Shown here: piece by piece, positions 1 through 64,000 of the stretch
Layout: each line of letters starts with the position of its first letter
How positions within the stretch are numbered: the stretch's first letter is position 1
Assembly: GCA_900553785.1 (NCBI GenBank)
Contig: USES01000001.1
Coordinates: forward strand, 45,995 to 109,994
Length of the DNA: 64,000 bases
Origin: an uncultured Clostridium sp.
GTDB lineage: Bacteria > Bacillota > Clostridia > TANB77 > CAG-465
Direction of reading: 5' to 3'
Translations under genes and position numbers: made by a program
The notes under the pieces: generated by a model
The model's input: only the letters and a program-made list of their open reading frames with translations
What the model was told of the DNA's origin: nothing
Database searches by the model: none

Positions 1-1
1 T

Positions 2-238
2 ATGATATATATAGGAGATGGATTTACAGATGTACCATGTATGAGACTAGTAAAAGATTACTTAGGCACATCTATTGCAGTATATGAGAAAAATGATGGA
101 AAGAGTGTGGCAGATAAACTTTTAAAACACAATAGGGTTAATTTTATTGCCAAAACAGATTACACAGAGGGCAGTGATATAGACATATATATTAAAGAAA
201 AACTTGACGAGATAGCTTTAAGGAGCAACCAATGTTAA
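2..238 (+). CDS. HAD-superfamily hydrolase, C-terminal fragment. The gene starts upstream of the window.
   Basis: Motif IYIGDGFTDVPCM matches the HAD motif IV GDGxNDxxM pattern. Its stop overlaps the prmC start (ATGTTAA). Confidence 0.45.
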   Translation: MIYIGDGFTDVPCMRLVKDYLGTSIAVYEKNDGKSVADKLLKHNRVNFIAKTDYTEGSDIDIYIKEKLDEIALRSNQC

Positions 239-1095
239 GAAAAGAATTGATTGATACATTGAGCAAAAAATATGATATATCTAGTGTAGATATATTTAAT
301 TCAGAACAGGATACAGTAGATAACATACTAGCATATATTCTGGGTAAGAAAGTACTTGATATTAAGCTTACAAGGAATATAGAGCTTTCTAAAAAAGAAA
401 CGAAGAAACTTGAAAATATGTTAGATAAACTTTGCAATAAGCACATTCCATATCAATATATAACTGAGGACGTATATATATATGGTTTGCACTTTTTTGT
501 GAATAAACATGTATTGATTCCAAGACAAGATACAGAATGTTTGATACATGAGGCTATTTCATATGTAAATATTAATCAGTATAAAACAATGTTAGATATG
601 TGTACAGGTAGCGGCATTGTGGGAATATGCGTAGCTAAGCTTAGCAATGTCCAAAATGTAGATATGACAGATATATCTCGAAGTGCTTTAAAGGTTGCTA
701 AAAAGAACATAGATGAATTGAATGTAAGTGGCAAGTGCCACGCTTATATATCTGATGTTTTTAAAAATGTAGACTTAACTAAAAAATATGATATAATAAC
801 AGCAAATCCACCATATGTAACTAAAGACGAATATGAAGGATTATCTTTGTATGTAAAAGAAGAACCATATATTGCGCTTGTGGCTTTAGATGACGGAATG
901 TATTTTTATAAAAAGATTGCAAAAGAGGCAAAGAATTATTTAAATAACGATGGAATGCTTGTATTTGAAATTGGTTTTTCTCAAGCAGATAAGGTAGTGG
1001 AAATATTAAAATCAGAAGAGTATAGCGATATTGTGGTAAAAAAGGATTTAAATTCAAATGATAGGGTGGTATCATGTCGTTTTCAGAAGAAATAA
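232..1095 (+). CDS. prmC: Release factor glutamine N5-methyltransferase PrmC/HemK
   Basis: 287 aa. The NPPY motif (ITANPPYV) and the SAM-binding DMCTGSGIVG motif are typical of the HemK family. Confidence 0.8.
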   Translation: MLRKELIDTLSKKYDISSVDIFNSEQDTVDNILAYILGKKVLDIKLTRNIELSKKETKKLENMLDKLCNKHIPYQYITEDVYIYGLHFFVNKHVLIPRQDTECLIHEAISYVNINQYKTMLDMCTGSGIVGICVAKLSNVQNVDMTDISRSALKVAKKNIDELNVSGKCHAYISDVFKNVDLTKKYDIITANPPYVTKDEYEGLSLYVKEEPYIALVALDDGMYFYKKIAKEAKNYLNNDGMLVFEIGFSQADKVVEILKSEEYSDIVVKKDLNSNDRVVSCRFQKK

Positions 1096-1775
1096 AAGAA
1101 GAAATATTAAACAAAGAGAAAATGAAAATGTGCTGTAAAAAAGCTATGCGATATGGTGAGCTTTTTACAGAGACATCTGAAATTACAGCAAAAGATATTA
1201 AAGACATTATATGTGATAGATTGTGCTGCAGAAAATCTTTTTTAAAAGGAGTTTTCTTGGGAAGTGGCTACATTGTTTCCCCTGAAAATGAGTATCACTT
1301 TGAAGTATCTTTAGAAACAAAGTCACAATCTAATTTTGTGATGTCGCTTTTTTCAGATTTTGATGTATCTGCAAAATGTATAAAAAGAAATAAATATGTT
1401 GTATATGTAAAAGATAGTGAAGGTATAAGCAATGTTTTAAGAATATTTGGCGCTACAACTTCGCTTATGAAGTTTGAAAATATACGTATAGAGAAAAGTA
1501 TAAAAAATGATATAAACAGAGGAATAAATTGTGAAACCGCAAATTTAAACAAAATAGTATCGTCTGCATACAGACAGATTCAGGCCATACAAAAATTAGA
1601 AGAAAACGGTACATATAATTCATTGAAAGATAAACAAAAGGAATTGTGTAAGCTAAGAAAAAAATTCCCAGATAAAAGTTTAGAGGAATTAGCCTCTTTA
1701 TGCAGTTACAGTATATCTAAATCAGGCGTGTATCACAGTTTGAATAAAATTGTAAAATTGGCAGGTATGATATGA
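1074..1775 (+). CDS. WhiA-like DNA-binding protein, short variant lacking the first LAGLIDADG-like domain
   Basis: The N-terminus MSFSEEIKEEI...KMCCKKA resembles WhiA MSFxxExKxEL...ECCxKAE. CCRKSFLKGVFLGSGY..PENEYHFEV resembles the second LAGLIDADG domain. The C-terminal NRGINCETANLNKIVSS HTH region is WhiA-like. At 233 aa it is much shorter than the ~315 aa typical for WhiA. Confidence 0.55.
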   Translation: MSFSEEIKEEILNKEKMKMCCKKAMRYGELFTETSEITAKDIKDIICDRLCCRKSFLKGVFLGSGYIVSPENEYHFEVSLETKSQSNFVMSLFSDFDVSAKCIKRNKYVVYVKDSEGISNVLRIFGATTSLMKFENIRIEKSIKNDINRGINCETANLNKIVSSAYRQIQAIQKLEENGTYNSLKDKQKELCKLRKKFPDKSLEELASLCSYSISKSGVYHSLNKIVKLAGMI

Positions 1776-2908
1776 AACTTGGTATATATATACATATACC
1801 ATTTTGCAAGTCACGATGTTTTTATTGTGACTTTTGTAGTATGGTATCAGATGATAATAGCATAATAAAGGAATACTTTAATACACTAGCTCAAGAAATT
1901 ATGCAAAATGCAGAATTGTTAGCAGAAAATGAAGTAGATACTATATATATAGGAGGTGGAACGCCAAGTATAGTTCCAGCTCAATATATATGCGATATTT
2001 TGAATCTAATTTCATCTTGTACACATATATCCGATGATCCTGAGATTACAGTAGAGGTAAATCCAGAAAGTGTTACATCTGAAAAATTAGAAATGTATAG
2101 AAAAAGTGGTATAAATAGGATAAGTATGGGACTGCAAAGTGCCAATGACAATGTATTAAAGGCTATAGGAAGAGTAACTACAAAACAAATGTTTTTGAAT
2201 GCGTATAATAAAATAAAAAATGCAGGGTTTACTAATATATCTACGGACATAATATGTGGTTTGCCTCAAGATACTATAGAAAGTTTTAAAGATACACTTG
2301 ATTTTGTTTTGAAGCTGGACAGTATAAAACATATATCTGTATATAGCTTAGAATTGCATGAAAAAAGTAAACTAGATTTCCTTGTAAAAAATGGTTTCGT
2401 TACACTTCCAGATGAAGATACTGAAAGAAAAATGTTTTATATAGTAAAGGATATGCTAAAAAATAACGGTTTTGAAATGTACGAAATTTCTAATTTTGCA
2501 AAGTCTGGATTTAAGTCACATCATAATTTAAAGTACTGGTCTGGCTTACCTTATTTAGGTTTTGGAGCATCTGCGTCAAGCTTTATAAATTCTACTAGAT
2601 ATTCCAATACTAGTGATATAAAAGAGTATATTGCTTGCAAAAATGAAGCTTGCTTTAAAAAGTGCGACATAGAAGAATTGGATTTGCTAGATTTAGAAAA
2701 AGAATTTGTAATATTGGGTTTAAGAAAAACAGAGGGTATAAATATAAACGAATTTAAAAGTAAATTTAAAGTAGATATATACTCTATATTTGGCCAGGAA
2801 ATAAACAAGTTTTTAAATAATGGCCTATTAGAAAAAAACGGTGAAAACATTAGGCTTACAGATAGAGGACAAGATTTAGCCAATACAGTTTGGCAGGAAT
2901 TTATATAA
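1772..2908 (+). CDS. hemW: Radical SAM heme chaperone HemW (HemN-like, oxygen-independent coproporphyrinogen oxidase family)
   Basis: The N-terminal IYIHIPFCKSRCFYCDF CxxxCxxC radical-SAM motif; 378 aa. Confidence 0.8.
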   Translation: MKLGIYIHIPFCKSRCFYCDFCSMVSDDNSIIKEYFNTLAQEIMQNAELLAENEVDTIYIGGGTPSIVPAQYICDILNLISSCTHISDDPEITVEVNPESVTSEKLEMYRKSGINRISMGLQSANDNVLKAIGRVTTKQMFLNAYNKIKNAGFTNISTDIICGLPQDTIESFKDTLDFVLKLDSIKHISVYSLELHEKSKLDFLVKNGFVTLPDEDTERKMFYIVKDMLKNNGFEMYEISNFAKSGFKSHHNLKYWSGLPYLGFGASASSFINSTRYSNTSDIKEYIACKNEACFKKCDIEELDLLDLEKEFVILGLRKTEGININEFKSKFKVDIYSIFGQEINKFLNNGLLEKNGENIRLTDRGQDLANTVWQEFI

Positions 2909-2925
2909 ATTTTAAAGAGGTAATT

Positions 2926-5652
2926 ATGGAAAATAAAGAAGAAATAAAAGAAAATAGCTTTCTTATAATTGATGGAAACAGCATAATGAATAGGGCATTT
3001 TATGGAATAAAGTTACTTGCTACAAAAGATGGACTATATACAAATGCAATATATGGTTTTTTGAACATATATTTTATGATGCAAGAGAAACTTAGTCCTA
3101 AGTATGTTGCTGTTGCATTTGATGTGAGTGCACCAACATTTAGACATGAAATGTATAGTGAATATAAAGCTGGACGTCATGCAATGCCGGTGGAATTAAA
3201 GTCACAAATGCCACTTATAAAAGAAGTGCTTGATGCGCTTAATATTCCTATACTAGAAAAAGAAGGCTTTGAAGCAGATGATATTTTAGGTACAATTGCT
3301 GCTAGAAACACTGAAAATGGCATACCTACATATATACTTACTGGAGATAGAGATTCATTTCAGCTTATTTCAGACACAGCCACTGTAGTTTTACCAACAA
3401 CTAAACTGGGAAAAACGGAGTATACGTATTATACACCAGAACTGTTATATGAAAAGTATTCTGTAAAACCAAATCAAGTCCCGGATGTAAAAGCTCTTAT
3501 GGGAGATAGTTCGGATAATATTCCTGGAGTTCCTGGAATAGGTGAGAAAACAGCCTATCCTTTAATAAACAAATATGGAAGTATCGAGAAAATTTATGAA
3601 AATGTAAGAGGTTTAGATATAAGCCCATCTGTTATGGGAAAACTAGAAAAGTTCGAAGATAGTGCAAGGCAAAGTAAGATATTAGCTACAATAAATACGA
3701 ATGTAGAATTAGATATTGATTATGAAAAGCTTAAACTTACTGAACCTAATATGCCAGAGTTAATTAAACTATTTACTCGTTTTGAGTTTAAGAAGTTCAT
3801 AGAAAAGTTTACAAAAGATTTAGATGGTGAGCTTGACATAGCCACAAACAATGAAAAAGAGTTTTATAAAGAGTTCTCGCTTACAAAATATGTGGATATT
3901 AATAGTAATGAAAATTTAGATAATTTAAAGAATATCAATGAAAAGTTTTCAATTGCAATAATAGATAATGTATCTTCTAAACTTAATAATGCTTTGTACG
4001 TATATTCTGGTAAAACAATTTATATTATACATGAAAGACTTTTTAAAGAAGCTTTGGGAGTTATATGTAGTTTGAATGTGGAAAAAGTAGCATATAACTT
4101 AAAGAAAATTGAAAGAATTGCGTTTGATTTAGGAATATTTGATTTTAATGGTTTTAACTCAGATATAATGATTGAATATTATTTACTTCATGCAAGTGAA
4201 AATAATTATACAATAGAAAATATAGCGTATAATGTAATAGATGTTCCATCACCTAAAATTAACGTAGTAAAAACAAATGTTCAAACTACACTTTTTGATA
4301 TGTTGGATTCTAACCCAGAAAGAAATATATATAACAGTAACTTATCTGACGATGAAAAAAAGTATATATATTATGTTATGTCTAGCATATTAAAAGTAAA
4401 TGATATACTTTGTAAAGAATTACAAAAAAATGAGCTAGATAAGCTATATAATGAAATTGAAATACCTTTAGTAGAAGTTTTGGCTGCAACAGAACATAAT
4501 GGAATGTATGTGGATAAAGAACGTTTAATTGAATTTGGCAATACCATTACGAGTAGAATAAATGAAATTACTAAAAGAATTCATGAATTATCTGGAGAAG
4601 ACTTTAATATAAACTCACCTCAACAATTAGCACACGTATTGTTTGAAGTATTAAATATACCTTATCCTAAAAAGACAAAATCTAGTTATTCTACAGATAA
4701 AGAAACTTTAGAAAGTATAGTAGGGGATTATGAGATAATAGATTTAGTACTAGAATACAGAACGTACGCAAAGTTGAAAAGTACGTACGTTGATGGCCTT
4801 CTTGATGTTATAGGATCAGATGGAAGAATACATACAACGTTTACACAAACTGTTACCGTAACAGGAAGACTTAGTAGTATAGAGCCTAATCTTCAGAACA
4901 TACCAGTAAAAACTGAGATTGGCGGAAAAATACGAGATTGCTTTACAAGTCAGAATGATAACTTAATTATAGATGCGGATTATAGTCAAATAGAACTTAG
5001 AGTTTTAGCACATATGTCTGAGGATAGAGAACTTATAAAGGGGTTTGTAGATGATATAGATATACATAGTATTACTGCATCTCAAGTTTTTGGAGTTCCT
5101 CTATCTAAAGTTACAAAAGAGCTGAGAAGCAAAGCTAAAGCAGTAAACTTTGGTATAGTTTATGGAATAAGTGAATATGGTTTAGCCAAGAATATCAATT
5201 CTACGAGACCTGATGCGGCAAGATATATGAGAAACTACTTAACTCATTACAGTGGAGTAGATTCATATATGAAACGCGTTATAGAAGAGGCAAAAGAAAA
5301 TGGTGTAGTAAAAACTATATTTGGCAGAATGAGAAACGTACCGGAATTGAAATCTGCAAATTATTTAACAAGAAACTTTGGCGAACGTATTGCTATGAAT
5401 ATGCCAATACAAGGAACTGCAGCAGATATAATGAAACTTGCTATGATAAAAGTATATAAAACCATAAAAGAAAGACACCTTACATCTAAACTTATAATGC
5501 AAGTACATGATGAGTTGCTTATAGAAGCTCCTCCTTGTGAAGTAGAAGAGGTAAAACAAATATTAAAAGATAGTATGGAAAATGCAACTTTATTAAAAGT
5601 ACCACTTAAGGTAGATGTTAATGTTGGGAAAACTTGGCTAGAAGCTAAATAA
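2926..5652 (+). CDS. polA: DNA polymerase I
   Basis: A 5'-3' exonuclease N-terminal domain (GDRDSFQL, helix-hairpin-helix region). The C-terminal pol domain carries motifs DYSQIELR and QVHDELL. The likely start is ATG at 2926 after an AAGAGG RBS. Confidence 0.9.
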   Translation: MENKEEIKENSFLIIDGNSIMNRAFYGIKLLATKDGLYTNAIYGFLNIYFMMQEKLSPKYVAVAFDVSAPTFRHEMYSEYKAGRHAMPVELKSQMPLIKEVLDALNIPILEKEGFEADDILGTIAARNTENGIPTYILTGDRDSFQLISDTATVVLPTTKLGKTEYTYYTPELLYEKYSVKPNQVPDVKALMGDSSDNIPGVPGIGEKTAYPLINKYGSIEKIYENVRGLDISPSVMGKLEKFEDSARQSKILATINTNVELDIDYEKLKLTEPNMPELIKLFTRFEFKKFIEKFTKDLDGELDIATNNEKEFYKEFSLTKYVDINSNENLDNLKNINEKFSIAIIDNVSSKLNNALYVYSGKTIYIIHERLFKEALGVICSLNVEKVAYNLKKIERIAFDLGIFDFNGFNSDIMIEYYLLHASENNYTIENIAYNVIDVPSPKINVVKTNVQTTLFDMLDSNPERNIYNSNLSDDEKKYIYYVMSSILKVNDILCKELQKNELDKLYNEIEIPLVEVLAATEHNGMYVDKERLIEFGNTITSRINEITKRIHELSGEDFNINSPQQLAHVLFEVLNIPYPKKTKSSYSTDKETLESIVGDYEIIDLVLEYRTYAKLKSTYVDGLLDVIGSDGRIHTTFTQTVTVTGRLSSIEPNLQNIPVKTEIGGKIRDCFTSQNDNLIIDADYSQIELRVLAHMSEDRELIKGFVDDIDIHSITASQVFGVPLSKVTKELRSKAKAVNFGIVYGISEYGLAKNINSTRPDAARYMRNYLTHYSGVDSYMKRVIEEAKENGVVKTIFGRMRNVPELKSANYLTRNFGERIAMNMPIQGTAADIMKLAMIKVYKTIKERHLTSKLIMQVHDELLIEAPPCEVEEVKQILKDSMENATLLKVPLKVDVNVGKTWLEAK

Positions 5653-5663
5653 AAGGAGAGTAT

Positions 5664-6209
5664 ATGGTGAAAAAAATAGCAATAATATGTGTAATTATTG
5701 TTACGCTATATTTTAGTATAATGTTAATTTTAAAAAACGTATTTTATCCAAAAAAATATAAAGAATATGTAGATAAATATAGCGCTCTGTACTCAGTTGA
5801 TCCGGATTTAGTGTATTCTGTGATTAAACAAGAAAGTAATTTTAATGATGAATCTATGTCTAGCAAAGGTGCAGAAGGTTTGATGCAGCTGATGCCTACA
5901 ACCGCTAGAGAAGTGTCACAAGATATAAATAGTGTAAATGAAGATGATTTTGATTTAAAAGATAAAGAAACAAATGTAAATATAGGAGTAAAATACTTGT
6001 CATACCTTATAGAAAGGTACAATGGAAACATGTATATAGCACTTGCTGCGTATAATGCAGGACTTGGAAATGTAGATAAATGGTTTAAAGAGGATATTTT
6101 AAGTTACGATAGTTATGAAAAAATACTAAAAAATATCAAGTTCAATGAAACTAAAAGGTATGTGTCAAATGTTATAAAATACTATAACATGTACAAAAAA
6201 TTGTATTAA
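5664..6209 (+). CDS. Lytic transglycosylase (SLT domain) with N-terminal membrane anchor
   Basis: N-terminal TM helix. An SLT signature (ESNFNDESMSSKGAEGLMQLMPTTA, AYNAG). Confidence 0.75.
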   Translation: MVKKIAIICVIIVTLYFSIMLILKNVFYPKKYKEYVDKYSALYSVDPDLVYSVIKQESNFNDESMSSKGAEGLMQLMPTTAREVSQDINSVNEDDFDLKDKETNVNIGVKYLSYLIERYNGNMYIALAAYNAGLGNVDKWFKEDILSYDSYEKILKNIKFNETKRYVSNVIKYYNMYKKLY

Positions 6210-6296
6210 AAGCATAAAAAATAGAGATAAAGACTGTTAAACAAGAGATACTTATGTTATAATACTTCAAGGAGTTTAAGGAAGGAGTGAAGGTTT

Positions 6297-7019
6297 ATGT
6301 CAGGACATTCAAAATGGGCAAATATTAAAAGAAGAAAAGAAGCAGTAGATGGTAAGAAAGCGCAAATATATTCAAAATTAGGTGTAGAAATTACTGCTGC
6401 TGTAAAGCAAGGGGGACCTGATCCTTCTGTAAATGCAAAGCTTAGAGATGTAATATCAAAAGCTAAATCTAATAATATGCCAAATGATAATATAACACGT
6501 TGTATTCAAAAAGCAGCTGGCCTTGGAAGCGGTGGCAATTATGAAGAAATAACATATGAAGGGTTTGGACCATATGGTGTGGCTGTTATTGTAGAAAGCT
6601 TAACAGATAATAAAAATAGAGCAGCAGCGGATATTAGATGTATATTTGATAGAAGCGGTGGTACTATGGGGCAAAGTGGTTCTGTAAGTTATATGTTCGA
6701 AAAGAAAGGTGTCTTTGTTATTGCAAGAACACCAGATATAGATGAAGATGAACTTATGATGCAAGTTTTAGATAATGGAGCAACAGATTTTGATTCAGAT
6801 GAAGAATATTTTGAAATAACTTGTGAACCAGCTAATTTTTCTCGTCTTAGAGATTTTATAGAAAGTGCTGGATACAAGACAGAAGAAGCTGAACTTAGAA
6901 TGGTACCAACAATGAAAAAAGAACTTGATGATGAACAGATGGAAAAGTTTGAGATTTTTATAGACAAATTAGAATCTAATGATGATGTTCAATGTGTATG
7001 GCATAATGCAGATGTTTAG
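6297..7019 (+). CDS. YebC/PmpR-family transcriptional regulatory protein
   Basis: MSGHSKWANIKRRK N-terminus; 240 aa. Confidence 0.9.
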   Translation: MSGHSKWANIKRRKEAVDGKKAQIYSKLGVEITAAVKQGGPDPSVNAKLRDVISKAKSNNMPNDNITRCIQKAAGLGSGGNYEEITYEGFGPYGVAVIVESLTDNKNRAAADIRCIFDRSGGTMGQSGSVSYMFEKKGVFVIARTPDIDEDELMMQVLDNGATDFDSDEEYFEITCEPANFSRLRDFIESAGYKTEEAELRMVPTMKKELDDEQMEKFEIFIDKLESNDDVQCVWHNADV

Positions 7020-7030
7020 TAAATATATGT

Positions 7031-7066
7031 GTCTTGAATACCTTTAACGTATTCGAGACATTTTTG
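7031..7066 (+). terminator. Rho-independent terminator after the yebC-like gene
   Basis: Inverted repeat GTCTTGAATAC..GTATTCGAGAC followed by ATTTTT. Confidence 0.6.
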
Positions 7067-7077
7067 TAAACATAATA

Positions 7078-7106
7078 TTGACTTTACATAAAAAATGTGC
7101 TATAAT
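7078..7106 (+). promoter_or_regulatory. Sigma-A-type promoter
   Basis: TTGACT, a 17-bp spacer, then TGcTATAAT (extended -10), located upstream of the 7155 gene. Confidence 0.55.
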
Positions 7107-7154
7107 TGTAAATGTAATTAGAAATAATTACTATGTTAAAAAGGAGGTAATATT

Positions 7155-7697
7155 ATGTATTATGAAAATAAGAGGACTTTCTACTTAAAACAATATGGAC
7201 CAGCAGTTATACTTTTATTTGTAGCGCTTATTCTTATAGGAACAGGTATATATATAGCAGTTAAACCGGATTCTGAAGATGTAGCTAATAATAATAAAAC
7301 TCCTAACGTAGTTGATAATTATATATTATCTGACCAAGCATATGAAGGTAAAGTAGTATCAGTAAATGGTTTAAGCATTAAGGTTGAATCAGATGGTACA
7401 ACTAATGAAGTATATTTGATAGGAATAAAACCAAATAAACACAATAAAGAATTATCTAATCAAATATCTAATGACCTTGTGGGTAAGACAGTAACTGTTG
7501 ATTTTGATAATGTTAAAGTAGAAAAAGGTAAAACATACGCTTATATATATGTAGACAAAAGTTTATATAATGAAAGCTTACTTGCAAGCGGCGTAGCAGA
7601 ATTAAGATCAGAAAGACAGAATATCAATAAGTTGGACATTTTACTTGCAGCAGAACATCAAGCAAAGCATGATGGAAAAGGAATTTGGTCATACTAA
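7155..7697 (+). CDS. Membrane-anchored thermonuclease (SNase-like) domain protein
   Basis: N-terminal TM helix. The C-terminal region resembles the staphylococcal nuclease fold (VYLIGIKPN..., LDILLAAEHQAKHDGKGIW). Confidence 0.55.
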   Translation: MYYENKRTFYLKQYGPAVILLFVALILIGTGIYIAVKPDSEDVANNNKTPNVVDNYILSDQAYEGKVVSVNGLSIKVESDGTTNEVYLIGIKPNKHNKELSNQISNDLVGKTVTVDFDNVKVEKGKTYAYIYVDKSLYNESLLASGVAELRSERQNINKLDILLAAEHQAKHDGKGIWSY

Positions 7698-7794
7698 AAA
7701 ATGCATGCTGACTAAAGAAAACTTTAGTTTTCATATATAACCTCTTATAATCGCTTCTATCATATGGTAGGGGCGACTTTTTATGCCTTTTTAC

Positions 7795-7823
7795 TTCACA
7801 AAAAAGGTGGTATATGGTATACT
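7795..7823 (+). promoter_or_regulatory. Sigma-A-type promoter for the polysaccharide operon
   Basis: TTCACA, a 17-bp spacer, then TATACT, ~35 bp upstream of the 7856 start. Confidence 0.5.
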
Positions 7824-7855
7824 ATATATGCAAACTTTGAAAGAAAGGATGTTAA

Positions 7856-9166
7856 ATGAAAGAAAAGATTTCGAGGCTATATTCACCTCGTTTTATAGAA
7901 ATGTTTTTTATATTATTCCCAATTATTGAAGTACTTACATCAATTTTGAAAAGAAATTTTGATGTTCGTTTTTCACCTGGAATAGTATATAAAGCAATAT
8001 TTTTAATATATGCTGTAATATATTTGGTAGTTATAAATAAAAAAAATAGAAAAATTTTATCTGTGTTAATGCTTGCTATAGTTGCTTTTGGTGCAACTAA
8101 TTTGTGTGTGATAGGACTTAGTTTTGATAGCCTAAGCAATCTCTCAAATTTGCTCACATTTATATTGTCTGTAATGTTTTTTTATGCATATATAGGTAAT
8201 GGCAACAAAATTAGGATAGAGTCAATAGTTTATTGTGTATTAGTATATTGTACACTAATAAAATTGGCTGAGTTAACAGGAACACAGCTTGCTACATATA
8301 GAGGTGATTTGAGCTTAGGTACGAAAGGTTGGTATTACTCTGGAAATGAGCTAAGTGCTATACTTTCAATATTCTTACCGGTTGTTATTTATTATGCAGC
8401 AAATACATTGAGTTTTACTGGTATTATTACACTACTTTTGCAAATACAAACATTATTATCAATAGGAACAAAAACCTCTTTAATAGTTCCACTTCTTGTT
8501 ACTATACTATATAGCGTATTGACAGTTATAAATTGGATAACCAATAAATCTTTAATAAATAAGAAATTATTATGTATGTTGTTAATTGTAATTGCTTTTA
8601 TGGCATGTATATTACCTAATATGGCTTCATATAAATTTTCTGTTCTAAGAATGAAAGAAAATATTAAAGATACGTCTTTAAATAGTGATGTTGATAGTGA
8701 GTCAGTGAATTTAAAAAACAACTCAAAAGATGGCTTAGATAACTTTATTTTAAACGGAAGATCGAATTTTTTGAAATTACAGAAAGAATTATATTCTAAT
8801 ACGACTTTGTTAGAGAAATTGTTTGGAGTAAAATATCAAAATAGATTAGGGTATGATAATGATAAACAGATTAAAACAATGGAAATTGATATATACGATA
8901 TAGCTATTAACTTTGGAATAGCGGGTGTAGTTTTATTTTATTTTTCTATTGTATTTTGCGTTGTTTCTTATATATATAAAAGATTTAGCATAAAAAAAAT
9001 TGAAACTAACAATGAAGGCATTGCTATGTTTATGAGTTTATGTATTGCAATAGCTATATCTTGTATAGCAGGCCACGTTATGACTTCGTCTACAATAGTG
9101 ATATTTGTTGCATACCTTGTAGGTGAATTATCTGACATTAGCAAATTGAATAAAAGGGGAAATTAA
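7856..9166 (+). CDS. Polytopic membrane protein, Wzy/O-antigen-ligase-like (putative polysaccharide polymerase), paralog 1
   Basis: 436 aa with about 10 hydrophobic helices. It is clearly homologous to the N-terminal 440 aa of the 14599 gene (e.g. GTKGWYYSGNELSAILSIFLPVVIYY vs GKKGWFYSANEIGQLLTVLYPIVLYK). Confidence 0.6.
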   Translation: MKEKISRLYSPRFIEMFFILFPIIEVLTSILKRNFDVRFSPGIVYKAIFLIYAVIYLVVINKKNRKILSVLMLAIVAFGATNLCVIGLSFDSLSNLSNLLTFILSVMFFYAYIGNGNKIRIESIVYCVLVYCTLIKLAELTGTQLATYRGDLSLGTKGWYYSGNELSAILSIFLPVVIYYAANTLSFTGIITLLLQIQTLLSIGTKTSLIVPLLVTILYSVLTVINWITNKSLINKKLLCMLLIVIAFMACILPNMASYKFSVLRMKENIKDTSLNSDVDSESVNLKNNSKDGLDNFILNGRSNFLKLQKELYSNTTLLEKLFGVKYQNRLGYDNDKQIKTMEIDIYDIAINFGIAGVVLFYFSIVFCVVSYIYKRFSIKKIETNNEGIAMFMSLCIAIAISCIAGHVMTSSTIVIFVAYLVGELSDISKLNKRGN

Positions 9167-10711
9167 ATGAAAGATAAAAAAAGATTATATGTAAATATTA
9201 TAGCAACAATTATGTCGTTTGCAGTTAATATGGGAATAAGCTTTTTCTTGACACCGTATGTTGTAAAGTACATAGGGGTAGCTTCTAATGGATTTGTAGG
9301 ACTAGCTAATAACTTTGTGTCATATGCACAACTATTCACTGTAGCTTTAAACTCAATGGCAGGTAGGTTTATTACAATAAAAATACATCAAAAGGATGAT
9401 GATGGGGCAAGTAGATACTTTTCGTCAGTTATTATAGCGAATATTTTAATTTCAGTGATATTAACTATAGGATTTGGAATTGTAATATTATTTATAAACA
9501 AGCTTTTTGATATACCTGATGAACTAATTACTGATGTAAGACTTTTATGGGCTTTTATATTTGCTAATTTTATATTAAGTGTGTATACTTCAATATTTAG
9601 TACGGCTACGTTTGTAAAGGAAAGATTAGATTTATCTTCAATAGCAAACATAATAGGTTATATATTAAGAGCAGTAATTTTAATAATATTTTACGTTATG
9701 GTTAAATCCACTGTTGTATGGTATATGGGACTTGCCACGTTCTGTTCAGGTGCATTTTTACTTGCAATTAACGCCGCATATAAAAAACGTTTGCTACCTG
9801 AATTAAAGTTTTCAAAGGACAAGTTTGACTTTAAAGCGATAAAAGAACTGATTGCTTCAGGAATCTGGAATACAATAACAAAATTAAGCTCAATTTTATC
9901 TAGTGGACTAGATTTGTTGATATCCAATATATTTGTAAGTGCTACGGCAATGGGAATTCTTTCAATTACTAAAACAATTCCTACAAATATGTTATCATTC
10001 TTTGCTGCAATAGGTTACGTATTTGCACCACAAATAACTATAAACTATGCAAAGGAAAACTATGATGAAATAAAAAAACAGGTCATTTATGCTATAAGGT
10101 TATTATCTATGTTTTCTAGTATTGCCTTAGCTGCATTATTTGCTTTTGGTAAAGAGTTTTACTCACTATGGCAACCAACACAAGATAGCACACAATTATA
10201 CATTTTAACTATAATTTCATGCTTGCAACATGTATTTTGTATGCCACTAGAACCTTTATACAACATATTTACGGCTACTAATAAAATAAAAGCATCATCA
10301 ATTGCTTTAATCATATCTAGCACATTAACAATACTTACAGTATTCGTGTCATTAAATTTTGCTACTACAGATATGGCAAAGCTTATGATAATTGCAGGTA
10401 CAAGCACTATAATGGAAATGATTAGAGTATTGGTATTTTTGCCTATGTATGGAGCTAAGTGTATAAGATGTAAAAAAGGCACATTCTATCCAATAATTTT
10501 AAAAAATACAATATCTTTCGTAGTCATAACTGGTGTAGGTCTTTTAATGAAAAATGTATATAGCATAACCAGCTGGGGTAAATTAGTGGTAGCTCTAATT
10601 ATGCTTGGTATTATAGGATTTTCATTAAATCTTGTATTCTTACTTAATAAGGAAGATAGAGCAAAATTTTTATCTAAAATAAAGAATAAATTAAAAAGAC
10701 AAGGAGAGTAG
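9167..10711 (+). CDS. wzx: Wzx-type oligosaccharide flippase (polysaccharide biosynthesis protein, MOP superfamily)
   Basis: 514 aa with ~12-14 TM helices and the typical Wzx N-terminal organisation. Confidence 0.65.
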   Translation: MKDKKRLYVNIIATIMSFAVNMGISFFLTPYVVKYIGVASNGFVGLANNFVSYAQLFTVALNSMAGRFITIKIHQKDDDGASRYFSSVIIANILISVILTIGFGIVILFINKLFDIPDELITDVRLLWAFIFANFILSVYTSIFSTATFVKERLDLSSIANIIGYILRAVILIIFYVMVKSTVVWYMGLATFCSGAFLLAINAAYKKRLLPELKFSKDKFDFKAIKELIASGIWNTITKLSSILSSGLDLLISNIFVSATAMGILSITKTIPTNMLSFFAAIGYVFAPQITINYAKENYDEIKKQVIYAIRLLSMFSSIALAALFAFGKEFYSLWQPTQDSTQLYILTIISCLQHVFCMPLEPLYNIFTATNKIKASSIALIISSTLTILTVFVSLNFATTDMAKLMIIAGTSTIMEMIRVLVFLPMYGAKCIRCKKGTFYPIILKNTISFVVITGVGLLMKNVYSITSWGKLVVALIMLGIIGFSLNLVFLLNKEDRAKFLSKIKNKLKRQGE

Positions 10712-10714
10712 TAT

Positions 10715-11521
10715 ATGGGAAATATTCCAAAAATAATTCATTATTGTTGGTTCGGAAGAGGAGCGTTGCCAGAGGATTCAAAACAGTATATAGAAAGCTG
10801 GAAAAAATATTGTCCGGACTATGAAATAAAGGAGTGGAATGAAGATAACTTTGATGTTAACAGCAATAGATATGTAAAAGAGGCTTATGAGGCCAAAAAA
10901 TATGCTTTTGTAACTGACTATGTAAGACTTTATGCGTTATACCATGAGGGCGGTATATATATGGATACCGATGTAGAAGTCATAAAACCTTTAGACAGAT
11001 TTTTGGAACATCACGCATTTTCAAGTTTTGAAAATAATGATTCTATTCCTACAGGCCTTATGGCTTCAGAAAAAGGTGGCAAGTGGGTTAAAAAACTACT
11101 TGACGAATATGATGGTATTTCGTTTATAAAACCAGATAAAACAATGGACCTTACAACAAATGTAATAAGAATTACTAATCTAACAGAAAAAGAATATGGT
11201 CTTAAAAGAAAGTCATCTTACCAAGATCTAGGAGATGTAACGCTTTATCCTCATGAATATTTCTGCCCTAAGGATTGGAATACAGGGAAAATCAATATAA
11301 CAGAAAACACATATGCTATACATCATTTTAAAGGTTCTTGGCATTCCGATGAAGAAAAAAGAATAATTGCTAAGAGATTAGAATATATAAACAAATATGG
11401 TAAAGAAAAAGGAATAGCAAAATTTAACAGAAGGCAAAAAATTAGAAGGAGACTTGAGTATTTGCTACATCCTTCAAAATTAATTACTGCTTTAAAAAAT
11501 AAATTGTGTAAAAAGAAATAG
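10715..11521 (+). CDS. Glycosyltransferase family 32 (DXD sugar-binding motif)
   Basis: IPKIIHYCWFG N-terminal motif and YMDTDVE DXD motif. Confidence 0.7.
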   Translation: MGNIPKIIHYCWFGRGALPEDSKQYIESWKKYCPDYEIKEWNEDNFDVNSNRYVKEAYEAKKYAFVTDYVRLYALYHEGGIYMDTDVEVIKPLDRFLEHHAFSSFENNDSIPTGLMASEKGGKWVKKLLDEYDGISFIKPDKTMDLTTNVIRITNLTEKEYGLKRKSSYQDLGDVTLYPHEYFCPKDWNTGKINITENTYAIHHFKGSWHSDEEKRIIAKRLEYINKYGKEKGIAKFNRRQKIRRRLEYLLHPSKLITALKNKLCKKK

Positions 11522-11531
11522 GAGAAATTAT

Positions 11532-12626
11532 ATGAAAAAAGTAATGTTAGTATTTGGTACTAGACCAGAAGCAATTAAAATGTGTCCGTTAGTAAAAGAA
11601 TTAAACTCACGTCAAAATATTGAAACTGTAGTGTGCGTTTCTGGCCAGCATAGAGAAATGCTACAACAAGTATTAGATACATTTGATGTAGTACCAAAAT
11701 ATAATTTGGATATAATGAAAGAAAAGCAGACATTGTTTGATGTAACAGTAAATATACTAGAAAGAATTAAAGAAGTACTAGAATGTGAAAAACCAGATAT
11801 TGTTTTAGTTCATGGGGACACATCTACTACATTTGTTACAGCACTTGCGTGTTTTTATATGCAAATACCTGTAGGGCATGTAGAAGCAGGGCTTAGGACT
11901 TACAATATTTATTCGCCTTATCCTGAAGAATTTAATAGACAAGCTGTAGGTATAATTGCTAAATATAATTTTGCACCGACAGAGGCAGCAAGGGAAAATC
12001 TAATAAATGAAGGTAAGAATAAAGACAGTATATTTGTTACAGGAAATACGGCTATTGATGCATTGAAAACAACCGTAAATGCAGAATATACACATCCAAT
12101 TTTAGAGTGGGCAAAAGGAAGCAAACTTATACTTCTTACAGCTCACAGAAGAGAGAATTTAGGGGAACCTTTAAAACATATTTTTAAAGCAATTTTAAGA
12201 GTTGTGAACGAAGTCCCAGATATAAAGGTGGTTTATCCAATTCATATGAATCCTGTTGTAAGAAATACCGCTAGTGAAGTATTTGGAGATAATGACAGAA
12301 TAAAGATAATAGAGCCACTTGATGTATTAGATTTTCATAATTTTATCAACAAATCTTTCCTAGTACTTACAGATAGCGGAGGAATACAAGAAGAGGCTCC
12401 TTCTCTTGGAAAACCAGTTCTTGTATTAAGAGATACAACAGAAAGACCCGAAGGTGTAAAAGCTGGAACATTAAAACTTGTTGGAACAGATGAAGAAACT
12501 ATATATAATGAATTTATGAAATTATTATGTGATAAAGATGAGTATGCAAAAATGTCAAAAGCATCTAACCCATATGGTGATGGTTTGGCTTCAAAAAGAA
12601 TAGCGGATTTATTGGAAAAAATGTAG
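11532..12626 (+). CDS. wecB: UDP-N-acetylglucosamine 2-epimerase (non-hydrolysing)
   Basis: MLVFGTRPEAIKMCPLV, HGDTSTT and TDSGGIQEEAPSLGKPVLVLR motifs. Confidence 0.9.
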   Translation: MKKVMLVFGTRPEAIKMCPLVKELNSRQNIETVVCVSGQHREMLQQVLDTFDVVPKYNLDIMKEKQTLFDVTVNILERIKEVLECEKPDIVLVHGDTSTTFVTALACFYMQIPVGHVEAGLRTYNIYSPYPEEFNRQAVGIIAKYNFAPTEAARENLINEGKNKDSIFVTGNTAIDALKTTVNAEYTHPILEWAKGSKLILLTAHRRENLGEPLKHIFKAILRVVNEVPDIKVVYPIHMNPVVRNTASEVFGDNDRIKIIEPLDVLDFHNFINKSFLVLTDSGGIQEEAPSLGKPVLVLRDTTERPEGVKAGTLKLVGTDEETIYNEFMKLLCDKDEYAKMSKASNPYGDGLASKRIADLLEKM

Positions 12627-12634
12627 AGGTTTTT

Positions 12635-13570
12635 ATGAAATTTAGTTTAATTGTACCTGTATACAATGTAGAAAAATATTTAGATAAGTGTTTGAAAAGT
12701 ATCGAGGCTCAGTCATATAAAGACTTTGAAGTAATAATTGTAAATGACGGTTCACCAGATAATTCCCAAGAGATAATAAATGAATATGTAAATGAAGATA
12801 GTAGATTTAAAGCTTACATAAAAGAAAATGGTGGTTTAAGTGATGCAAGAAACTTTGGAATTACTAAAGCACAAGGTGAATATTTGCTATTTATTGATTC
12901 TGATGATTATATAGAACACGATTTATTGTCTTCTGTTAGTGCAGTTTGTGATGGCAATGATATCATTAAATTTAATATGACTTTAGTTGATGAAAAATAT
13001 AACGTTATTAAAAAAGCAAAACATTATGAAACAAAGTCTGAGGCAACATTTAAGGATGTTTTAAATGTAGAGTTCTTTCAGCCAGCCTGTGGTTATGCAT
13101 ATAATGCAACTTTTTGGAAAAATAACAACTTAGAATTTGCAAAAGGAAAAATCCATGAAGACTTTGGCTTAATTCCATATTGTACACTTATTGCTAAAAA
13201 AAGATATTTGTTAGACTATTATGGATACAATTATGTACAGCGTACAGGTAGTATTATGAACGGGGCTCATAAAGCCAAAAGAAGAGCTTATGATATGTTG
13301 TTTCACTTTGATACGTTAGTGGGAAAAATAAATAATATATCTGATGCAAGCGTAAATAAAAAAGATAAAAGCTTGTATTTAAGTTATATTGCAAATAATA
13401 CTATAAGCATGATTAGGTTTTTAGATGATAAAGACAAACCTGAATATTTAAAAGAATTAAAGGAAAGAAAAATCGTAAAGTATATGTTAGCAGATACATT
13501 GTCAAGAAAGATTAAAAAAATAATCGCAAGTATTTCGCTAAAGATGTATACAAAGTATAGATTTAAATAA
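12635..13570 (+). CDS. Glycosyltransferase family 2
   Basis: LIVPVYNVEKYL...VIIVNDGSPD and FIDSDD motifs. Confidence 0.8.
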   Translation: MKFSLIVPVYNVEKYLDKCLKSIEAQSYKDFEVIIVNDGSPDNSQEIINEYVNEDSRFKAYIKENGGLSDARNFGITKAQGEYLLFIDSDDYIEHDLLSSVSAVCDGNDIIKFNMTLVDEKYNVIKKAKHYETKSEATFKDVLNVEFFQPACGYAYNATFWKNNNLEFAKGKIHEDFGLIPYCTLIAKKRYLLDYYGYNYVQRTGSIMNGAHKAKRRAYDMLFHFDTLVGKINNISDASVNKKDKSLYLSYIANNTISMIRFLDDKDKPEYLKELKERKIVKYMLADTLSRKIKKIIASISLKMYTKYRFK

Positions 13571-13586
13571 TAGTAGGAGAATAATA

Positions 13587-14588
13587 ATGACTAAGGTAAG
13601 TATAATTGTACCAGTATATAACACAGAAAAGTATTTAAAAAAATGTATAGACAGCTTGCTTAATCAAACTTTAAAAGACTTGGAAATAATAATTGTAAAT
13701 GACAGTTCACCAGACGATTCGCAAAAAATTATAGATGAATATGTAGCAAAATTTCCAGATAGAATAAAATCCATTATAAAAGAAAATGGCGGTCAGGGCT
13801 CTGCCAGAAATCTAGGATTAGAAGCTTCTTCAGGAGAATATGTAGGATATGTAGATAGTGACGACTTTGTTGATACACATATGTATGAAGATATGTATAA
13901 TACGGCTATTAAAGACAACAGCGATATAGTAGATGTTGGATTTTATATATACTCTGAATCTGGCAAAGTTATTAAGGAAGATATTTATAGGAGTGAACGT
14001 ACACCAACAAATCTTAAAGAAACAAAACAATTACTTTTTGATAAAACAGCTGTTACCAATAAGCTATATAGAGCCTCTTTACTTAAAGACAATAATATTA
14101 GATTTAGAGAAAAGAAATGGTATGAGGATTTTGATTTTGTAATAAAGACTATTTGCTATGCCAAAAAGGTATCTATTATAGAAAGACCGTATTATTACTA
14201 TTTATTAAGACAAGGCTCTACAATGAATAATTCTAATATAGAGAGAAATCTTGAAATACTTGAGGCAATGGATGAGATCCTTAACTTCTTTAAAGAAAAT
14301 AATATATATTTTGAATACATTGAAGAATTAGAATTTTTGGCCGTATTTCATATATATTTACCAACGAATGTTAGAATAATAAGGTCTAATGCAAGTTGGA
14401 GCGAAAAGCATAAAATTATAAATAAAATAAATGGCTATATGGATATGAATTTCTCAAATTATAAAAATAACAAATACATTGAGACTTTCCTATCTAAAAA
14501 GAAAAGGAGTATACTTTCGCTTATTAAACTAAAACTATATTGGATTGTATGGTTATGTTTTAAGCTTAAGGATACTTTTGCAAAGTAA
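13587..14588 (+). CDS. Glycosyltransferase family 2
   Basis: SIIVPVYNTEKYL...IIIVNDSSPD and YVDSDD motifs. Confidence 0.8.
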   Translation: MTKVSIIVPVYNTEKYLKKCIDSLLNQTLKDLEIIIVNDSSPDDSQKIIDEYVAKFPDRIKSIIKENGGQGSARNLGLEASSGEYVGYVDSDDFVDTHMYEDMYNTAIKDNSDIVDVGFYIYSESGKVIKEDIYRSERTPTNLKETKQLLFDKTAVTNKLYRASLLKDNNIRFREKKWYEDFDFVIKTICYAKKVSIIERPYYYYLLRQGSTMNNSNIERNLEILEAMDEILNFFKENNIYFEYIEELEFLAVFHIYLPTNVRIIRSNASWSEKHKIINKINGYMDMNFSNYKNNKYIETFLSKKKRSILSLIKLKLYWIVWLCFKLKDTFAK

Positions 14589-14598
14589 GGAGAAAAAA

Positions 14599-16341
14599 AT
14601 GAAAAAATTTTTAACTAAACTATATAGTGAAAAAACAGTTAAGATATTGTTAATATTATTTCCTGTGATAGAACTAATTACAAGTATTAGCATTATTAAA
14701 TTTGGTGCTGTAATAACGCCTGGTAAAATATATAAGCTTTTGTTACTTATATATGCAACTATATATTTAATTTTCGTGGGTAAGAAAAATAGATGGTTGT
14801 CATGGACTACAGTAGCTGCTGTTGCTCTTATATGTATAGCAAATATTGTATTTACTATTGATGGGTTTGAAATTAAGCATATTTATTCAAAAGCATTAGA
14901 TTTATCTAGCTTTGTTGCATTCCCAATATATACAGCATTTTTTATTGCATACGTTAAAAACAAAAATAAATTGCCAATGGATGCACTTGTTATAGTAGCA
15001 ACTATATATAGTGCAGTAATATTTATTGCAGATATTACTGGGACTTCATTTATTAGTAGAGGTGGCTATTTAGAATTTGGAAAAAAAGGTTGGTTTTATT
15101 CCGCTAATGAGATAGGACAACTACTTACTGTATTATATCCAATAGTTTTGTATAAGCTTGTTCAAAACAGATCTATAAGTAGATATATAAGTTTTGCATT
15201 AGCTAGCTATTGTTTACTTAATATAGGTACAAAAGCGGCATTATTTGGAGCAATAGGAACACTTGTTTTTGCTGTGATATTTTCTGTAGTATTAGCTTTG
15301 TTAAAAAGGCCTCAACTTGCTAAAACGGTCTTTTCTATAAGTTGTATTACTCTTGTTATTACACTAGGGCTTTTAAAATTTACGCCAACATTTAGATATA
15401 TGAAGCACTACTATACTGCAAATACAACAGAAGATGGTGATGTACCTGCAGATGAGATGATATTTACCGGTAGGCAAACGAAACTTGAAAGACAAATAGA
15501 AAAATACGAAAACTCATCTGTTGCGAATAAGTTGTTTGGAATGAAAGATTCTGTGAAAGAAAAAGGCGGAGATGGTAAATACTTAATAGTTGAGCGAGAT
15601 TTCCATGATATTTTATTTAACTATGGAATAGCTGGTATTCTTATGTATTCTATGATAATAATAGTACTACTATCAAAATTTGTATGGTATATATTTAAGA
15701 ATTTCAAGCAGAATTGTAACTTGTGTAATTTTACTTTGGGACTGTCAGCTTGCCTAGGAATATTTGCTGCATATATATCTGGCCATACTCTATCTTCACT
15801 TACAACTTCATTTTTCTTAAGCATTGTGTTTGCTAAAATATATGAAATTTACGATAATATAGAACAAGAAGACTCTCAAGGCAAGGTTATGTTTATATGT
15901 AGTGTAGGTGGGCATCTAACTCAAATGTTACAAATAAAGAGTTTATTTAGCAAATACGAATATGTTCTTGTAACAGAAAAAACTGAAGTTACAAGTAATT
16001 TAAAAAATAAGTATAATATCAAATATATGGTACATGGTACAAGAAAATATATATACAAGTATATAGTAATAGAGTTATATAACATATTAAAATCTATGGT
16101 ATATTTCTTTAAATATTCTCCAGAAGTAGTTGTTACTACTGGTACACATACGGCCGTACCAATGTGTTTTATAGCAAAGTTTTTTGGTAAAAAAGTTATA
16201 TTTATTGAAAGTTTTGCAAAAAGAAATACACCAACTAAATCTGGTAAACTAGTATATAAAATAGCAGATACTTTCGTTATTCAATGGGATAGCTTAAAAG
16301 AAGTTTATCCTAAAGCAGAAGTTTGGGGGTGGATCTATTGA
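14599..16341 (+). CDS. Fusion protein with an N-terminal Wzy/O-antigen-ligase-like polytopic domain (paralog 2) and a C-terminal Alg14-like glycosyltransferase accessory domain
   Basis: The likely start is ATG at 14599 after an AAGGAG RBS. Residues ~1-440 are homologous to the 7856 product. Residues ~445-581 (MFICSVGGHLTQMLQ...VVTTGTHTAVPMCFIAKFFGKKVIFIESFA) match the Alg14/Cps14F family (GSxGGH motif). Confidence 0.6.
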   Translation: MKKFLTKLYSEKTVKILLILFPVIELITSISIIKFGAVITPGKIYKLLLLIYATIYLIFVGKKNRWLSWTTVAAVALICIANIVFTIDGFEIKHIYSKALDLSSFVAFPIYTAFFIAYVKNKNKLPMDALVIVATIYSAVIFIADITGTSFISRGGYLEFGKKGWFYSANEIGQLLTVLYPIVLYKLVQNRSISRYISFALASYCLLNIGTKAALFGAIGTLVFAVIFSVVLALLKRPQLAKTVFSISCITLVITLGLLKFTPTFRYMKHYYTANTTEDGDVPADEMIFTGRQTKLERQIEKYENSSVANKLFGMKDSVKEKGGDGKYLIVERDFHDILFNYGIAGILMYSMIIIVLLSKFVWYIFKNFKQNCNLCNFTLGLSACLGIFAAYISGHTLSSLTTSFFLSIVFAKIYEIYDNIEQEDSQGKVMFICSVGGHLTQMLQIKSLFSKYEYVLVTEKTEVTSNLKNKYNIKYMVHGTRKYIYKYIVIELYNILKSMVYFFKYSPEVVVTTGTHTAVPMCFIAKFFGKKVIFIESFAKRNTPTKSGKLVYKIADTFVIQWDSLKEVYPKAEVWGWIY

Positions 16342-16829
16342 TTTTAGTCACATTAGGAACTCAATTTGAACCATTTGATAGATTATTAAAGGAAGTTCAA
16401 AAACTAAAAACAGATGAAAAAATAATAGTACAAGCGGGACATACAAAATTTGAAAGCGATAAAATGGAGATAATAGATTTTATACCATATGAAAAAATGA
16501 ACGAATTAGTAGATGAAGCAAGAGTAATAATTACACATGGTGGTACTGGTTCAATAGTAGAACCACTAAAAAAAGGAAAAATTATAATTGGTTGTGCAAG
16601 ACTAGAAAAATATGGTGAACACGTAGATAATCATCAAACGGAGCTTGTTTCTATATTTGCAGATCAAGGATATATACTAGAATTTAAAGAGGGTGACGAC
16701 ATGAATGTGCTGCTTAAAAAGGCTGAGAGTTTTGTTCCAAAAAAATATACAAGTAATACAAATGTATTTATAGAAAAGTTAGAGAACAAAATAGATTCAT
16801 ATTTATCTAAAAGGGAGAAGGATATATGA
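16323..16829 (+). CDS. Alg13-like glycosyltransferase (GT28 C-terminal domain, Cps14G/EpsF-like)
   Basis: LVTLGTQFEPFDRLLKEVQKL and IITHGGTGSIVE match the Alg13/Cps14G family. It overlaps the previous gene's end. It uses a TTG or GTG start. Confidence 0.65.
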   Translation: MGVDLLILVTLGTQFEPFDRLLKEVQKLKTDEKIIVQAGHTKFESDKMEIIDFIPYEKMNELVDEARVIITHGGTGSIVEPLKKGKIIIGCARLEKYGEHVDNHQTELVSIFADQGYILEFKEGDDMNVLLKKAESFVPKKYTSNTNVFIEKLENKIDSYLSKREKDI

Positions 16830-17947
16830 GTTTTAGAAGACGTGTATTAATTGAAAGTAATAAAGATAAACCTAAATTATTTATTTGCACTCCTAGAATA
16901 TCTGTAGGTGGAATGGAAAGAGCATTTATAAATTTACTTAATATGAGCAATATATCTAAAAATTATGAGGTTTGGGCATATATAGGATATATTAAAGATA
17001 AAGAATATATGTCAAAACTTCCACAAGATGTACATGTTCATGTTGTATGTAAAGGCCAATGGAACATAGTAAATAAAATAAAAACTGTTTTTAAAATGCT
17101 TTGGGATTGTTTGTTTATTCCGAAATTTAATAAGTCTATATGTTTTGGACATAATAATGCTTTTTTATCTTTGATTACTAGAAGAGCAAGTAAAGATAAT
17201 GTAATTTTTATACATGCAGATTTAGAAAGTAGAAATGATAAGCAATTAAAAGACATGAAAAGATTTCTTAAATTTGAAAAGTTTAAAAAGGTAGCCTGTG
17301 TTTCAAATAAAGCAGCAGAAAGTTATAAAAAGTATTTTAGCAACCAAAATGTATTTGTAATAAATAACTATATAAACGGTAAGCAAATATTAGAGGAATC
17401 TAAAGAGAATACTGAAGATATTACCAAACTATTTAATATTGATAAACTTGCCTTTGTAAATATATGTAGACAAGAAGAAAAAAGTAAGAAGCTTTCAAGA
17501 CTTATAAATGCAGTATATAACCTAAAACAAGAAAAGTATGACTTTAAGATTTACTTAATTGGAAATGGCCCAGACACCAATATGTATAAAGAAATGGTAA
17601 ATAATTTAAATCTTCAAGATTACATTATATTTTTAGGTCAGAAGATAAATCCATATCCATATATAAAGAACATCTCAGCTTTAGTTTTTTGCTCAATATA
17701 TGAGGGGTACGGTATTGTTTTGGATGAGGCTAGAGTATTAAACGTTCCGTTTATTTCTACTGATGTGGCAGATGCTGAGCTTATTGCTAAAGAGGGATTT
17801 GGAATAGTTTGTGACAATTCAGAAGAAGGCATATATAAAGCAATAAAAGAATTTATAATAAATGGATATAAAATAACAACGCCATTTGATTATAATAAGT
17901 TTAACGATGATATAACACAAAAATTAGATAAATTATTGGAGGATTAA
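16826..17947 (+). CDS. Glycosyltransferase family 4 (GT-B, GT1 superfamily)
   Basis: A C-terminal EGYGIVLDEARVLNVPFISTDV EX7E-like motif. Confidence 0.7.
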   Translation: MSFRRRVLIESNKDKPKLFICTPRISVGGMERAFINLLNMSNISKNYEVWAYIGYIKDKEYMSKLPQDVHVHVVCKGQWNIVNKIKTVFKMLWDCLFIPKFNKSICFGHNNAFLSLITRRASKDNVIFIHADLESRNDKQLKDMKRFLKFEKFKKVACVSNKAAESYKKYFSNQNVFVINNYINGKQILEESKENTEDITKLFNIDKLAFVNICRQEEKSKKLSRLINAVYNLKQEKYDFKIYLIGNGPDTNMYKEMVNNLNLQDYIIFLGQKINPYPYIKNISALVFCSIYEGYGIVLDEARVLNVPFISTDVADAELIAKEGFGIVCDNSEEGIYKAIKEFIINGYKITTPFDYNKFNDDITQKLDKLLED

Positions 17948-17953
17948 AAAAAC

Positions 17954-18829
17954 ATGCATGAAGATAATATTGTAAAAAAAGCCTTTAAATCTTTTTTAGT
18001 AGGTGTAGGCGGTATAAATGATGTTTTAGCAAATAAAATAATGTATAGAGTACACACAGGTAAAAACTTAAACCTTAAAGATCCAAAGCTCTTAAATGAA
18101 AAACTTATGAAGTTAAAGATAGAAGATTATAACAATAATGATTTAGTTGTAAAATGTGCGGACAAGTATAAGGTTCAAGAGTATGTTAAAGAATGTGGGC
18201 TTGAGGATACACTTAATCCAATAATAGGAGTATACGAAAAAGCTGAGGATATAGACTTTGATGCTTTACCAGATAAGTTTGCACTTAAATGTAATCATGG
18301 ATGCGGCTTTAATATTATTTGTACAGATAAATCAAAATTAGACAAAGAAGAAACAGTTAGAACTTTAAATAAATGGTTAAAAAAGAAGTTTGGAAAAGAG
18401 AGTAGGGAACTTCACTATCTTAAAATAAAGCCACTAATTATATGTGAAAATTATATCGAAAGCAAAGATGGAGTTTTACCTAATGATTACAAAATATATT
18501 GTTTCAATGGAGAACCTAAAGTTATTTTAACTTGTTCGGAAAGAGAGAATAAGCTAAAATTAAACTTTTATGATTTAAATTGGAATGAATTGATGTATGG
18601 GCATGAAAAAGATAGATCTCATAAATCAATTGCTAAACCTGCTTGTTTAGATAAGATGATAGAAGACGCCAGAATATTGGCTAAACCATTTAAATTTGTG
18701 AGAGTAGACTTTTATGATTTAAACGGAAAACCTTTATTTGGAGAATTAACTTTTACACCTGCAAGGTGTTCAGCTGCATATTATAATGATGATGGAGCTA
18801 AGACATTAGGAGATATATTAAAAATTTAG
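17954..18829 (+). CDS. TupA-like ATP-grasp protein (teichuronopeptide-type amino-acid ligase family)
   Basis: 291 aa. The ALKCNHGCGFNII and DYKIYCFNGEPKVI motifs resemble the ATPgrasp_TupA family found in capsule and teichuronopeptide loci. Confidence 0.5.
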   Translation: MHEDNIVKKAFKSFLVGVGGINDVLANKIMYRVHTGKNLNLKDPKLLNEKLMKLKIEDYNNNDLVVKCADKYKVQEYVKECGLEDTLNPIIGVYEKAEDIDFDALPDKFALKCNHGCGFNIICTDKSKLDKEETVRTLNKWLKKKFGKESRELHYLKIKPLIICENYIESKDGVLPNDYKIYCFNGEPKVILTCSERENKLKLNFYDLNWNELMYGHEKDRSHKSIAKPACLDKMIEDARILAKPFKFVRVDFYDLNGKPLFGELTFTPARCSAAYYNDDGAKTLGDILKI

Positions 18830-19547
18830 TTTCTTGGATTTATTCCAGGGAACTTTTTTATTGCAATTCGGGTTGACATAATTTATACAAAGCGCTAAAC
18901 AAGTACATTAATTCATTATTAAAACGTGAATTAGCAAAACAAAATAGTTTTAGTATAATTGTACCAGAAGACTCAAAAGTAAGAGATAAAGAAAGTACAT
19001 GATTAAAGTAGATAGTAGAAGAAACTGATATATGGGAATACTTTAAAAAAGATGATTTTGAAAAAACGTATAATGTTATATTTAGATTGCAAGAATGAAA
19101 GTATGTATAAAGACTATAATAATTTTGAATGTTATACAAATAGAAAAGACTAGTGTAGAAAGTAATAGCATAGCTTGATAGAGGATACAACAAAAAAAGA
19201 TTATATTGAGTTATGTTATTTCGCAAAATAGATATTTTGTTACTTTTAGAGAAGGAACTATTGCAAATTACCTCTTTTTCTGATATTATATAGCTATCAA
19301 TACAACTTGTATCATAATTTACAAATTTATATATATTATATATTTAAATATATTTATTTTCAACTCTTCTTAAGCACAATACTTTTATATCATACTATAA
19401 TATATATATAATTTATATTTATTATATTTTATCTATAAAATTTTCGACGTTTTTTAGTAATCCGCTCCCATATATTAAATTTTCTCGTATTTGACAAAAT
19501 GGCACTATTTTTTAGAGGTAAAACTATATGGATAACATATCAAAAGT

Positions 19548-19579
19548 GTCTTAAAATCGATTCTAGAGCGTCGCTTTTT
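19548..19579 (+). repeat. Direct repeat copy 1 (GTCTTAAAATCGATTCTAGAGCGTCGCTTTTT)
   Basis: Near-identical to 20583-20615. It contains the small palindromes AATCGATT and TCTAGA and includes the xer 5' UTR. Confidence 0.8.
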
Positions 19580-19589
19580 GGAGGTTTTT

Positions 19590-20540
19590 ATGAAAAAAAC
19601 AGAGTTTGATGATGTTCCTGTTATAATGCAAGATTTTTTGAAAAATTACTTAACTGTTGCTAAAGGTCGTTCAGATTTAACTGTTAGCGAATATTATTAT
19701 GACTTAAGAGACATATTTAAGTTTATAAAGCGAGATAAATTTAATATTAAAGTTGATGATTACAAAGAAATAAATATTTCAGATTTAGATATGGATTTTT
19801 TTAAATCTATAACTACGGATGAACTTTACGAATATTTGTTCGCACATTCAAATAAAGCCGTTTCAAGGGCCAGAAAAATTTCATCAATGAAAACTTTTTT
19901 TAATTATTTATGCAATATAAAAAAAATAATAGATAAAAATCCTTGCATAGGATTAGAAGGACCAAAATTAGAAAGTAGATTACCAAAATATTTACAATTA
20001 GATGAGGCCCTCTCTCTCCTACACTCAGTTGACGGAGAATTTAAAGAGCGTGACACAGCGATCCTTACTATATTCTTAAATTGCGGTCTGCGTTTATCTG
20101 AATTAGTAAATATTAACTTATGTGATATTAAAAATAACACACTTACTATTATAGGTAAAGGAAATAAAGAGCGTAGCATATATCTTAATGAGGCTTGTCA
20201 GAAAGCAATAAAAGAATATATGCTTGTAAGACCAATAGATAATGTTAAAGATAAAAATGCTTTGTTTTTAAGTAAGCAAAACAGAAGGATTAGTCCAAGA
20301 ATGGTAGAGTTGCTTGTTAAGAAATATATTCAACTTGCAGGTTTAGATACTAGAAAGTATACCCCTCATAAACTAAGACATACAGCAGCTACTCTTATGC
20401 ATAAATATGGTAACGTAGATGTTTTAACATTGCAACAAATTTTGGGGCACGAAAGTATAGCTACAACTCAAATATATACTCACATAGATCGTGAAGATGT
20501 AAAGCAAGCACTTGAAAGTAATCCACTGAACAAAATATAG
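19590..20540 (+). CDS. Tyrosine site-specific recombinase, XerC/XerD-like
   Basis: An N-terminal core-binding domain. The C-terminal catalytic region carries HKLRHTAAT...LGHESIATTQIYTHI (R..H..R..Y). A GGAGG RBS precedes the ATG at 19590. Confidence 0.85.
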   Translation: MKKTEFDDVPVIMQDFLKNYLTVAKGRSDLTVSEYYYDLRDIFKFIKRDKFNIKVDDYKEINISDLDMDFFKSITTDELYEYLFAHSNKAVSRARKISSMKTFFNYLCNIKKIIDKNPCIGLEGPKLESRLPKYLQLDEALSLLHSVDGEFKERDTAILTIFLNCGLRLSELVNINLCDIKNNTLTIIGKGNKERSIYLNEACQKAIKEYMLVRPIDNVKDKNALFLSKQNRRISPRMVELLVKKYIQLAGLDTRKYTPHKLRHTAATLMHKYGNVDVLTLQQILGHESIATTQIYTHIDREDVKQALESNPLNKI

Positions 20541-20547
20541 CTGATTT

Positions 20548-20576
20548 TAGCCATGTAATTACATGGCTAATTTTCG
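20548..20576 (+). terminator. Rho-independent terminator after xer
   Basis: Perfect palindrome TTAGCCATGTAATTACATGGCTAA followed by TTTTCG. Confidence 0.65.
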
Positions 20577-20582
20577 AAAAAC

Positions 20583-20615
20583 GTCTTAAAATCGATTCTA
20601 GAGCGCCGTTTTTTG
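20583..20615 (+). repeat. Direct repeat copy 2 (GTCTTAAAATCGATTCTAGAGCGCCGTTTTTT)
   Basis: It matches 19548-19579 with ~2 mismatches. The flanking AAAA(g/c) is also shared. Confidence 0.8.
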
Positions 20616-20669
20616 TAAAAAATAAGATAGGCACTGCAAAAATGCCATATCTTCATTTTTTACTAATTT

Positions 20670-20951
20670 TTAGTATATAGGTACTAATATTGTTTGTCCA
20701 ACATATATATCTGCACTAGACATATTATTTATTTCTTGTATATCATATATAATATGATCTATATTTTTGTTATTCTCGTCTAACATATCACTTGCAATAG
20801 ACCATAATGTTTCACCACGCATAACAACAATTTCTTTTGTTGCAAACTCTTTCTTTGCAAATAAACTATTGAATATAAAATGTAACAGTACAATAAATAG
20901 GAATAAAATAAGAATATTCTTTAATAATAATTTTAAACTACATTTTTTCAT
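20670..20951 (-). CDS. Small membrane-anchored LysM-domain protein (YneA-like architecture)
   Basis: 93 aa. An N-terminal TM helix then a LysM motif (GETLWSIA...YVGQTILVP). Confidence 0.6.
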   Translation of the reverse strand: MKKCSLKLLLKNILILFLFIVLLHFIFNSLFAKKEFATKEIVVMRGETLWSIASDMLDENNKNIDHIIYDIQEINNMSSADIYVGQTILVPIY

Positions 20952-21061
20952 ATATAATCACCTCAAGAACTATTGTTCTATATATGTATTATACAAAAGG
21001 TACATATGTTTGTCAATACTATTTTTAAATATTTTCGAATATTTGTTCTTTTTGCTGCTAT

Positions 21062-21089
21062 AAAAAGCGGGACAAGTTTGTTTGCCCCG
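21062..21089 (-). terminator. Rho-independent terminator after clpX
   Basis: A CGGGGCAA..UUGUCCCG hairpin followed by a U tract on the minus strand. Confidence 0.55.
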
Positions 21090-21099
21090 ATAATTTACT

Positions 21100-22365
21100 T
21101 TAAGCGTATTCGTAAATAGGTCCTATTTCTTTTGTAACAACCTCTTTAGTAATAATACACCTTTTAATATTTTTGTTTGATGGAATGTTGTACATAGGTT
21201 CAAGCATTATATCTTCCATTATAGAACGTAAGCCTCTTGCTCCTGTTTTTCTTTCTATTGCTAAATCTACGATAGCCTCAATTGCATCTTTTCTAATATC
21301 TATATCACAATTATCCATCTTAAGTAGTTTTTTATATTGCTTAATAATTGCGTTTTTAGGTTTTGTTAAAATATCCATAAGAGCAGCTTTGTCTAATTGT
21401 CCCAACGAAGTTATAATTGGAAGCCTTCCTATAAGTTCAGGTATTAAACCAAATTTAATAAGGTCATTTGGTAACACATGAGAGAATAGAGTAGCATAAT
21501 CTATGTCTTTTTTATCCTCAATTTTAGCTCCAAATCCCATAGATTTTTCACCAATTCTTGCTTCAATTATCTTATCTAGTCCCTCAAAAGCTCCTCCACA
21601 GATGAATAGAATATTAGATGTATCTATCTTAATAAATTCTTGTTGAGGATGTTTTCTTCCTCCTTGAGGTGGTACATTTGCAACAGTTCCCTCTATTATT
21701 TTAAGAAGTGCTTGTTGAACGCCCTCGCCACTAACATCACGAGTTATAGATGGATTTTCAGACTTCCTTGTAATTTTATCTAATTCATCTATATATATGA
21801 TACCTTTTTCAGCACGTGATACATCATAATCTGCAGCTTGTATAAGTCTTAATAAAATGTTTTCAACGTCTTCGCCAACATAACCTGCTTCTGTAAGGGT
21901 TGTTGCATCTGCAATAGCAAAAGGTACTCTTAAAATCTTGGCTAATGTTTGAGCAAGAAGTGTTTTACCACATCCAGTCGGTCCTAATAGCAATATATTA
22001 CTCTTATTAATTTCAACACCATCAATTTTATCTAAGTTTCTAATTCTTTTATAATGGTTATATACTGCAACAGACAATACTTTTTTTGCTGCGTCTTGGC
22101 CTATTACATATTCGTCTAGTATCTTTTTAATTTGTTCTGGAGTAGGAAGTTCAGTATTTTCTATAACTTCTTTATTGGCCATAACATTTGCTGCATCTTC
22201 GCTATCCATTATGTCTTCCAATATTAGTCTATTACATATATCTATACAGTCATCACATATATATATACCATTTGGACCAGCAATTATTTTTCCTACTTCG
22301 TCTTTATACCTGCCACAAAATGAGCAAAATATATCTTTGTTATTGCTGCTTGTTCTTTTTGGCAT
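21100..22365 (-). CDS. clpX: ATP-dependent Clp protease ATP-binding subunit ClpX
   Basis: An N-terminal zinc finger (CSFCGR...CDDC) and a Walker A GPTGCGKT. Confidence 0.95.
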
Positions 22366-22386
22366 TATTTTGCCTCCCTCTCTTTG

Positions 22387-22983
22387 TTACAACTCGTTAA
22401 TACTATTCATTACTTCGTCTATTAAACCGTATTCTTTAGCTTCTGCTGCAGACAAGAAATTATCTCTATCTGTATCTTTTTCAACTTGCTCTAATGGTTT
22501 ACCTGTATTTTCACTAAGTATCTTATTTAACTTTTCTTTTATTTTTAGTAAATATTCTGTATGTATTTTAATGTCACTTGCTTGACCTTGAACACCACCT
22601 AAAGGTTGATGTATCATTATTGTACTATTAGGTAAAGCAAATCTTTTACCTTTTTTACCTGAAGAAAGTAAAAATGCACCCATACTAGCAGCCATACCTA
22701 TACAAATCGTACATACATCAGATTTAATGTACTTCATAGTATCATATATTGCCATTCCTGCTGTTACACTTCCTCCTGGACTATTTATATACAAATGAAT
22801 ATCTTTACCTGGATCTTCAGCATCCAAGAAAAGTAATTGTGCTACTACAAGAGACGCACTTACATCATTTACTTCCTCACTTAAAAATATAATTCTTTCT
22901 TTTAATAATCTTGAATAAATATCATAAGATCTTTCACCTTTACTCGTTTGTTCTACAACTACTGGTACTAAACTATTGTTCAT
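22387..22983 (-). CDS. clpP: ATP-dependent Clp protease proteolytic subunit ClpP
   Basis: ERIIFL, GMAASMG and IMIHQP motifs. Confidence 0.95.
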
Positions 22984-23099
22984 AAAAAACCTCCTAACAC
23001 TTGGTATTATATAATAACTTATATGAAAAATAAAGAGGAAAGAATAGAATTTGCCACAAAAATACCATTTATTACAAATTCAATTCATCCCCCAAAGAA

Positions 23100-24377
23100 T
23101 TATTTTTCTATTGCACTATCTACTAATACTTTGATAGCTTTTTCTTGTTTTAATTGAGCTGTTAAATAGTGAGCAACATTAGGATTATGTTTAAAGCTTT
23201 CTGCATCTTTTCCATACATACTTGCTAATTCTTCAATTTTAGCATTTACATCTTCGTCTGTTACTTCTACTTTCTCAGCATTTATTACATATTCAATTGC
23301 TAAATTCATTTTTATGCTTCTTATAGCATTATCTCTAAATTGTGCTTTGATATCATCAATAGACATATTTAACATTTCTAAATATTTGTCTAAAGTTAGT
23401 CCTTGATAAGCAAGATTTTGTTCAAAATCACCTATCATGTGTTCAATTTCATGGTCTACCATTGGTTCAGGAAGTGTTACTTCAACTTGTTCAATAAGTT
23501 TTTCCATTACTTTTGTCTCTTTTTCAGCTTTAGCTTGAGCTTCTTTAGTAGACTTTAATTTTTCTTTTAAGTCTGCTTTGTATTCGTCTAAAGTATTGAA
23601 TTCAGATACATCTTTTGCAAATTCATCATCTACAGTTGGAAGTTCTCTTTTCTTTACTTCATGTAATTTAATTTTAAATACAGTAGGTTTTCCAGCTAAA
23701 TCATGATTTCCGTAATTTTCTGGGAAAGTTACATTAATATCTTTTTCTTCTCCTGATTTCATTCCAATGATTTGCTCTTCAAAACCTGGAATAAATGAAT
23801 GGCTTCCTATTGATAGTTCATATTTTTCAGCTTTTCCACCTTCAAATGCAACACCATCTAAAAAGCCTTCAAAATCTATTACTGCGATATCTCCATCTTC
23901 TACAGCACCGTCTTTTGTAACGATTCTTGCATTTTTATCTTGGATATGTACAAGTTCATGTTCAACATCTGCATCTGTAACTTCAGTTTCTACTTTTTCT
24001 ATTTCAAGACCTTTATATTTTTTTAGTTCAATTTCAGGTTTTACATATACAACTATTTTATATTCAAGATCTTTATCTTTACCAATAGATTTTATATCTA
24101 CTTCTGGGTGAGAAACAACTTCAAGCTTATTTTCCATAATTGCTTTAGCATACTCTTCATCTGCAACTATGTTAAATGCTTCATCATACATTACACCTTC
24201 ACCGTACATTTTTTCTACAACGTTTCTTGGAACTTTACCATTTCTAAAACCAGCTATTTTAAATTTGCTAGCATTTTTCTTAAAAGCCTCGTCTAGAGCT
24301 TCGTTGAATCTTTCTTTAGATACTACAAACTCTAATTCTACTTTTGAATTTTCTTTTCTTGTTACTTTTACGCTCAT
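23100..24377 (-). CDS. tig: Trigger factor
   Basis: 425 aa. Typical tig architecture with an FKBP-like middle domain. It sits upstream of clpP as in many Firmicutes. Confidence 0.9.
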   Translation of the reverse strand: MSVKVTRKENSKVELEFVVSKERFNEALDEAFKKNASKFKIAGFRNGKVPRNVVEKMYGEGVMYDEAFNIVADEEYAKAIMENKLEVVSHPEVDIKSIGKDKDLEYKIVVYVKPEIELKKYKGLEIEKVETEVTDADVEHELVHIQDKNARIVTKDGAVEDGDIAVIDFEGFLDGVAFEGGKAEKYELSIGSHSFIPGFEEQIIGMKSGEEKDINVTFPENYGNHDLAGKPTVFKIKLHEVKKRELPTVDDEFAKDVSEFNTLDEYKADLKEKLKSTKEAQAKAEKETKVMEKLIEQVEVTLPEPMVDHEIEHMIGDFEQNLAYQGLTLDKYLEMLNMSIDDIKAQFRDNAIRSIKMNLAIEYVINAEKVEVTDEDVNAKIEELASMYGKDAESFKHNPNVAHYLTAQLKQEKAIKVLVDSAIEK

Positions 24378-24482
24378 ATTTTATTCTCCTTTACTACATA
24401 AGTACCAAATAATTATACCACAAATTTCGCAGTTTACAAGTCTTTTAACACTTCTATGGGAAAATATAAGAAGAGTAAATAA

Positions 24483-26639
24483 TTACTCTTCTGTCTTAAC
24501 TGTTTTTTTCTTTGTACTACGTACTTTTTTTGGTGTGTCCTGTGTTTCGTCAACTACTTCCTTTTTCTTTCTTGCTCTAGTCTTTTTAACTGTTATATCT
24601 TCTTGTCCCTCTTTAAAGTTATCTTCTATTACTTTATACATCCATGCCGCAGAACCGGTATACCAAGTCCAACCACCACGGCCAACATGTTCTGGATTAG
24701 CATAAACATCAGCTGCAACAACATATGGCTCTACCATATATATATCTGCTTTTTCTTTGTTATCTGAATGGTTAATTGGATTTATGATGTTTAATATATC
24801 CATTGCCTTATTATTTTCGCCTATTTCAAAATACGCCTTTGCGAGCCATATAGCAGCATGAGTATATTGTCCTCCATTTTCTCTAACACCAGGAACATAC
24901 GCTTTGATATAGCCTGGGTTATGTTTTGGCTTATCAAAAGGAGGATAAAGTAGTTTTACAATATTATGTGTTCTATCTACCAAATATTTTTCAGCATTTT
25001 CCAGAGCTGATTTAATTTCATTTTTGCAATCAGGATAATCCTTTAAAGCAATTGCTGCCCATACTTGAGGGATAAGGTCAATCTTGCATTCATCACAAGA
25101 TTTATCTCCTAATGCTGTGCCATCTGCATAATATGCACGAATAAAATACTCATCATTATATCCATTTTCGAATATAGCTTGTTTTAATATATGCCTTTCA
25201 CTTAAAAAATGCATTTTGCTTACATCATCGCCTCTATATTCAGCTATTCTTGAAAACCTATTTAGAATGTCCATCATAAACAATGTAAGCCATACAGATT
25301 CACCTCTTATATTGCTATAACCATCGCACCAATCTCCGTCACCAATATCTAGAAGACCATGTTTACCTTTTCTAGAAAGTCCATAGTTTATGGCACGAAC
25401 GGCATGCTCATAAACAGTTGCCTCTGTATCAATTGGCTTAAATACATCATATATTTCTCTTCTATTTTCCAAAGGTTTATCTTCCAAGAACTTAGTTTTT
25501 TCATTTAATATAGTCATATCTTCAGTCTTTTCTACATATTCACTTAATGTATATGGTAGCCAAAGATAATCGTCACTAAACAAAGTTCTTATTCCTGCGC
25601 CATTATGTTCATGCCACCAGTGAAGAACATCTCCTTGCTCAAATTGTTTAGAACTGTGTTTTATAATTTGAGCCTTTGTAAACTCTGGCCAGGTTTTAAT
25701 TAGTGCCAACGAATCTTGTAATTGATCACGAAATCCGTATGCGCCTCCTGCTTGATACAAAGCAGTTCTTGCAAAGAGTCTACATGCAATACATTGATAT
25801 AACAACCAACCATTGGCCATTATATCTAAATTTCTATCACCAGTTTTAAAATTTTTAATAACTAATTTTCTCCAATATTCTTTTGTATTATCATATTCAG
25901 CTAATACATTTTTTTCATTACTATACTTAGCTATAATCTCATTTAGTTTGTCTATTCCTTCTTCAGTTGCTCCTAAAAATATAGCAGCATGTCTTGTAGA
26001 ATTAGATTTTACAATAACTCTAAGTCGTAATATGCTATTTTCTTCATCATATTCAACTGTAGATTTATCTGGTTCTCCATAAATTATTCCTTTAGCATAC
26101 ACTAAAACATTGTTAAAATACTCACTGTATGGGTTTTTGAAAAGTAATGTATTATTATCTATTTTAGAAACTATATATCTTGATGCCATTTCTTTTGCAT
26201 TGCCTAACACCATATCCAGTTTATATTCAATTACAATTTCCTTATCTAATGCTCTGTTATTTGTAAGGGTGATATATTGAATTTTTAGGTCATCATTAAC
26301 TGGAACAAATATATCCATGTTTCTTTCTATATTGTTGTTTTCGCCTGTAACTTTAGCATAGCCGAATCCATACGTTAAATTATATCCTGCATCAAAAACA
26401 CCTTTAAATTCTTCGCCTGGGGTAAACATTGCCCAATCATTGCACCAAGACGTTATTTTGAATTCACTTGCATTTTTGTAAAAAGAGTATACTGTACCAT
26501 ATGAAGAAATAACTGTGCCAAATCTTGAATTGCTAAGTACATTGCACCAAGGTACAGGAGTCTGAGTATTAAATATCTCATACTCATCTCCTGATTTATT
26601 AAAACAACCATAATTATTAAATGCGTCTGTATTTTTCAT
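24483..26639 (-). CDS. GH94-type glucan phosphorylase module, the C-terminal part of a split cyclic beta-1,2-glucan synthase
   Basis: The N-terminus (YEIFNTQTPVPWCNVLSNSRFGTVISSYGTVYSFY) resembles the start of GH94 phosphorylases. GGAYGFRDQLQD and GDGDWCDG resemble GH94 catalytic motifs. It has a basic C-terminal tail. Confidence 0.7.
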   Translation of the reverse strand: MKNTDAFNNYGCFNKSGDEYEIFNTQTPVPWCNVLSNSRFGTVISSYGTVYSFYKNASEFKITSWCNDWAMFTPGEEFKGVFDAGYNLTYGFGYAKVTGENNNIERNMDIFVPVNDDLKIQYITLTNNRALDKEIVIEYKLDMVLGNAKEMASRYIVSKIDNNTLLFKNPYSEYFNNVLVYAKGIIYGEPDKSTVEYDEENSILRLRVIVKSNSTRHAAIFLGATEEGIDKLNEIIAKYSNEKNVLAEYDNTKEYWRKLVIKNFKTGDRNLDIMANGWLLYQCIACRLFARTALYQAGGAYGFRDQLQDSLALIKTWPEFTKAQIIKHSSKQFEQGDVLHWWHEHNGAGIRTLFSDDYLWLPYTLSEYVEKTEDMTILNEKTKFLEDKPLENRREIYDVFKPIDTEATVYEHAVRAINYGLSRKGKHGLLDIGDGDWCDGYSNIRGESVWLTLFMMDILNRFSRIAEYRGDDVSKMHFLSERHILKQAIFENGYNDEYFIRAYYADGTALGDKSCDECKIDLIPQVWAAIALKDYPDCKNEIKSALENAEKYLVDRTHNIVKLLYPPFDKPKHNPGYIKAYVPGVRENGGQYTHAAIWLAKAYFEIGENNKAMDILNIINPINHSDNKEKADIYMVEPYVVAADVYANPEHVGRGGWTWYTGSAAWMYKVIEDNFKEGQEDITVKKTRARKKKEVVDETQDTPKKVRSTKKKTVKTEE

Positions 26640-26649
26640 TTAATTCACC

Positions 26650-29600
26650 TCATGCATTATCTACATTTTTATCTTTATTATTTTCATTTTTATATATGCC
26701 ATCCCTAAAGATTGAAATGTTATCTATATTAAACCTTGATACAAAGTTAAATAAGTCTTTTTCGTTATCATTTAACGTTTCTAGATTTACAACATAAATA
26801 TTTCCTCTAGTATATGTAGTGTAAACTACTCTAGATAATATTTCTTCTATATGTGTTTTTATAGGTTCACCACTATATAGTTCTTCATTTACAGTCAGTA
26901 CTACATCTAAATCTAATTTTCTAGACTTAACATAGTCCATAAATGATATTACCTCTTTAACCATGCTTGAATCTTCAATTCTTCCTATTCTTACTGTAAT
27001 TATTGGTAGATCTCCAGATATACCAAATCTCCACAACATAGATTGACTATATTTTTTGTCCCAGAACAAATCATTATTCTTATGACGTTCTTTAAATAAA
27101 GTTTCTGCTACTATATAATTATATATTTTTGCTTTTCCTTCTTTAAGTTTTAAATATTTTGCTAAGATGTTTTCTTTTTGATCTGCAAAGCTAACTTGTT
27201 TATCTAGTGTAGCTTTTTCAGCATTTACTATAGCATGTGTTATATCATATTTTCTATCTGCTGCACCTACTATATAGTAGAATGTCTGAGTTTCACTAGG
27301 ATCTAGGAATATATGTGCTTTATGTGCCATTACAGGCCATAAAGGATATTTTACAAATACACCATCAAAAGCATCTTTTCCATCATTTTGAGTAAGTTTA
27401 ATTTTTTCAGTTTCGACCTCAGACTCAATATCTATTCCAACAAGTTTACTGTACACGTAGAAATCTGCATTATTTGCATCATTTGTTCTTGAACGTTTCG
27501 TTGCTATAAGTGTTTTTAAGTCTTCATCGTATTCTTCCTCTATAAGCAAACTATTGAATGCTGGATGAATAATGTTTGCCGCATCGTTTGCCATTGCAAG
27601 TTCAAGTTCTGTGTTGATTACTATTTCACGTCTAATATCTGAAGAGTTAAATAATGTAACTTTTCTTATTTCCATGTTATATTCAGGAGCTATTGTTACT
27701 TCGGTAGTTGTTTCTATTGCACCATCTCGTCTTGTATACCTTGTACTTGAAAGTGAAGCAGCATAAGAATAACTGTCTGGCGTATTATAGTTAGGCATTA
27801 AAGTTGATGACCATATTTTACCATTAGTTCTATCTGTAAATACTATTGTATTTCCAAGTGAGTTTTGCTCTAAGAATCTATTTTTAGTTATAGCATTACC
27901 ATTATAATATATATAATTTCTGCCATTATATAGTAAAATCTCATTTAGTCTACCATTTGTATGCATAGACATAGTTAGTTCTTTATTATCATTTTCAGTT
28001 TCTAGGCTTTCGTAAGACACAAAGCTTGTGAACATTTCTCTTACAGGCTCTTTATATGTATTTTCCTTAGATTTACTACTTTCAGTTAACATTACAGTAA
28101 GAGGAACACGCTCTTTTAGCAATATGTCTGCAGCATCTATATTAGGATTAGAATGAAATCTTTCTTTTATTATTTCATTATTGATATAGTTGTTGATTGC
28201 TGTAAGAATCATACCTTGGTGATGAGCCATGTATGTTTTTACTACTTCATACTTTTTATCCTTAGAAATGTGAGCTTTTGTAAAATCTATTGCCTCATAA
28301 AAGCCATATGTAGCATATGAATTATATTTCTTTAAGTTACGTATATTACTATAAACTTTTTTTGGTGAATAGTTTAAACATAAAAGTGAAGAATATGGAG
28401 ATACAACCATATTATCATTAAGTCCTCTTTTAAGTCCAAGCCATGGAATACCAAAAGCTTTATATTGATAATTTTGTTCGTTATCTTGGACTGCAAATGC
28501 AGATTCAGATACTCCCCAAGGTACACCCGCACTTTTTGCATATTTAATTTGACTATCCATGGCAAAAGATAAAGCTTCGTCTATCAATGTATAATTATAT
28601 GTTTTTGTAAACAAATTAGGCATAAAATATTCAAATGAGGTTCCACTCCATGAAAGTAATCCTTTCATTCCATCTACTTTTACTAGATTTCTCGCAAGTG
28701 TAAACCAGTGCTTTGATGTTACATTAGATACAGCTATTGCAATTAAGCTAGTAAGTCTAGATTCGCTCATAAGCATATCATAATAACTATCAACTAATTT
28801 AGCATTCTCAACATCATATCCTATTGAAAATATGTTTCTGGACTGAACGTAAAGTAATGAGAAATCTGTGTTTTTCATTATGTCTTCGCAAACACTCTTT
28901 AAATTCAACATTTTAGTTCTTAAACTATCAATTACCACTTTTGTATTGATTAACGTATCTAAAAATTGGTTTACAATATAAATACTTGCAACAAAATTTC
29001 CACTATCAACGGTAGAAACAAACCTAGGTTTTAAAGGTTCTAAAGTAACTATATTATACCAGTTATATAAATGACCATGCCACTTTTCAAGTTTAGTTAT
29101 AGAGTTCAGAGACTTGTCTAATTTATCTATAGCAGCATCTAATGTAATATAATCTAAATCATAAGCATCAATTATTGCAAGTAATCCAAATCCTATATTT
29201 GTAGAAGAGGTTCTATTAACAAGTTTTGGTCTTCTATTTTCTTGGAAGTTATCCGGTGGCAAATAATTGTTTGTTTCGTTCATAAAAGTATCAAAATACT
29301 TCCATGTACGCTGGCCAATTTCTTTAATTTCTTTTTTCTCTTTATCTGTTAGTTTATTTTTTCCATCAAATATAACCTTTTTGCTCATTATATAAGCAGC
29401 GTATGGCGCAATTAGCATGAATGTACCTATTACAAGCATTAAAATATTATTAGAGTTGTTTAGCCCAAGTATAATACTAAGAGCCATAAAGAATATTGCA
29501 AGTACAACGTTTGACCACATATTTTTATATACATAGCCAAGTTTTTCCTTGGCGCTTTTTTCAATAGTTTCTGCCGTAGCCCATTCCAATAGTTTTTTCT

Positions 29601-32190
29601 TAGTAATAAACATACGGTATAAAGAGGTTATAAAAGCGTTTAACACAACCCAAGACTTATAAGGTATAGTAACTATGTTTTCTACCATCTTAAGAAGGTT
29701 AGCCCTTATTCCAAATATTACTGGAATATATTGTTTTTGTTTTCTTTCAGCATTCTTACCAAAAATTATTTCATTTATAATAGATAATATATATCCAAAA
29801 TTCATTGTTATAAATGTTATAATAGTAGCCTTTGTGAAAGCATCACTTGGCATAAATGCAGCTATAACAAGTAATAACAGTGCCGCTACAGGTAAAAGTT
29901 CGCGTCTTAAATTGTCAAATATTTTCCATCTAGATAATAGTGATAAACCGCTTCTAGGTTTGAAAATCCATGATGCAATTTGCATATCTCCTCTAAACCA
30001 TCTGTGATTTCTTTTTGTATATGCTATAAAGTTTGAAGGGAAACCATCTTGTACTTCTACATCTGATGCAAGCCCAGTTCTCATGAAACTTCCTTCTAGT
30101 AAATCATGACTTAGTATTAGGTTTTCAGGTACTTTATTTCCTATAAGTTCATCAAAAAGTTTTATATCATAAATACCTTTTCCAGTATATATTGCTTCAC
30201 CAAATAAATCTTGATAAAGGTTAGAAATTGCATTTGTGTATATATCAAGTCCTCCAAATCCGCCAAATACTTTAGAAAATATACTGCTGTTTGCAGCTTC
30301 TATATCAAGGCCTATAGCAGGCTGTATAAGACCATAGCCAGATTTTACTATCTTTCCATTTTTAGATAGAACTGGTTTATTTAATGGATGAGCAATAATG
30401 GCTACAAGTTCTTTAGCAGAGTTTAGAGATAGAGACGTATCCTCATCTATTGTAAGTATATACTTTACGTCCGGTAAGTCTCTGTGAGTTATATACATTG
30501 CATTGTCTATCTCTGTTTCGGTAAGTTTTCCAAGAAGTAAAGAATTAAGTTGGGTTAATGCTCCACGTTTTCTTTCCCATCCCATATAGCATTCTTCACC
30601 TGCGCTATATACTCTTTTTCTATATATAAAATTAAATAGTTTTGGTTCAGATGGATATTTAGCGTTAAGTTCCTCTATTTTTTTATTTCCATATGCTACT
30701 ATCTTTGCATCCATATCTACAATTTTTTCAGATTTAGCAACGCAATCTCCTAAAAGCATGTAATACATATTTTGTGAACGATTAGCAAGATATGTAATTT
30801 CCATTTTCTTTATCATCTTGTCTATTTTTTCAATGGAATTTATAACAGTAGGCATTGCTATCATTGTACTATGTTCCTCGTCTATTGTTTTAGCAAAGTT
30901 AAATCTAGGCAATGGTTTAGGAACAACTAGTTTACCAACTAAATAGCATATAAGCTTGTCCGTTATTTCAAGTCCAAATGAGAAAAATATAACATTAAAT
31001 ATAATTCTTAATGCCGTTTGATAATCAGAAGAGAATAAGTAATCAAACAACCATGTACACAAACTAGACAAAACTAATGTTATAAATACATATATTAAAG
31101 GCATATTTGGTTTAATTATTTTTTGTTTGAAATTAACTGCAAAAGCACTTTTACCTAAAGCTTTTATAAGTACAGCCTTATCTTCACCAATTAAGAAATG
31201 ACCTACATGTTTTTCATATTTTTCAGAACATTCAATAACCTTTTTAGCTATGTACATTTCTGAAACGTCATATTTTTTAGCCAGTCTAATTATTTCGTGT
31301 CTATATCTGCCTTTTGTCTTATGATCACATTTTTTATATTCACCTGTAAAATCTTGAAGTAATATTTCATCAATTCTATTTACATTGATCAAAACTTCTT
31401 CCCAGTTAGTACTAGCTATAGTTTTAAGTGACGTTATAGCATTAGCCATAAGCCCTGTTACTTTTGCTATTTCGTTATGTTCTTTTTCTATTGCTTCATC
31501 AATAGTAAATCCTATTTTATTTGTTTCATCTTTAAGTTCAGATAAATATTCATCTCCAACTTTCCCTAAATCTTTGAGCCTAAATGCTAAATATTCAATG
31601 TATGCTGTGTTTGAACTTTTTATACTATTTGAACTATTTATAAGGTCTTTTTTTAATTTACCAAGACTTTTAAGAGAAGTACTAAAAACAACATCTAATT
31701 TTCTAGATAAATCCCTATTACACTTTTTTTCAGCTTTTAGTTTTTGCATTTGAGCATTAAATATAGACATAGCAAGTCTTCTTGTGAATTTAATTACTGC
31801 AATTCTTAACATAGTTGGAAAATATGATAATTCATCATATGTTACATATGTATATTTTTGGAATTCCTTCAAATAATTACTTACTATTCCGTCATCAATA
31901 ACTCCAGCATTCTTTTCTGTTACTTCATTTGCCATAAAACTGATTCTTAGCTGTGTTTTCCCATCGTTTGGTTTTACGTTTGGGAATGTTAAATCTGTTG
32001 TTTTAGATATTATATCTCTTGAAATCTTATACTCTCTTTCTATTATATAAAAGTTATCTAATAACCACTGACCAGCTGGATGTGTAGATATTTTATATTC
32101 AGTTGTCATATTAAGTAAGTCGTAAGTAGCTTTTATAATTTTAAAATCTTCTTTTAAATTAAAGTATATATCTAATAAATATTCTTGCAT
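26650..32190 (-). CDS. Cyclic beta-1,2-glucan synthase (Cgs/NdvB/ChvB-like), the N-terminal 1846-aa part with a cytoplasmic N-domain, a GT84 domain, TM regions, an alpha/alpha6 cyclization-type domain and the first part of the GH94 region
   Basis: A GT84-like region (ILTIDEDTSL DxD, NHRWFRGDMQ). Several TM clusters. HGHLYNWYN..TSSTNIGFGLLAII alpha/alpha-barrel glucanase-like. 1846 aa. Confidence 0.7.
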   Translation of the reverse strand: MQEYLLDIYFNLKEDFKIIKATYDLLNMTTEYKISTHPAGQWLLDNFYIIEREYKISRDIISKTTDLTFPNVKPNDGKTQLRISFMANEVTEKNAGVIDDGIVSNYLKEFQKYTYVTYDELSYFPTMLRIAVIKFTRRLAMSIFNAQMQKLKAEKKCNRDLSRKLDVVFSTSLKSLGKLKKDLINSSNSIKSSNTAYIEYLAFRLKDLGKVGDEYLSELKDETNKIGFTIDEAIEKEHNEIAKVTGLMANAITSLKTIASTNWEEVLINVNRIDEILLQDFTGEYKKCDHKTKGRYRHEIIRLAKKYDVSEMYIAKKVIECSEKYEKHVGHFLIGEDKAVLIKALGKSAFAVNFKQKIIKPNMPLIYVFITLVLSSLCTWLFDYLFSSDYQTALRIIFNVIFFSFGLEITDKLICYLVGKLVVPKPLPRFNFAKTIDEEHSTMIAMPTVINSIEKIDKMIKKMEITYLANRSQNMYYMLLGDCVAKSEKIVDMDAKIVAYGNKKIEELNAKYPSEPKLFNFIYRKRVYSAGEECYMGWERKRGALTQLNSLLLGKLTETEIDNAMYITHRDLPDVKYILTIDEDTSLSLNSAKELVAIIAHPLNKPVLSKNGKIVKSGYGLIQPAIGLDIEAANSSIFSKVFGGFGGLDIYTNAISNLYQDLFGEAIYTGKGIYDIKLFDELIGNKVPENLILSHDLLEGSFMRTGLASDVEVQDGFPSNFIAYTKRNHRWFRGDMQIASWIFKPRSGLSLLSRWKIFDNLRRELLPVAALLLLVIAAFMPSDAFTKATIITFITMNFGYILSIINEIIFGKNAERKQKQYIPVIFGIRANLLKMVENIVTIPYKSWVVLNAFITSLYRMFITKKKLLEWATAETIEKSAKEKLGYVYKNMWSNVVLAIFFMALSIILGLNNSNNILMLVIGTFMLIAPYAAYIMSKKVIFDGKNKLTDKEKKEIKEIGQRTWKYFDTFMNETNNYLPPDNFQENRRPKLVNRTSSTNIGFGLLAIIDAYDLDYITLDAAIDKLDKSLNSITKLEKWHGHLYNWYNIVTLEPLKPRFVSTVDSGNFVASIYIVNQFLDTLINTKVVIDSLRTKMLNLKSVCEDIMKNTDFSLLYVQSRNIFSIGYDVENAKLVDSYYDMLMSESRLTSLIAIAVSNVTSKHWFTLARNLVKVDGMKGLLSWSGTSFEYFMPNLFTKTYNYTLIDEALSFAMDSQIKYAKSAGVPWGVSESAFAVQDNEQNYQYKAFGIPWLGLKRGLNDNMVVSPYSSLLCLNYSPKKVYSNIRNLKKYNSYATYGFYEAIDFTKAHISKDKKYEVVKTYMAHHQGMILTAINNYINNEIIKERFHSNPNIDAADILLKERVPLTVMLTESSKSKENTYKEPVREMFTSFVSYESLETENDNKELTMSMHTNGRLNEILLYNGRNYIYYNGNAITKNRFLEQNSLGNTIVFTDRTNGKIWSSTLMPNYNTPDSYSYAASLSSTRYTRRDGAIETTTEVTIAPEYNMEIRKVTLFNSSDIRREIVINTELELAMANDAANIIHPAFNSLLIEEEYDEDLKTLIATKRSRTNDANNADFYVYSKLVGIDIESEVETEKIKLTQNDGKDAFDGVFVKYPLWPVMAHKAHIFLDPSETQTFYYIVGAADRKYDITHAIVNAEKATLDKQVSFADQKENILAKYLKLKEGKAKIYNYIVAETLFKERHKNNDLFWDKKYSQSMLWRFGISGDLPIITVRIGRIEDSSMVKEVISFMDYVKSRKLDLDVVLTVNEELYSGEPIKTHIEEILSRVVYTTYTRGNIYVVNLETLNDNEKDLFNFVSRFNIDNISIFRDGIYKNENNKDKNVDNA

Positions 32191-32278
32191 AAGTAAATCT
32201 CCTAATCAATATAATTTACCCCCATTATATACTAAATTTATCCAATATTCAAGACCTTTTCTATGCATAAATATATAC

Positions 32279-32310
32279 AAAAATAGCCGTCAAAATAAAC
32301 GGCTATTTTT
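32279..32310 (-). terminator. Rho-independent terminator at the end of the rnj-gltX-ileS-nifS-tepA-like operon
   Basis: Perfect hairpin AATAGCCGT..ACGGCTATT flanked by A/T tracts. Confidence 0.6.
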
Positions 32311-32317
32311 ATGTAAC

Positions 32318-33007
32318 TTATAGTGGAATTTCACTGAATTTAGAAAATATTTGAGTAGCAATATTGTACTTGATTATTTCTTTTTCAGTGAAAAATGTGT
32401 CCTCAAGTGAGCTAAATATGGTTTTAAGTTTATTTTTAGGTATTTTTGTCCTGGTTGAAATTATTTGTTTATAATTGTTTTGGCAATCCTCAAATGAATC
32501 CGCAAACTCCTTAAGTTCAGTTGTTTGCATCTGTTGTTTGAGCGGAAATATTGCCCGTATTTGATGTAATATATACGTAGTATCTCTCAAAAAATATCTT
32601 TCATCACCTAAAGCAAACAAAACGCATGCAGCACTGCAACATTTATTAAAAGCCACTGTAATAATCTTATTATCCATTGCTTGGAGTAAATTATACACAT
32701 CAATTGTAGGGTCCACTTCTCCACCTTCTGAATCTACCAATAAAACTATATCGCTAGTATCTTTTGAAATGATGAGTTCAAGCAAATAAGCAGAAACTTC
32801 ATCGTAAAAATCCGAATCTATGACTTCAGGTACTCTAATAAAGATTTTTTCAGACGTCATCCAAATCCTTTTGGAAGCACTATTTATAGTATCATCTTCT
32901 TCGATAGAACTTTCACTAATGTTCGGTAAATCAAAAGCAAATTTTTTGGCTTTCATAAATGAAATCCTCCTAATAAAATTATTTATTAAGTAAATACTTT
33001 TACTCAC
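32318..33007 (-). CDS. ClpP-like serine protease paralog (TepA-like, S14 family)
   Basis: VDSEGGEV..NKCCSAACVLFALG..ILHQI aligns to the ClpP INSPGG..GMAASMG..IMIHQP motifs, with the Ser and His retained. The start may be the internal Met at 32959. Confidence 0.55.
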   Translation of the reverse strand: MSKSIYLINNFIRRISFMKAKKFAFDLPNISESSIEEDDTINSASKRIWMTSEKIFIRVPEVIDSDFYDEVSAYLLELIISKDTSDIVLLVDSEGGEVDPTIDVYNLLQAMDNKIITVAFNKCCSAACVLFALGDERYFLRDTTYILHQIRAIFPLKQQMQTTELKEFADSFEDCQNNYKQIISTRTKIPKNKLKTIFSSLEDTFFTEKEIIKYNIATQIFSKFSEIPL

Positions 33008-33026
33008 AGATATTATACCATGTCTG

Positions 33027-34169
33027 TCAATGCTTTATAATTTTAATTATTTCTTTTATGTTATTTATAATATGGTCTGCATCTTCAATACTATTACATT
33101 CGCCATACGTTATTCTTATGGAGTTTCTTGCTGTATTATCATCTAGTCCAATTGCTTTTAGAACATGCGATGGAGAGCTTTGACCTGCAGTACAAGCGCT
33201 TCCACTAGATACAGCTATATTTTTCATGTCTAACATCAAAACTAACCCTTTGGCATCAATACCCTTAAACGAAACATTGACATTTCCAGGAAGTCTATGC
33301 AATCTGTCTCCGTTTAATTTAGCTTCTGGTATTTCATTTAAAATCCTAAATATAGTATGTTCTCTAAGTTCTAATAACTTGTTAGTATATTGTTTTAAAT
33401 TTGCATTTGCTAATTCTAAAGCTTTAGCCATACCTACTATTGCTGGTATATTCTCAGTGCCTGCACGCTTGTTTTTCTCTTGATGTCCTCCTGTTAAATA
33501 TGGTTTAAAAGGGACATTCCTTTTTATATATGCAACGCCTATACCTTTTGGACCATAAAATTTATGAGCAGACATACTCAGAGCATCAATTCCCATTAGT
33601 TCTACATTTATAGGAATGGTGCCAATAGCTTGAACTGCATCCGTATGAAAAAATATACCATGTGATCTAGCAATCTTTGAAATTTGTAATACATCTTGAA
33701 TTGTTCCAATTTCATTGTTTGCAAACATAATACTAATTAAAATAGTGTCAGGTCTAATAGCATTGTACACCTTGTCACAAGACACAAAACCTCTTTCATC
33801 GGGCTCTAGATATGTTATACAAAAACCTTCATCCTCTAAGTCTTTACAAGTATTTAGAACAGCTAAATGTTCTATTTTAGAAGTTATAATGTGCCTACCT
33901 TTATGCTTTAAGGCATGTGCAATACCTCTAATAATTAAATTATCCGATTCGCTACCACCTGACGTAAAATATATTTCATCCGAATGAGCACCTATTATAT
34001 GAGCAATTTTTGTTCTTGAATTTTCTAATGCACTTTTTGCTGTGCCACCTAATTTATATTGAGACGAAGCGTTGCCATACTCCTTGGTGAAGTATGGCAA
34101 CATTTCTTCTAAAACTTCTTTTTTTACATATGTTGTAGCGCTATGATCAGCGTATATTATTTTTTCCAT
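33027..34169 (-). CDS. nifS: Cysteine desulfurase (NifS/IscS, class V aminotransferase)
   Basis: SAHKFYGPKG (PLP lysine) and SSGSACT (catalytic Cys). Confidence 0.85.
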   Translation of the reverse strand: MEKIIYADHSATTYVKKEVLEEMLPYFTKEYGNASSQYKLGGTAKSALENSRTKIAHIIGAHSDEIYFTSGGSESDNLIIRGIAHALKHKGRHIITSKIEHLAVLNTCKDLEDEGFCITYLEPDERGFVSCDKVYNAIRPDTILISIMFANNEIGTIQDVLQISKIARSHGIFFHTDAVQAIGTIPINVELMGIDALSMSAHKFYGPKGIGVAYIKRNVPFKPYLTGGHQEKNKRAGTENIPAIVGMAKALELANANLKQYTNKLLELREHTIFRILNEIPEAKLNGDRLHRLPGNVNVSFKGIDAKGLVLMLDMKNIAVSSGSACTAGQSSPSHVLKAIGLDDNTARNSIRITYGECNSIEDADHIINNIKEIIKIIKH

Positions 34170-34226
34170 TTTATCACCTATATATACATAAACTTTGTAT
34201 AATATATTATATACAGGTTTTAAAAT

Positions 34227-37019
34227 TTAGTTCATTTTGTTTAAAGCTCCTATACATTCTGGACAAATTGTAGGATGTTCTGTATCTTCTCCTACATGCT
34301 CGTTATATTTCCAGCATCTATCACATTTTGTACCTTCTGCTTTTACAACAGTTATATTTCTTTCTCCTTGCTCTACTTCTACTTTTGAAACAATTAGAAT
34401 CATTGTAAGTGTCTTATCCATATCTTTAAATATATTATATTCTTTTTCTGGAAGCGTAAACACTACTTTAGCATCTAATGGATGACCTACAAGTTTTTCA
34501 GCCCTAGCTTTTTCTATTGCACTTAATGCCTCTTCTCTTAACTCATATATCTTATCCCATTTTTCTACAAGTATGTTGTCTTCATACTTATTATCTGGCT
34601 TTGGCATATCTGTAAGAAGAACAGATTCAGCCGCATCACTACTAGAAAGTTTTATATAACTCCAAATTTCTTCTGCAGTAAATGAAAGAATAGGTGCTAA
34701 AAGTTTAGTCATTATTTTTAGTATATCGTACATAGTAGACTGTATACTTTTTCTTAACGCATTTTTAGCATCAAGTGTATATAATCTATCCTTTACTACA
34801 TCAAGATATTTTGAACTTAAATCTGAAGTACAGAATCTATGAATTGCATTAAATACAGTATGAAATTCATAAACGTCATATGCTTTAGTTGAGTCTTTTA
34901 CAAGTTCATTTGCTTTATACATTATGTATCTATCTAGTTCATCACGTTTTTCATAGTCTACATATTCAGTGTCAGGATCAAAATCATAAAGATTTCCAAG
35001 CATAAATCTAGCTGTATTTCTTATCTTTTTGTACACTTCTGCTATTCCTTTTATTATATCTTTAGATACTCTAACATCTGCGTGGTAATCTGAAGATACA
35101 GTCCAAAGTCTTAATATATCTGCACCAAATTCGTTACATACCTCCATAGGATCAACACCGTTTCCTAAGCTTTTAGACATCTTTCTTTTATCTTCATCTA
35201 TTAAGAAACCATGTGTAACATTTTCCTTATATGGAGCAATTCCTTTTACAGCAACAGATGTAAGAAGTGAAGATTGGAACCAACCTCTATATTGGTCATT
35301 TCCCTCTAAATACAAATCTGCTGGCCAACTTAAACCATATTTTTCAGTAGCACATACTGCAAAGTGACTTGAACCAGAATCAAACCAAACGTCCATGATA
35401 TCTTTTTCTTTTATTAAGTGAGTACATCCACATTCACATTTAAATGATATATCTCCTAATAACTCTTCAGGAGAAAACTCATACCATGCATTTGTTCCTT
35501 TTTCTTTAAATACTGTTATAAGGCGTTGAATAGTTTCGTCGTTTATGTACTCCTTACCACAGTCTTCGCAATAAAATATTGGAATTGGTACCCCCCATGC
35601 TCTTTGACGAGATATACACCAGTCGCCTCTATCTTTTAGCATATTAAGCATTCTTTCTTCGCCCCAAGCAGGATACCATTTAACAGTTTTAACTGCTTTT
35701 AATGCATCATTTCTAAACTCTTTAACTGATGCAAACCATTGAGTAGTTGCTCTGTATATTACAGGTTTGTGACATCTCCAACAGTGTGGGTATGGGTGAA
35801 CAAGTTCTTTTTTAGCAAGAAGTGCATTAAGCTCACCTAGACGTTCAATTACCCTCTTATTAGCTTCAGTATATTTTAAACCTTCAAGCTCTCCAGCTTC
35901 ACTTGTCATGTAACCTTTGTCGTCTACTGGGCAAATTATTTCAATATCTCCATAACGTTTACAAGCAAGATAGTCTTCATGTCCATGTCCTGGTGCAGTA
36001 TGAACAAGACCAGTACCTGCGTCTAGTGTAACACACAAATCATTATCTGCACCTAGAATTACACGAGATAATTTAGGAAGCATTGGATGCTCAAGTTGTA
36101 TGTTTTCAAATTCTTTTCCTTTAAATGTTTTGTCTAACACTGTATATTCTTCAATGCCAGCTTCTTTCATAACAGACTCTACTAGTTCAGTTGCAATTAC
36201 GTAGTACTCGTCAGATACATTTACTATTGAATATTCAAAATCTGGGTTTACAGTAACAGCTTGGTTACCTGGCATTGTCCAAGGTGTTGTAGTCCATATT
36301 ACAAAATATAATTTAGACTTATCTAGTACACCATCAAATAAAGATTTATCTTCTTTTACTTTAAACTTAACAAATATACTTGTTGCTGTATCGTCTTGGT
36401 ACTCAATTTCTGCTTCTGCTAACGCAGTTCTACAGTCTTCACACCAATAAACTGGTTTTAAGTCACGATAGATATATCCTTTTTTATACATGTCTGCAAA
36501 AACTTTGATTTGTTCTACTTCAAAATCTGGATCAAGTGTTACATATCTATTTTCAAAGTCACCAAGTACACCTAAACGTTTAAAGCCTTTCTTTTGAAGT
36601 TCTACTTGTTCTAAAGCATATTCTTTACATTTTCTTCTAAACTCAGGAATTCCTACCATGTCTTTACTAATTTTTAATACCTGTTCTACCTTTTTTTCGA
36701 TAGGAAGACCATGTGTATCCCAACCAGGAATATATGGGGCATAAAAACCTGACATATTCTTGTATTTAATAATTATATCTTTAAGAATCTTATTAAATGC
36801 ATGCCCTAAATGTATATTACCATTAGCATAAGGTGGTCCATCATGTAATACAAATGATTTCCCTGTATTTTTATTTCTTTCTACCATTTTAGAATAAATA
36901 TTTTTATTATATAACTCTTCCAATATTTGTGGTTCCTTTTCAGGTAAACCTCCACGCATTGGGAAGTCTGTTTTTGGTAGATTTAATGTTTCAGAATAAT
37001 TTTTCTTTTCTGCTTCCAT
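34227..37019 (-). CDS. ileS: Isoleucine--tRNA ligase
   Basis: 930 aa. An HIGH region (PYANGNIHLGHA), KMSKS and a C-terminal zinc finger (CDRCW...CPEC). Confidence 0.95.
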   Translation of the reverse strand: MEAEKKNYSETLNLPKTDFPMRGGLPEKEPQILEELYNKNIYSKMVERNKNTGKSFVLHDGPPYANGNIHLGHAFNKILKDIIIKYKNMSGFYAPYIPGWDTHGLPIEKKVEQVLKISKDMVGIPEFRRKCKEYALEQVELQKKGFKRLGVLGDFENRYVTLDPDFEVEQIKVFADMYKKGYIYRDLKPVYWCEDCRTALAEAEIEYQDDTATSIFVKFKVKEDKSLFDGVLDKSKLYFVIWTTTPWTMPGNQAVTVNPDFEYSIVNVSDEYYVIATELVESVMKEAGIEEYTVLDKTFKGKEFENIQLEHPMLPKLSRVILGADNDLCVTLDAGTGLVHTAPGHGHEDYLACKRYGDIEIICPVDDKGYMTSEAGELEGLKYTEANKRVIERLGELNALLAKKELVHPYPHCWRCHKPVIYRATTQWFASVKEFRNDALKAVKTVKWYPAWGEERMLNMLKDRGDWCISRQRAWGVPIPIFYCEDCGKEYINDETIQRLITVFKEKGTNAWYEFSPEELLGDISFKCECGCTHLIKEKDIMDVWFDSGSSHFAVCATEKYGLSWPADLYLEGNDQYRGWFQSSLLTSVAVKGIAPYKENVTHGFLIDEDKRKMSKSLGNGVDPMEVCNEFGADILRLWTVSSDYHADVRVSKDIIKGIAEVYKKIRNTARFMLGNLYDFDPDTEYVDYEKRDELDRYIMYKANELVKDSTKAYDVYEFHTVFNAIHRFCTSDLSSKYLDVVKDRLYTLDAKNALRKSIQSTMYDILKIMTKLLAPILSFTAEEIWSYIKLSSSDAAESVLLTDMPKPDNKYEDNILVEKWDKIYELREEALSAIEKARAEKLVGHPLDAKVVFTLPEKEYNIFKDMDKTLTMILIVSKVEVEQGERNITVVKAEGTKCDRCWKYNEHVGEDTEHPTICPECIGALNKMN

Positions 37020-37036
37020 ATAAAATTTACCCCTTT

Positions 37037-38713
37037 CTATATATTTTCTACAGCTTTTTTAATTCTCTCTTTTGTTCTTTGCTCGCCTAACACTTGCATA
37101 ATACAGTATATATCTGGCGTATTGTGCCTATTTGAAATAGCTACTCTTATTACATCTGTAACATCTGCAATACTTCCTTTAAAACTTTCAGGAGAGGCTT
37201 TGTATTCTTTCATGTTTACACAAAAGTCCATAGTGCTTGCCATTTCTTTAACATTTGCAAACCAAGTTTCTTTGTCTAAAGAGGAACTATGTATGTTAAG
37301 ATAATTATTAAGTATAGCCTTTATATCTTCCCTGTTTAGCTTTTCTAAATTGAAATCTAAACCATTTTTTATATCTTTTTCATATAATTCATCATACATA
37401 TAAAATGTATTAGGAATTACATCTTTGTATTTAGCTATATCTTTTCTAATTTTAACTGCATTATCTCTTTCTATTGCAAATACCTCTTTTGCATACTCTA
37501 AATCTTTGTTTAATATGTCATATAACTCTTTGTCATAAACTTTAGCCCAGTCTAATACAAGTGAAAGTAATTCTTGACTTTTATATCTTGATATTACTTC
37601 TTTAGATACATCTGTAAGCTTTTGCATATCAAACAAAGCGCCTGATGAATTAAGTTTATTTAATTTCACTTTAAATTCACGCCAAGAAGCATCTTTGTTT
37701 GCTTTTCTCCATAGTTCATAGTCTGAATTTATAATTGTAAGCAAGTATTCAATTATACTGTCTGCAGGATATCCCTCTTCTATAAAGAAAGATACTGCTG
37801 ACTCTGGATCCTTTCTTTTTGAAAGCTTTCTCTTTGAGCCATTATCGTTTTTCATAATTGTTGGAGTATGAGCATATTTTACAGGTTCAAATCCTAAGGC
37901 ACCAAACAAATCTAAATGAAGTGCAGTAGAAGGTATCCATTCTTCGCCTCTTACAGCTATTGTAGTTCTCATAAAGTGATCATCAACAGCATGTGCAAAA
38001 TGATATGTAGGTAATCCATCTGATTTAATTATTACTATATCTTGGTCATTTTCAGCCATTTCTATTTTTCCACGGATTATATCTTGTACTTTTACCTTCT
38101 TTAAATGGCTTCCTAATGATCTAAAACGTATAATGTATGGCATTCCGCTTTTTATTTTTTCTATAGCTTCGTCTGCTGTATAATTTCTACATCTAGCATA
38201 CATTCCGTAATATCCTGGTATTTGTTTATTTTTCTCTTGAGATTCTCTTAATCTATCTAATTCCTCAGAAGTACAAAAGCATGGGTATGCACGTCCCTTG
38301 CGTATCAGCTCTTTAGCACAAACTTTGTATATGTATTCTCTCTCACTTTGTTTATATGGACCATAATTTCCTACTTCTTCTGTTTCAGATACAAGTCCTT
38401 CGTCGTTAATAACTTTAAATGCTCTCATTTGAGTTATTAAATCACGAACTCCATTTTCAACTTCACGCTTTTTATCTGTATCTTCAATTCTAAATATAAA
38501 CTTACCATTTGTCTCATTTGCAACAGTCATGTCTATAAGTGAGCCAAATAGTCCTCCTATATGTAAAAAGCCTGTTGGCGAAGGAGCAAAACGAGTTACC
38601 TCTGCTCCCTCAGGTAAATTACGCTTTGGATATCTTTTTTCTAAATCTTCTATTGTTTCAGTTATGTCTGGAAATATAAGAGATGCTAATTCCTCATTTT
38701 TGTTTTCCATCAT
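37037..38713 (-). CDS. gltX: Glutamate--tRNA ligase (GluRS family, unusually long at 558 aa)
   Basis: RFAPSPTGFLHIGG, RIEDTDKKR and KLSKRK motifs. Confidence 0.8.
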   Translation of the reverse strand: MMENKNEELASLIFPDITETIEDLEKRYPKRNLPEGAEVTRFAPSPTGFLHIGGLFGSLIDMTVANETNGKFIFRIEDTDKKREVENGVRDLITQMRAFKVINDEGLVSETEEVGNYGPYKQSEREYIYKVCAKELIRKGRAYPCFCTSEELDRLRESQEKNKQIPGYYGMYARCRNYTADEAIEKIKSGMPYIIRFRSLGSHLKKVKVQDIIRGKIEMAENDQDIVIIKSDGLPTYHFAHAVDDHFMRTTIAVRGEEWIPSTALHLDLFGALGFEPVKYAHTPTIMKNDNGSKRKLSKRKDPESAVSFFIEEGYPADSIIEYLLTIINSDYELWRKANKDASWREFKVKLNKLNSSGALFDMQKLTDVSKEVISRYKSQELLSLVLDWAKVYDKELYDILNKDLEYAKEVFAIERDNAVKIRKDIAKYKDVIPNTFYMYDELYEKDIKNGLDFNLEKLNREDIKAILNNYLNIHSSSLDKETWFANVKEMASTMDFCVNMKEYKASPESFKGSIADVTDVIRVAISNRHNTPDIYCIMQVLGEQRTKERIKKAVENI

Positions 38714-40641
38714 TATTCTCCCTTCTCAGTAGTGTTTGTTCTTACCTCCGTAATTATTGGTAGCACCATAGGATTACGTTTTGTTTTTCTATATACATAG
38801 TCGCATATTTCTTGTCTTAAGTTAGATTTTATACTTGACCATTCAGTAACATGAGCATCTTGAAGAGCTAGTATTTTTGACTTAGAAAATTCTCTAATTT
38901 CATCAACAAGATCTTCAGATTCACGAACATACACAAATCCTCTAGTTATTATGTCTGGTCCGCCAACTAAACGTCCAGTTCCGCTTTCTAATGAAAATAC
39001 TACAAGTATCATACCATTTTCAGATAATAATTGTCTATCACGAAGAACTATGTTTCCTACATCTCCTACACCTAGTCCATCAACTAAGACGATACCAGAT
39101 TGTACTTGTGTAGTAAGCCTAGCACCATGCTCATCAATTTCTAATATTCTACCGTTTTGAGATATGAATATATTTTCAGATTTTATACCAAGTGATTTAG
39201 CAAGTTCTTTATGATGTCTTAAAAATCTGTATTCACCATGTACTGGCATAAAGAATTCTGGTTTTGTTAAGCATAACATTAGCTTTAATTCTTCTTGGCA
39301 AGCGTGTCCAGATACATGGACATCAGCTAATTGATTATATATTACTTCCGCTCCGATCTTTTGAAGGCTATCTATTACTTTACCAATTGACTTCTCGTTT
39401 CCTGGTATTGGTGAAGATGAAAGAATTACCATATCATTTTCGGTAATAGTTACTTTTTTATGTTCGCCCTGCGACATACGTGCAAGACCAGCCATCGGTT
39501 CGCCTTGAGAACCTGTTGTAATAATTACGAGTTGCTCTGGATTATATAGGCCAATTTTATCTATGTCTATAAAAGTATCTTCTGGTGCAGTTAAATATCC
39601 TAGTTCACGTGCAACGTCCATAACACGTACCATACTTCTACCTATAATGCTTACTTTTCTTCCGAATTTTACTGCAGAATTAACTATTTGTTGAATTCTG
39701 TGAATATTAGAAGCAAATGTTGCAACAATTATTCTCTTTTTATTATTCATGAAAAGTTTATCAAATTCGATACCAACTTTTCTCTCAGACATTGTATAGC
39801 CTGGTCTTTCAACGTTAGTAGAGTCTGACATCAAAAGCTTAACTCCTTGATGTCCTAGTTCTGCAAAACGTTGGAAGTCCATTGGTTTACCATCTATTGG
39901 AGTATAATCTACCTTAAAGTCTCCTGTATGAACTACAGTACCAACAGGAGTAGTAATAGCAAATGCAACTGAATCTGCTATTGAGTGAGTTGTATGTATA
40001 AACTCAACTTTAAACTTGCCAAGAGTTATACTTTGTCCAGCCTCAACACACTTAATTTTAATATTATCTGGTAAATTATGCTCTTCAAGTTTAGCCTTGA
40101 TTAAACCTACTGTAAGTTTTGTAGCATAAATGGGTACATTAATTTTCTTTAAAAAATATGGTATTGAGCCTATATGATCTTCATGTCCATGAGTTATTAC
40201 CATTCCTCTAATCTTATTTTTATTTTTCTCAAGATATGTTATATCTGGTATAACCAAATCTACACCAAGCATGTCATCTTCTGGGAATGCGACACCACAG
40301 TCTACTACAATTATATCGTTACCATATTCAAATACTGTAATGTTTTTTCCTATTTCCTCTAATCCTCCTAAAGGAATTATCTTTAGTTTGTTCTTTTCGA
40401 AAAAGCTCTCTCTAATTGTCGGAACTTTCTTTGTTTCTTTTTTATTATTATTATCTGTTCTAGAATTTTTCTTAGGTTCTATCTTTTCTCTTTGCGTACG
40501 TTTTTTTTCTACTTTACTTTGTATATTTTCAATGCTTGCAGCATCAATATTTATATTTTCGTTTTTCTTAATTTTCTTTTTAATATTTAATTTATTACTC
40601 TTACTATCGTCATAAACGATACTATTATGTTTTTCTTCCAT
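38713..40641 (-). CDS. rnj: Ribonuclease J with a Lys-rich low-complexity N-terminal extension
   Basis: Metallo-beta-lactamase HGHEDH, beta-CASP and the RNase J C-terminal domain. The first ~90 aa are K/N/E-rich. Confidence 0.85.
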   Translation of the reverse strand: MEEKHNSIVYDDSKSNKLNIKKKIKKNENINIDAASIENIQSKVEKKRTQREKIEPKKNSRTDNNNKKETKKVPTIRESFFEKNKLKIIPLGGLEEIGKNITVFEYGNDIIVVDCGVAFPEDDMLGVDLVIPDITYLEKNKNKIRGMVITHGHEDHIGSIPYFLKKINVPIYATKLTVGLIKAKLEEHNLPDNIKIKCVEAGQSITLGKFKVEFIHTTHSIADSVAFAITTPVGTVVHTGDFKVDYTPIDGKPMDFQRFAELGHQGVKLLMSDSTNVERPGYTMSERKVGIEFDKLFMNNKKRIIVATFASNIHRIQQIVNSAVKFGRKVSIIGRSMVRVMDVARELGYLTAPEDTFIDIDKIGLYNPEQLVIITTGSQGEPMAGLARMSQGEHKKVTITENDMVILSSSPIPGNEKSIGKVIDSLQKIGAEVIYNQLADVHVSGHACQEELKLMLCLTKPEFFMPVHGEYRFLRHHKELAKSLGIKSENIFISQNGRILEIDEHGARLTTQVQSGIVLVDGLGVGDVGNIVLRDRQLLSENGMILVVFSLESGTGRLVGGPDIITRGFVYVRESEDLVDEIREFSKSKILALQDAHVTEWSSIKSNLRQEICDYVYRKTKRNPMVLPIITEVRTNTTEKGE

Positions 40642-40770
40642 TATATCACTCCTTTTTTGTTATTAAACCTAATTTATTTTCCGAACACATACCTTAACAT
40701 TTTTTACCGAACAAACCATGACATAACTGTCACAATACTTATTTAGTATACATCATTAGGGCTTCAAAGT

Positions 40771-40810
40771 CAAATAAAACAGCGTAGATTTGAACTAAAT
40801 CTACGCTGTT
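40771..40810 (-). terminator. Rho-independent terminator after the small higher-GC gene
   Basis: A perfect 14-bp stem (AACAGCGTAGATTT / AAATCTACGCTGTT) followed by UUAUUU on the minus strand. Confidence 0.65.
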
Positions 40811-40817
40811 TGCCTGT

Positions 40818-41120
40818 TTATAGACCTGCTTCGATGCTCTTCATGAGCTTTTTTGTGACTTTGAAATACTCTGAGGTTCTTTGTGTCATTCCAAGGAACT
40901 TTCTATCAGCACGTTTATCCCGCAGATAATCTACAACATAAGGTGCAAATGTATCCCTTTCAAGTGGCGCAACAAGTTCTAAGAACTCTTCATAGTCTTC
41001 TTCTTTACGAATAAGAAATTTAGCAAATGCCTTTGAATCCGGGTATTCACGTCCGCACATCCGCAGCGAACGTAACCCTTCTTCTAATTCATAACACATT
41101 TGTTCCAAAGTATTAGCCAT
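40818..41120 (-). CDS. Hypothetical 100-aa protein, visibly higher GC than its surroundings
   Basis: Intact ORF with a strong AAGGAGG RBS and its own terminator. Its codon usage is richer in G/C-ending codons than the flanking genes. Confidence 0.5.
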   Translation of the reverse strand: MANTLEQMCYELEEGLRSLRMCGREYPDSKAFAKFLIRKEEDYEEFLELVAPLERDTFAPYVVDYLRDKRADRKFLGMTQRTSEYFKVTKKLMKSIEAGL

Positions 41121-41230
41121 AATGAATTAGTCCTCCTTAAAAATTATTTTATAAGATTCGTAGTTTAAACTACAATTTAATTATAACATATTACAGATAT
41201 TATGTAAAGTATAATGAATAGTGAACATTG

Positions 41231-41264
41231 CAAAAATAAACCACTAAGCATTACTTAGTGGTTT
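41231..41264 (-). terminator. Terminator after tRNA-Trp
   Basis: An 11-bp stem (AAACCACTAAG / CTTAGTGGTTT) then a U tract on the minus strand. Confidence 0.6.
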
Positions 41265-41275
41265 ACTCTAACTTT

Positions 41276-41349
41276 TGGCAGGGGTACTAGGAATCGAACC
41301 TAGCTCTGGAGTTTTGGAGACTCTTATTCTACCAATGAACTATACCCCT
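41276..41349 (-). tRNA. tRNA-Trp (anticodon CCA)
   Basis: A manual fold of AGGGGTATAGTTCATTGGTAGAATAAGAGTCTCCAAAACTCCAGAGCTAGGTTCGATTCCTAGTACCCCTGCCA. It has a 7-bp acceptor stem, a GTTCGATTC T-loop, a CUCCAAA anticodon loop and an encoded CCA, and closely resembles bacterial tRNA-Trp. Confidence 0.85.
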
Positions 41350-41425
41350 AACTGCTCACAAAAGATATTATACTATATTACCAAAAAAAATCAAGATATT
41401 TTTTGAGTTTTGTCTAAAAATTTAA

Positions 41426-41767
41426 TTAAACATTTTTATCAGTTTTAATAACGCTTTCAAGAAATAATTTCTTGTTAAACGCTCCATTATTATTTTCTTT
41501 TTTCTTGGCCTCCTCAATTATTTCGTCAAAAGTAAAGCCACTTGTGCTAATCATAGCTTTTAGCACCTCTAATTTGTCCGCTAATTCTTTTTTTCTTTCT
41601 TCTTTTGACTGCGCATATTTTACTTCCAATAATTCCTCTGCATCTTTCTTTAACAAGCATTCCCAATATTCATCATTTTCTAATATTCTGTATATAGGTA
41701 TTTCTCCGTTTTCTTTAATAATATTTATTATATTATCTCTTACTAATTTATTATATACTCTTTTCAT
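41426..41767 (-). CDS. MazG-like nucleotide pyrophosphohydrolase domain protein
   Basis: The KLVRDNIINIIKENGE N-terminal motif is typical of small MazG/HisE-like NTP-PPases. The start is the Met after a GGAGG RBS. Confidence 0.5.
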   Translation of the reverse strand: MKRVYNKLVRDNIINIIKENGEIPIYRILENDEYWECLLKKDAEELLEVKYAQSKEERKKELADKLEVLKAMISTSGFTFDEIIEEAKKKENNNGAFNKKLFLESVIKTDKNV

Positions 41768-41871
41768 ATCATTCCTCCATACCATATATTGTACTATAAA
41801 CATACGTTCGTGTCAAGAGAATCAAAATACAGTGTATTAAATTAAATAGACACACTGTATTTCTAATCATT

Positions 41872-43194
41872 TTATTCTTTAGGTGTTTTTTTTACTTGTT
41901 TGCTCAACAGTTCCATGAATTCTACATTTGTTTTGGTTTTGTTTATCATGGAAATAATTTTTTCTATAACATCCAATTGTCCTGACGCATTTTGATTTGC
42001 AATCAACTTACGTATTATATTTTGAGCAGCCTGTTCATTCTTGTTAAGAAGTAAGTCATCACGTCTGCTTCCAGATTTAATAATATCTATAGAAGGGAAT
42101 ATTCTTCTATCACTTAATTTTCTATCTAATGTAATTTCCATATTTCCTGTTCCTTTGAATTCTTCAAAGATTATATCATCCATTCTACTTCCTGTATCTA
42201 TTAAAGCAGTTCCAAGTATTGTCAAGCTGCCACCATTTTCAATATTTCTTGCTGCTCCAAAAAATCTCTTTGGAAAGTGCAAGCACGCTGGATCTAGTCC
42301 TCCAGATAGAGTTCTTCCAGATGGCTCTACAGTCAAGTTATTTGCCCTTGCAAGTCTTGTAATACTGTCTAGAAGTATTACAACGTCCTTATTGTGTTCA
42401 ACAAGCCTTTTAGCTCTTTCTAAAACCATTTTTGCAACTTTAATGTGATGCTCTGGTGCCTCATCAAAAGTTGAAGAAACAACTTCAGCATCTATTGAAC
42501 GTTCGATATCTGTAACTTCTTCTGGTCTTTCATCTATAAGTAAAACCATAAGAATTACTTCTGGATTATTTTTTAAAATACTAGTTGCGATTTGCTTTAA
42601 TAATGTAGTCTTTCCTGCTTTAGGTGGTGCAACAATCATTCCACGACTTCCTTTACCAATTGGTGCAATTATATCTAAAAGTCTCATAGTTGTAGAATTT
42701 TCGCCATTTTCTAAAACAAGCTTTTCACAAGGATATATTGGAATTAGTGCATCAAAAGCTTTACGCTTTAGAGCTACTTCTACTCTATCATCATTGATAG
42801 CTTCAATATATATCATTGAAGGAAATTTATTCGCTGGGTCTGATGTAAATCTTGCAATTCCTTTTAACTTATCTCCAGTAGACAAATTAAATCTTCTTAT
42901 TTGAACTGCTGAAACGTATATATCTTTATTACCAGACAAATAATTGTCACTTCTTAAGAAACCGAAACCATCAGATAATACTTCAAGTATTCCTTCAGCA
43001 ATATAATCCGTCTCTGGATTTTCTATATGTATATCGTTTTTAACATCAAGTTCTTTTTTCTCTTCCAATTTCCCTATAATTTCTTCAATCAAATACTCTT
43101 TTTTTAATCTTTCATATCCATCTAGTTTTATTTTTTCTGCAATAGTTCTTAATTCAGCTAGTGTACTTTTCTTTAAATCATCTTTACTATACAT
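41872..43194 (-). CDS. rho: Transcription termination factor Rho
   Basis: A Rho N-terminal domain, an RNA-binding cold-shock-like domain and an ATPase (Walker A GKGSRGMIVAPPKAGKT). Confidence 0.95.
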   Translation of the reverse strand: MYSKDDLKKSTLAELRTIAEKIKLDGYERLKKEYLIEEIIGKLEEKKELDVKNDIHIENPETDYIAEGILEVLSDGFGFLRSDNYLSGNKDIYVSAVQIRRFNLSTGDKLKGIARFTSDPANKFPSMIYIEAINDDRVEVALKRKAFDALIPIYPCEKLVLENGENSTTMRLLDIIAPIGKGSRGMIVAPPKAGKTTLLKQIATSILKNNPEVILMVLLIDERPEEVTDIERSIDAEVVSSTFDEAPEHHIKVAKMVLERAKRLVEHNKDVVILLDSITRLARANNLTVEPSGRTLSGGLDPACLHFPKRFFGAARNIENGGSLTILGTALIDTGSRMDDIIFEEFKGTGNMEITLDRKLSDRRIFPSIDIIKSGSRRDDLLLNKNEQAAQNIIRKLIANQNASGQLDVIEKIISMINKTKTNVEFMELLSKQVKKTPKE

Positions 43195-44524
43195 AACTTA
43201 ACTCCTTTTCTTCTACGTATTCGCATATATAATCATAACCATGTACTTTTGTTATTTTCACATTATAAAAGCCACCTATTATGATATTTGATGTATCTTG
43301 ATCAATAGGCAAATAAATTTTGGGATCAACGTCTGGTGAGTCCATATAAGATCTGCATTCAAAATACATTTCATCAGGGGACACATCTTGTACCAATACC
43401 TTAACAACCTTGCCTATGTTTTTGGACATTTGCACCTTTAAAACTTCCTGCTGCAATTTCATTATTTCATCATATCTTTGAGTTTTAATTTTTTCGTCTA
43501 TTTGATTAGGCATTAAAGCTGCCTTTGTATCTTCTTCTGCAGAATAAGTAAAAGCTCCCAGTCTATCAAATTTAAAATCTAAAATTGCCTTTTTAAGTTC
43601 AGCAAAATCCTCGTCAGTTTCTCCTGGGAAACCAGTCATAACAGTCGTTCTAATAATAGCATCTGGTATTTCTTCTCTTATTTTTTGTATAAGTGTATAC
43701 ACCTCAGCTTTGTTAGTGTGTCTATTCATTGCCTTTAACATATTATCTGAAATATGTTGAAGAGGTAAATCAAAATACTTGCATATTTTAGGGTTATTTT
43801 TTATCTCAGAAAGTAATTCATCATTTACCTTACCAGGGTACATATATAATACTCTAATCCACTCTGTATCTAATTTAGACAACTCTTTAAGCAAAGAATA
43901 TAACATTGGTTTTCCATATAAGTCAATCCCATATGATGTTGTATCTTGAGCTATTACTACAAGTTCTTTTATTCCTTTATCTACCAAGCCTTTTGCTTCT
44001 CTAACAATATCTTCAATTTTTCTACTCTTAAGTCCTCCTCGAATTAAAGGAATAGCGCAATAAGTACAATTATTATTGCATCCATCTGCAATTCTTAAAT
44101 ATGCTGTTGGAAATTTTGTGGATATCATTCTATTATTAAAATCTAAGCAAAAATTTTGCTCTTTAAGATTAAAATGTTCTGAAAAAATTTTGTCAATATT
44201 GTTATATTCATCTACGCCAATAACTAAGTCTACTTCTGGAAAGTTAGAATAAATTTCTTGTTTGTATCTTTTTGCTAAACAACCAGTTACGATTAAGTTC
44301 TCACAAACTCCTGTGGTTTTCAAGTTTGCCATATCTAATATTGTACTGATTGCCTCTTCTTTTGCAGATTCAATAAACCCGCATGTATTTACTATAATTA
44401 CTTGTGCTGCATATATATCTGTAGTTATTTCAAATCCTTTAGTTTTCATAAAACCTAAAATCATTTCGCTGTCTACTTCGTTTTTGCAGCATCCAAGTGT
44501 CACTAATGCCACTTTTTTAATCAT
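43187..44524 (-). CDS. rimO: Ribosomal protein S12 methylthiotransferase RimO
   Basis: An MTTase N-terminal domain (VTLGCCKNEVDSE), a radical SAM motif (CNNNCTYC) and a C-terminal TRAM domain. Confidence 0.85.
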   Translation of the reverse strand: MIKKVALVTLGCCKNEVDSEMILGFMKTKGFEITTDIYAAQVIIVNTCGFIESAKEEAISTILDMANLKTTGVCENLIVTGCLAKRYKQEIYSNFPEVDLVIGVDEYNNIDKIFSEHFNLKEQNFCLDFNNRMISTKFPTAYLRIADGCNNNCTYCAIPLIRGGLKSRKIEDIVREAKGLVDKGIKELVVIAQDTTSYGIDLYGKPMLYSLLKELSKLDTEWIRVLYMYPGKVNDELLSEIKNNPKICKYFDLPLQHISDNMLKAMNRHTNKAEVYTLIQKIREEIPDAIIRTTVMTGFPGETDEDFAELKKAILDFKFDRLGAFTYSAEEDTKAALMPNQIDEKIKTQRYDEIMKLQQEVLKVQMSKNIGKVVKVLVQDVSPDEMYFECRSYMDSPDVDPKIYLPIDQDTSNIIIGGFYNVKITKVHGYDYICEYVEEKELSYV

Positions 44525-44660
44525 TAAAATTTCTCCTTTAACTAAACCATAACAATTATATCACAAAGTTGCGTTTTTGTGAACTGGTAATAATGTAAAA
44601 AATGTAAAGTATTAAATAAAAGAGAGGGTATAACGCTTAATATACACCCTCTTTTTATTC

Positions 44661-46115
44661 TTATTTTCTTTTTTCTAGTTCTTCTTTTACCAATTTATTT
44701 ACCATTACTGGGTTTGCTTTACCATGAGATTCTTTCATTGTTTGACCAACAATAAAGCCCATTGCTCTTTCTTTTCCAGCCAAATAATCTGCAACAGAAG
44801 CTGGGTTTAGATCCAATACTTTAATTACAATATCACGTATTGCTCCCTCATCAGTTACCTGTTTTAAGCCTTTTTCTTCTACAATACTTTCAGGATCTTT
44901 TCCGCTTTGTGCCATATCTTCAAATACTTTCTTTGCTATAGCTGAAGATATAACGTTTTTCTCAATAAGAGATATAAGATTTCCTAACTGTTCTGCTGTA
45001 AACTTTGCTTCAGCTATATCTATTTCTTGCTCATTAAGTATTCTTGCAACATCACTCATTAACCAGTTAGATACAAGTTTTGCGTTACCACAAGTTTTAA
45101 CTGCCTTATCAAAGAATTCTGCCATATGTTTTGAATTTGTAATTTGTTCTGCATCATACTCTGGCAAACCAAATTCTTCTATATATCTATGTTTACGTAC
45201 ATTTGGCATCTCTGGCAAACTCTCTTTAATACCGTTTATGTATTCGTCACTTAAAACTATTGGTGCTAAATCTGGCTCTGGGAAATATCTATAATCATGT
45301 GCGTCTTCCTTTGTACGCATTGCATAACCAATTCCCTTGTCATCGTCCCAACGTCTTGTTTCCTGGTAAATCTTTCCGCCATTTTCTAGTTCTTTAATTT
45401 GACGTTCTGTTTCGTACTCAATTGACCTTGCAATAGCTTTAAATGAGTTTAAGTTCTTAGTTTCTGTACGAGTACCAAACTTTGTTTCTCCTTTCTTTCT
45501 AACGGAAAGGTTTACATCACAACGAAGTGAACCTTCTTGCATTTTACAGTCACAAATCTCTAAATACTCTAGAATAGATTTTAAAGTCTGCATGTAACCT
45601 ACAGCTTCTTCTGCTGAACGTATATCTGGTTCAGAAACAATTTCTATTAGAGGTACACCACATCTGTTAAAATCTACTAATGTGTCGCCAGTGTAAGGAT
45701 CATGTATTAATTTACCTGCGTCTTCTTCTATATGTATTCTTGTAATACCAACACGTTTCTTTTGGTCACCAACCATGAATTCTACATGTCCATGTTCACA
45801 CAAAGGCAAATCATATTGTGAAGTCTGGTAAGCTTTAGGAAGGTCAGGGTAGAAATAATTTTTTCTATCTTGCTTTGAAAATCTTGCTATCTCACAATTA
45901 GTAGCAAGTCCCATTTTAACTGCATACTCTACAACTTTTTTATTTAGTACAGGAAGTACTCCTGGCATACCTGTACAAATTGGACAACAATGAGTGTTAG
46001 GATCTGATCCAAACTCTGTTGAACAACCACAGTATATTTTAGTTTTTGTAGCAAGTTCTGCATGGACTTCAAGTCCAATTATAACTTCATAATCTTCCCT
46101 CATTACTTTTTCCAT
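44661..46115 (-). CDS. gatB: Asp/Glu-tRNA amidotransferase subunit B
   Basis: 484 aa. The GatB/YqeY C-terminal domain and the typical IGLEVHAEL N-terminus. Confidence 0.9.
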   Translation of the reverse strand: MEKVMREDYEVIIGLEVHAELATKTKIYCGCSTEFGSDPNTHCCPICTGMPGVLPVLNKKVVEYAVKMGLATNCEIARFSKQDRKNYFYPDLPKAYQTSQYDLPLCEHGHVEFMVGDQKKRVGITRIHIEEDAGKLIHDPYTGDTLVDFNRCGVPLIEIVSEPDIRSAEEAVGYMQTLKSILEYLEICDCKMQEGSLRCDVNLSVRKKGETKFGTRTETKNLNSFKAIARSIEYETERQIKELENGGKIYQETRRWDDDKGIGYAMRTKEDAHDYRYFPEPDLAPIVLSDEYINGIKESLPEMPNVRKHRYIEEFGLPEYDAEQITNSKHMAEFFDKAVKTCGNAKLVSNWLMSDVARILNEQEIDIAEAKFTAEQLGNLISLIEKNVISSAIAKKVFEDMAQSGKDPESIVEEKGLKQVTDEGAIRDIVIKVLDLNPASVADYLAGKERAMGFIVGQTMKESHGKANPVMVNKLVKEELEKRK

Positions 46116-47827
46116 CCTTTCATAATTTCTTCTATTTTTGTGTAAATATCTTCTACATCTACAAGTATAGCTTCATCATTTCCTTTAATCTTAACTTCAA
46201 ATTTATTTTGTTCAAGATTTCTTTTACTTACTACTATTCTAATGTTTGCTCCTATTAAATCTGCATCTGCAAATTTTACGCCTGCACTCTTATTTCTATC
46301 ATCTAAAAGTACATCTAGTTTTAAATTTAGTAAGCCTTTATACAAATCATCTGCTATACATTTAATTTGTTCTGTCTTAGTATAATCTACTGGTACTATA
46401 TGAACATCATATGGTGCAATTTCTACTGGCCAATTAGTAGCTTTTTCAGTTCCACGAGCTTCCAATACTGATGCCATAAGACGGCCTACTCCAATTCCGT
46501 AGCATCCCATTATAGGGGTATTTTCTTTTCCTTGCTCATCATGGTAAGTCATACCCATTGCAGAAGTATATTTTTTACCTAATTTGAATATGTTTCCAAC
46601 TTCAATACCATTAGATATGTTTACTGTTTTTTTACCACACATAGGACACATATCTTCAGTCGTAATTTTAGCTATATCTACAAATTTAACATCTTTTACA
46701 TCACGTAAAAGATTTATTCCTTTTATGTGATGATCTTTCTTATTTGCACCAGCAACTAAAGATTTTTCACCCTCAAGAGATTTATCATAAATAACAACAG
46801 CCTTTGCATCCAAACCAACTGGCCCTATAAAACCATAACAGATGCCATCTCCTTCTTCCTCTGTTTTTGGTACAAGATGCTCATCATCAACCTTAAGAAG
46901 ATTTCTTAGCTTTGTTTCATTTACTTCTTTATCTCCACGAACAAATACTATAACAGTTTCTTTCGTATCAATTCTATAATACACAACTGCTTTAATAAAT
47001 TGGATTCTTGGAATATTTAAATATTCTTCTAAAGCTTCAATAGTTTTAATATCTGGTGTGTAAACTTCCTCTAATGCAGTCTCTATACTATTAGGGCTAT
47101 TTTCATATTTACATTCTGCAACGTCCATGTTTGCACTAAAATTACATGAACCACATGTAACTATTTTATCTTCTCCAGCATCACAAAGTAACATATACTC
47201 ATGAGCAGTGCTTCCGCCCATCATGCCAGTATCTGATGCTACTGCCACAACTTCTGGTATTCCAGCTCTTGCAAATATTCTGTTATATGCATCGTAATAT
47301 TCGTTATATACAGTATCTAGACTTTCTTCACTAGTATGGAAAGAATATGCATCTTTCATAGTAAACTCTCTTACACGAATAAGTCCGCCCCTACTTCTTG
47401 CCTCATCTCTAAACTTAGTTTGTATTTGGTATATTGAAAATGGGTATTTAGTATAAGATACTGCTTCGTTTAATGCTGTAAATACAGCTGCTTCTTCGTG
47501 TGTCATAGATAGTACCATATCAGTATTAGTTCTATCTTTAAATCTTAATAATTCTGAGCCTACTGAATCGTATCTACCAGCCATATCCCACAATTTTTTA
47601 GTAGCAACAACTGGCATAAGTATTTCTTGTGCGCCAATTTTGTTCATTTCTTCACGAATTATATTTTCAATTTTACTTGCAACTTTATATCCTAATGGCA
47701 TAAGTGTAAATATTCCACTTGCCATCTGCTTAATATAGCCACCTTTTAAAAGTAGTCCATGGCTTTTTAAAGTTGCTTCACTTGGCCAATCTTTTTTTGT
47801 ATCTCCTATAATTTTAGATTGTAACAT
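46103..47827 (-). CDS. proS: Proline--tRNA ligase (bacterial type with an editing domain)
   Basis: Class II motifs (FRDEARSRGGLIRVREF). An N-terminus similar to ProRS (GGYIKQMASGIFTLMPLG). A C-terminal anticodon-binding domain. 574 aa. Confidence 0.85.
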   Translation of the reverse strand: MLQSKIIGDTKKDWPSEATLKSHGLLLKGGYIKQMASGIFTLMPLGYKVASKIENIIREEMNKIGAQEILMPVVATKKLWDMAGRYDSVGSELLRFKDRTNTDMVLSMTHEEAAVFTALNEAVSYTKYPFSIYQIQTKFRDEARSRGGLIRVREFTMKDAYSFHTSEESLDTVYNEYYDAYNRIFARAGIPEVVAVASDTGMMGGSTAHEYMLLCDAGEDKIVTCGSCNFSANMDVAECKYENSPNSIETALEEVYTPDIKTIEALEEYLNIPRIQFIKAVVYYRIDTKETVIVFVRGDKEVNETKLRNLLKVDDEHLVPKTEEEGDGICYGFIGPVGLDAKAVVIYDKSLEGEKSLVAGANKKDHHIKGINLLRDVKDVKFVDIAKITTEDMCPMCGKKTVNISNGIEVGNIFKLGKKYTSAMGMTYHDEQGKENTPIMGCYGIGVGRLMASVLEARGTEKATNWPVEIAPYDVHIVPVDYTKTEQIKCIADDLYKGLLNLKLDVLLDDRNKSAGVKFADADLIGANIRIVVSKRNLEQNKFEVKIKGNDEAILVDVEDIYTKIEEIMKGWKK

Positions 47828-47839
47828 AACTTCTCCCCT

Positions 47840-49297
47840 TTAAATATTAGGTTTAACCTTAGAAAAATCCGTTGCTTGTTCATAAGCGTGTGAAATGTTT
47901 AGAAGTAATGCTTCATCAAAAGCTTTACCAATAAACTGTAACCCTATTGGAAGGCCTGTTGCATCAAACCCACCTGGTATAGATATTGCAGGTATTCCTG
48001 CTATATTTACTGGAACTGTAAATATATCTTCTAAGTACATTTCAGTTGGATTAGATAATTTTTCTCCAAACTTAAATGCTCCACTTGTAGTTGTTGGAAG
48101 AGCTATAACATCTACTTCTTCAAAAGCCTTTTTAAAGTCATCAACTATTAATGTTCTAACTTGTCCTGCACGTTTATAATAAGCATCATAGTATCCAGAA
48201 CTTAGTACATATGTGCCAAGCATAATTCTTCTTTTTACCTCATCACCAAAGCCTTCAGTTCTAGATTTTGAATATATATCTTGAAGGTCATCAAACTCTT
48301 TTGTTCTGTAGCCATATTTTATTCCATCATATCTAGCAAGGTTAGATGAAGCTTCTGCAGTTGCTATTATGTAATATGTAGGCAAAGCATATTTTGCATA
48401 ATCTAACGCTACTTCTTTAATTTCGCAGCCAAGAGATTTTAATACTTCAATAGATTTATTAAATATTTCTAATTTATCTTCTGCTAAACCATTTTTAAAA
48501 AATGAGAAAGGCACACCAACTTTTAATCCCTTAATTGGATTGTTAAGAGTTGTAGTATAATCTGGTACAGTGTATTCTACTGATGTAGAATCTTTTTTAT
48601 CATGACCTGCAATAACGTTCATAATTATAGCCGCATCCATTGTATCTTTTCCAAATGGTCCAATTTGATCAAGTGATGACCCAAATGCTACAAGACCAAA
48701 ACGAGATACAAGACCATATGTTGGTTTAAGTCCTACTATACCACAATATGAAGCTGGTTGACGAATACTTCCACCAGTATCTGAACCTAAAGATGCGTAT
48801 ACCATATCTGCTGCAACACTTGCTGCACTTCCACCAGATGAACCGCCAGGTACACGAGTTGTATCCCATGGATTTGTAGTATTTTTAAATGCAGATGTAG
48901 CTGTAGAAGAACCCATTGCAAATTCATCCATGTTCGTTTTACCAACAATTATTGCACCTGCGTTTTCTAATCTCTCTACAACAGTAGCATTATATGGGCT
49001 TATAAAGTTCTCTAACATTTTTGAAGAACATGAAGTTTGAGTATTTTCCATACACATATTGTCCTTTATAGCAATAGGCACACCACCTAATACTCCTATG
49101 TCTTCTCCTGAATTTAACTTTTCTTGTAGGGCTTCTGCTCTTTTATATGCATACTCTTTGTTTAAAGTAACAAATGCTTGAATTTTAGGCTCTAGGGCGT
49201 CAATTCTTGCAAAAGTATCATCTAAAACGTCTTTAATACTTACTTCTTTATTTTTTATTCTATCTGCTATTTCATGCATTGTAAATTTTTCGTACAT
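47840..49297 (-). CDS. gatA: Asp/Glu-tRNA amidotransferase subunit A
   Basis: An amidase signature ([13 protein letters not shown]). Confidence 0.9.
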
Positions 49298-49312
49298 ACT
49301 TGCTACACTCCT

Positions 49313-49600
49313 TTACTCTACAACCTTTGGTACACTTATACAGCCTGCATCTTTAGATGGTGCATTCTTTAGTATAAGCTCTCTATCAAATGAAGGACGT
49401 AATTCATCCTCTCTAAATACGTTTTGCTTGTCCACTATAAACGCTGTAGGGCTAACACTTGATACATCAACCTCTTTTAGTTTCTCTACAAAATCTGCTA
49501 TTTGACCAAGTTCTGTGCTAAATTTCTTAACTTCTTCATCACTTAATTTAAGTTTTGCAAGATTTGCTATGTGTTTTACTTCTTCTTCAGATATTGTCAT
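49313..49600 (-). CDS. gatC: Asp/Glu-tRNA amidotransferase subunit C
   Basis: 95 aa. It lies upstream of gatA with a typical GatC sequence (HIANLAKLKLSDEE). Confidence 0.85.
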   Translation of the reverse strand: MTISEEEVKHIANLAKLKLSDEEVKKFSTELGQIADFVEKLKEVDVSSVSPTAFIVDKQNVFREDELRPSFDRELILKNAPSKDAGCISVPKVVE

Positions 49601-49715
49601 ACAATTACCTCATTTCCTAATTTAACAGGTTATATTATATAATATATGTATGAAATTTTCAAGAAAAATCTAAATAAATATAACAAGTCCGACAACACTA
49701 AATTGTATTGCGGAC

Positions 49716-50456
49716 TTAAAACATAACTACACTATATAACATATCTACATATTGTATAAATTCATTAAGGCAAACATCATCCAAACTAAAACTAAATATT
49801 TTTTTGATCGGACTAGATACAACATAAACGCATGCAAAATATACAGCTTGGCTCATCTTAACATATGTAGTTTTATTTTTGCTCATCTGTGATAGTTCTT
49901 CTGCAAAACAATTTTCACAAATCGCATTATTTTCTGCAAAAGAATAATAGTAATTTTTATACGAATCTTTAACTAACGAATTGCCACATTTATTACAAGT
50001 AACAATATTTGGCATATATCCTAACAAAGACAATAATTTTAATTTAAATATTGTTTCTATTTGCTTAGCAGGTATATCTTTATTTTCAATAACAAACATA
50101 GTATTTAAAAACAATGATAAAACCTCTTTTGATTCTTCTCCCTCACAAATAGATTGCATTAATACTTTAGTGATATCATAAGCAATGTTTAATTTATCAT
50201 AATCAATTCTTAAATTGTAAAAGGTGTCTATTATTTCGGCGGAATTTATGTGATAAAAGCTTGTCCCTTTATATAAAACAAACTCACTATATACTAAAAA
50301 TTGGCATGGTGCAAGAAGGGAGCTATTTGTCTTTTTTGCTCCCTTTGCCATGCAAGATATTTTACCAAACTCATCTGTAAAAACAGTAAGAATCTTATCA
50401 TTATCGTTATATTGAGTCTCCTTTATTACTATTCCCTTCACTTTTAACAGTTTCAT
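49716..50456 (-). CDS. recO: DNA repair protein RecO
   Basis: An N-terminal OB fold (KVKGIVIKETQYNDNDKILTVFT) and a C-terminal zinc motif (CNKCG...CENC). Confidence 0.85.
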   Translation of the reverse strand: MKLLKVKGIVIKETQYNDNDKILTVFTDEFGKISCMAKGAKKTNSSLLAPCQFLVYSEFVLYKGTSFYHINSAEIIDTFYNLRIDYDKLNIAYDITKVLMQSICEGEESKEVLSLFLNTMFVIENKDIPAKQIETIFKLKLLSLLGYMPNIVTCNKCGNSLVKDSYKNYYYSFAENNAICENCFAEELSQMSKNKTTYVKMSQAVYFACVYVVSSPIKKIFSFSLDDVCLNEFIQYVDMLYSVVMF

Positions 50457-50625
50457 TTACTTCCTCATTTTTTGTTTCATTTAATTTATATTTCATGTAA
50501 TCTTCTATTTTCCCAGTTTTCTCAAATTCATTCCAAAGTGTGTCTCTTGACATATTATCACCTAATAATATTTTACGCAGCTTCACACATTATATACAAA
50601 CAAAATTGTTGTATATTAGATATTT

Positions 50626-51540
50626 TTAACGTATTTTGTCTTTTATGTTAGACAAATATGCTTCATTGTTATCCCAGTCAGGTCGTACTTTAACCCATAT
50701 TTTAAGGTTGGCTCTTGCTTCTAGCATTTTTTCGATATCTTTTTTGGAATCTATTGTAATCCTTTTTAGCATAGCTCCATCTTTTCCAATTATTATTGGT
50801 TTATGTGATTCTTTTTTGCATATCAAAGTAGCTTCTATATTCCAAACCACATTACCGTTTTCCGTCACTCTATCTTTCATTTTGTCTATAACTATATTTA
50901 TACCATGAGGAATTTCCTCATTTAAATATTTTAATGCTTTGCTTCTTATTATCTCAGATGCTATATCCCTTTGAGATATATCTGTTATATCATCTACGTC
51001 GTAAATTAAATCACCTTCTGGTAAAACTGATTCAATAGACTTCATAAGGATATCTAGACCATCTTTTTTATGTACAGATATTGGTATTATATCTGCAAAA
51101 GAGCCTCCTATGCTTTCTATGTATTTGTTATACTCATCAATAATTTTTAATATGTTTTCCTTTTTAATTTTATCTACTTTGTTTATACAAAATAATATTT
51201 TTTTATTTTGTGTTATTATATTTTGTATTATTTTTTTATTTGCATCATCTAATACTGGTTTTGTACCATCAATTATGTAAAGTATTACATCTACAGACTC
51301 TGTTGCAAGTTCCACACCTTTCATCATATAATTACCAAGTTTATGATGTGGAGTGTGAACTCCTGGAGTATCTACAAATACGAATTGTGCTGTATCAGTA
51401 GTAACTATTCCTTTTATGTTAAACCTTGTAGTTTGTGGCTTTGGTGTAATTATTGAAACATCAAAACCAACAAGTTCATTTACCAAACTAGACTTTCCTG
51501 CATTTGGTTTACCAACTACAGCAATAAATCCTGACTTCAT
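50626..51540 (-). CDS. era: GTPase Era
   Basis: G1 GKPNAGKSS, G3 DTPG, G4 NKVD and a C-terminal KH domain. Confidence 0.95.
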   Translation of the reverse strand: MKSGFIAVVGKPNAGKSSLVNELVGFDVSIITPKPQTTRFNIKGIVTTDTAQFVFVDTPGVHTPHHKLGNYMMKGVELATESVDVILYIIDGTKPVLDDANKKIIQNIITQNKKILFCINKVDKIKKENILKIIDEYNKYIESIGGSFADIIPISVHKKDGLDILMKSIESVLPEGDLIYDVDDITDISQRDIASEIIRSKALKYLNEEIPHGINIVIDKMKDRVTENGNVVWNIEATLICKKESHKPIIIGKDGAMLKRITIDSKKDIEKMLEARANLKIWVKVRPDWDNNEAYLSNIKDKIR

Positions 51541-52919
51541 TTATTCTCTCCTTCTTCTAAAACAACTTTTTCAAATTCCTTTTGTATATCTTTTAGTTTT
51601 TCCATAGTTTTGGCTTCAAATCTCATAGTTACGTCTGGGCCTGTTTGAGAGGCACGTACTAAAGCCCACCAATCAGGCTCTTCCACTCTTACACCATCTA
51701 TTGTAGAAAAATTGTAATCTTTTTTAATAGCATACTCTTTAACTTTTGATACAAGAATATATTTTTCTTCTTCTGTTGAATGTATTTTAACTTCTGGTGA
51801 AGAAAAATATTTATTGATACCGTTTTGCATCTGAGATAAAGGTTTATTTGTATGTGTCATTAGCTCTATAAGTCTTAAGCCCGCATATACTCCATCATCA
51901 AAGCCTGACCACTTATCACGGAAAAATACATGTCCTGAAAATTCGCCACCAAGAGCAAAATTTCCTTCTTTCATTCTGTATTTTATGTATGAATTTCCCA
52001 CTTTATATCTCTCATATATGCCACCTAAAGCTTTGATATCATCCTCTAAAGCTTTAGTACATTTAACATCAAACAAAATTTTGTAATTTTTATTCTTTTT
52101 AAGCAAATCTCTTGCCATTATTATTAGATAATGGTCTATTGGAATATACTCGCCCTTTTCATCAATTACACCAATTCTATCCGCATCTCCGTCAAGTGCA
52201 AGCCCTACGTCTGCATGAAAATCTAATACTGCCTCTTTAAGCATCTTTGTATTTTCTTCAACGCTAGGGTCCGGATGATGGTTCGGAAAAGCTGGATCAC
52301 TTATATCACATATATATTTTACATCTAATGAATTAAATTTATTAAATATTTCCTTTACAAAAGCTGCTGCCGTACCATTTCCAGGATCAACAACTACTCT
52401 TAAATTTCTGGCTCCTAAATCTATATTAGATAGTATTCTTTCTATATAGTTATATAAAATATTTACTTTTTCTACACTACCTTTGCCCTTTTTAAACTGA
52501 GCATTTAATATATACTCTCTAAATTGTTGTATCTTCTCTCCAAATGCATTACCGCTTTCATCAAACGCCATCTTAAAACCATTATACTCTTTTGGGTTAT
52601 GACTTGCAGTTATCATAAGGCCTGAACATATATTTAAATATTCCCATGAAAAGTAATACATAGGAGTAGTAACAAGCCCTATATCTACTACGTTTACTCC
52701 TGTTTCAACTAGTCCTTGTATTAAGGCGCTTTTTAAATTTTCAGAAGAAGCCCTATTATCCATTCCCACAATAACTTTGTTTTTTCCATTTTCAATAATG
52801 TAGCTACCAAAAGCTAAACCTATAGTATAAGCAACATCATCTGTTAAGTCTACATTATATATTCCGCGTATATCATAGCCTCTAAAAATATCTTTACTTA
52901 TGTTTCTTACAATTTTCAT
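51537..52919 (-). CDS. Phosphohexomutase (phosphomannomutase/phosphoglucomutase family)
   Basis: An active-site TASHNP and a Mg-binding DGDADR motif. 460 aa. Confidence 0.8.
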   Translation of the reverse strand: MKIVRNISKDIFRGYDIRGIYNVDLTDDVAYTIGLAFGSYIIENGKNKVIVGMDNRASSENLKSALIQGLVETGVNVVDIGLVTTPMYYFSWEYLNICSGLMITASHNPKEYNGFKMAFDESGNAFGEKIQQFREYILNAQFKKGKGSVEKVNILYNYIERILSNIDLGARNLRVVVDPGNGTAAAFVKEIFNKFNSLDVKYICDISDPAFPNHHPDPSVEENTKMLKEAVLDFHADVGLALDGDADRIGVIDEKGEYIPIDHYLIIMARDLLKKNKNYKILFDVKCTKALEDDIKALGGIYERYKVGNSYIKYRMKEGNFALGGEFSGHVFFRDKWSGFDDGVYAGLRLIELMTHTNKPLSQMQNGINKYFSSPEVKIHSTEEEKYILVSKVKEYAIKKDYNFSTIDGVRVEEPDWWALVRASQTGPDVTMRFEAKTMEKLKDIQKEFEKVVLEEGENK

Positions 52920-52930
52920 ATGTTTCCCCT

Positions 52931-54529
52931 TTATAACTCTTCAAATTTTTTAACTCCTATTTTTTCTAAGAACACCCATGAAGCTAGTATTACTACCATA
53001 TTTATAAAAGCAAGTATTCCAAATAAAACAACAGGATGAGTAAGTTCTAATTTGTACATTAAAACAATAATCAATATTGCATATAAAATTCCAATTATGA
53101 TGCTACAAATTGAACTTGCGCTTTGTTTTACTATAGCTATTTCACTTCCGTCTAATTTAGGTAAAAGCAAATTAATCACTATTCCAAGCATAGCTTGCAT
53201 AAATACACTTAAAGCCAGAGATATTGTAATTATCATTGTATCTATAGCGCTTAAATTTAACACTACTGCTGCCAACGCAACACTTAACGCAGAAGGAATA
53301 AAAACAATTAAAAAGTGAAATACAGCTTTTGTTAAAAATATATCCATTGTGTTAATAGGAAGTGACTTCAAAAGCTGTAAGTTTTTTCCCTCTATAGAAA
53401 TTGAGGAAGCAGAAATGTTTGCTGTACTAACTCCCATTGTAGCTATCATATACAATAACAATGGCATATATTCGTTTAATCGTTGTAGTAGTTGTGCATT
53501 GTCTCTAGTTATGCTCTTAATATCTACTCCTTTTGCTAATAAAAGTACCGCTCCAATTATCAATAGCATAGGCCCAACAATAGTATTTAATAAATATACG
53601 CTAGACCTAAAATACTTTTTCATTTCCTTAACAAATAATGTATCAAATACATTTCTAGTTTTTACAGTCTTAAATGTGAACTTAGACTTTGAGTGGTTTT
53701 CAGATAATTTAGAAATTATTTTAAAATACCCTAGGCTAAATATTAAAACAAATAGTATAAGCGGTACCATATTTATGGCAAGTATTGCTAACAGCTTTAA
53801 TACATCCAAATTTTCTATGCATTCTATATATAACCCTAATGGATAATATATTTCCTTTAGCGTTTTATATATATCTTGTGCTTTATTGATTAGCTCATTT
53901 AAATTTCCAGATAGCTTAAAACTAAAATAAAAAGTAACTACAAATATTACCACTGAGGCTATTATCTGCATAAGATTTTTACTTTTAAACCTAGAAGAAA
54001 TGACCGTAGCTATATAGCCAAGTATTGTACCTAATATTACTGGAATTATAGGTAAGGCTATAAGCATTACTATAGAAGATATAATAAGACTTAACGTAAG
54101 TCCTTCATAATATACATATACTACAAGTGATGGTATAAGTATTATTCCTGTCCAAATGTACTCTAATAACATAAGCTTAATTATTCTAGATGCAAGTATT
54201 GCCTTTTTTTCAATAGGCAAAGCTAATAATAAATCATTATCCTTTGAAACAAACAGCACGCCCTGAGATTTATAAATAGTGTTTACCACACAAAGTATAA
54301 GTGATACGAAAATCATCAAAGCTAACATAACATAAGTATATCCTTGTTTATATAACTGTTCAGCCATCAGATTTGCATACATTCCCATAGCATAGCAAAG
54401 TATCCCTATTATAATAATTACAAAAGCAGTAGAACTAATATTTTTAAATTTGTTTTTTGTTATGTCGGTATTTAGTATGTTTATACTGTGTCTATCTGCT
54501 TTGAGTAAAATCAATATTTTACCAATCAT
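52931..54529 (-). CDS. ABC transporter permease (large polytopic, ABC-2-like)
   Basis: 532 aa with more than 10 predicted TM helices. It lies directly downstream of the ABC ATPase. Confidence 0.6.
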   Translation of the reverse strand: MIGKILILLKADRHSINILNTDITKNKFKNISSTAFVIIIIGILCYAMGMYANLMAEQLYKQGYTYVMLALMIFVSLILCVVNTIYKSQGVLFVSKDNDLLLALPIEKKAILASRIIKLMLLEYIWTGIILIPSLVVYVYYEGLTLSLIISSIVMLIALPIIPVILGTILGYIATVISSRFKSKNLMQIIASVVIFVVTFYFSFKLSGNLNELINKAQDIYKTLKEIYYPLGLYIECIENLDVLKLLAILAINMVPLILFVLIFSLGYFKIISKLSENHSKSKFTFKTVKTRNVFDTLFVKEMKKYFRSSVYLLNTIVGPMLLIIGAVLLLAKGVDIKSITRDNAQLLQRLNEYMPLLLYMIATMGVSTANISASSISIEGKNLQLLKSLPINTMDIFLTKAVFHFLIVFIPSALSVALAAVVLNLSAIDTMIITISLALSVFMQAMLGIVINLLLPKLDGSEIAIVKQSASSICSIIIGILYAILIIVLMYKLELTHPVVLFGILAFINMVVILASWVFLEKIGVKKFEEL

Positions 54530-54532
54530 ATT

Positions 54533-55243
54533 TTACACCAACTCCAAAAATACATTTTCCAAAGAAGTATCCCCTTTAATTTCGTCCATACTTCCTATCT
54601 TAACTATTTTTCCAGCTTTAATAATTGCTACTTTATCACATAACTTTTCAGCCACATCTAATATATGAGTTGAAAAGAAAACGCTGGTTCCCAAACTACA
54701 TAATTCTTTCATTACTTCTTTTAAATCAAATACTGCTTTTGGGTCAAGTCCAACAAATGGCTCATCTAACACCAAAACTTTCGGATCGTGAATTAGTGCA
54801 GAAATTATAACTAATTTTTGCTTCATTCCATGGGAATATGTAGATATCTCATCTCCTAGATACCTAGTCATTCCAAACAAATCAGAATACTTTTTAAATC
54901 TATTAAGTCTCACATCTTTAGATATTTCAAATATATCCGCAATAAAATTCAAATATTCTATTCCTTTTAAATTGTCATATATATCTGGATTATCTGGAAC
55001 ATATGCAATCTGTCTTTTGCATTCTATAGGTTTTTGTTTTATGCTTATTCCGTTAATTAAAATATCTCCTTCTTCAAAATCTAATATTCCAACTATAGAC
55101 TTTATAGTAGTAGTTTTACCGGCACCATTATGTCCAATAAAACCAAATATCTCCCCATCATCTACTTTAAAAGAAATGTCATCTACCACCTTATTACCGC
55201 TATATGACTTGCTATAATTTTTAATTTCTATCACTATAAACAC
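54533..55243 (-). CDS. ABC transporter ATP-binding protein
   Basis: Walker A GHNGAGKTT, a signature YSHGMKQKL and Walker B VLVLDEP. Confidence 0.9.
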   Translation of the reverse strand: MFIVIEIKNYSKSYSGNKVVDDISFKVDDGEIFGFIGHNGAGKTTTIKSIVGILDFEEGDILINGISIKQKPIECKRQIAYVPDNPDIYDNLKGIEYLNFIADIFEISKDVRLNRFKKYSDLFGMTRYLGDEISTYSHGMKQKLVIISALIHDPKVLVLDEPFVGLDPKAVFDLKEVMKELCSLGTSVFFSTHILDVAEKLCDKVAIIKAGKIVKIGSMDEIKGDTSLENVFLELV

Positions 55244-55351
55244 TCCTTCTTTTTTAGTATTATATATGTTTTACATATTTTTTTCAATAATTTTTCTACA
55301 TATTTGTTTACTTTTAGACTTCCTTTTGTTATAATAAATATTGTCTTATAT

Positions 55352-55426
55352 GGCCCATTGGTCAAGCGGTTAAGACGCAGCCCTCTCAAGGCTGAATCAT
55401 GGGTTCGATTCCCGTATGGGTCACCA
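55352..55426 (+). tRNA. tRNA-Glu (anticodon CUC)
   Basis: GGCCCATTGGTCAAGCGGTTAAGACGCAGCCCTCTCAAGGCTGAATCATGGGTTCGATTCCCGTATGGGTCACCA. It has a Firmicute tRNA-Glu-like backbone, the anticodon stem CAGCC/GGCTG, the loop CTCTCAA and an encoded CCA. Confidence 0.8.
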
Positions 55427-55490
55427 GTTTAAGTCGTTCAAATTATTGAGCGGCTTTTTTGTTTATTAAAGGTCTCTCTCATTACGAAAT

Positions 55491-55519
55491 TTTACTTTTT
55501 TATGTAAATGTGATATAAT
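55491..55519 (+). promoter_or_regulatory. Promoter with extended -10 (TTTACT, 17-bp spacer, TGaTATAAT)
   Basis: It lies ~80 bp upstream of the 55601 start. Confidence 0.5.
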
Positions 55520-55600
55520 ATATATATCAAATCATTTAAATATCCAATATGTGTTTGGCGACTTGGTTTGACTACAAAATTTTTATTGGAGGTTAGTGAA

Positions 55601-56332
55601 ATGACTAACAAAAACACGACTATGGATTCCATCAAAGAAGAAGCTGTTCGGATTTACCCTGGCATGACAGCAGTTTTCCCGCAATTCTCTAAAGAAGAGA
55701 TCATCGATGTTTCGGAACTTGCACCGAAGTTCAATGGTTGCTTTGCAACGAATAACTCAACGGTCTGCTTTGTTTCGGATAATGAGATCTATGTCACCCC
55801 GTGCACTCGTAGTGTCTTGCATCTTCTTTGCTCTAACGGTTTCAAGGAAGAATACTTCTACGTTCCGTTTAGCAACGGAGATTATCCAAAGAGTGAACAA
55901 TTCAAATGGGATGCGCTCCGCTTAAAGGCACGTAAGTCCTATGAGGAAGAATTCATTAAGGATTGCACCACTTATTGTGACAGACTTCACATCGGTACCA
56001 TCAGCGACGAAACACTTCAAAACTGTTTTGAGATGCCTTCTACTGGCGTCAAGGTAAAGCACCTCTATTATGAGGATTGCTATTACCCTGTTCTCAATTC
56101 CACAGTGTTAGACTGTGCCGTTGTTGATCAAATTGGACATTTCTGCTCCAACAATGGGAAAGTGGTTTTCGTCTATCGCAATGGCAAAACCTATGTAGCA
56201 AAGGGGTACAAAATTTTGGATGAACTCCGAAATGCTGGATACATCGAATCTGGAATATTCGTACCATTCTCAAATGGTGAAGAAATTCAAGATCCTGTGC
56301 TGAAAGCTCGTTGGGATTCCATCTCCAAGTAA
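55601..56332 (+). CDS. Hypothetical Cys-rich protein with an internal tandem duplication, visibly higher GC
   Basis: Start at ATG 55601 after GGAGG. The two halves share the ...YVPFSNGDYPKSEQFKWDALRLKAR / ...IFVPFSNGEEIQDPVLKARWD pattern. Its codon usage is clearly different from the neighbouring AT-rich genes. Confidence 0.55.
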   Translation: MTNKNTTMDSIKEEAVRIYPGMTAVFPQFSKEEIIDVSELAPKFNGCFATNNSTVCFVSDNEIYVTPCTRSVLHLLCSNGFKEEYFYVPFSNGDYPKSEQFKWDALRLKARKSYEEEFIKDCTTYCDRLHIGTISDETLQNCFEMPSTGVKVKHLYYEDCYYPVLNSTVLDCAVVDQIGHFCSNNGKVVFVYRNGKTYVAKGYKILDELRNAGYIESGIFVPFSNGEEIQDPVLKARWDSISK

Positions 56333-56371
56333 TGTCGTGATATAAGACGGCATTCAGTTGTCTTATAATGT

Positions 56372-56405
56372 GGGGGTCAACTACTGTTGACCTCCATATT
56401 TTATT
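56372..56405 (+). terminator. Rho-independent terminator
   Basis: GGGGGTCAAC tact GTTGACCTCC then ATATTTTATT. Confidence 0.6.
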
Positions 56406-56432
56406 ATCTGCACCTTTTAATCTTTAAATATA

Positions 56433-56461
56433 TTGATTTTATGTATACCAAATGGTATAAT
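56433..56461 (+). promoter_or_regulatory. Sigma-A-type promoter (TTGATT, 17-bp spacer, TATAAT)
   Basis: Consensus-like hexamers ~45 bp upstream of the 56507 start. Confidence 0.55.
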
Positions 56462-56506
56462 GTTATTGGTTGTCAGTTAAATTTTACTTAAATAAGGAGA
56501 ATTAAT

Positions 56507-57262
56507 ATGTACAAAAAATTTAGAACAGACAATTCAAACTTAACGGACACAGAGGTATATTTCAAAGTTATAACCGGTAAACTCAAAAGGTTTCCAAACA
56601 ATTTTTTAAATAGGGATACTTGTAAGGAGATATTGCGGTATGTTTGTATAAACATGTATAACATGTCACGTACTCAAATATGCCATATAAACCAGGGTTT
56701 TCTATTTCAAAATTATATAGGAGGATTTAGAAAAATATTTAATTACGACGTTTTTTCGTTAATTCAATACTCTTTTCCTGAACTTAACATTAAACGTTGG
56801 GAAGCCTCAAAAGTGTCAGCTAACTTTTGGCAAGATAAAAAAAATCAAAAAGACTTTATCTTATGGGTTGCCCAAAAAGAAAATTTAAATTTGAGCAGAC
56901 TAGAAGATATTTCTAAAATCAATTCAAAAATGATTATAAAATACGGTGGTTCGAAAGCAATACGTGCTGCTGGTGGCACTTTTGAGTTGATATCCACTGC
57001 AACAGGCGACACATTTAAGGAATGGGAAGTATTAAAAATCGATGTTTGGACTGAATCCAAAGCCATTGATGCAATAAAGTGGCTTATAGAAGATATACTT
57101 TGCTGGAATGATGAACAGATAATAAATCAACTAACAGCAAATATATTTAGAGTCAATCACTTAGGTGGCTTACTTAAGAACTATTGCAATAACAGCCCAA
57201 TTGCGGCAATAAACCTAGCATACCCTGGTAAATTCAAAACATTACGACACACAAAAAGTTAA
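56507..57262 (+). CDS. Hypothetical protein (251 aa)
   Basis: A clean ORF with an AAGGAG RBS, its own promoter and a terminator. No family was recognised. Confidence 0.5.
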   Translation: MYKKFRTDNSNLTDTEVYFKVITGKLKRFPNNFLNRDTCKEILRYVCINMYNMSRTQICHINQGFLFQNYIGGFRKIFNYDVFSLIQYSFPELNIKRWEASKVSANFWQDKKNQKDFILWVAQKENLNLSRLEDISKINSKMIIKYGGSKAIRAAGGTFELISTATGDTFKEWEVLKIDVWTESKAIDAIKWLIEDILCWNDEQIINQLTANIFRVNHLGGLLKNYCNNSPIAAINLAYPGKFKTLRHTKS

Positions 57263-57270
57263 CACTAAAT

Positions 57271-57300
57271 AACACCCATAAGTAAATTCTTATGGGTGTT
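57271..57300. terminator. Bidirectional hairpin terminator between convergent genes
   Basis: AACACCCATAAG taaattc TTATGGGTGTT. Confidence 0.6.
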
Positions 57301-57309
57301 ATCATATAT

Positions 57310-57579
57310 CTAATTTAAATTTTTACTTTCAATACAAAATCTTATCCCAGTTTTTTCAGAGTCGTCTATCATAACTTCTGTAAAACATGGTGTACAAGTA
57401 ATATCTACTCCTGTTGGTATCATAAATCCTCTCGCTATTGCTACCGCTTTTACTGCTTGATTTATTGCACCAGCCCCTATTGCCTGCATTTCTACCTTTC
57501 CATTTTCCTTAACTAATCCTGCAATTGCGCCAGCTACGCCATTTGGGCTAGACTTGGCAGATACTTTAAGTAATTCCAT
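57310..57579 (-). CDS. spoVS: Stage V sporulation protein S
   Basis: The MELLKVSAKSSPNGVAGAIAG...IGAGAINQAVKAVAIARGF motif is nearly invariant in SpoVS. Confidence 0.9.
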   Translation of the reverse strand: MELLKVSAKSSPNGVAGAIAGLVKENGKVEMQAIGAGAINQAVKAVAIARGFMIPTGVDITCTPCFTEVMIDDSEKTGIRFCIESKNLN

Positions 57580-57664
57580 ATATTTCCTCCTTTGTTACTT
57601 TGTATTTACTACACAAATATTATACCGAAACTAAATTATAGTTGCAACATTTTTCTGCATATTT

Positions 57665-59983
57665 CTACAAAATCTCTAAAGTAGAAGAACCAACTATTAA
57701 TCTCTTTGTACCAAATCTGTCAAAATGTATTTCAGCAATTAAAGAATCATCGCTATCATCTAAGGTAAGAATTTGTCCATCACCAAACTTTTTATGTCGT
57801 ACTCTCATTCCCACCTCAAATTCTGGCATATCCAAATTATCACTTTCTATTTTAATTTTATTTGTTATACCATTTACGTTTTTTAAGAAACTTGAAACAT
57901 CAATACCAATACTTGAAGATTTAGAACTTTTACCAGAAGAATTTCTAAAAGTGAAAATAGAATCTGCTCCTCCATTTCTAATAAACTTTTGAGTAGCTCC
58001 ATATTCATCATCATTATATCTAGAAGATGTTTTATTATATCCATTTTCTTTGTTATCTAAAGCTTTTTCAGAATAATCTTCATCTGGTACTTCGGAAACA
58101 AATCTAGATGGAACTGTATATGTTGTAGAGCCATACATCGTTCTTTGTTTTGCCATTGTAAGAGTCAAGTGCTTTTCTGCTCTAGTTATTCCAACATAAC
58201 ATAATCTTCTTTCTTCTTCTACATTATCTTCATCTATAGCGCGTCTAGAAGGGAACAATCCCTCTTCCATTCCAACCATAAATACTACTGGATATTCCAA
58301 TCCTTTTGCATTATGCATTGTCATTAAAGTAACTGCACTTTCAGATTCATCAAGATTATCTATATCTGAAACTAATGCAATACTATCTAAGAAATCTCCT
58401 AAAGCGTTATCTGCAGACTCTTCATCAAAGTTTTTAGCAACACCAACTAATTCCTTAATATTCTCTATTCTACTATCACTTTCTTTAGACTTGTCTATTT
58501 CCAATTCATGCATATATCCTGTAAGAGATAATACTTTATCTATTGTATCAGCATTAGATAGTCCCATACTTACACTATCACGTATACTTTTAATTATATC
58601 TCTAAATTCAATAAGCTTTGCACTACATCTAAATCCAGCCACCTGGATATCATTTTCAAGAACTTCAAACATACTTGTTCCACTATTTTCTGCTATCTCT
58701 CTAATTTTGTCTACTGTGGTGTCACCAATACCTCTTTTGGGTTCATTTATTACTCTTGTAAAGGATACATTGTCCTTTGGGTTATTTATAAGTTTTAAAT
58801 ATGAAATTATGTCTTTTATCTCCTTACGGCTATAAAACTTTAGACCACCTATTATTCTATATGGAGTTCCTTCTCTCATAAATACTTCTTCTATTGCACG
58901 TGATTGTGCATTAGTTCTATATAACACAACAAAATCTGAATAATTATAATTATTATCTCTTGCCATCTTATCTATTGTATCTACAATATACTGGCCCTCA
59001 TCATACTCATTTTTAGCAAAGAACAAGTCAATTTTATCACCATCATCATTTTCAGTCCACAATGACTTATCTATTTTAGATTTATTGTTCTTAATTACAG
59101 CATTTGCAGCCGCTAAAACCGTCTTTGTGCTTCTGTAATTTTGTTCCAGTTTAACTACTTTAGCGTCTTTATATGCCTTTTCAAATTCCAATATATTTGA
59201 AATATCCGCTCCTCTAAATCCATATATACTTTGAGATTCATCACCAACAACACAAACATTGCCACTAGCACCAGCTAACATATATATTATTTTAAATTGT
59301 GCATGATTTGTATCCTGATACTCATCTACTAATATGTATTTAAATTTATTTTGCCAGTATTCAAGTCTAGATGGATTTTCTTCAAACAATCTTACCGTCA
59401 AAAATATTAAATCATCAAAATCTACTGAATTATTTTTCTTAAGCAACGCTTGGTATTCTCTATATACTTTAGCAATTTGCTCTTCTTTGTAATCTCCAGA
59501 GGCTTCCCTCTCATAATCTACAGCTGTTTTTAATTCATCTTTGGCTTTGCTTATACTACTAGCAATAGAAGAAGCACTAAATTTATCTTCATCTATTTTT
59601 AAATCTTTCAAAATTTGTTTAATTAGCTTCTGCTTATCTTGTTCATCTATAATGTTAAAATCCTTTGAATATCCTAGATATTCTATATCTCTTTTTAAAA
59701 TCCTCACACAAATACTATGAAATGTTCCAAGCCATTCAACTTTTACATTTTCTCCCACTAAGCTTTCTACTCGTTCTTTCATTTCCTTTGCTGCTTTATT
59801 TGTAAAAGTAACAACAAGTATTTCCCATGGATTGCAAAGTCCTTGTTCGATAAGATATGCAACTCTATGCGTTAAAACGCGTGTTTTACCAGAGCCTGCT
59901 CCCGCTAGTATAAGTAAAGGTCCTCCCGTATATGCACACGCCTCTCTTTGCACTGGATTTAGTTTTTCTAATAACTCGCTCAT
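57665..59983 (-). CDS. pcrA: ATP-dependent DNA helicase PcrA/UvrD
   Basis: Walker A GAGSGKTRVLTHR, UvrD helicase motifs and a C-terminal Tudor-like tail. Confidence 0.9.
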   Translation of the reverse strand: MSELLEKLNPVQREACAYTGGPLLILAGAGSGKTRVLTHRVAYLIEQGLCNPWEILVVTFTNKAAKEMKERVESLVGENVKVEWLGTFHSICVRILKRDIEYLGYSKDFNIIDEQDKQKLIKQILKDLKIDEDKFSASSIASSISKAKDELKTAVDYEREASGDYKEEQIAKVYREYQALLKKNNSVDFDDLIFLTVRLFEENPSRLEYWQNKFKYILVDEYQDTNHAQFKIIYMLAGASGNVCVVGDESQSIYGFRGADISNILEFEKAYKDAKVVKLEQNYRSTKTVLAAANAVIKNNKSKIDKSLWTENDDGDKIDLFFAKNEYDEGQYIVDTIDKMARDNNYNYSDFVVLYRTNAQSRAIEEVFMREGTPYRIIGGLKFYSRKEIKDIISYLKLINNPKDNVSFTRVINEPKRGIGDTTVDKIREIAENSGTSMFEVLENDIQVAGFRCSAKLIEFRDIIKSIRDSVSMGLSNADTIDKVLSLTGYMHELEIDKSKESDSRIENIKELVGVAKNFDEESADNALGDFLDSIALVSDIDNLDESESAVTLMTMHNAKGLEYPVVFMVGMEEGLFPSRRAIDEDNVEEERRLCYVGITRAEKHLTLTMAKQRTMYGSTTYTVPSRFVSEVPDEDYSEKALDNKENGYNKTSSRYNDDEYGATQKFIRNGGADSIFTFRNSSGKSSKSSSIGIDVSSFLKNVNGITNKIKIESDNLDMPEFEVGMRVRHKKFGDGQILTLDDSDDSLIAEIHFDRFGTKRLIVGSSTLEIL

Positions 59984-60729
59984 ATATTCTTTTCCACCTC
60001 TATTATTCCACCATAATCTATTATATCTAACCCTTCGAAATAATGGAATTTTAACCCTTTGCTTTCGATAAATTTTTGTATTTTGCTGCCGTTTATTAGG
60101 TTGGCTTTGTCTCCAAAAAGTATCACTGTGTCACCCAGCCTTACTAATGCTCCCCCTATAAATCCAGACATATCTGAATACTCAAAACGCATTCTTTCTT
60201 CATCTACAAATATTTTGTTTGTCCTTTTTAGTAATTTTATATCTGGCTCAGATACATAAAGTACATCCACACCTAAATCAAGTAATGTTCTAGCAATTCC
60301 TATATCTGAAACTATGCAAGCGTTATCTGATAAAACACAAGTGCTGCACTTCGTGTAACCTTGATCTACCTGTACAAGATTATACCCTGCTCCTTTTAAA
60401 TATGCTAACACATTTTTGTCTGTATGTTTGAAATTATGAACTGCGTTTCTCCCGATAATAGCCATGTTATATAGAACATCTTCCGGGTACGCACTACCCA
60501 CTTCAGAATTTCCAACTAGCATATTAAAACCATCTATTTTTTTACCTGGTGCGCAAAAAATATTTCCATTTACATTTAAATAGTATATATCTACATGAGA
60601 AGATATCTCGTCATAAGTCTTCAAATTAAATTTATTTTCTATAATTTCATAGCCTAAAGACTTAATATACTCTTTTTCAACTTTTCTCATCCTAAAATCT
60701 ACAATGCAATACTTAGACAAAATTACCAC
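59980..60729 (-). CDS. Conserved hypothetical protein (249 aa) translationally coupled to pcrA
   Basis: Its ORF end overlaps the pcrA start by 4 nt. No recognisable motif. It does not resemble PcrB. Confidence 0.45.
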   Translation of the reverse strand: MVILSKYCIVDFRMRKVEKEYIKSLGYEIIENKFNLKTYDEISSHVDIYYLNVNGNIFCAPGKKIDGFNMLVGNSEVGSAYPEDVLYNMAIIGRNAVHNFKHTDKNVLAYLKGAGYNLVQVDQGYTKCSTCVLSDNACIVSDIGIARTLLDLGVDVLYVSEPDIKLLKRTNKIFVDEERMRFEYSDMSGFIGGALVRLGDTVILFGDKANLINGSKIQKFIESKGLKFHYFEGLDIIDYGGIIEVEKNI

Positions 60730-60980
60730 CTTGTAAAAGTATACAAGGTGATAAATTTTTTGTCAATAAAACATGATTAAAGTTTTAAATTTAACATATT
60801 ATATTCACTTCTTAATATTCGTTCAACAACATACGATAAATAAAAATGAGATCAGAGTTTAGTCTCTAATCTCGCTTTTTTAAATCCCAATTTAATGGCT
60901 GGGTTCACCGCTTTTTAATGCCTTTTGACTATAATAATAGTTATATTTTAACACAAATACTATGTTTTTTCAATAACAAA

Positions 60981-62054
60981 TTAATCACCAAAACCTATTC
61001 CCATTGCTCTGGCTGTTTTTACAACAGGGTTTGTTTTTACATCTAACACCCTTGGTGCCCTTTCTTTAGGATATTGCATTTTGACAAGTTTATCGCTATC
61101 CATGCCAACTATATACCCTGATTCACCAGAATTTAATAGCTCAAACGCATAATTTCCAAGTTGTACTGCAAGTATTATATCCTGTGCAGAAGGCGTACCG
61201 CCACGTTGAACATGGCCTAACACTACATGTCTGCACTCAATTCCTGTTTTTTCCTCTATTTGTCTTGCAAGTTTTTCTGCAACGCCACCGTATCTTACCT
61301 GATCAAAACTATCTTTTAAGACAAGTGACACTGAAGATTTTTTACCTACTTCTTTAGCCGCTTCAGAAATGGCAACAATAGCATACCTTTTATATTTCGT
61401 AACTTCTTCTATTTTTTTACATACTTTATCTAAATCATAATCTAATTCTGGTAAAAGTATAACATCTGCTGCAGACGCAACTCCACTATACAATGTCAAA
61501 AATCCAGAAGTTCTACCCATTATTTCTACAGTTATAACTCTTCTATGAGAAAATGCTGTAGTTCTTACTCTAGATATTGCTTCTTTAACTGTTTCTACAG
61601 CAGTAAAGAACCCTATTGTTGGCATACTAGCTACCATGTCATTATCTATGGTTTTAGGAATTCCTACAGTAGGTAAACCTCTTTCATCAATAACTCTAGC
61701 AGAATCTAATGTACCATCTCCTCCAATTACGACTAGTCCTTCTACACCCTGTGCTTTTAACTTGTTTATGCCATCATCCGTTTTATCCTCATATTTCATA
61801 TTCTTCTTATCTACAAGATAATAAAATGGGCATTCTTTATTTGAAGAACCAAGCATTGTTCCTCCAAGTTCTTCTATATCTGCTACATCCTCGGGTGTAA
61901 GAGGTCTATATAGCCCCTCTACAAACCCTTTATATCCATCTATAATACCAACTACTTCAACTCCTTTTTGGTGAGCACTAAGTACTACAGATTTAATTGC
62001 TGCATTAAGACCAGTACAGTCTCCTCCAGCCGTCATTATTGCTATTTTCTTCAT
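60981..62054 (-). CDS. pfkA: 6-phosphofructokinase
   Basis: MTAGGDCTGLNAAI, GGDGT and PKTIDNDM motifs. Confidence 0.85.
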   Translation of the reverse strand: MKKIAIMTAGGDCTGLNAAIKSVVLSAHQKGVEVVGIIDGYKGFVEGLYRPLTPEDVADIEELGGTMLGSSNKECPFYYLVDKKNMKYEDKTDDGINKLKAQGVEGLVVIGGDGTLDSARVIDERGLPTVGIPKTIDNDMVASMPTIGFFTAVETVKEAISRVRTTAFSHRRVITVEIMGRTSGFLTLYSGVASAADVILLPELDYDLDKVCKKIEEVTKYKRYAIVAISEAAKEVGKKSSVSLVLKDSFDQVRYGGVAEKLARQIEEKTGIECRHVVLGHVQRGGTPSAQDIILAVQLGNYAFELLNSGESGYIVGMDSDKLVKMQYPKERAPRVLDVKTNPVVKTARAMGIGFGD

Positions 62055-62074
62055 ACGTTACCTCTTTTCTTTAA

Positions 62075-64000
62075 TTAAAATGTGATTGTTTTTTCACTAA
62101 CTAAAGTATTATCTATGTATATCTTTATTTTTGCATCACTGAAGCCATTTATACTAACTGTTGTATCTGCATATGGCTCGCTAACTGTTGCATTATACAC
62201 AGTGTTTGTTACACCCTCCACAGTCGCTTCCACTCTAACTACTATGTTTCCTGTCTTTCCAGCAGCCAACGTAGATATAGGTATTGTAGCTGTTGTAGTT
62301 TTTTGTAGTCTATTTACTGTAAGTTCAATCATTGTTCCTTCATCAACTTCTGAGTTTTGCTTTATACTTTGTGCTAAAACAACTCCATCAGCTTTACTCG
62401 TATCTGTATCATAATTTACATTTACAACAAGCTTTAGTTTATCCAATTCTGCTTTAGCATCTGAATATTTATCCCCAAGTACACCAGGAACTATTACTTT
62501 TACTTTGCCATTACCTTCACTTACTTTTATGTTTATTTCTTTTCCTTTATTTACAATCTCACCTTTTTTGACATCCTGTTCTATTATTAAATTTGCTTCA
62601 ACTTTATCGTTCTTTTCAAATTTAAACACTGGTTTAAGACCAAGTGATTCTAACTCATATTTTGCTACTTTATAGTCTTTGCCAACAACTTCTATCATAG
62701 TTACTGTCTCTGCGCCTTTGCTAATATTAACTTCTATTTTACCGCCTACTATTTTTTCGCCTTCTTTTACTGATTGATAAACTATCACTCCTGCTTCATG
62801 TTCTGCATCATTTACATATTTACCAACTGTAAGAGCAAGCCCTTTTTTCTCATATTCAGCCTTTATGTCCTCATATACCTGACCTATAAGATTTGGAGCA
62901 ACAGTTATTACATCTACATTTTCAACCGGTTTCTTTGAATTTATAGTTTTAATAAGCTTTGCAGCTAAAATGCCAAGGCCAGTTAAAGAAATCGCAGCTA
63001 TAATACATATACTTACTATCATTACATTTTTCTTAGATTTGCTCTTCTTTTCTTTTGTATTCTCTCTCATTCCCTTGCGTCCGCCAAACTCTGCATCTTC
63101 CAATTTAGGTTTATCCTCTGGCTTTACCCCTATAATTGGAACTACTTGAGTAAAACCACTACTCTTTTTCTCCTCTGCCTTATAAAAAATATGAGACGGA
63201 TTATTTATTGCAGCAAATATATCATCTAACATTGCGCTTGCTGACTGATACCTGTCAGAAGGTTTTTTAGCCATAGCTTTAAGTATTATATCATTCAAAG
63301 CAAGTGAAACAGAAGGTTCTATGTCCTTTGGAGGAACTGGATCTTCTTGAATTTGCTTTAGTGCTACTGTTACAGGTGTATCTGCATTAAACGGCAATTT
63401 TCCTGTTGCCATTTCATACATTACAACACCTAAAGAATATATGTCAGATTTTTCATCAGTGTAACAACCTTTGGCATGTTCTGGTGAAAAATAATGAACT
63501 GATCCCATGGTACTAGATGCACTCGTTATGGTATCCTTAGAACTCATTTTAGCTATTCCAAAGTCAGTTACTTTAGCAATATTGTTTGATGTAAGCACAA
63601 TGTTTTGTGGTTTAATGTCTCTATGTACTATTTTTGAATTGTGAGCAGCTTCTAAAGCAGATGCAATCTGGCTTGCATATTTTAATACCACATCACTCGG
63701 AAGCTTTCCTTTTTTTTCTATTTCATCTTTTAAAGTATCACCCTCTAATAGCTCCATTACTATATAGTTAATGCCGTTTTCCTCTCCAACATCATATACT
63801 GATACAATGTTTGGATGTGTTAAACTTGCTGCTGATTGAGCTTCTGCCCTAAAACGTTTAACAAACTCTAAATCTCTAGAATACTCATTTTTTAAAACTT
63901 TTACTGCTACATACCTATTAAGCAACTTACATCTGGCTTTATATACGGTAGCCATACCACCTTCGCCTATTTCTTTTAAAATTTCATATCTTGCTCCTAG
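62075..64000 (-). CDS. prkC: Ser/Thr protein kinase with C-terminal PASTA repeats (PrkC-like). Partial: the N-terminus lies beyond the window end.
   Basis: A Hanks kinase catalytic loop HRDIKPQNI, DFGIA and a TM segment followed by PASTA-like repeats. The upstream reading frame continues to the window edge (LGARYEILKEIGEGGMATVYKA). Confidence 0.8.
   Translation of the reverse strand, partial: LGARYEILKEIGEGGMATVYKARCKLLNRYVAVKVLKNEYSRDLEFVKRFRAEAQSAASLTHPNIVSVYDVGEENGINYIVMELLEGDTLKDEIEKKGKLPSDVVLKYASQIASALEAAHNSKIVHRDIKPQNIVLTSNNIAKVTDFGIAKMSSKDTITSASSTMGSVHYFSPEHAKGCYTDEKSDIYSLGVVMYEMATGKLPFNADTPVTVALKQIQEDPVPPKDIEPSVSLALNDIILKAMAKKPSDRYQSASAMLDDIFAAINNPSHIFYKAEEKKSSGFTQVVPIIGVKPEDKPKLEDAEFGGRKGMRENTKEKKSKSKKNVMIVSICIIAAISLTGLGILAAKLIKTINSKKPVENVDVITVAPNLIGQVYEDIKAEYEKKGLALTVGKYVNDAEHEAGVIVYQSVKEGEKIVGGKIEVNISKGAETVTMIEVVGKDYKVAKYELESLGLKPVFKFEKNDKVEANLIIEQDVKKGEIVNKGKEINIKVSEGNGKVKVIVPGVLGDKYSDAKAELDKLKLVVNVNYDTDTSKADGVVLAQSIKQNSEVDEGTMIELTVNRLQKTTTATIPISTLAAGKTGNIVVRVEATVEGVTNTVYNATVSEPYADTTVSINGFSDAKIKIYIDNTLVSEKTITF

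Follow-up and report, generated by a model that had tools for sequence, protein, structure and literature searches.

The window, the whole 64-kb stretch of DNA analysed here, contains a recombinase gene (xer) between two direct repeats, which are two copies of an element designated E, with a palindromic site designated X further upstream. The features of this region are as follows.

19216..19243, no strand assigned: site X, a 28-base palindrome, TTATTTCGCAAAA-TAGATA-TTTTGTTAC, which is a prophage attachment site in sister strains; left arm ending in CGCAAAA (19222-19228), centre TAGATA (19229-19234), right arm TTTTGTTAC (19235-19243)
19261..19289, plus strand: sigma-70-type promoter-like site, TTGCAA and TATTAT hexamers 17 nt apart, the second preceded by TG; a consensus scan match only
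19498..19588, plus strand: E copy 1, core at 19548-19570, the conserved leader that runs up to the xer RBS (nhmmer E = 2.7e-16)
19590..20540, plus strand: xer, encoding a 316-aa Xer-family tyrosine recombinase (Pfam PF00589 and PF02899), with RBS GGAGG at 19580-19584
20540..20617, plus strand: E copy 2, palindrome at 20547-20570 and core at 20583-20605, between the convergent genes xer and yneA (nhmmer E = 4.4e-15)

The 316-aa protein contains Phage_integrase and SAM_1 domains, and its catalytic R, K, HxxR, H and Y residues align with those of E. coli XerD (1a0p), with RLSEL, GKGNKER, HKLRHT, GHE and IYTH all kept. An earlier sequence-only reading of this DNA had named the gene a Xer-like tyrosine recombinase. 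XerC, XerD and XerA were the top NCBIfam models, all below their equivalog cut-offs (XerC 217.5 vs 335, XerD 197.6 vs 330, XerA 191 vs 220; XerS likewise, 144 vs 267), and similarity to XerH is only distant. Homologues in the isolated-phage database share at most 49% identity and lie in unannotated faecal contigs. The promoter-like site, a putative promoter, reads from X toward copy 1 and xer, and TTGACT-17-TATTAT occupies the matching position in two related loci (L073 and L120).

The two repeats share an exact 23-nt sequence, GTCTTAAAATCGATTCTAGAGCG, at 19548-19570 and 20583-20605, which occurs exactly twice in the 64-kb window, both times on the plus strand (0 expected, 100 shuffles). The 32-bp direct repeats that the sequence-only reading had placed around the gene (19548-19579 and 20583-20615) were indeed found as described, each containing AATCGATT and TCTAGA. 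Copy 1, which had been said to overlap the RBS, stops one base before GGAGG and thus abuts it, and the gap between the end of the TupA-like gene (18829) and the xer start is 760 bp, close to the 750 bp given earlier. The two copies are similar over 71 nt at 76% identity (19510-19580 and 20545-20615), which a profile search stretches to about 90 nt (19498-19588 and 20540-20617).

The replication terminus and site X

The cumulative G-C curve of the window reaches its maximum at 20357, and nearly all large ORFs lie on the plus strand before 20.5 kb and on the minus strand after it. In 26 of 38 related loci, GC skew turns from positive to negative across E, versus 6 of 442 control positions. As this sign switch marks the replication terminus, the locus is the terminus of a low-GC uncultured gut Clostridium. 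The left replichore simply ends with the upstream glycan operon, and nothing ties this locus to the recombinase, which had been suggested to have mediated its acquisition.

A Bacillus-type dif is missing from the 64-kb window, with 0 matches to B. subtilis dif at three or fewer mismatches. A canonical Firmicutes/E. coli-type dif was also rejected, as all five weak generic-core matches in the window lie away from the skew switch, and that at 41190 adjoins a tRNA promoter. Site X has the form of a dif, being a site of about 28 bp with inverted arms around a 6-8-bp centre. It occurs once in the window, about 280 nt upstream of the repeats and xer. Related loci have a single X, 100-450 nt to the 5' side of E, and each of the 52 loci with an intact X near E has just one. 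The family follows the pattern AATTGCRCAAAA-N6-TTTTGYGCAATT, in which the arms are conserved and the centre is variable. The arms of the window X are only moderately symmetric (7/13), and those of most relatives are almost perfectly symmetric over 12-15 bp (14/15 in L046), which suggests that a Xer homodimer may act on the site. Moreover, X accompanies this Xer family with or without E, the loci L183 and L014 being E-less.

Natural insertions mark the position of X. Conspecific strains whose xer is 99% identical harbour a 6.4-kb inovirus with a gpII-like replication protein and Zot/pI, in which no integrase was recognised. Both junctions of this inovirus in L156 share the 20-bp TTATTTCGCAAAATAGATAT, identical to window positions 19216-19235. 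In another species, the junctions of a second, different inovirus share the left arm and centre, ATAATTGCGCAAAATAATAA, and more inoviruses adjoin X-xer in L183 and L251-253. This arm-plus-centre identity at the junctions shows that X is exploited by integrase-less mobile elements in sister strains and in other species. Hybrid X' sites are found 320-340 nt from E. Among viral contigs the X-like pattern gave 80 matches, mostly in unrelated GC contexts and with no Zot or Rep in a quick protein screen; of these only L183, read by hand, was used. In addition, the breakpoints of a duplication in L120 lie at X or in module 1 rather than in the E core. Each repeat had been said to carry two small palindromes resembling recombinase half-site pairs, but the prophage junctions map to the separate palindrome at 19216-19243, and X, not the repeats, is likely the crossover site. 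From the junctions, prophage insertion at X would depend on Xer.

Element E across related loci

We searched for E in 149 sequences, comprising 148 fetched loci and the window, and found 161 copies of this ~90-bp element in 119 of them. In class 1 orthologues E lies directly 5' of xer, and where orthologues are 55-93% identical the counterpart of copy 1 immediately precedes GGAGG-ATG. Many genomes also carry orphan E copies with an intact core and no gene behind them, in class 2 loci and in arrays of 2-5 copies. Overall, E occurs in 1-5 copies. E lies on one side of X, in constant orientation pointing away from it, in 49 of 52 loci with an intact X, X being on the opposite side in the other 3. 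The sequence-only reading would have been undermined had the repeat been a common intergenic element scattered through the genome; instead E is concentrated at skew-switch loci. A dispersed REP- or MITE-like repeat was likewise rejected, since the 64-kb window has just two copies, which lie together at the terminus, and E elsewhere clusters beside X at skew switches. E cannot be essential to the X-xer module, because some lineages with X and xer (L183, L014) lack it.

The E core spans 22 bp in an 8-6-8 layout, GNCTTAAA-ATCGAT-TYTAGRGC, which is kept in both copies of the window and appears related in form to X. The two sites are alike at 12 of 22 positions, mostly in A/T tracts, and this likeness could be of chance origin. 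Two variants of E, alpha and beta, have the left arm and centre in common and differ in the right arm, and phased T-tracts follow the core in the alignment. The core also adjoins other tyrosine recombinase genes and lies at a shared junction of mobile-element contigs; the isolated-phage database returned only short chance matches to E. The core is probably a recombinase-binding site. As a lead only, none of the known operator motifs of cre, CodY, Zur, CtsR and LexA appears to fit it. Module 1 may resemble the B. subtilis Ter consensus.

E might also be the site of a terminus-organising protein unrelated to recombinases, such as a polar, Ter-like replication-fork barrier or a site to which a chromosome-organising protein binds. 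Such a role would account for why E keeps to one side of dif in one orientation, and the one-sided, constant placement, the 1-5 copies per locus and the phased T-tracts are consistent with it. A comparable layout is known in E. coli and B. subtilis, where a ter site lies within the promoter of the terminator-protein gene (PMC10331603). However, no candidate E-binding protein is conserved nearby, a fork trap would need sites of opposite orientation flanking dif, which were not seen, and E also occurs in phage and element contigs and beside unrelated recombinase genes. We therefore consider this explanation very unlikely.

The possibility that E works as RNA, regulating xer through a hairpin (A-run, stem, U-run) that serves as leader, attenuator or terminator, with copy 2 as a bidirectional terminator, was largely refuted and is highly improbable. 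Copy 1 does lie between the promoter-like site and the RBS, the consensus allows a weak hairpin with A and U runs, and the perfect 24-nt palindrome that precedes the core of copy 2 (20547-20570) folds strongly (z = -3.75). Nevertheless, RNAalifold returned an empty consensus on both strands for 106 unique E copies, the putative stem showed no covariation, and single copies did not fold better than their shuffled versions (z from +0.4 to -1.0). The hairpin is broken by the window's own C variant and by the beta variant. Rfam gave no credible match, the sole one being a microRNA family (E = 0.61) far under its gathering score and outside both copies. Thus, a structured cis-regulatory RNA or intrinsic terminator was rejected for the repeat. 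An integron was rejected as well, as the integrase models scored 70.6 vs 265 and 54 vs 435 and E has no conserved hairpin.

Stability of the xer unit and origin of copy 2

From its direct repeats, xer had been suggested to be a minimal integrated module with attL/attR ends, or an excisable cassette. We found xer in conserved synteny between left-arm genes and yneA-clpX-clpP-tig, in orthologues of 48-93% identity. Look-ups via Xer and via YneA in same-species contigs found no empty-site arrangement, and all the contigs recovered (24 via Xer and 11 via YneA) carry xer. Correspondingly, the order copy 1, xer, copy 2 is kept in 16 of 16 same-species loci scanned for E. One 1,060-nt contig (L264) resembles a circular xer product, since both its ends lie in the repeat core and overlap by 24 nt. 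An assembly break explains it, because those ends are exactly the last and first 30 nt of the 36-nt exact repeat common to both copies in this strain, as a k = 31 graph gives. With no xer-less or circular form in the 35 same-species contigs, the excisable cassette found no support.

The two copies also share more than a crossover core would require, as their similarity extends over 71-90 nt and continues into the xer RBS and start codon in relatives. Indeed, the homologue of copy 2 in L245 still terminates in GGAGGTTT, and that in L002 terminates in a mutated RBS and ATGAAAAAAC. Because these relatives retain the RBS or start codon of xer, copy 2 comes from a duplication of the front of the gene and is no att site. 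These data indicate that copy 2 survives as a relic of this duplication, which has decayed further in some lineages than in others. Taken with the conserved synteny and the missing xer-less allele, this origin speaks against the attL/attR proposal.

A wider form of the same idea is that the two E copies are active attL/attR-like sites, that the xer unit of 1,035 bp, or in other genomes the cassettes lying between E copies, can excise and reinsert, and that E arrays form an integron-like platform at the terminus. Several observations are consistent with this: the repeats are direct and identical in their core, the core has the layout of a tyrosine-recombinase site, and the alpha and beta variants keep the left arm and centre while varying the right arm. 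Moreover, the E copies of L119 and L141 enclose variable genes, among them two recombinase genes, a sigma-factor-like gene and DUF2238 are inserted right after the second copy in L245, and E is at a shared junction of integrase-bearing mobile-element contigs. Against it stand the 35 same-species contigs, the k-mer breaks that account for the circular-looking contig, the RBS and start-codon remnants in copy 2, which point to tandem duplication, and the synteny in distant orthologues. In addition, the breakpoints of the L120 duplication and of the phage contigs lie at X or module 1, not in the E core. We regard active E sites as quite unlikely.

A further explanation is that copy 2 is a functionless, neutral relic of a tandem duplication, whose core was kept identical by gene conversion with copy 1, the sole functional leader. 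The RBS and start-codon remnants downstream of copy 2 in L245 and L002 fit this, as does the absence of a second copy from many orthologues (such as L004, L009 and L255). So does the closer likeness of copies within a genome than of orthologous copies in L002, L245 and L265. Both copies contain TTCGAAAAGTG in the L265 lineage and have a 36-nt exact repeat in common in the L264 strain, and gene conversion could lie partly behind the identity of the cores. The two cores of L245 differ at 2 positions. On the other hand, class 2 loci and arrays of 2-5 copies still hold orphan E copies whose core is intact. In the window itself, the left flanks of the two copies match at only 24 of 47 positions (51%), yet their cores are identical at 24 of 26, and by simple arithmetic the chance of 23 identical bases would be about 1e-6 if the core had diverged like the flank. 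A wholly neutral copy 2 is therefore unlikely.

A putative dif-plus-Xer module at the terminus

The explanation that we favour, with a probability of roughly 0.6, is a dif-plus-Xer module at the terminus, in which the recombinase is a chromosomal Xer, X is the crossover site, and E is a leader plus a duplicated relic with a binding-site core. With Xer dimers on its two inverted arms, X would undergo strand exchange across the 6-bp centre, resolving chromosome dimers, and integrase-less filamentous phages may hijack this reaction for integration. In this clade E accompanies X on one side, and copy 1 is the conserved leader that abuts the xer RBS. The core of E would most likely be bound, as double-stranded DNA, by a tyrosine recombinase, perhaps as an auxiliary or autoregulatory Xer site, which some phages and elements with their own integrases may also use. 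The two E copies of the window do not behave like a pair of active excision sites. Counting against this explanation are the moderate arm symmetry of the window X, the possibly chance likeness between the E core and X, the X-xer lineages that lack E, a possible share of gene conversion in the identity of the cores, and the two positions at which the cores of L245 differ. The sequence-only interpretation is thus partly supported. Its option of a duplicated dif-like or autoregulatory site came closest, in that the gene is a Xer at the terminus and the repeat is conserved in the dif-xer module, but crossover maps elsewhere, at X.

More tentatively, and in our view improbable as a whole, X and E may form a two-part terminus module new to science. 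X would be a palindromic dif with one Xer, and E a related 8-6-8 site with an invariant ATCGAT, which Xer would use as an accessory or landing site and which would also give phages and small elements with their own integrases a platform for stacking cassettes. If so, the terminus of gut Clostridia would carry an integron-like accessory region, of which the E-bracketed xer is one unit.

The favoured dif-plus-Xer module resembles XerS/difSL of streptococci and lactococci and XerH/difH of Helicobacter and Campylobacter, and is apparently undescribed in Clostridia. In both systems xer lies beside a terminus site of about 28-31 bp, with inverted arms ending in A-runs and T-runs and a 6-8-bp centre, and dif is always near xer in these systems (PMC9765430). 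In contrast, the protein described here scores 144 bits against the XerS cut-off of 267 and is distant from XerH. The sequence of X differs from those of difSL and difH, and its arms in most relatives are near-perfectly symmetric over 12-15 bp. X also lies about 280 nt upstream of xer with a conserved E in between, and the likeness to single-recombinase systems is putative. The dif of Legionella, used by XerL, was likewise found via the attachment site of a mobile element, LME-1, near the terminus, and has long uninterrupted inverted arms and one recombinase (PMC9765430). However, xerL is more than 400 kb from dif (PMC9765430), whereas xer here is adjacent to its site. Phylum and sequence differ as well, and the integrated elements are filamentous phages.

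The prophages at X share with CTXphi-type IMEXs the lack of a recognised integrase and the position at a terminus site, and in both cases attP shares one arm and the central region with the host site, the other arm differs, and an intact site is regenerated on one side. Their hosts are, in contrast, Gram-positive gut Clostridia, and their target is X rather than a XerC/XerD dif. For E, the plasmid Xer sites cer and psi offer an analogy only, having extra conserved protein-binding DNA on one side of the crossover core in fixed orientation, which is reported to impose resolution selectivity (bioRxiv 10.64898/2026.02.23.706985). In the TnpI site of Tn4430, accessory repeats likewise form conserved protein-binding DNA beside the core. 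Unlike in these sites, the distance between E and X varies from 100 to 450 nt, the copies number 1-5, and E is missing in some X-xer lineages. Acinetobacter pdif modules also have a gene bracketed by two short recombinase-target-like sites. Those modules move between plasmids and have true XerC/XerD sites in inverted order, whereas the sites here are direct and not of dif sequence, and the gene stays put. Direct repeats around a recombinase gene are no proof of a mobile cassette, a warning for annotation.

To our knowledge, chromosome dimer resolution is near-universal and few non-canonical Xer/dif systems are known, namely those of XerS, XerH, XerA and XerL. The present locus points to another, in abundant uncultured low-GC gut Clostridia. 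X is recognisable by sequence, and natural insertions of filamentous phages mark its crossover position. It would help to place replication termini in metagenome-assembled genomes, predict where gut inoviruses integrate and supply a small, testable recombinase-site pair. E, present in 1-5 copies and also on mobile elements, could throw light on the regulation of a single Xer or on the build-up of accessory DNA at the terminus.

The recombinase gene and its flanking repeats

Alignment of the 316-aa Xer protein with E. coli XerD showed that every catalytic residue is kept. Its top-scoring models were XerC, XerD and XerA, each scoring below the equivalog cut-off, which places Xer outside the XerC, XerD, XerS and XerA equivalogs; the public annotation of close relatives is XerC. 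On the opposite strand 3' of xer lie a YneA-type LysM protein gene and then clpX, clpP and tig. The main features are as follows.

19216-19243: 28-bp palindrome X, TTATTTCGCAAAA-TAGATA-TTTTGTTAC, prophage attachment site
19261-19289: promoter-like site immediately right of X, position conserved in relatives
19590-20540, + strand: xer (Phage_integrase and SAM-like domains), RBS GGAGG at 19580-19584
20670-21048, - strand: yneA-type SOS cell-division inhibitor gene (93 aa) with its promoter and LexA/Cheo-like boxes

Transcription from the promoter-like site would give xer an AT-rich leader of ~290 nt ending in copy 1, the first of the two repeats. The yneA-type gene has a perfect TTGACA-17-TATAAT promoter at 21016-20988, with putative LexA/Cheo-like boxes nearby (GAACTATTGTTC at 20967-20978 and CGAATATTTGTTC at 21036-21048). 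A third such box, CGAATATTTGTTCG at 19829-19842 within the xer coding sequence, could be a chance match or an internal LexA site.

The direct repeats described around the recombinase gene in the sequence-only reading are real. Indeed, GTCTTAAAATCGATTCTAGAGCG occurs exactly twice in the window (19548-19570 and 20583-20605), with no other match at three or fewer mismatches and no such repeat expected by chance, and copies 1 and 2 are 76% identical across 71 nt without gaps. Both belong to a ~90-bp element family, E, whose profile matches the window at 19498-19588 and 20540-20617. A 24-nt palindrome in copy 2 (20547-20570), its sole strongly folding part, probably also serves as the xer terminator. 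Upstream, TTTTCGACGTTTTTTAG at 19441-19460 looks like the E 3' end (CGTCGTTTTTT) and is possibly a decayed third copy.

Sequence of the copy 1 type abuts the GGAGG-ATG of xer in 16 orthologous loci from uncultured Clostridia MAGs (48-93% protein identity), which gave the consensus AAAAAYGNCTTAAAATCGATTYTAGRGCGTCGTTTTTT. Pattern scans added 13 loci on viral contigs and 119 on metagenome contigs, some of which are chance coding matches, and a profile search found 161 E copies in 119 of 149 sequences (148 loci and the window). There are often 2-5 copies per locus, almost always on the same strand, and half of the loci contain a tyrosine recombinase gene. E comprises an upstream module 1 and a conserved core, module 2, with an alpha (GATTTTAGAGCGTCG) and a beta form (GATTCTCGTGCGTCG). 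Some non-leader copies, a minority, have a 10+10 palindrome in module 1, TTTTTAGACA-N10-TGTCTAAAAA (15/82 form 9 or more of the 10 pairs, versus 9/530 shuffles); leader copies are at background level. A structured RNA was ruled against by four comparisons: Rfam gave no credible match to either copy in the window, its single hit being a microRNA family (E-value 0.61, far under the gathering score) at 19163-19221, outside both; RNAalifold on 106 unique E copies found no consensus structure on either strand; the putative outer stem showed no covariation; and single copies folded no better than shuffles.

Copy 1 forms the leader before xer in all orthologues with E directly 5' of the gene. Copy 2 was confined to the nearest relatives (L001, L002, L245 and L265), with a copy placed elsewhere in L003. 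Its 3' end is GGAGGTTT, the xer RBS, in L245; a mutated RBS followed by ATGAAAAAAC, the first codons of xer, in L002; and TTTTTTG, where it stops, in the window and L001. Judging from these remains, copy 2 is what is left after the xer 5' region was duplicated, each lineage having lost a different part of it. In any one genome the cores of the two copies agree at 24-25 of 26 positions, and the left flanks in the window at 24 of 47. Some lineages have longer tracts common to both copies, and a 36-nt exact repeat in L264 indicates gene conversion. One rival reading regards copy 2 as a neutral relic; many orphan E copies that precede no gene have an intact core, and the core itself is therefore probably functional DNA. 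In L245, whose xer is 84% identical, two inserted genes, one sigma-70-like and one DUF2238, occupy 4569-6121 between copy 2 and yneA, so that variable DNA begins directly 3' of copy 2.

The proposal that the repeats bound a mobile cassette found no support, as no xer-less contig occurred among the 24 found via Xer and the 11 found via YneA, and 16/16 loci scanned for E retained copy 1, xer and copy 2. A seemingly circular contig of 1,060 nt proved to be an assembly break at the repeat.

Site X and filamentous prophages

Same-species contigs, with xer 99% identical, were of two types, one like the window and one ~6.4 kb longer between the TupA-like gene and xer. The additional DNA is a filamentous prophage, present in some strains and absent from the window; its genes include those for a gpII-like replication protein and a Zot/pI morphogenesis protein, with no integrase recognised among them. 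The prophage junctions have TTATTTCGCAAAATAGATAT in common, corresponding to 19216-19235, ~280 nt upstream of copy 1, so the insertion point lies outside the repeat. X sites follow the pattern AATTGCRCAAAA-N6-TTTTGYGCAATT, with near-perfect inverted arms of 12-15 bp and a 6-bp centre that varies by lineage, and each locus has a single one, 100-450 nt 5' of its first E copy. Low-GC loci lacking a strict X have a hybrid X', GCTATTATTA-TCAAAG-TTTTGTG, at the same distance (320-340 nt 5' of E in L035, L068, L140, L142, L148 and L064), in place of the intact site. A hybrid of this kind is the trace expected of an integrated element, and it fits one lying on the far side.

A second, unrelated inovirus (5.56 kb) sits at X in another species, its junctions sharing the left arm and centre ATAATTGCGCAAAATAATAA, and further inoviruses adjoin X-xer in L183 and L251-253. 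Phages known to exploit host Xer at dif have one arm and the centre in common with the host site and a different other arm; the inovirus junctions at X show the same sharing. Moreover, X accompanies this Xer family even without E (L183, L014), and the accompanying Xer proteins are 48-59% identical to one another. Because of the prophage junctions and the association with Xer, X rather than the repeat is taken as the dif-like crossover site, and from its position, architecture and prophage junctions we infer that Xer acts on X. The earlier suggestion of a duplicated dif-like or regulatory site was partly right.

The module resembles the Legionella XerL/dif system, whose palindromic site was likewise revealed by a mobile element (PMC9765430). 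It would work like XerS/difSL and XerH/difH, with the xer gene beside its site at the terminus. No account of X, of E or of a comparable Clostridial system turned up in the literature searched.

Linkage to the replication terminus

GC skew is +0.2 to +0.3 at 1-20 kb and -0.1 to -0.3 at 21-64 kb, apart from a short near-neutral stretch at ~55-58 kb, and cumulative G-C peaks at 20357. Correspondingly, the large ORFs are all on the + strand through xer and nearly all on the - strand beyond. The locus therefore carries a replication-terminus signature, and the glycan operon is no more than the final operon on one replichore; we found nothing tying the recombinase to its acquisition, as had been suggested. 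In 26 of the 38 loci whose flanks were long enough, skew switches from + to - across E; the reverse switch occurred in none, and control positions away from E showed the + to - switch at 6/442. E is therefore terminus-linked rather than a scattered intergenic repeat. An element on the far side of a hybrid X' would account for loci without a skew flip. A generic XerD-arm pattern matches ATTACAGATATTATGTAAAGT at 41190-41210 with 3 mismatches, beside a tRNA gene and 20 kb from the skew switch; this dif candidate was rejected as probably a chance match.

Possible roles of E

Written as 8-6-8, the E core is GNCTTAAA-ATCGAT-TYTAGRGC, equal in overall length and layout to the inner 22 bp of X (GCGCAAAA-N6-TTTTGTGC) and with related arms. 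The two agree at 12/22 positions in alignments inspected by eye, a resemblance that is only suggestive of related sites. E cores also occur in other settings.

L121 9765-10985 (also L049, L106, L115, L125, L136): E core with a distant, divergently oriented 341-aa Xer-like gene
L119 6577-10026; L141 3284-10296: 4-5 E copies arrayed along a single strand, unrelated genes between
L147 4724-4804; L023 4741-4809; L017; L079: mobile-element contigs with an E core

In the first group, environmental genomes of 34% GC, the core lies 130 nt upstream of the Xer-like gene, among ruvC, yebC and rnhB, with no X pattern nearby, and may serve this lineage as a recombination site of its own. E cores flank two recombinase genes in L119, and the L141 array includes genes for a CPBP protease, a Crp-like regulator, a putative transposase (from translation only) and a NUDIX protein; these two loci have only an X-E-E block in common (93% identity), and the genes to its left and right differ. 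In L120 the X-spacer-E unit is duplicated, with a hybrid X' at its boundary. The mobile-element contigs, whose genes include an integrase, an XRE regulator and an inovirus-type replication gene (integrase and replication gene together in L023), share sequence from mid-module 1 through the E core into the XRE gene, joined to three different left flanks. These settings agree with E acting as a recombinase-binding site carried along with X; integration and aberrant excision at X would then have produced its duplicates as by-products. An auxiliary or autoregulatory Xer site ranks first, ahead of the rival readings of an active second att site, a neutral relic and a Ter-like site.

Of greater interest is what adjoins the repeats first noticed, just outside their coordinates: X and xer probably constitute a new dif/Xer module with filamentous-phage insertions, together with an unexplained companion element, E.

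Follow-up and report, generated by a model that had tools for sequence, protein, structure and literature searches.

The two adjacent genes at this locus probably encode a real, naturally divided synthase (Cgs) that makes cyclic beta-1,2-glucan and has two subunits, an interpretation drawn from sequence in which the product and the assembly of the subunits are what we infer. Both genes lie on the minus strand, to which all feature coordinates below refer, of the window, the 64,000-nt stretch of DNA that was analyzed (uncultured Clostridium sp., assembly GCA_900553785.1, contig USES01000001.1). In its open reading frame list ORF1 occupies 26650..32190 (1846 aa, ATG start, TGA stop) and ORF2, which is downstream of it and in a different frame, occupies 24483..26639 (718 aa, ATG start). 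An earlier note on this DNA had described these two ORFs, with the same lengths and positions, as a homolog of Cgs/NdvB/ChvB that is divided at a domain boundary, and had offered either a natural two-polypeptide enzyme or a recent frameshift or sequencing error as the explanation. The description of the pair was borne out, as the Pfam domains and phmmer comparisons with the Agrobacterium Cgs agree on both the identity of the proteins and the place of the division. Domains of the GT84, cyclization and GH94 types, which had been proposed from the letters alone, were found in the Pfam scan as Glyco_trans_2_3, Glycoamylase and GH94 domains; an NCBIfam scan returned only sub-threshold MdoH matches for ORF1 and none for ORF2.

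ORF1 is predicted to be the membrane-anchored synthase/cyclase subunit, its modules being, in order, an N-terminal domain, GT84, TM segments, a GH189-type cyclization domain, the first GH94-type beta-supersandwich (GP1) and a Rossmann-fold-like (RFL) subdomain. Residues 8-1788 align by phmmer to the A. tumefaciens Cgs (8rf9/8rf0) chain 39-1939 with an E value of 1.4e-246, and the Pfam domains fall at 577-799 (Glyco_trans_2_3), 1136-1349 (Glycoamylase) and 1412-1642 (GH94 supersandwich). The motifs named in the earlier note are all in the translation, TIDEDT at aa 580, NHRWFRGD at aa 728, and HGHLYNWYN. The TM clusters that it had also named correspond to four TM-like segments (363-386, 761-786, 890-914 and 915-936) flanking the GT domain, as judged by Kyte-Doolittle hydropathy, a crude criterion by which the number of helices is approximate.

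The GT84 (GT2-like) core, aa 577-799 (29794..30462; PF13632 and alignment to 8rf9), contains the DxD residues D582/D584, Y651, H695/D696 of SHDLLEG and R730/W731 of HRW, each of which is invariant in 43 of 43 members of the clade of related genomes described below. Y651, in the sequence GLDIYTNAI, stands opposite 8rf9 chain position 675, which is Y694 in the native numbering of RrCGS, and Y694 is the priming tyrosine that is autoglucosylated in the IF1-homology loop (numbering from PMC11842490 and PMC10901819). On this alignment Y651 is the putative priming tyrosine of ORF1 and the GT84-domain equivalent of RrCGS Y694. The cyclization domain spans aa ~958-1372 (28075..29319), and the aa 1080-1400 segment matches the cyclization domain of TiCGS (8wy1) with a phmmer E value of 1.3e-91. 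E1143 is equivalent to TiCGS E1356 and RrCGS E1300, E1229 to TiCGS E1442 and RrCGS E1386, and H1323 to TiCGS H1536, and these three residues are likewise invariant in all 43 members. GP1 follows at aa 1412-1642 (27265..27957; PF06165, E 1.1e-23) and the RFL homolog at aa ~1690-1828 (26707..27123; alignment to 8rf9). ORF1 1714-1788 aligns to 8rf9 1862-1939, that is, native residues 1881-1958, which is inside the RFL subdomain of the Agrobacterium enzyme as delimited by Sedzicki et al. (residues 1847-2012; PMC10901819). Alignments within the clade stop at approximately aa 1828, and aa 1829-1846 form a short low-complexity tail.

ORF2 is predicted to be a soluble GH94 phosphorylase subunit, the counterpart of the GP2-GP3 part of Cgs. 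It consists of a GP2 beta-sandwich (aa 1-225), a helical linker and an (alpha/alpha)6 catalytic barrel (aa 269-674); Pfam identified the second GH94 supersandwich (PF06165) and the GH94 catalytic domain (PF17167, 255-672, E 4e-100), and Kyte-Doolittle hydropathy gave no TM segment in this protein. As the earlier note had stated, it begins like a GH94 N-terminus, with residue ~9 aligning to residues 2-3 of free-standing cellobiose phosphorylases. By both sequence and predicted fold, ORF2 is nearer to the GP module of Cgs than to any free-standing GH94 enzyme. It aligned to the A. tumefaciens Cgs chain 2024-2742 with an E value of 1.3e-132, versus 3.6e-53 for the best free-standing GH94 match (phmmer, PDB), and the best Foldseek matches of its AlphaFold2 model (pLDDT 84.9, pTM 0.87) were Cgs 8rfe/8rf0 at a TMq of 0.84-0.85, versus 0.79 for free-standing GH94 proteins.

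D439 of ORF2, in the sequence GDWCD, aligns to the catalytic D2528 of RrCGS and is invariant in all 43 clade members, as are R304, D305 and H594. H594 (the histidine of GGQYTHAA) and R304 are what we take to be the GH94 phosphate-binding residues. Every catalytic residue checked in ORF1 and ORF2 is thus present. After aa 674 the model shows no C-terminal beta (jelly-roll) domain, only a disordered tail that occupies the place of the C-terminal beta-domain seen in other GH94 enzymes. This Lys-rich tail (aa 679-718, 24486..24605; from composition and AlphaFold2) has a pLDDT of <50, and 15 of the last 45 residues of ORF2 are K or R; clade homologs of 676-690 aa stop just past the barrel. Loss of the C-terminal beta-domain might change or lower the activity of ORF2.

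The junction between the genes (26637..26652) reads ...AAT GCA TGA GGTGAATTAA ATG AAA... on the minus strand. The TGA of ORF1 is at 26652-26650 and the ATG of ORF2 at 26639-26637, leaving a spacer of 10 nt and a frame offset of 1. The previously given distance of 13 nt holds when counted between the first letters of the TGA and the ATG, but not as the length of the spacer. The proposed ribosome-binding site GAGGTG (26651-26646) does overlap the TGA and ends 6 nt ahead of the ORF2 ATG. An Rfam scan of the window gave two tRNAs only, with no match at the junction. Given the short distance, the shift in frame and a TGA stop, programmed ribosomal frameshifting or stop readthrough could be envisaged as joining the two ORFs into one product; however, three-frame translation places a TAA directly 5' of the ATG in the frame of ORF2 and a second stop seven codons upstream, so that a ribosome shifted into that frame would terminate. 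In addition, both the offset (0, 1 or 2) and the spacing (-29 to +37 nt) vary within the clade and no slippery motif is conserved across its junctions. The TAA ahead of the ATG and the unconserved geometry rule out recoding for practical purposes, and we regard it as extremely improbable.

No residues appear to be missing at the junction, a point that the earlier note had asked to have checked. When the tail of ORF1 and the head of ORF2 were joined conceptually, the product was colinear with a fused homolog: against residues 1649-2080 of this protein (P0124), a single HSP ran across the junction with small linker gaps only. The possibility that residues had been lost there was rejected on this comparison and on that with the A. 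tumefaciens Cgs, the shortening being slight and confined to the variable linker. It is in this linker, which joins the Rossmann-fold-like subdomain to GP2, that the fission is located.

The division was then considered in 43 related species-level genomes with DNA upstream of the GH94 gene, all of them MAGs of uncultured gut Clostridia. None of the 43, at 47-86% identity, has a fused ORF1-ORF2 gene. In every one of them the GH94 gene is preceded, no more than 66 nt upstream, by an in-frame stop, and in 42 an intact ORF1 homolog, 47-86% identical to ORF1, is beside the GH94 gene. On complete contigs these ORF1 homologs are 1842-1898 aa in length, and two others are cut by a contig end; in the best 120 clusters of ORF2 homologs, at 57-98% identity, all lengths fall within 615-722 aa. 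The same gene pairs were obtained in independent gene calls on other contigs. The MAG annotations call them 'hypothetical protein' or 'cellobiose phosphorylase'. Frameshifts occur in two of the relatives, one in the ORF1 tail (L015) and one in ORF2 (L043); either misassembly or local decay could account for them.

These data bear directly on whether the pair is a single gene of ~2560 aa that was broken by a recent frameshift, as a pseudogene or through a sequencing error. In favor of such a break, ORF1 and ORF2 are one base out of frame and the 50%-identity clusters that lie closest outside the clade consist mostly of fused proteins (2500-2950 aa), but no relative, down to 47% identity, was found with a fused ORF differing by one indel. 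The junctions of the clade, which have GGAGG-type sites, differ widely: the ORF1 homolog overlaps the GH94 gene by 1-29 nt or is followed by a gap of 0-37 nt, and frame offsets of 0, 1 and 2 are all present, so no single indel divides the split from the fused form. In some genomes, for example L006 and L027, the arrangement is in frame and stop codons are nonetheless present. The SD and ATG of ORF2 are, moreover, placed exactly where free-standing GH94 proteins start. Both genes are under purifying selection, with dN/dS of 0.06-0.12 despite a dS of >1 since divergence. The census of 43 genomes together with the dN/dS values rules out a recent break, to which we would give a negligible probability, and of the two explanations originally offered the natural two-polypeptide enzyme is the one sustained.

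The nearest fused relatives found are 2643-2757 aa in length and only 34-39% identical. More distant lineages of the Firmicutes type are also divided at the same boundary, and in one there are three genes. The fission probably dates to the ancestor of this uncultured gut Clostridia clade. A tree of 16 sequences suggests independent fissions, but it is a rough NJ tree on BLOSUM distances, of a kind that does not settle a single versus a repeated origin. A literature search found no described split Cgs, although its coverage of subscription journals was poor and the result is absence of evidence only.

The pair lies among genes of housekeeping function (tig, clpP, clpX, a clpP-like gene, an aminotransferase gene and ileS). 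A promoter-like site, TTGAAT-17-TATAAT (32224..32252), matches the consensus at 10 of 12 positions ~35 nt upstream of the ATG of ORF1, a consensus match only, in a region in which such sites are no more frequent than expected from shuffling. A terminator-like hairpin with a 15-pair stem and T-rich tail (32277..32312) separates the upstream ClpP-like gene from ORF1, and another, with a 10-pair stem and T-rich tail (24469..24492), overlaps the ORF2 stop codon. As these sites bracket the pair, and the genes are only 10 nt apart with an SD, we infer a unit that would start at the promoter-like site and end at the ORF2 hairpin, with probable co-transcription and translational coupling of ORF1 and ORF2. 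A ChvA/NdvA-type ABC exporter was not found in the 10 flanking genes scanned, nor was an exporter found in the gene contexts of the relatives, in which an MFS gene was seen in L003 only; an exporter need not be linked. Two upstream ORFs of ~560-640 aa were considered as the exporter and rejected, being GluRS and RNase J. The earlier note had called the host a spore-former; no sporulation gene was seen in the Pfam scan of 32 ORFs of the window. A monoderm cell is without a periplasm.

From its homology to the enzymes of Agrobacterium and Brucella, ORF1 would sit in the membrane, where it would glucosylate its own Tyr651 and elongate a beta-1,2-glucan from UDP-glucose by means of its GT84 domain. 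The GH189-type domain (E1143, E1229) would then close the chain to a ring by transglycosylation. ORF2 is proposed to dock non-covalently on ORF1 at its GP1/RFL end and, with D439 as the catalytic residue, to use phosphate to shorten the chain as it grows, thereby setting the ring size. That the two proteins physically assemble is purely our conjecture, and cyclic beta-1,2-glucan is presumed to be the product by analogy with the known enzymes.

A different division of labor, in which ORF1 alone makes the glucan and ORF2 is an independent cytosolic phosphorylase of beta-1,2-oligoglucans or other beta-glucosides that serves salvage or catabolism, would fit the free-standing GH94 boundaries of ORF2, its own SD and the absence of a TM segment. 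It would also fit the loss of the C-terminal domain, as a sign of a module that is evolving, and the finding that in Agrobacterium synthesis does not require GP activity (PMC10901819). We consider it unlikely, however, in view of the strict adjacency to an ORF1 homolog in 42 of 43 genomes, where stop and start in most cases overlap or adjoin, and of the much closer relationship of ORF2 to the Cgs GP module (E 1e-132 versus 4e-53; TMq 0.85 versus 0.79). Furthermore, in fused Cgs and SOGP the phosphorylase module comprises three subdomains, of which GP1 is one (PMC10901819), and its retention on ORF1 argues for reassembly of ORF1 with ORF2. In the Agrobacterium enzyme, C-terminal truncations strongly affect function whereas the active site does not (PMC10901819).

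If the two-subunit interpretation is correct, MAG annotation would be hiding a probable cyclic-glucan pathway that dozens of species of uncultured gut Clostridia, from human, ruminant and rabbit hosts, have. Cryo-EM work on the Agrobacterium Cgs left open how the GP module communicates with the synthase/cyclase and why truncation is harmful when the active site is dispensable. A natural version cut between RFL and GP2 is a ready-made construct for separate expression, mixing, and binding and ring-size assays. A more tentative proposal, which we think has some chance of being right but would not favor, is that Cgs was fissioned repeatedly at domain boundaries (in at least four two-gene lineages, divided after RFL, and one three-gene lineage) and that in this widespread clade of Clostridia from human and animal guts the ORF2-type subunit, without its C-terminal domain, is reversibly detachable. 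Were that so, the detachable GH94 subunit could provide regulated control of ring size or serve a second time, when free, as a beta-1,2-oligoglucan phosphorylase. Uncultured gut commensals would then also be makers of cyclic beta-1,2-glucans, which have until now been studied for their part in the host interactions of Brucella, Agrobacterium and rhizobia. In practical terms the value is moderate, as the enzyme family, its chemistry and its occurrence in Clostridia are already known.

On this last point, the interest that the earlier note attached to a Cgs in a Gram-positive organism was overstated. The cyclization domain of Thermoanaerobacter italicus TiCGS (Thit_1831; PDB 8WY1) has been characterized and founded GH189 (PMC10834661), and Clocl_3028 of Acetivibrio clariflavus, a fused Clostridia homolog, is listed as one protein with the modules GT84-GH94-GH189 (PMC12037645). 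The TiCGS domain is the closest characterized relative of the cyclization domain of ORF1, which keeps its three catalytic residues. The pair shares its architecture, without the proteobacterial insertion, with the fused Firmicutes Cgs, but in the clade of the window the enzyme is divided and the C-terminal domain of GH94 has been lost.

Compared with the Agrobacterium Cgs, the order of modules (N-terminal domain, GT84, TM, cyclization, GP1, RFL, GP2, GP3) is alike and the priming tyrosine, both cyclase glutamates and the GH94 aspartate are conserved, at an overall identity of roughly 30-35%, a figure taken from proteobacterial-type homologs and, for ORF2, from the Agrobacterium structure. The differences are that the Agrobacterium Cgs is one polypeptide, as is every characterized member, and has ~2800 aa, whereas here there are two with an overall length ~250 aa shorter; that the cyclization domain of ORF1 aligns in one stretch, whereas the proteobacterial proteins carry an insertion there; and that the Agrobacterium chain has ~57 residues past the barrel, and fused Firmicutes homologs ~95, a region that ORF2 is without. 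With the cellobiose phosphorylases (CBPs) ORF2 shares its start, beta-sandwich, helical linker, (alpha/alpha)6 barrel, catalytic Asp and GGQYTHAA His, at 20-24% identity and a Foldseek probability of 1.00 (TMt ~0.70), but the alignment stops at residue ~728-741 of 811-822, before the C-terminal beta-domain. SOGP has an extra N-terminal domain that is absent from ORF2, its counterpart being the GP1 of ORF1. Unlike the stand-alone phosphorylases, ORF2 is encoded directly 3' of a GT84-cyclase gene and its best PDB match is the GP module of Cgs.

The Cgs homolog in the window is encoded, as the earlier note had claimed, by two directly consecutive minus-strand genes in our ORF listing: ORF1 (26650..32190, 1846 aa), the putative synthase/cyclase gene, and ORF2 (24483..26639, 718 aa), the GH94 gene. 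On the coding strand the junction reads AAT GCA TGA GGTGAATTAA ATG AAA, with the ORF1 stop TGA at 26652-26650 and the ORF2 start ATG at 26639-26637. The 13 nt previously given for this junction is correct when counting starts at the T of the TGA but not as a spacer, which is really 10 nt, with a frame offset of 1. The GAGGTG ribosome-binding site reported there was seen in the junction sequence, overlapping the ORF1 TGA and lying 6 nt 5' of the ORF2 ATG, and all motifs quoted in that note were found in the window proteins. The proximity of stop, Shine-Dalgarno site and start suggests that translation of the two genes may be coupled. The pair, in a window of 30.7% G+C, is flanked on the same strand by a promoter-like site (32252-32224) and two terminator-like hairpins (32312-32277 and 24492-24469), each a consensus match only.

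The GT and GH94 signatures proposed from the sequence were recovered by Pfam. ORF1 carries a transferase domain of GT2 type at 577-799, the "Glycoamylase" domain by which the Cgs cyclization region is recognised at 1136-1349, and a GH94 beta-supersandwich at 1412-1642; ORF2 carries a second supersandwich plus the GH94 catalytic domain (E 4e-100 for the latter). ORF1 residues 8-1788 aligned to residues 39-1939 of the Agrobacterium tumefaciens Cgs chain (8RF9; E 1.4e-246), and ORF1 also matched the Thermoanaerobacter italicus cyclization domain (8WY1; E 7.5e-134). ORF2 aligned to residues 2024-2742 of the A. tumefaciens chain at E 1.3e-132, whereas its match to the best free-standing GH94 enzyme was far weaker (E 3.6e-53). 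Residue numbers in the 8RF0 chain are the native ones and those in 8RF9 differ from them by 19, as fixed via D2528, E1300 and Y694 of the Agrobacterium enzyme RrCGS (PMC11842490, PMC10901819). By alignment, the priming tyrosine (RrCGS Y694) corresponds to ORF1 Y651, the two cyclase glutamates (RrCGS E1300 and E1386; E1356 and E1442 in the T. italicus enzyme, TiCGS) to E1143 and E1229, the supporting histidine (TiCGS H1536) to H1323 and the GH94 catalytic aspartate (RrCGS D2528) to ORF2 D439. All five residues were invariant in 43/43 related loci.

The phosphorylase region of Cgs comprises GP1, a Rossmann-fold-like insert (RFL, 1847-2012), GP2 and GP3 (Sedzicki et al., PMC10901819). ORF1 residues 1714-1788 aligned to native residues 1881-1958 of A. 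tumefaciens Cgs, within the RFL, and ORF2 residue 3 to native ~2043, the start of GP2, which also coincides with the N-terminus of free-standing cellobiose phosphorylases. When the C-terminal 220 aa of ORF1 were joined in silico to the N-terminal 220 aa of ORF2, the product aligned with a fused homolog (P0124, 1649-2080) in a single colinear HSP with just two small gaps, both in the variable linker. The cut therefore falls within a linker between subdomains, without loss of any structural element.

The earlier note had left open whether the split was a natural two-polypeptide enzyme or a recent frameshift. A scan restricted to a single genome for each species yielded 46 loci, of which 45 came from uncultured "Clostridia bacterium" or "Clostridium sp." MAGs (including Clostridium sp. 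CAG:1219) from the guts of water buffalo, sheep, rabbit, water deer and humans (Hadza and other); the remaining one, at 35% identity, lay in a Candidatus Eisenbacteria MAG and was fused. Each of the 43 Clostridia loci with upstream DNA had an in-frame stop ≤66 nt 5' of the GH94 gene, and in 42 an intact ORF1 homolog (47-86% identical) ended -29 to +37 nt from the GH94 start. These ORF1 homologs were full length (1842-1898 aa) on complete contigs, two being cut by a contig end, and the best 120 ORF2 homolog clusters (57-98% identity) were all 615-722 aa. Independent contig gene calls gave 1842 + 701 aa (17-nt gap), 1849 + 679 aa (14-nt overlap) and 1851 + 676 aa (8-nt overlap). Across the clade, junctions included overlaps of 1, 4, 8, 11, 14, 17, 20 and 29 nt as well as genes spaced 0-37 nt apart with GGAGG-type sites; each of the three frame offsets was represented, stop codons were kept even when in frame, and the ORF1 terminal frame already differed between the window and its closest relative, L006. 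For the window versus L006 or L007, dN/dS was 0.06-0.12 in both genes, at dS > 1. The conserved split, varied junctions and selection together refute a recent frameshift or sequencing error. The same clade and selection evidence, with stop codons in the ORF2 frame, among them a TAA immediately 5' of the ATG in three-frame translation, likewise refutes programmed recoding. Two MAG loci did carry frameshifts, L015 in the last ~50 codons of the ORF1 homolog (L015:7862-8000) and L043 around aa 221 of the GH94 gene (L043:7318-9349), which may be either assembly errors or local gene decay. The ORF1/ORF2 pair is a real feature, explained as a known enzyme whose gene was split naturally and has been conserved in that form.

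When ORF1 residues 1000-1846 were searched against 1.84 billion representative proteins, the window clade was represented by a single tight cluster (P0121, 63% identity); P0122 (1313 aa), the sole other match of comparable identity (61%), appears to be a fragment of this kind of protein that lacks its N-terminal part. Beyond these, identity was ≤39% and the majority were fused proteins of 2500-2950 aa, with ~9 of the best 150 representatives ending at the same boundary. Checks of gene context showed 1876 + 803 aa with a 46-nt gap (L052), 1795 + 622 aa with a 159-nt gap (L053), 1729 + 785 aa with a 31-nt gap (L054), 1409 aa with a GH94 start 7 nt later (L055), and three genes of 769, 998 and 755 aa (L056:1699-9672; ENA ERZ28018670 k141_172294). 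In the trio, the first gene resembles ORF1 aa 15-763 (N-terminal domain and GT84); the second, overlapping it by 8 nt, resembles aa 828-1818 (TM segments, cyclase, GP1 and RFL), its product (P0123) being present on 6 contigs; and the GH94 gene follows after 407 nt. That spacer contains a 364-nt element (L056:7022-7385) with 61-nt perfectly complementary terminal inverted repeats, which looks like a MITE-type insertion exactly at the RFL/GP2 split site. A rough and weak NJ tree, in which the window clade is one all-split group and two further split lineages are nested next to fused ones, suggests that Cgs fission may have happened repeatedly.

In the AlphaFold2 model of ORF2 (pLDDT 84.9, pTM 0.87), residues 1-225 form a beta-sandwich, which a helical linker connects to an (alpha/alpha)6 barrel (269-674); the Lys-rich tail is disordered. 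The model's top structural match was the Cgs GP module (TMq 0.84-0.85), and cellobiose phosphorylases ranked behind it (TMq ~0.79, TMt ~0.70). The C-terminal beta-domain of other GH94 enzymes and fused Cgs was absent from ORF2 and the whole clade. The predicted-disordered tail takes its place in ORF2 (aa 679-718; 24486-24605, minus strand) and its closest relatives, and clade homologs of 676-690 aa end right after the barrel. The remoter split GH94 partners, at 755-803 aa, have sufficient length for this domain and may have kept it.

The flanking genes scanned were housekeeping genes, with no linked exporter gene among them. Directly upstream of ORF1 is a second, divergent ClpP-like gene (32318-33007, minus strand; 229 aa; Pfam CLP_protease, 73 bits only) and directly downstream of ORF2 a canonical tig-clpP-clpX. 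Since both flanks recur in the relative L001/L002, the pair lies inside a conserved housekeeping block. Elsewhere in the window, a plus-strand surface-polysaccharide biosynthesis cluster (7856-18829) encodes two O-antigen-ligase-like membrane proteins (one fused to an Alg14-like domain), a flippase, a UDP-GlcNAc 2-epimerase, a TupA-like ATP-grasp protein and GT2, GT1, GT28-C and DXD glycosyltransferases, and is followed by a tyrosine recombinase gene (19578-20540). A WhiA homolog (1074-1775, plus strand) has just 233 aa, with a LAGLIDADG-like domain and HTH, and overlaps the preceding methyltransferase ORF by ~20 nt, so its start may be miscalled or its N-terminal domain absent.

Hydrophobicity analysis found TM-like segments in ORF1 and none in ORF2. 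By homology, ORF1 would be a membrane synthase and cyclase, and ORF2 a soluble length-controlling phosphorylase that may dock on the GP1/RFL of ORF1. The presence of Cgs in a Gram-positive, earlier regarded as of interest in itself, is not new, given the fused clostridial homolog Clocl_3028 (PMC12037645) and the characterised Thermoanaerobacter cyclization domain (PMC10834661). Our literature search found no published description of a split Cgs. The split gene pair should be useful to Cgs enzymologists and in the annotation of gut MAGs, though specialists would hardly find it surprising. By every sequence-level criterion tested, ORF1 and ORF2 together are a Cgs, barring two departures from the known enzymes: the window locus does not encode a single polypeptide, and it is without the GH94 C-terminal domain.
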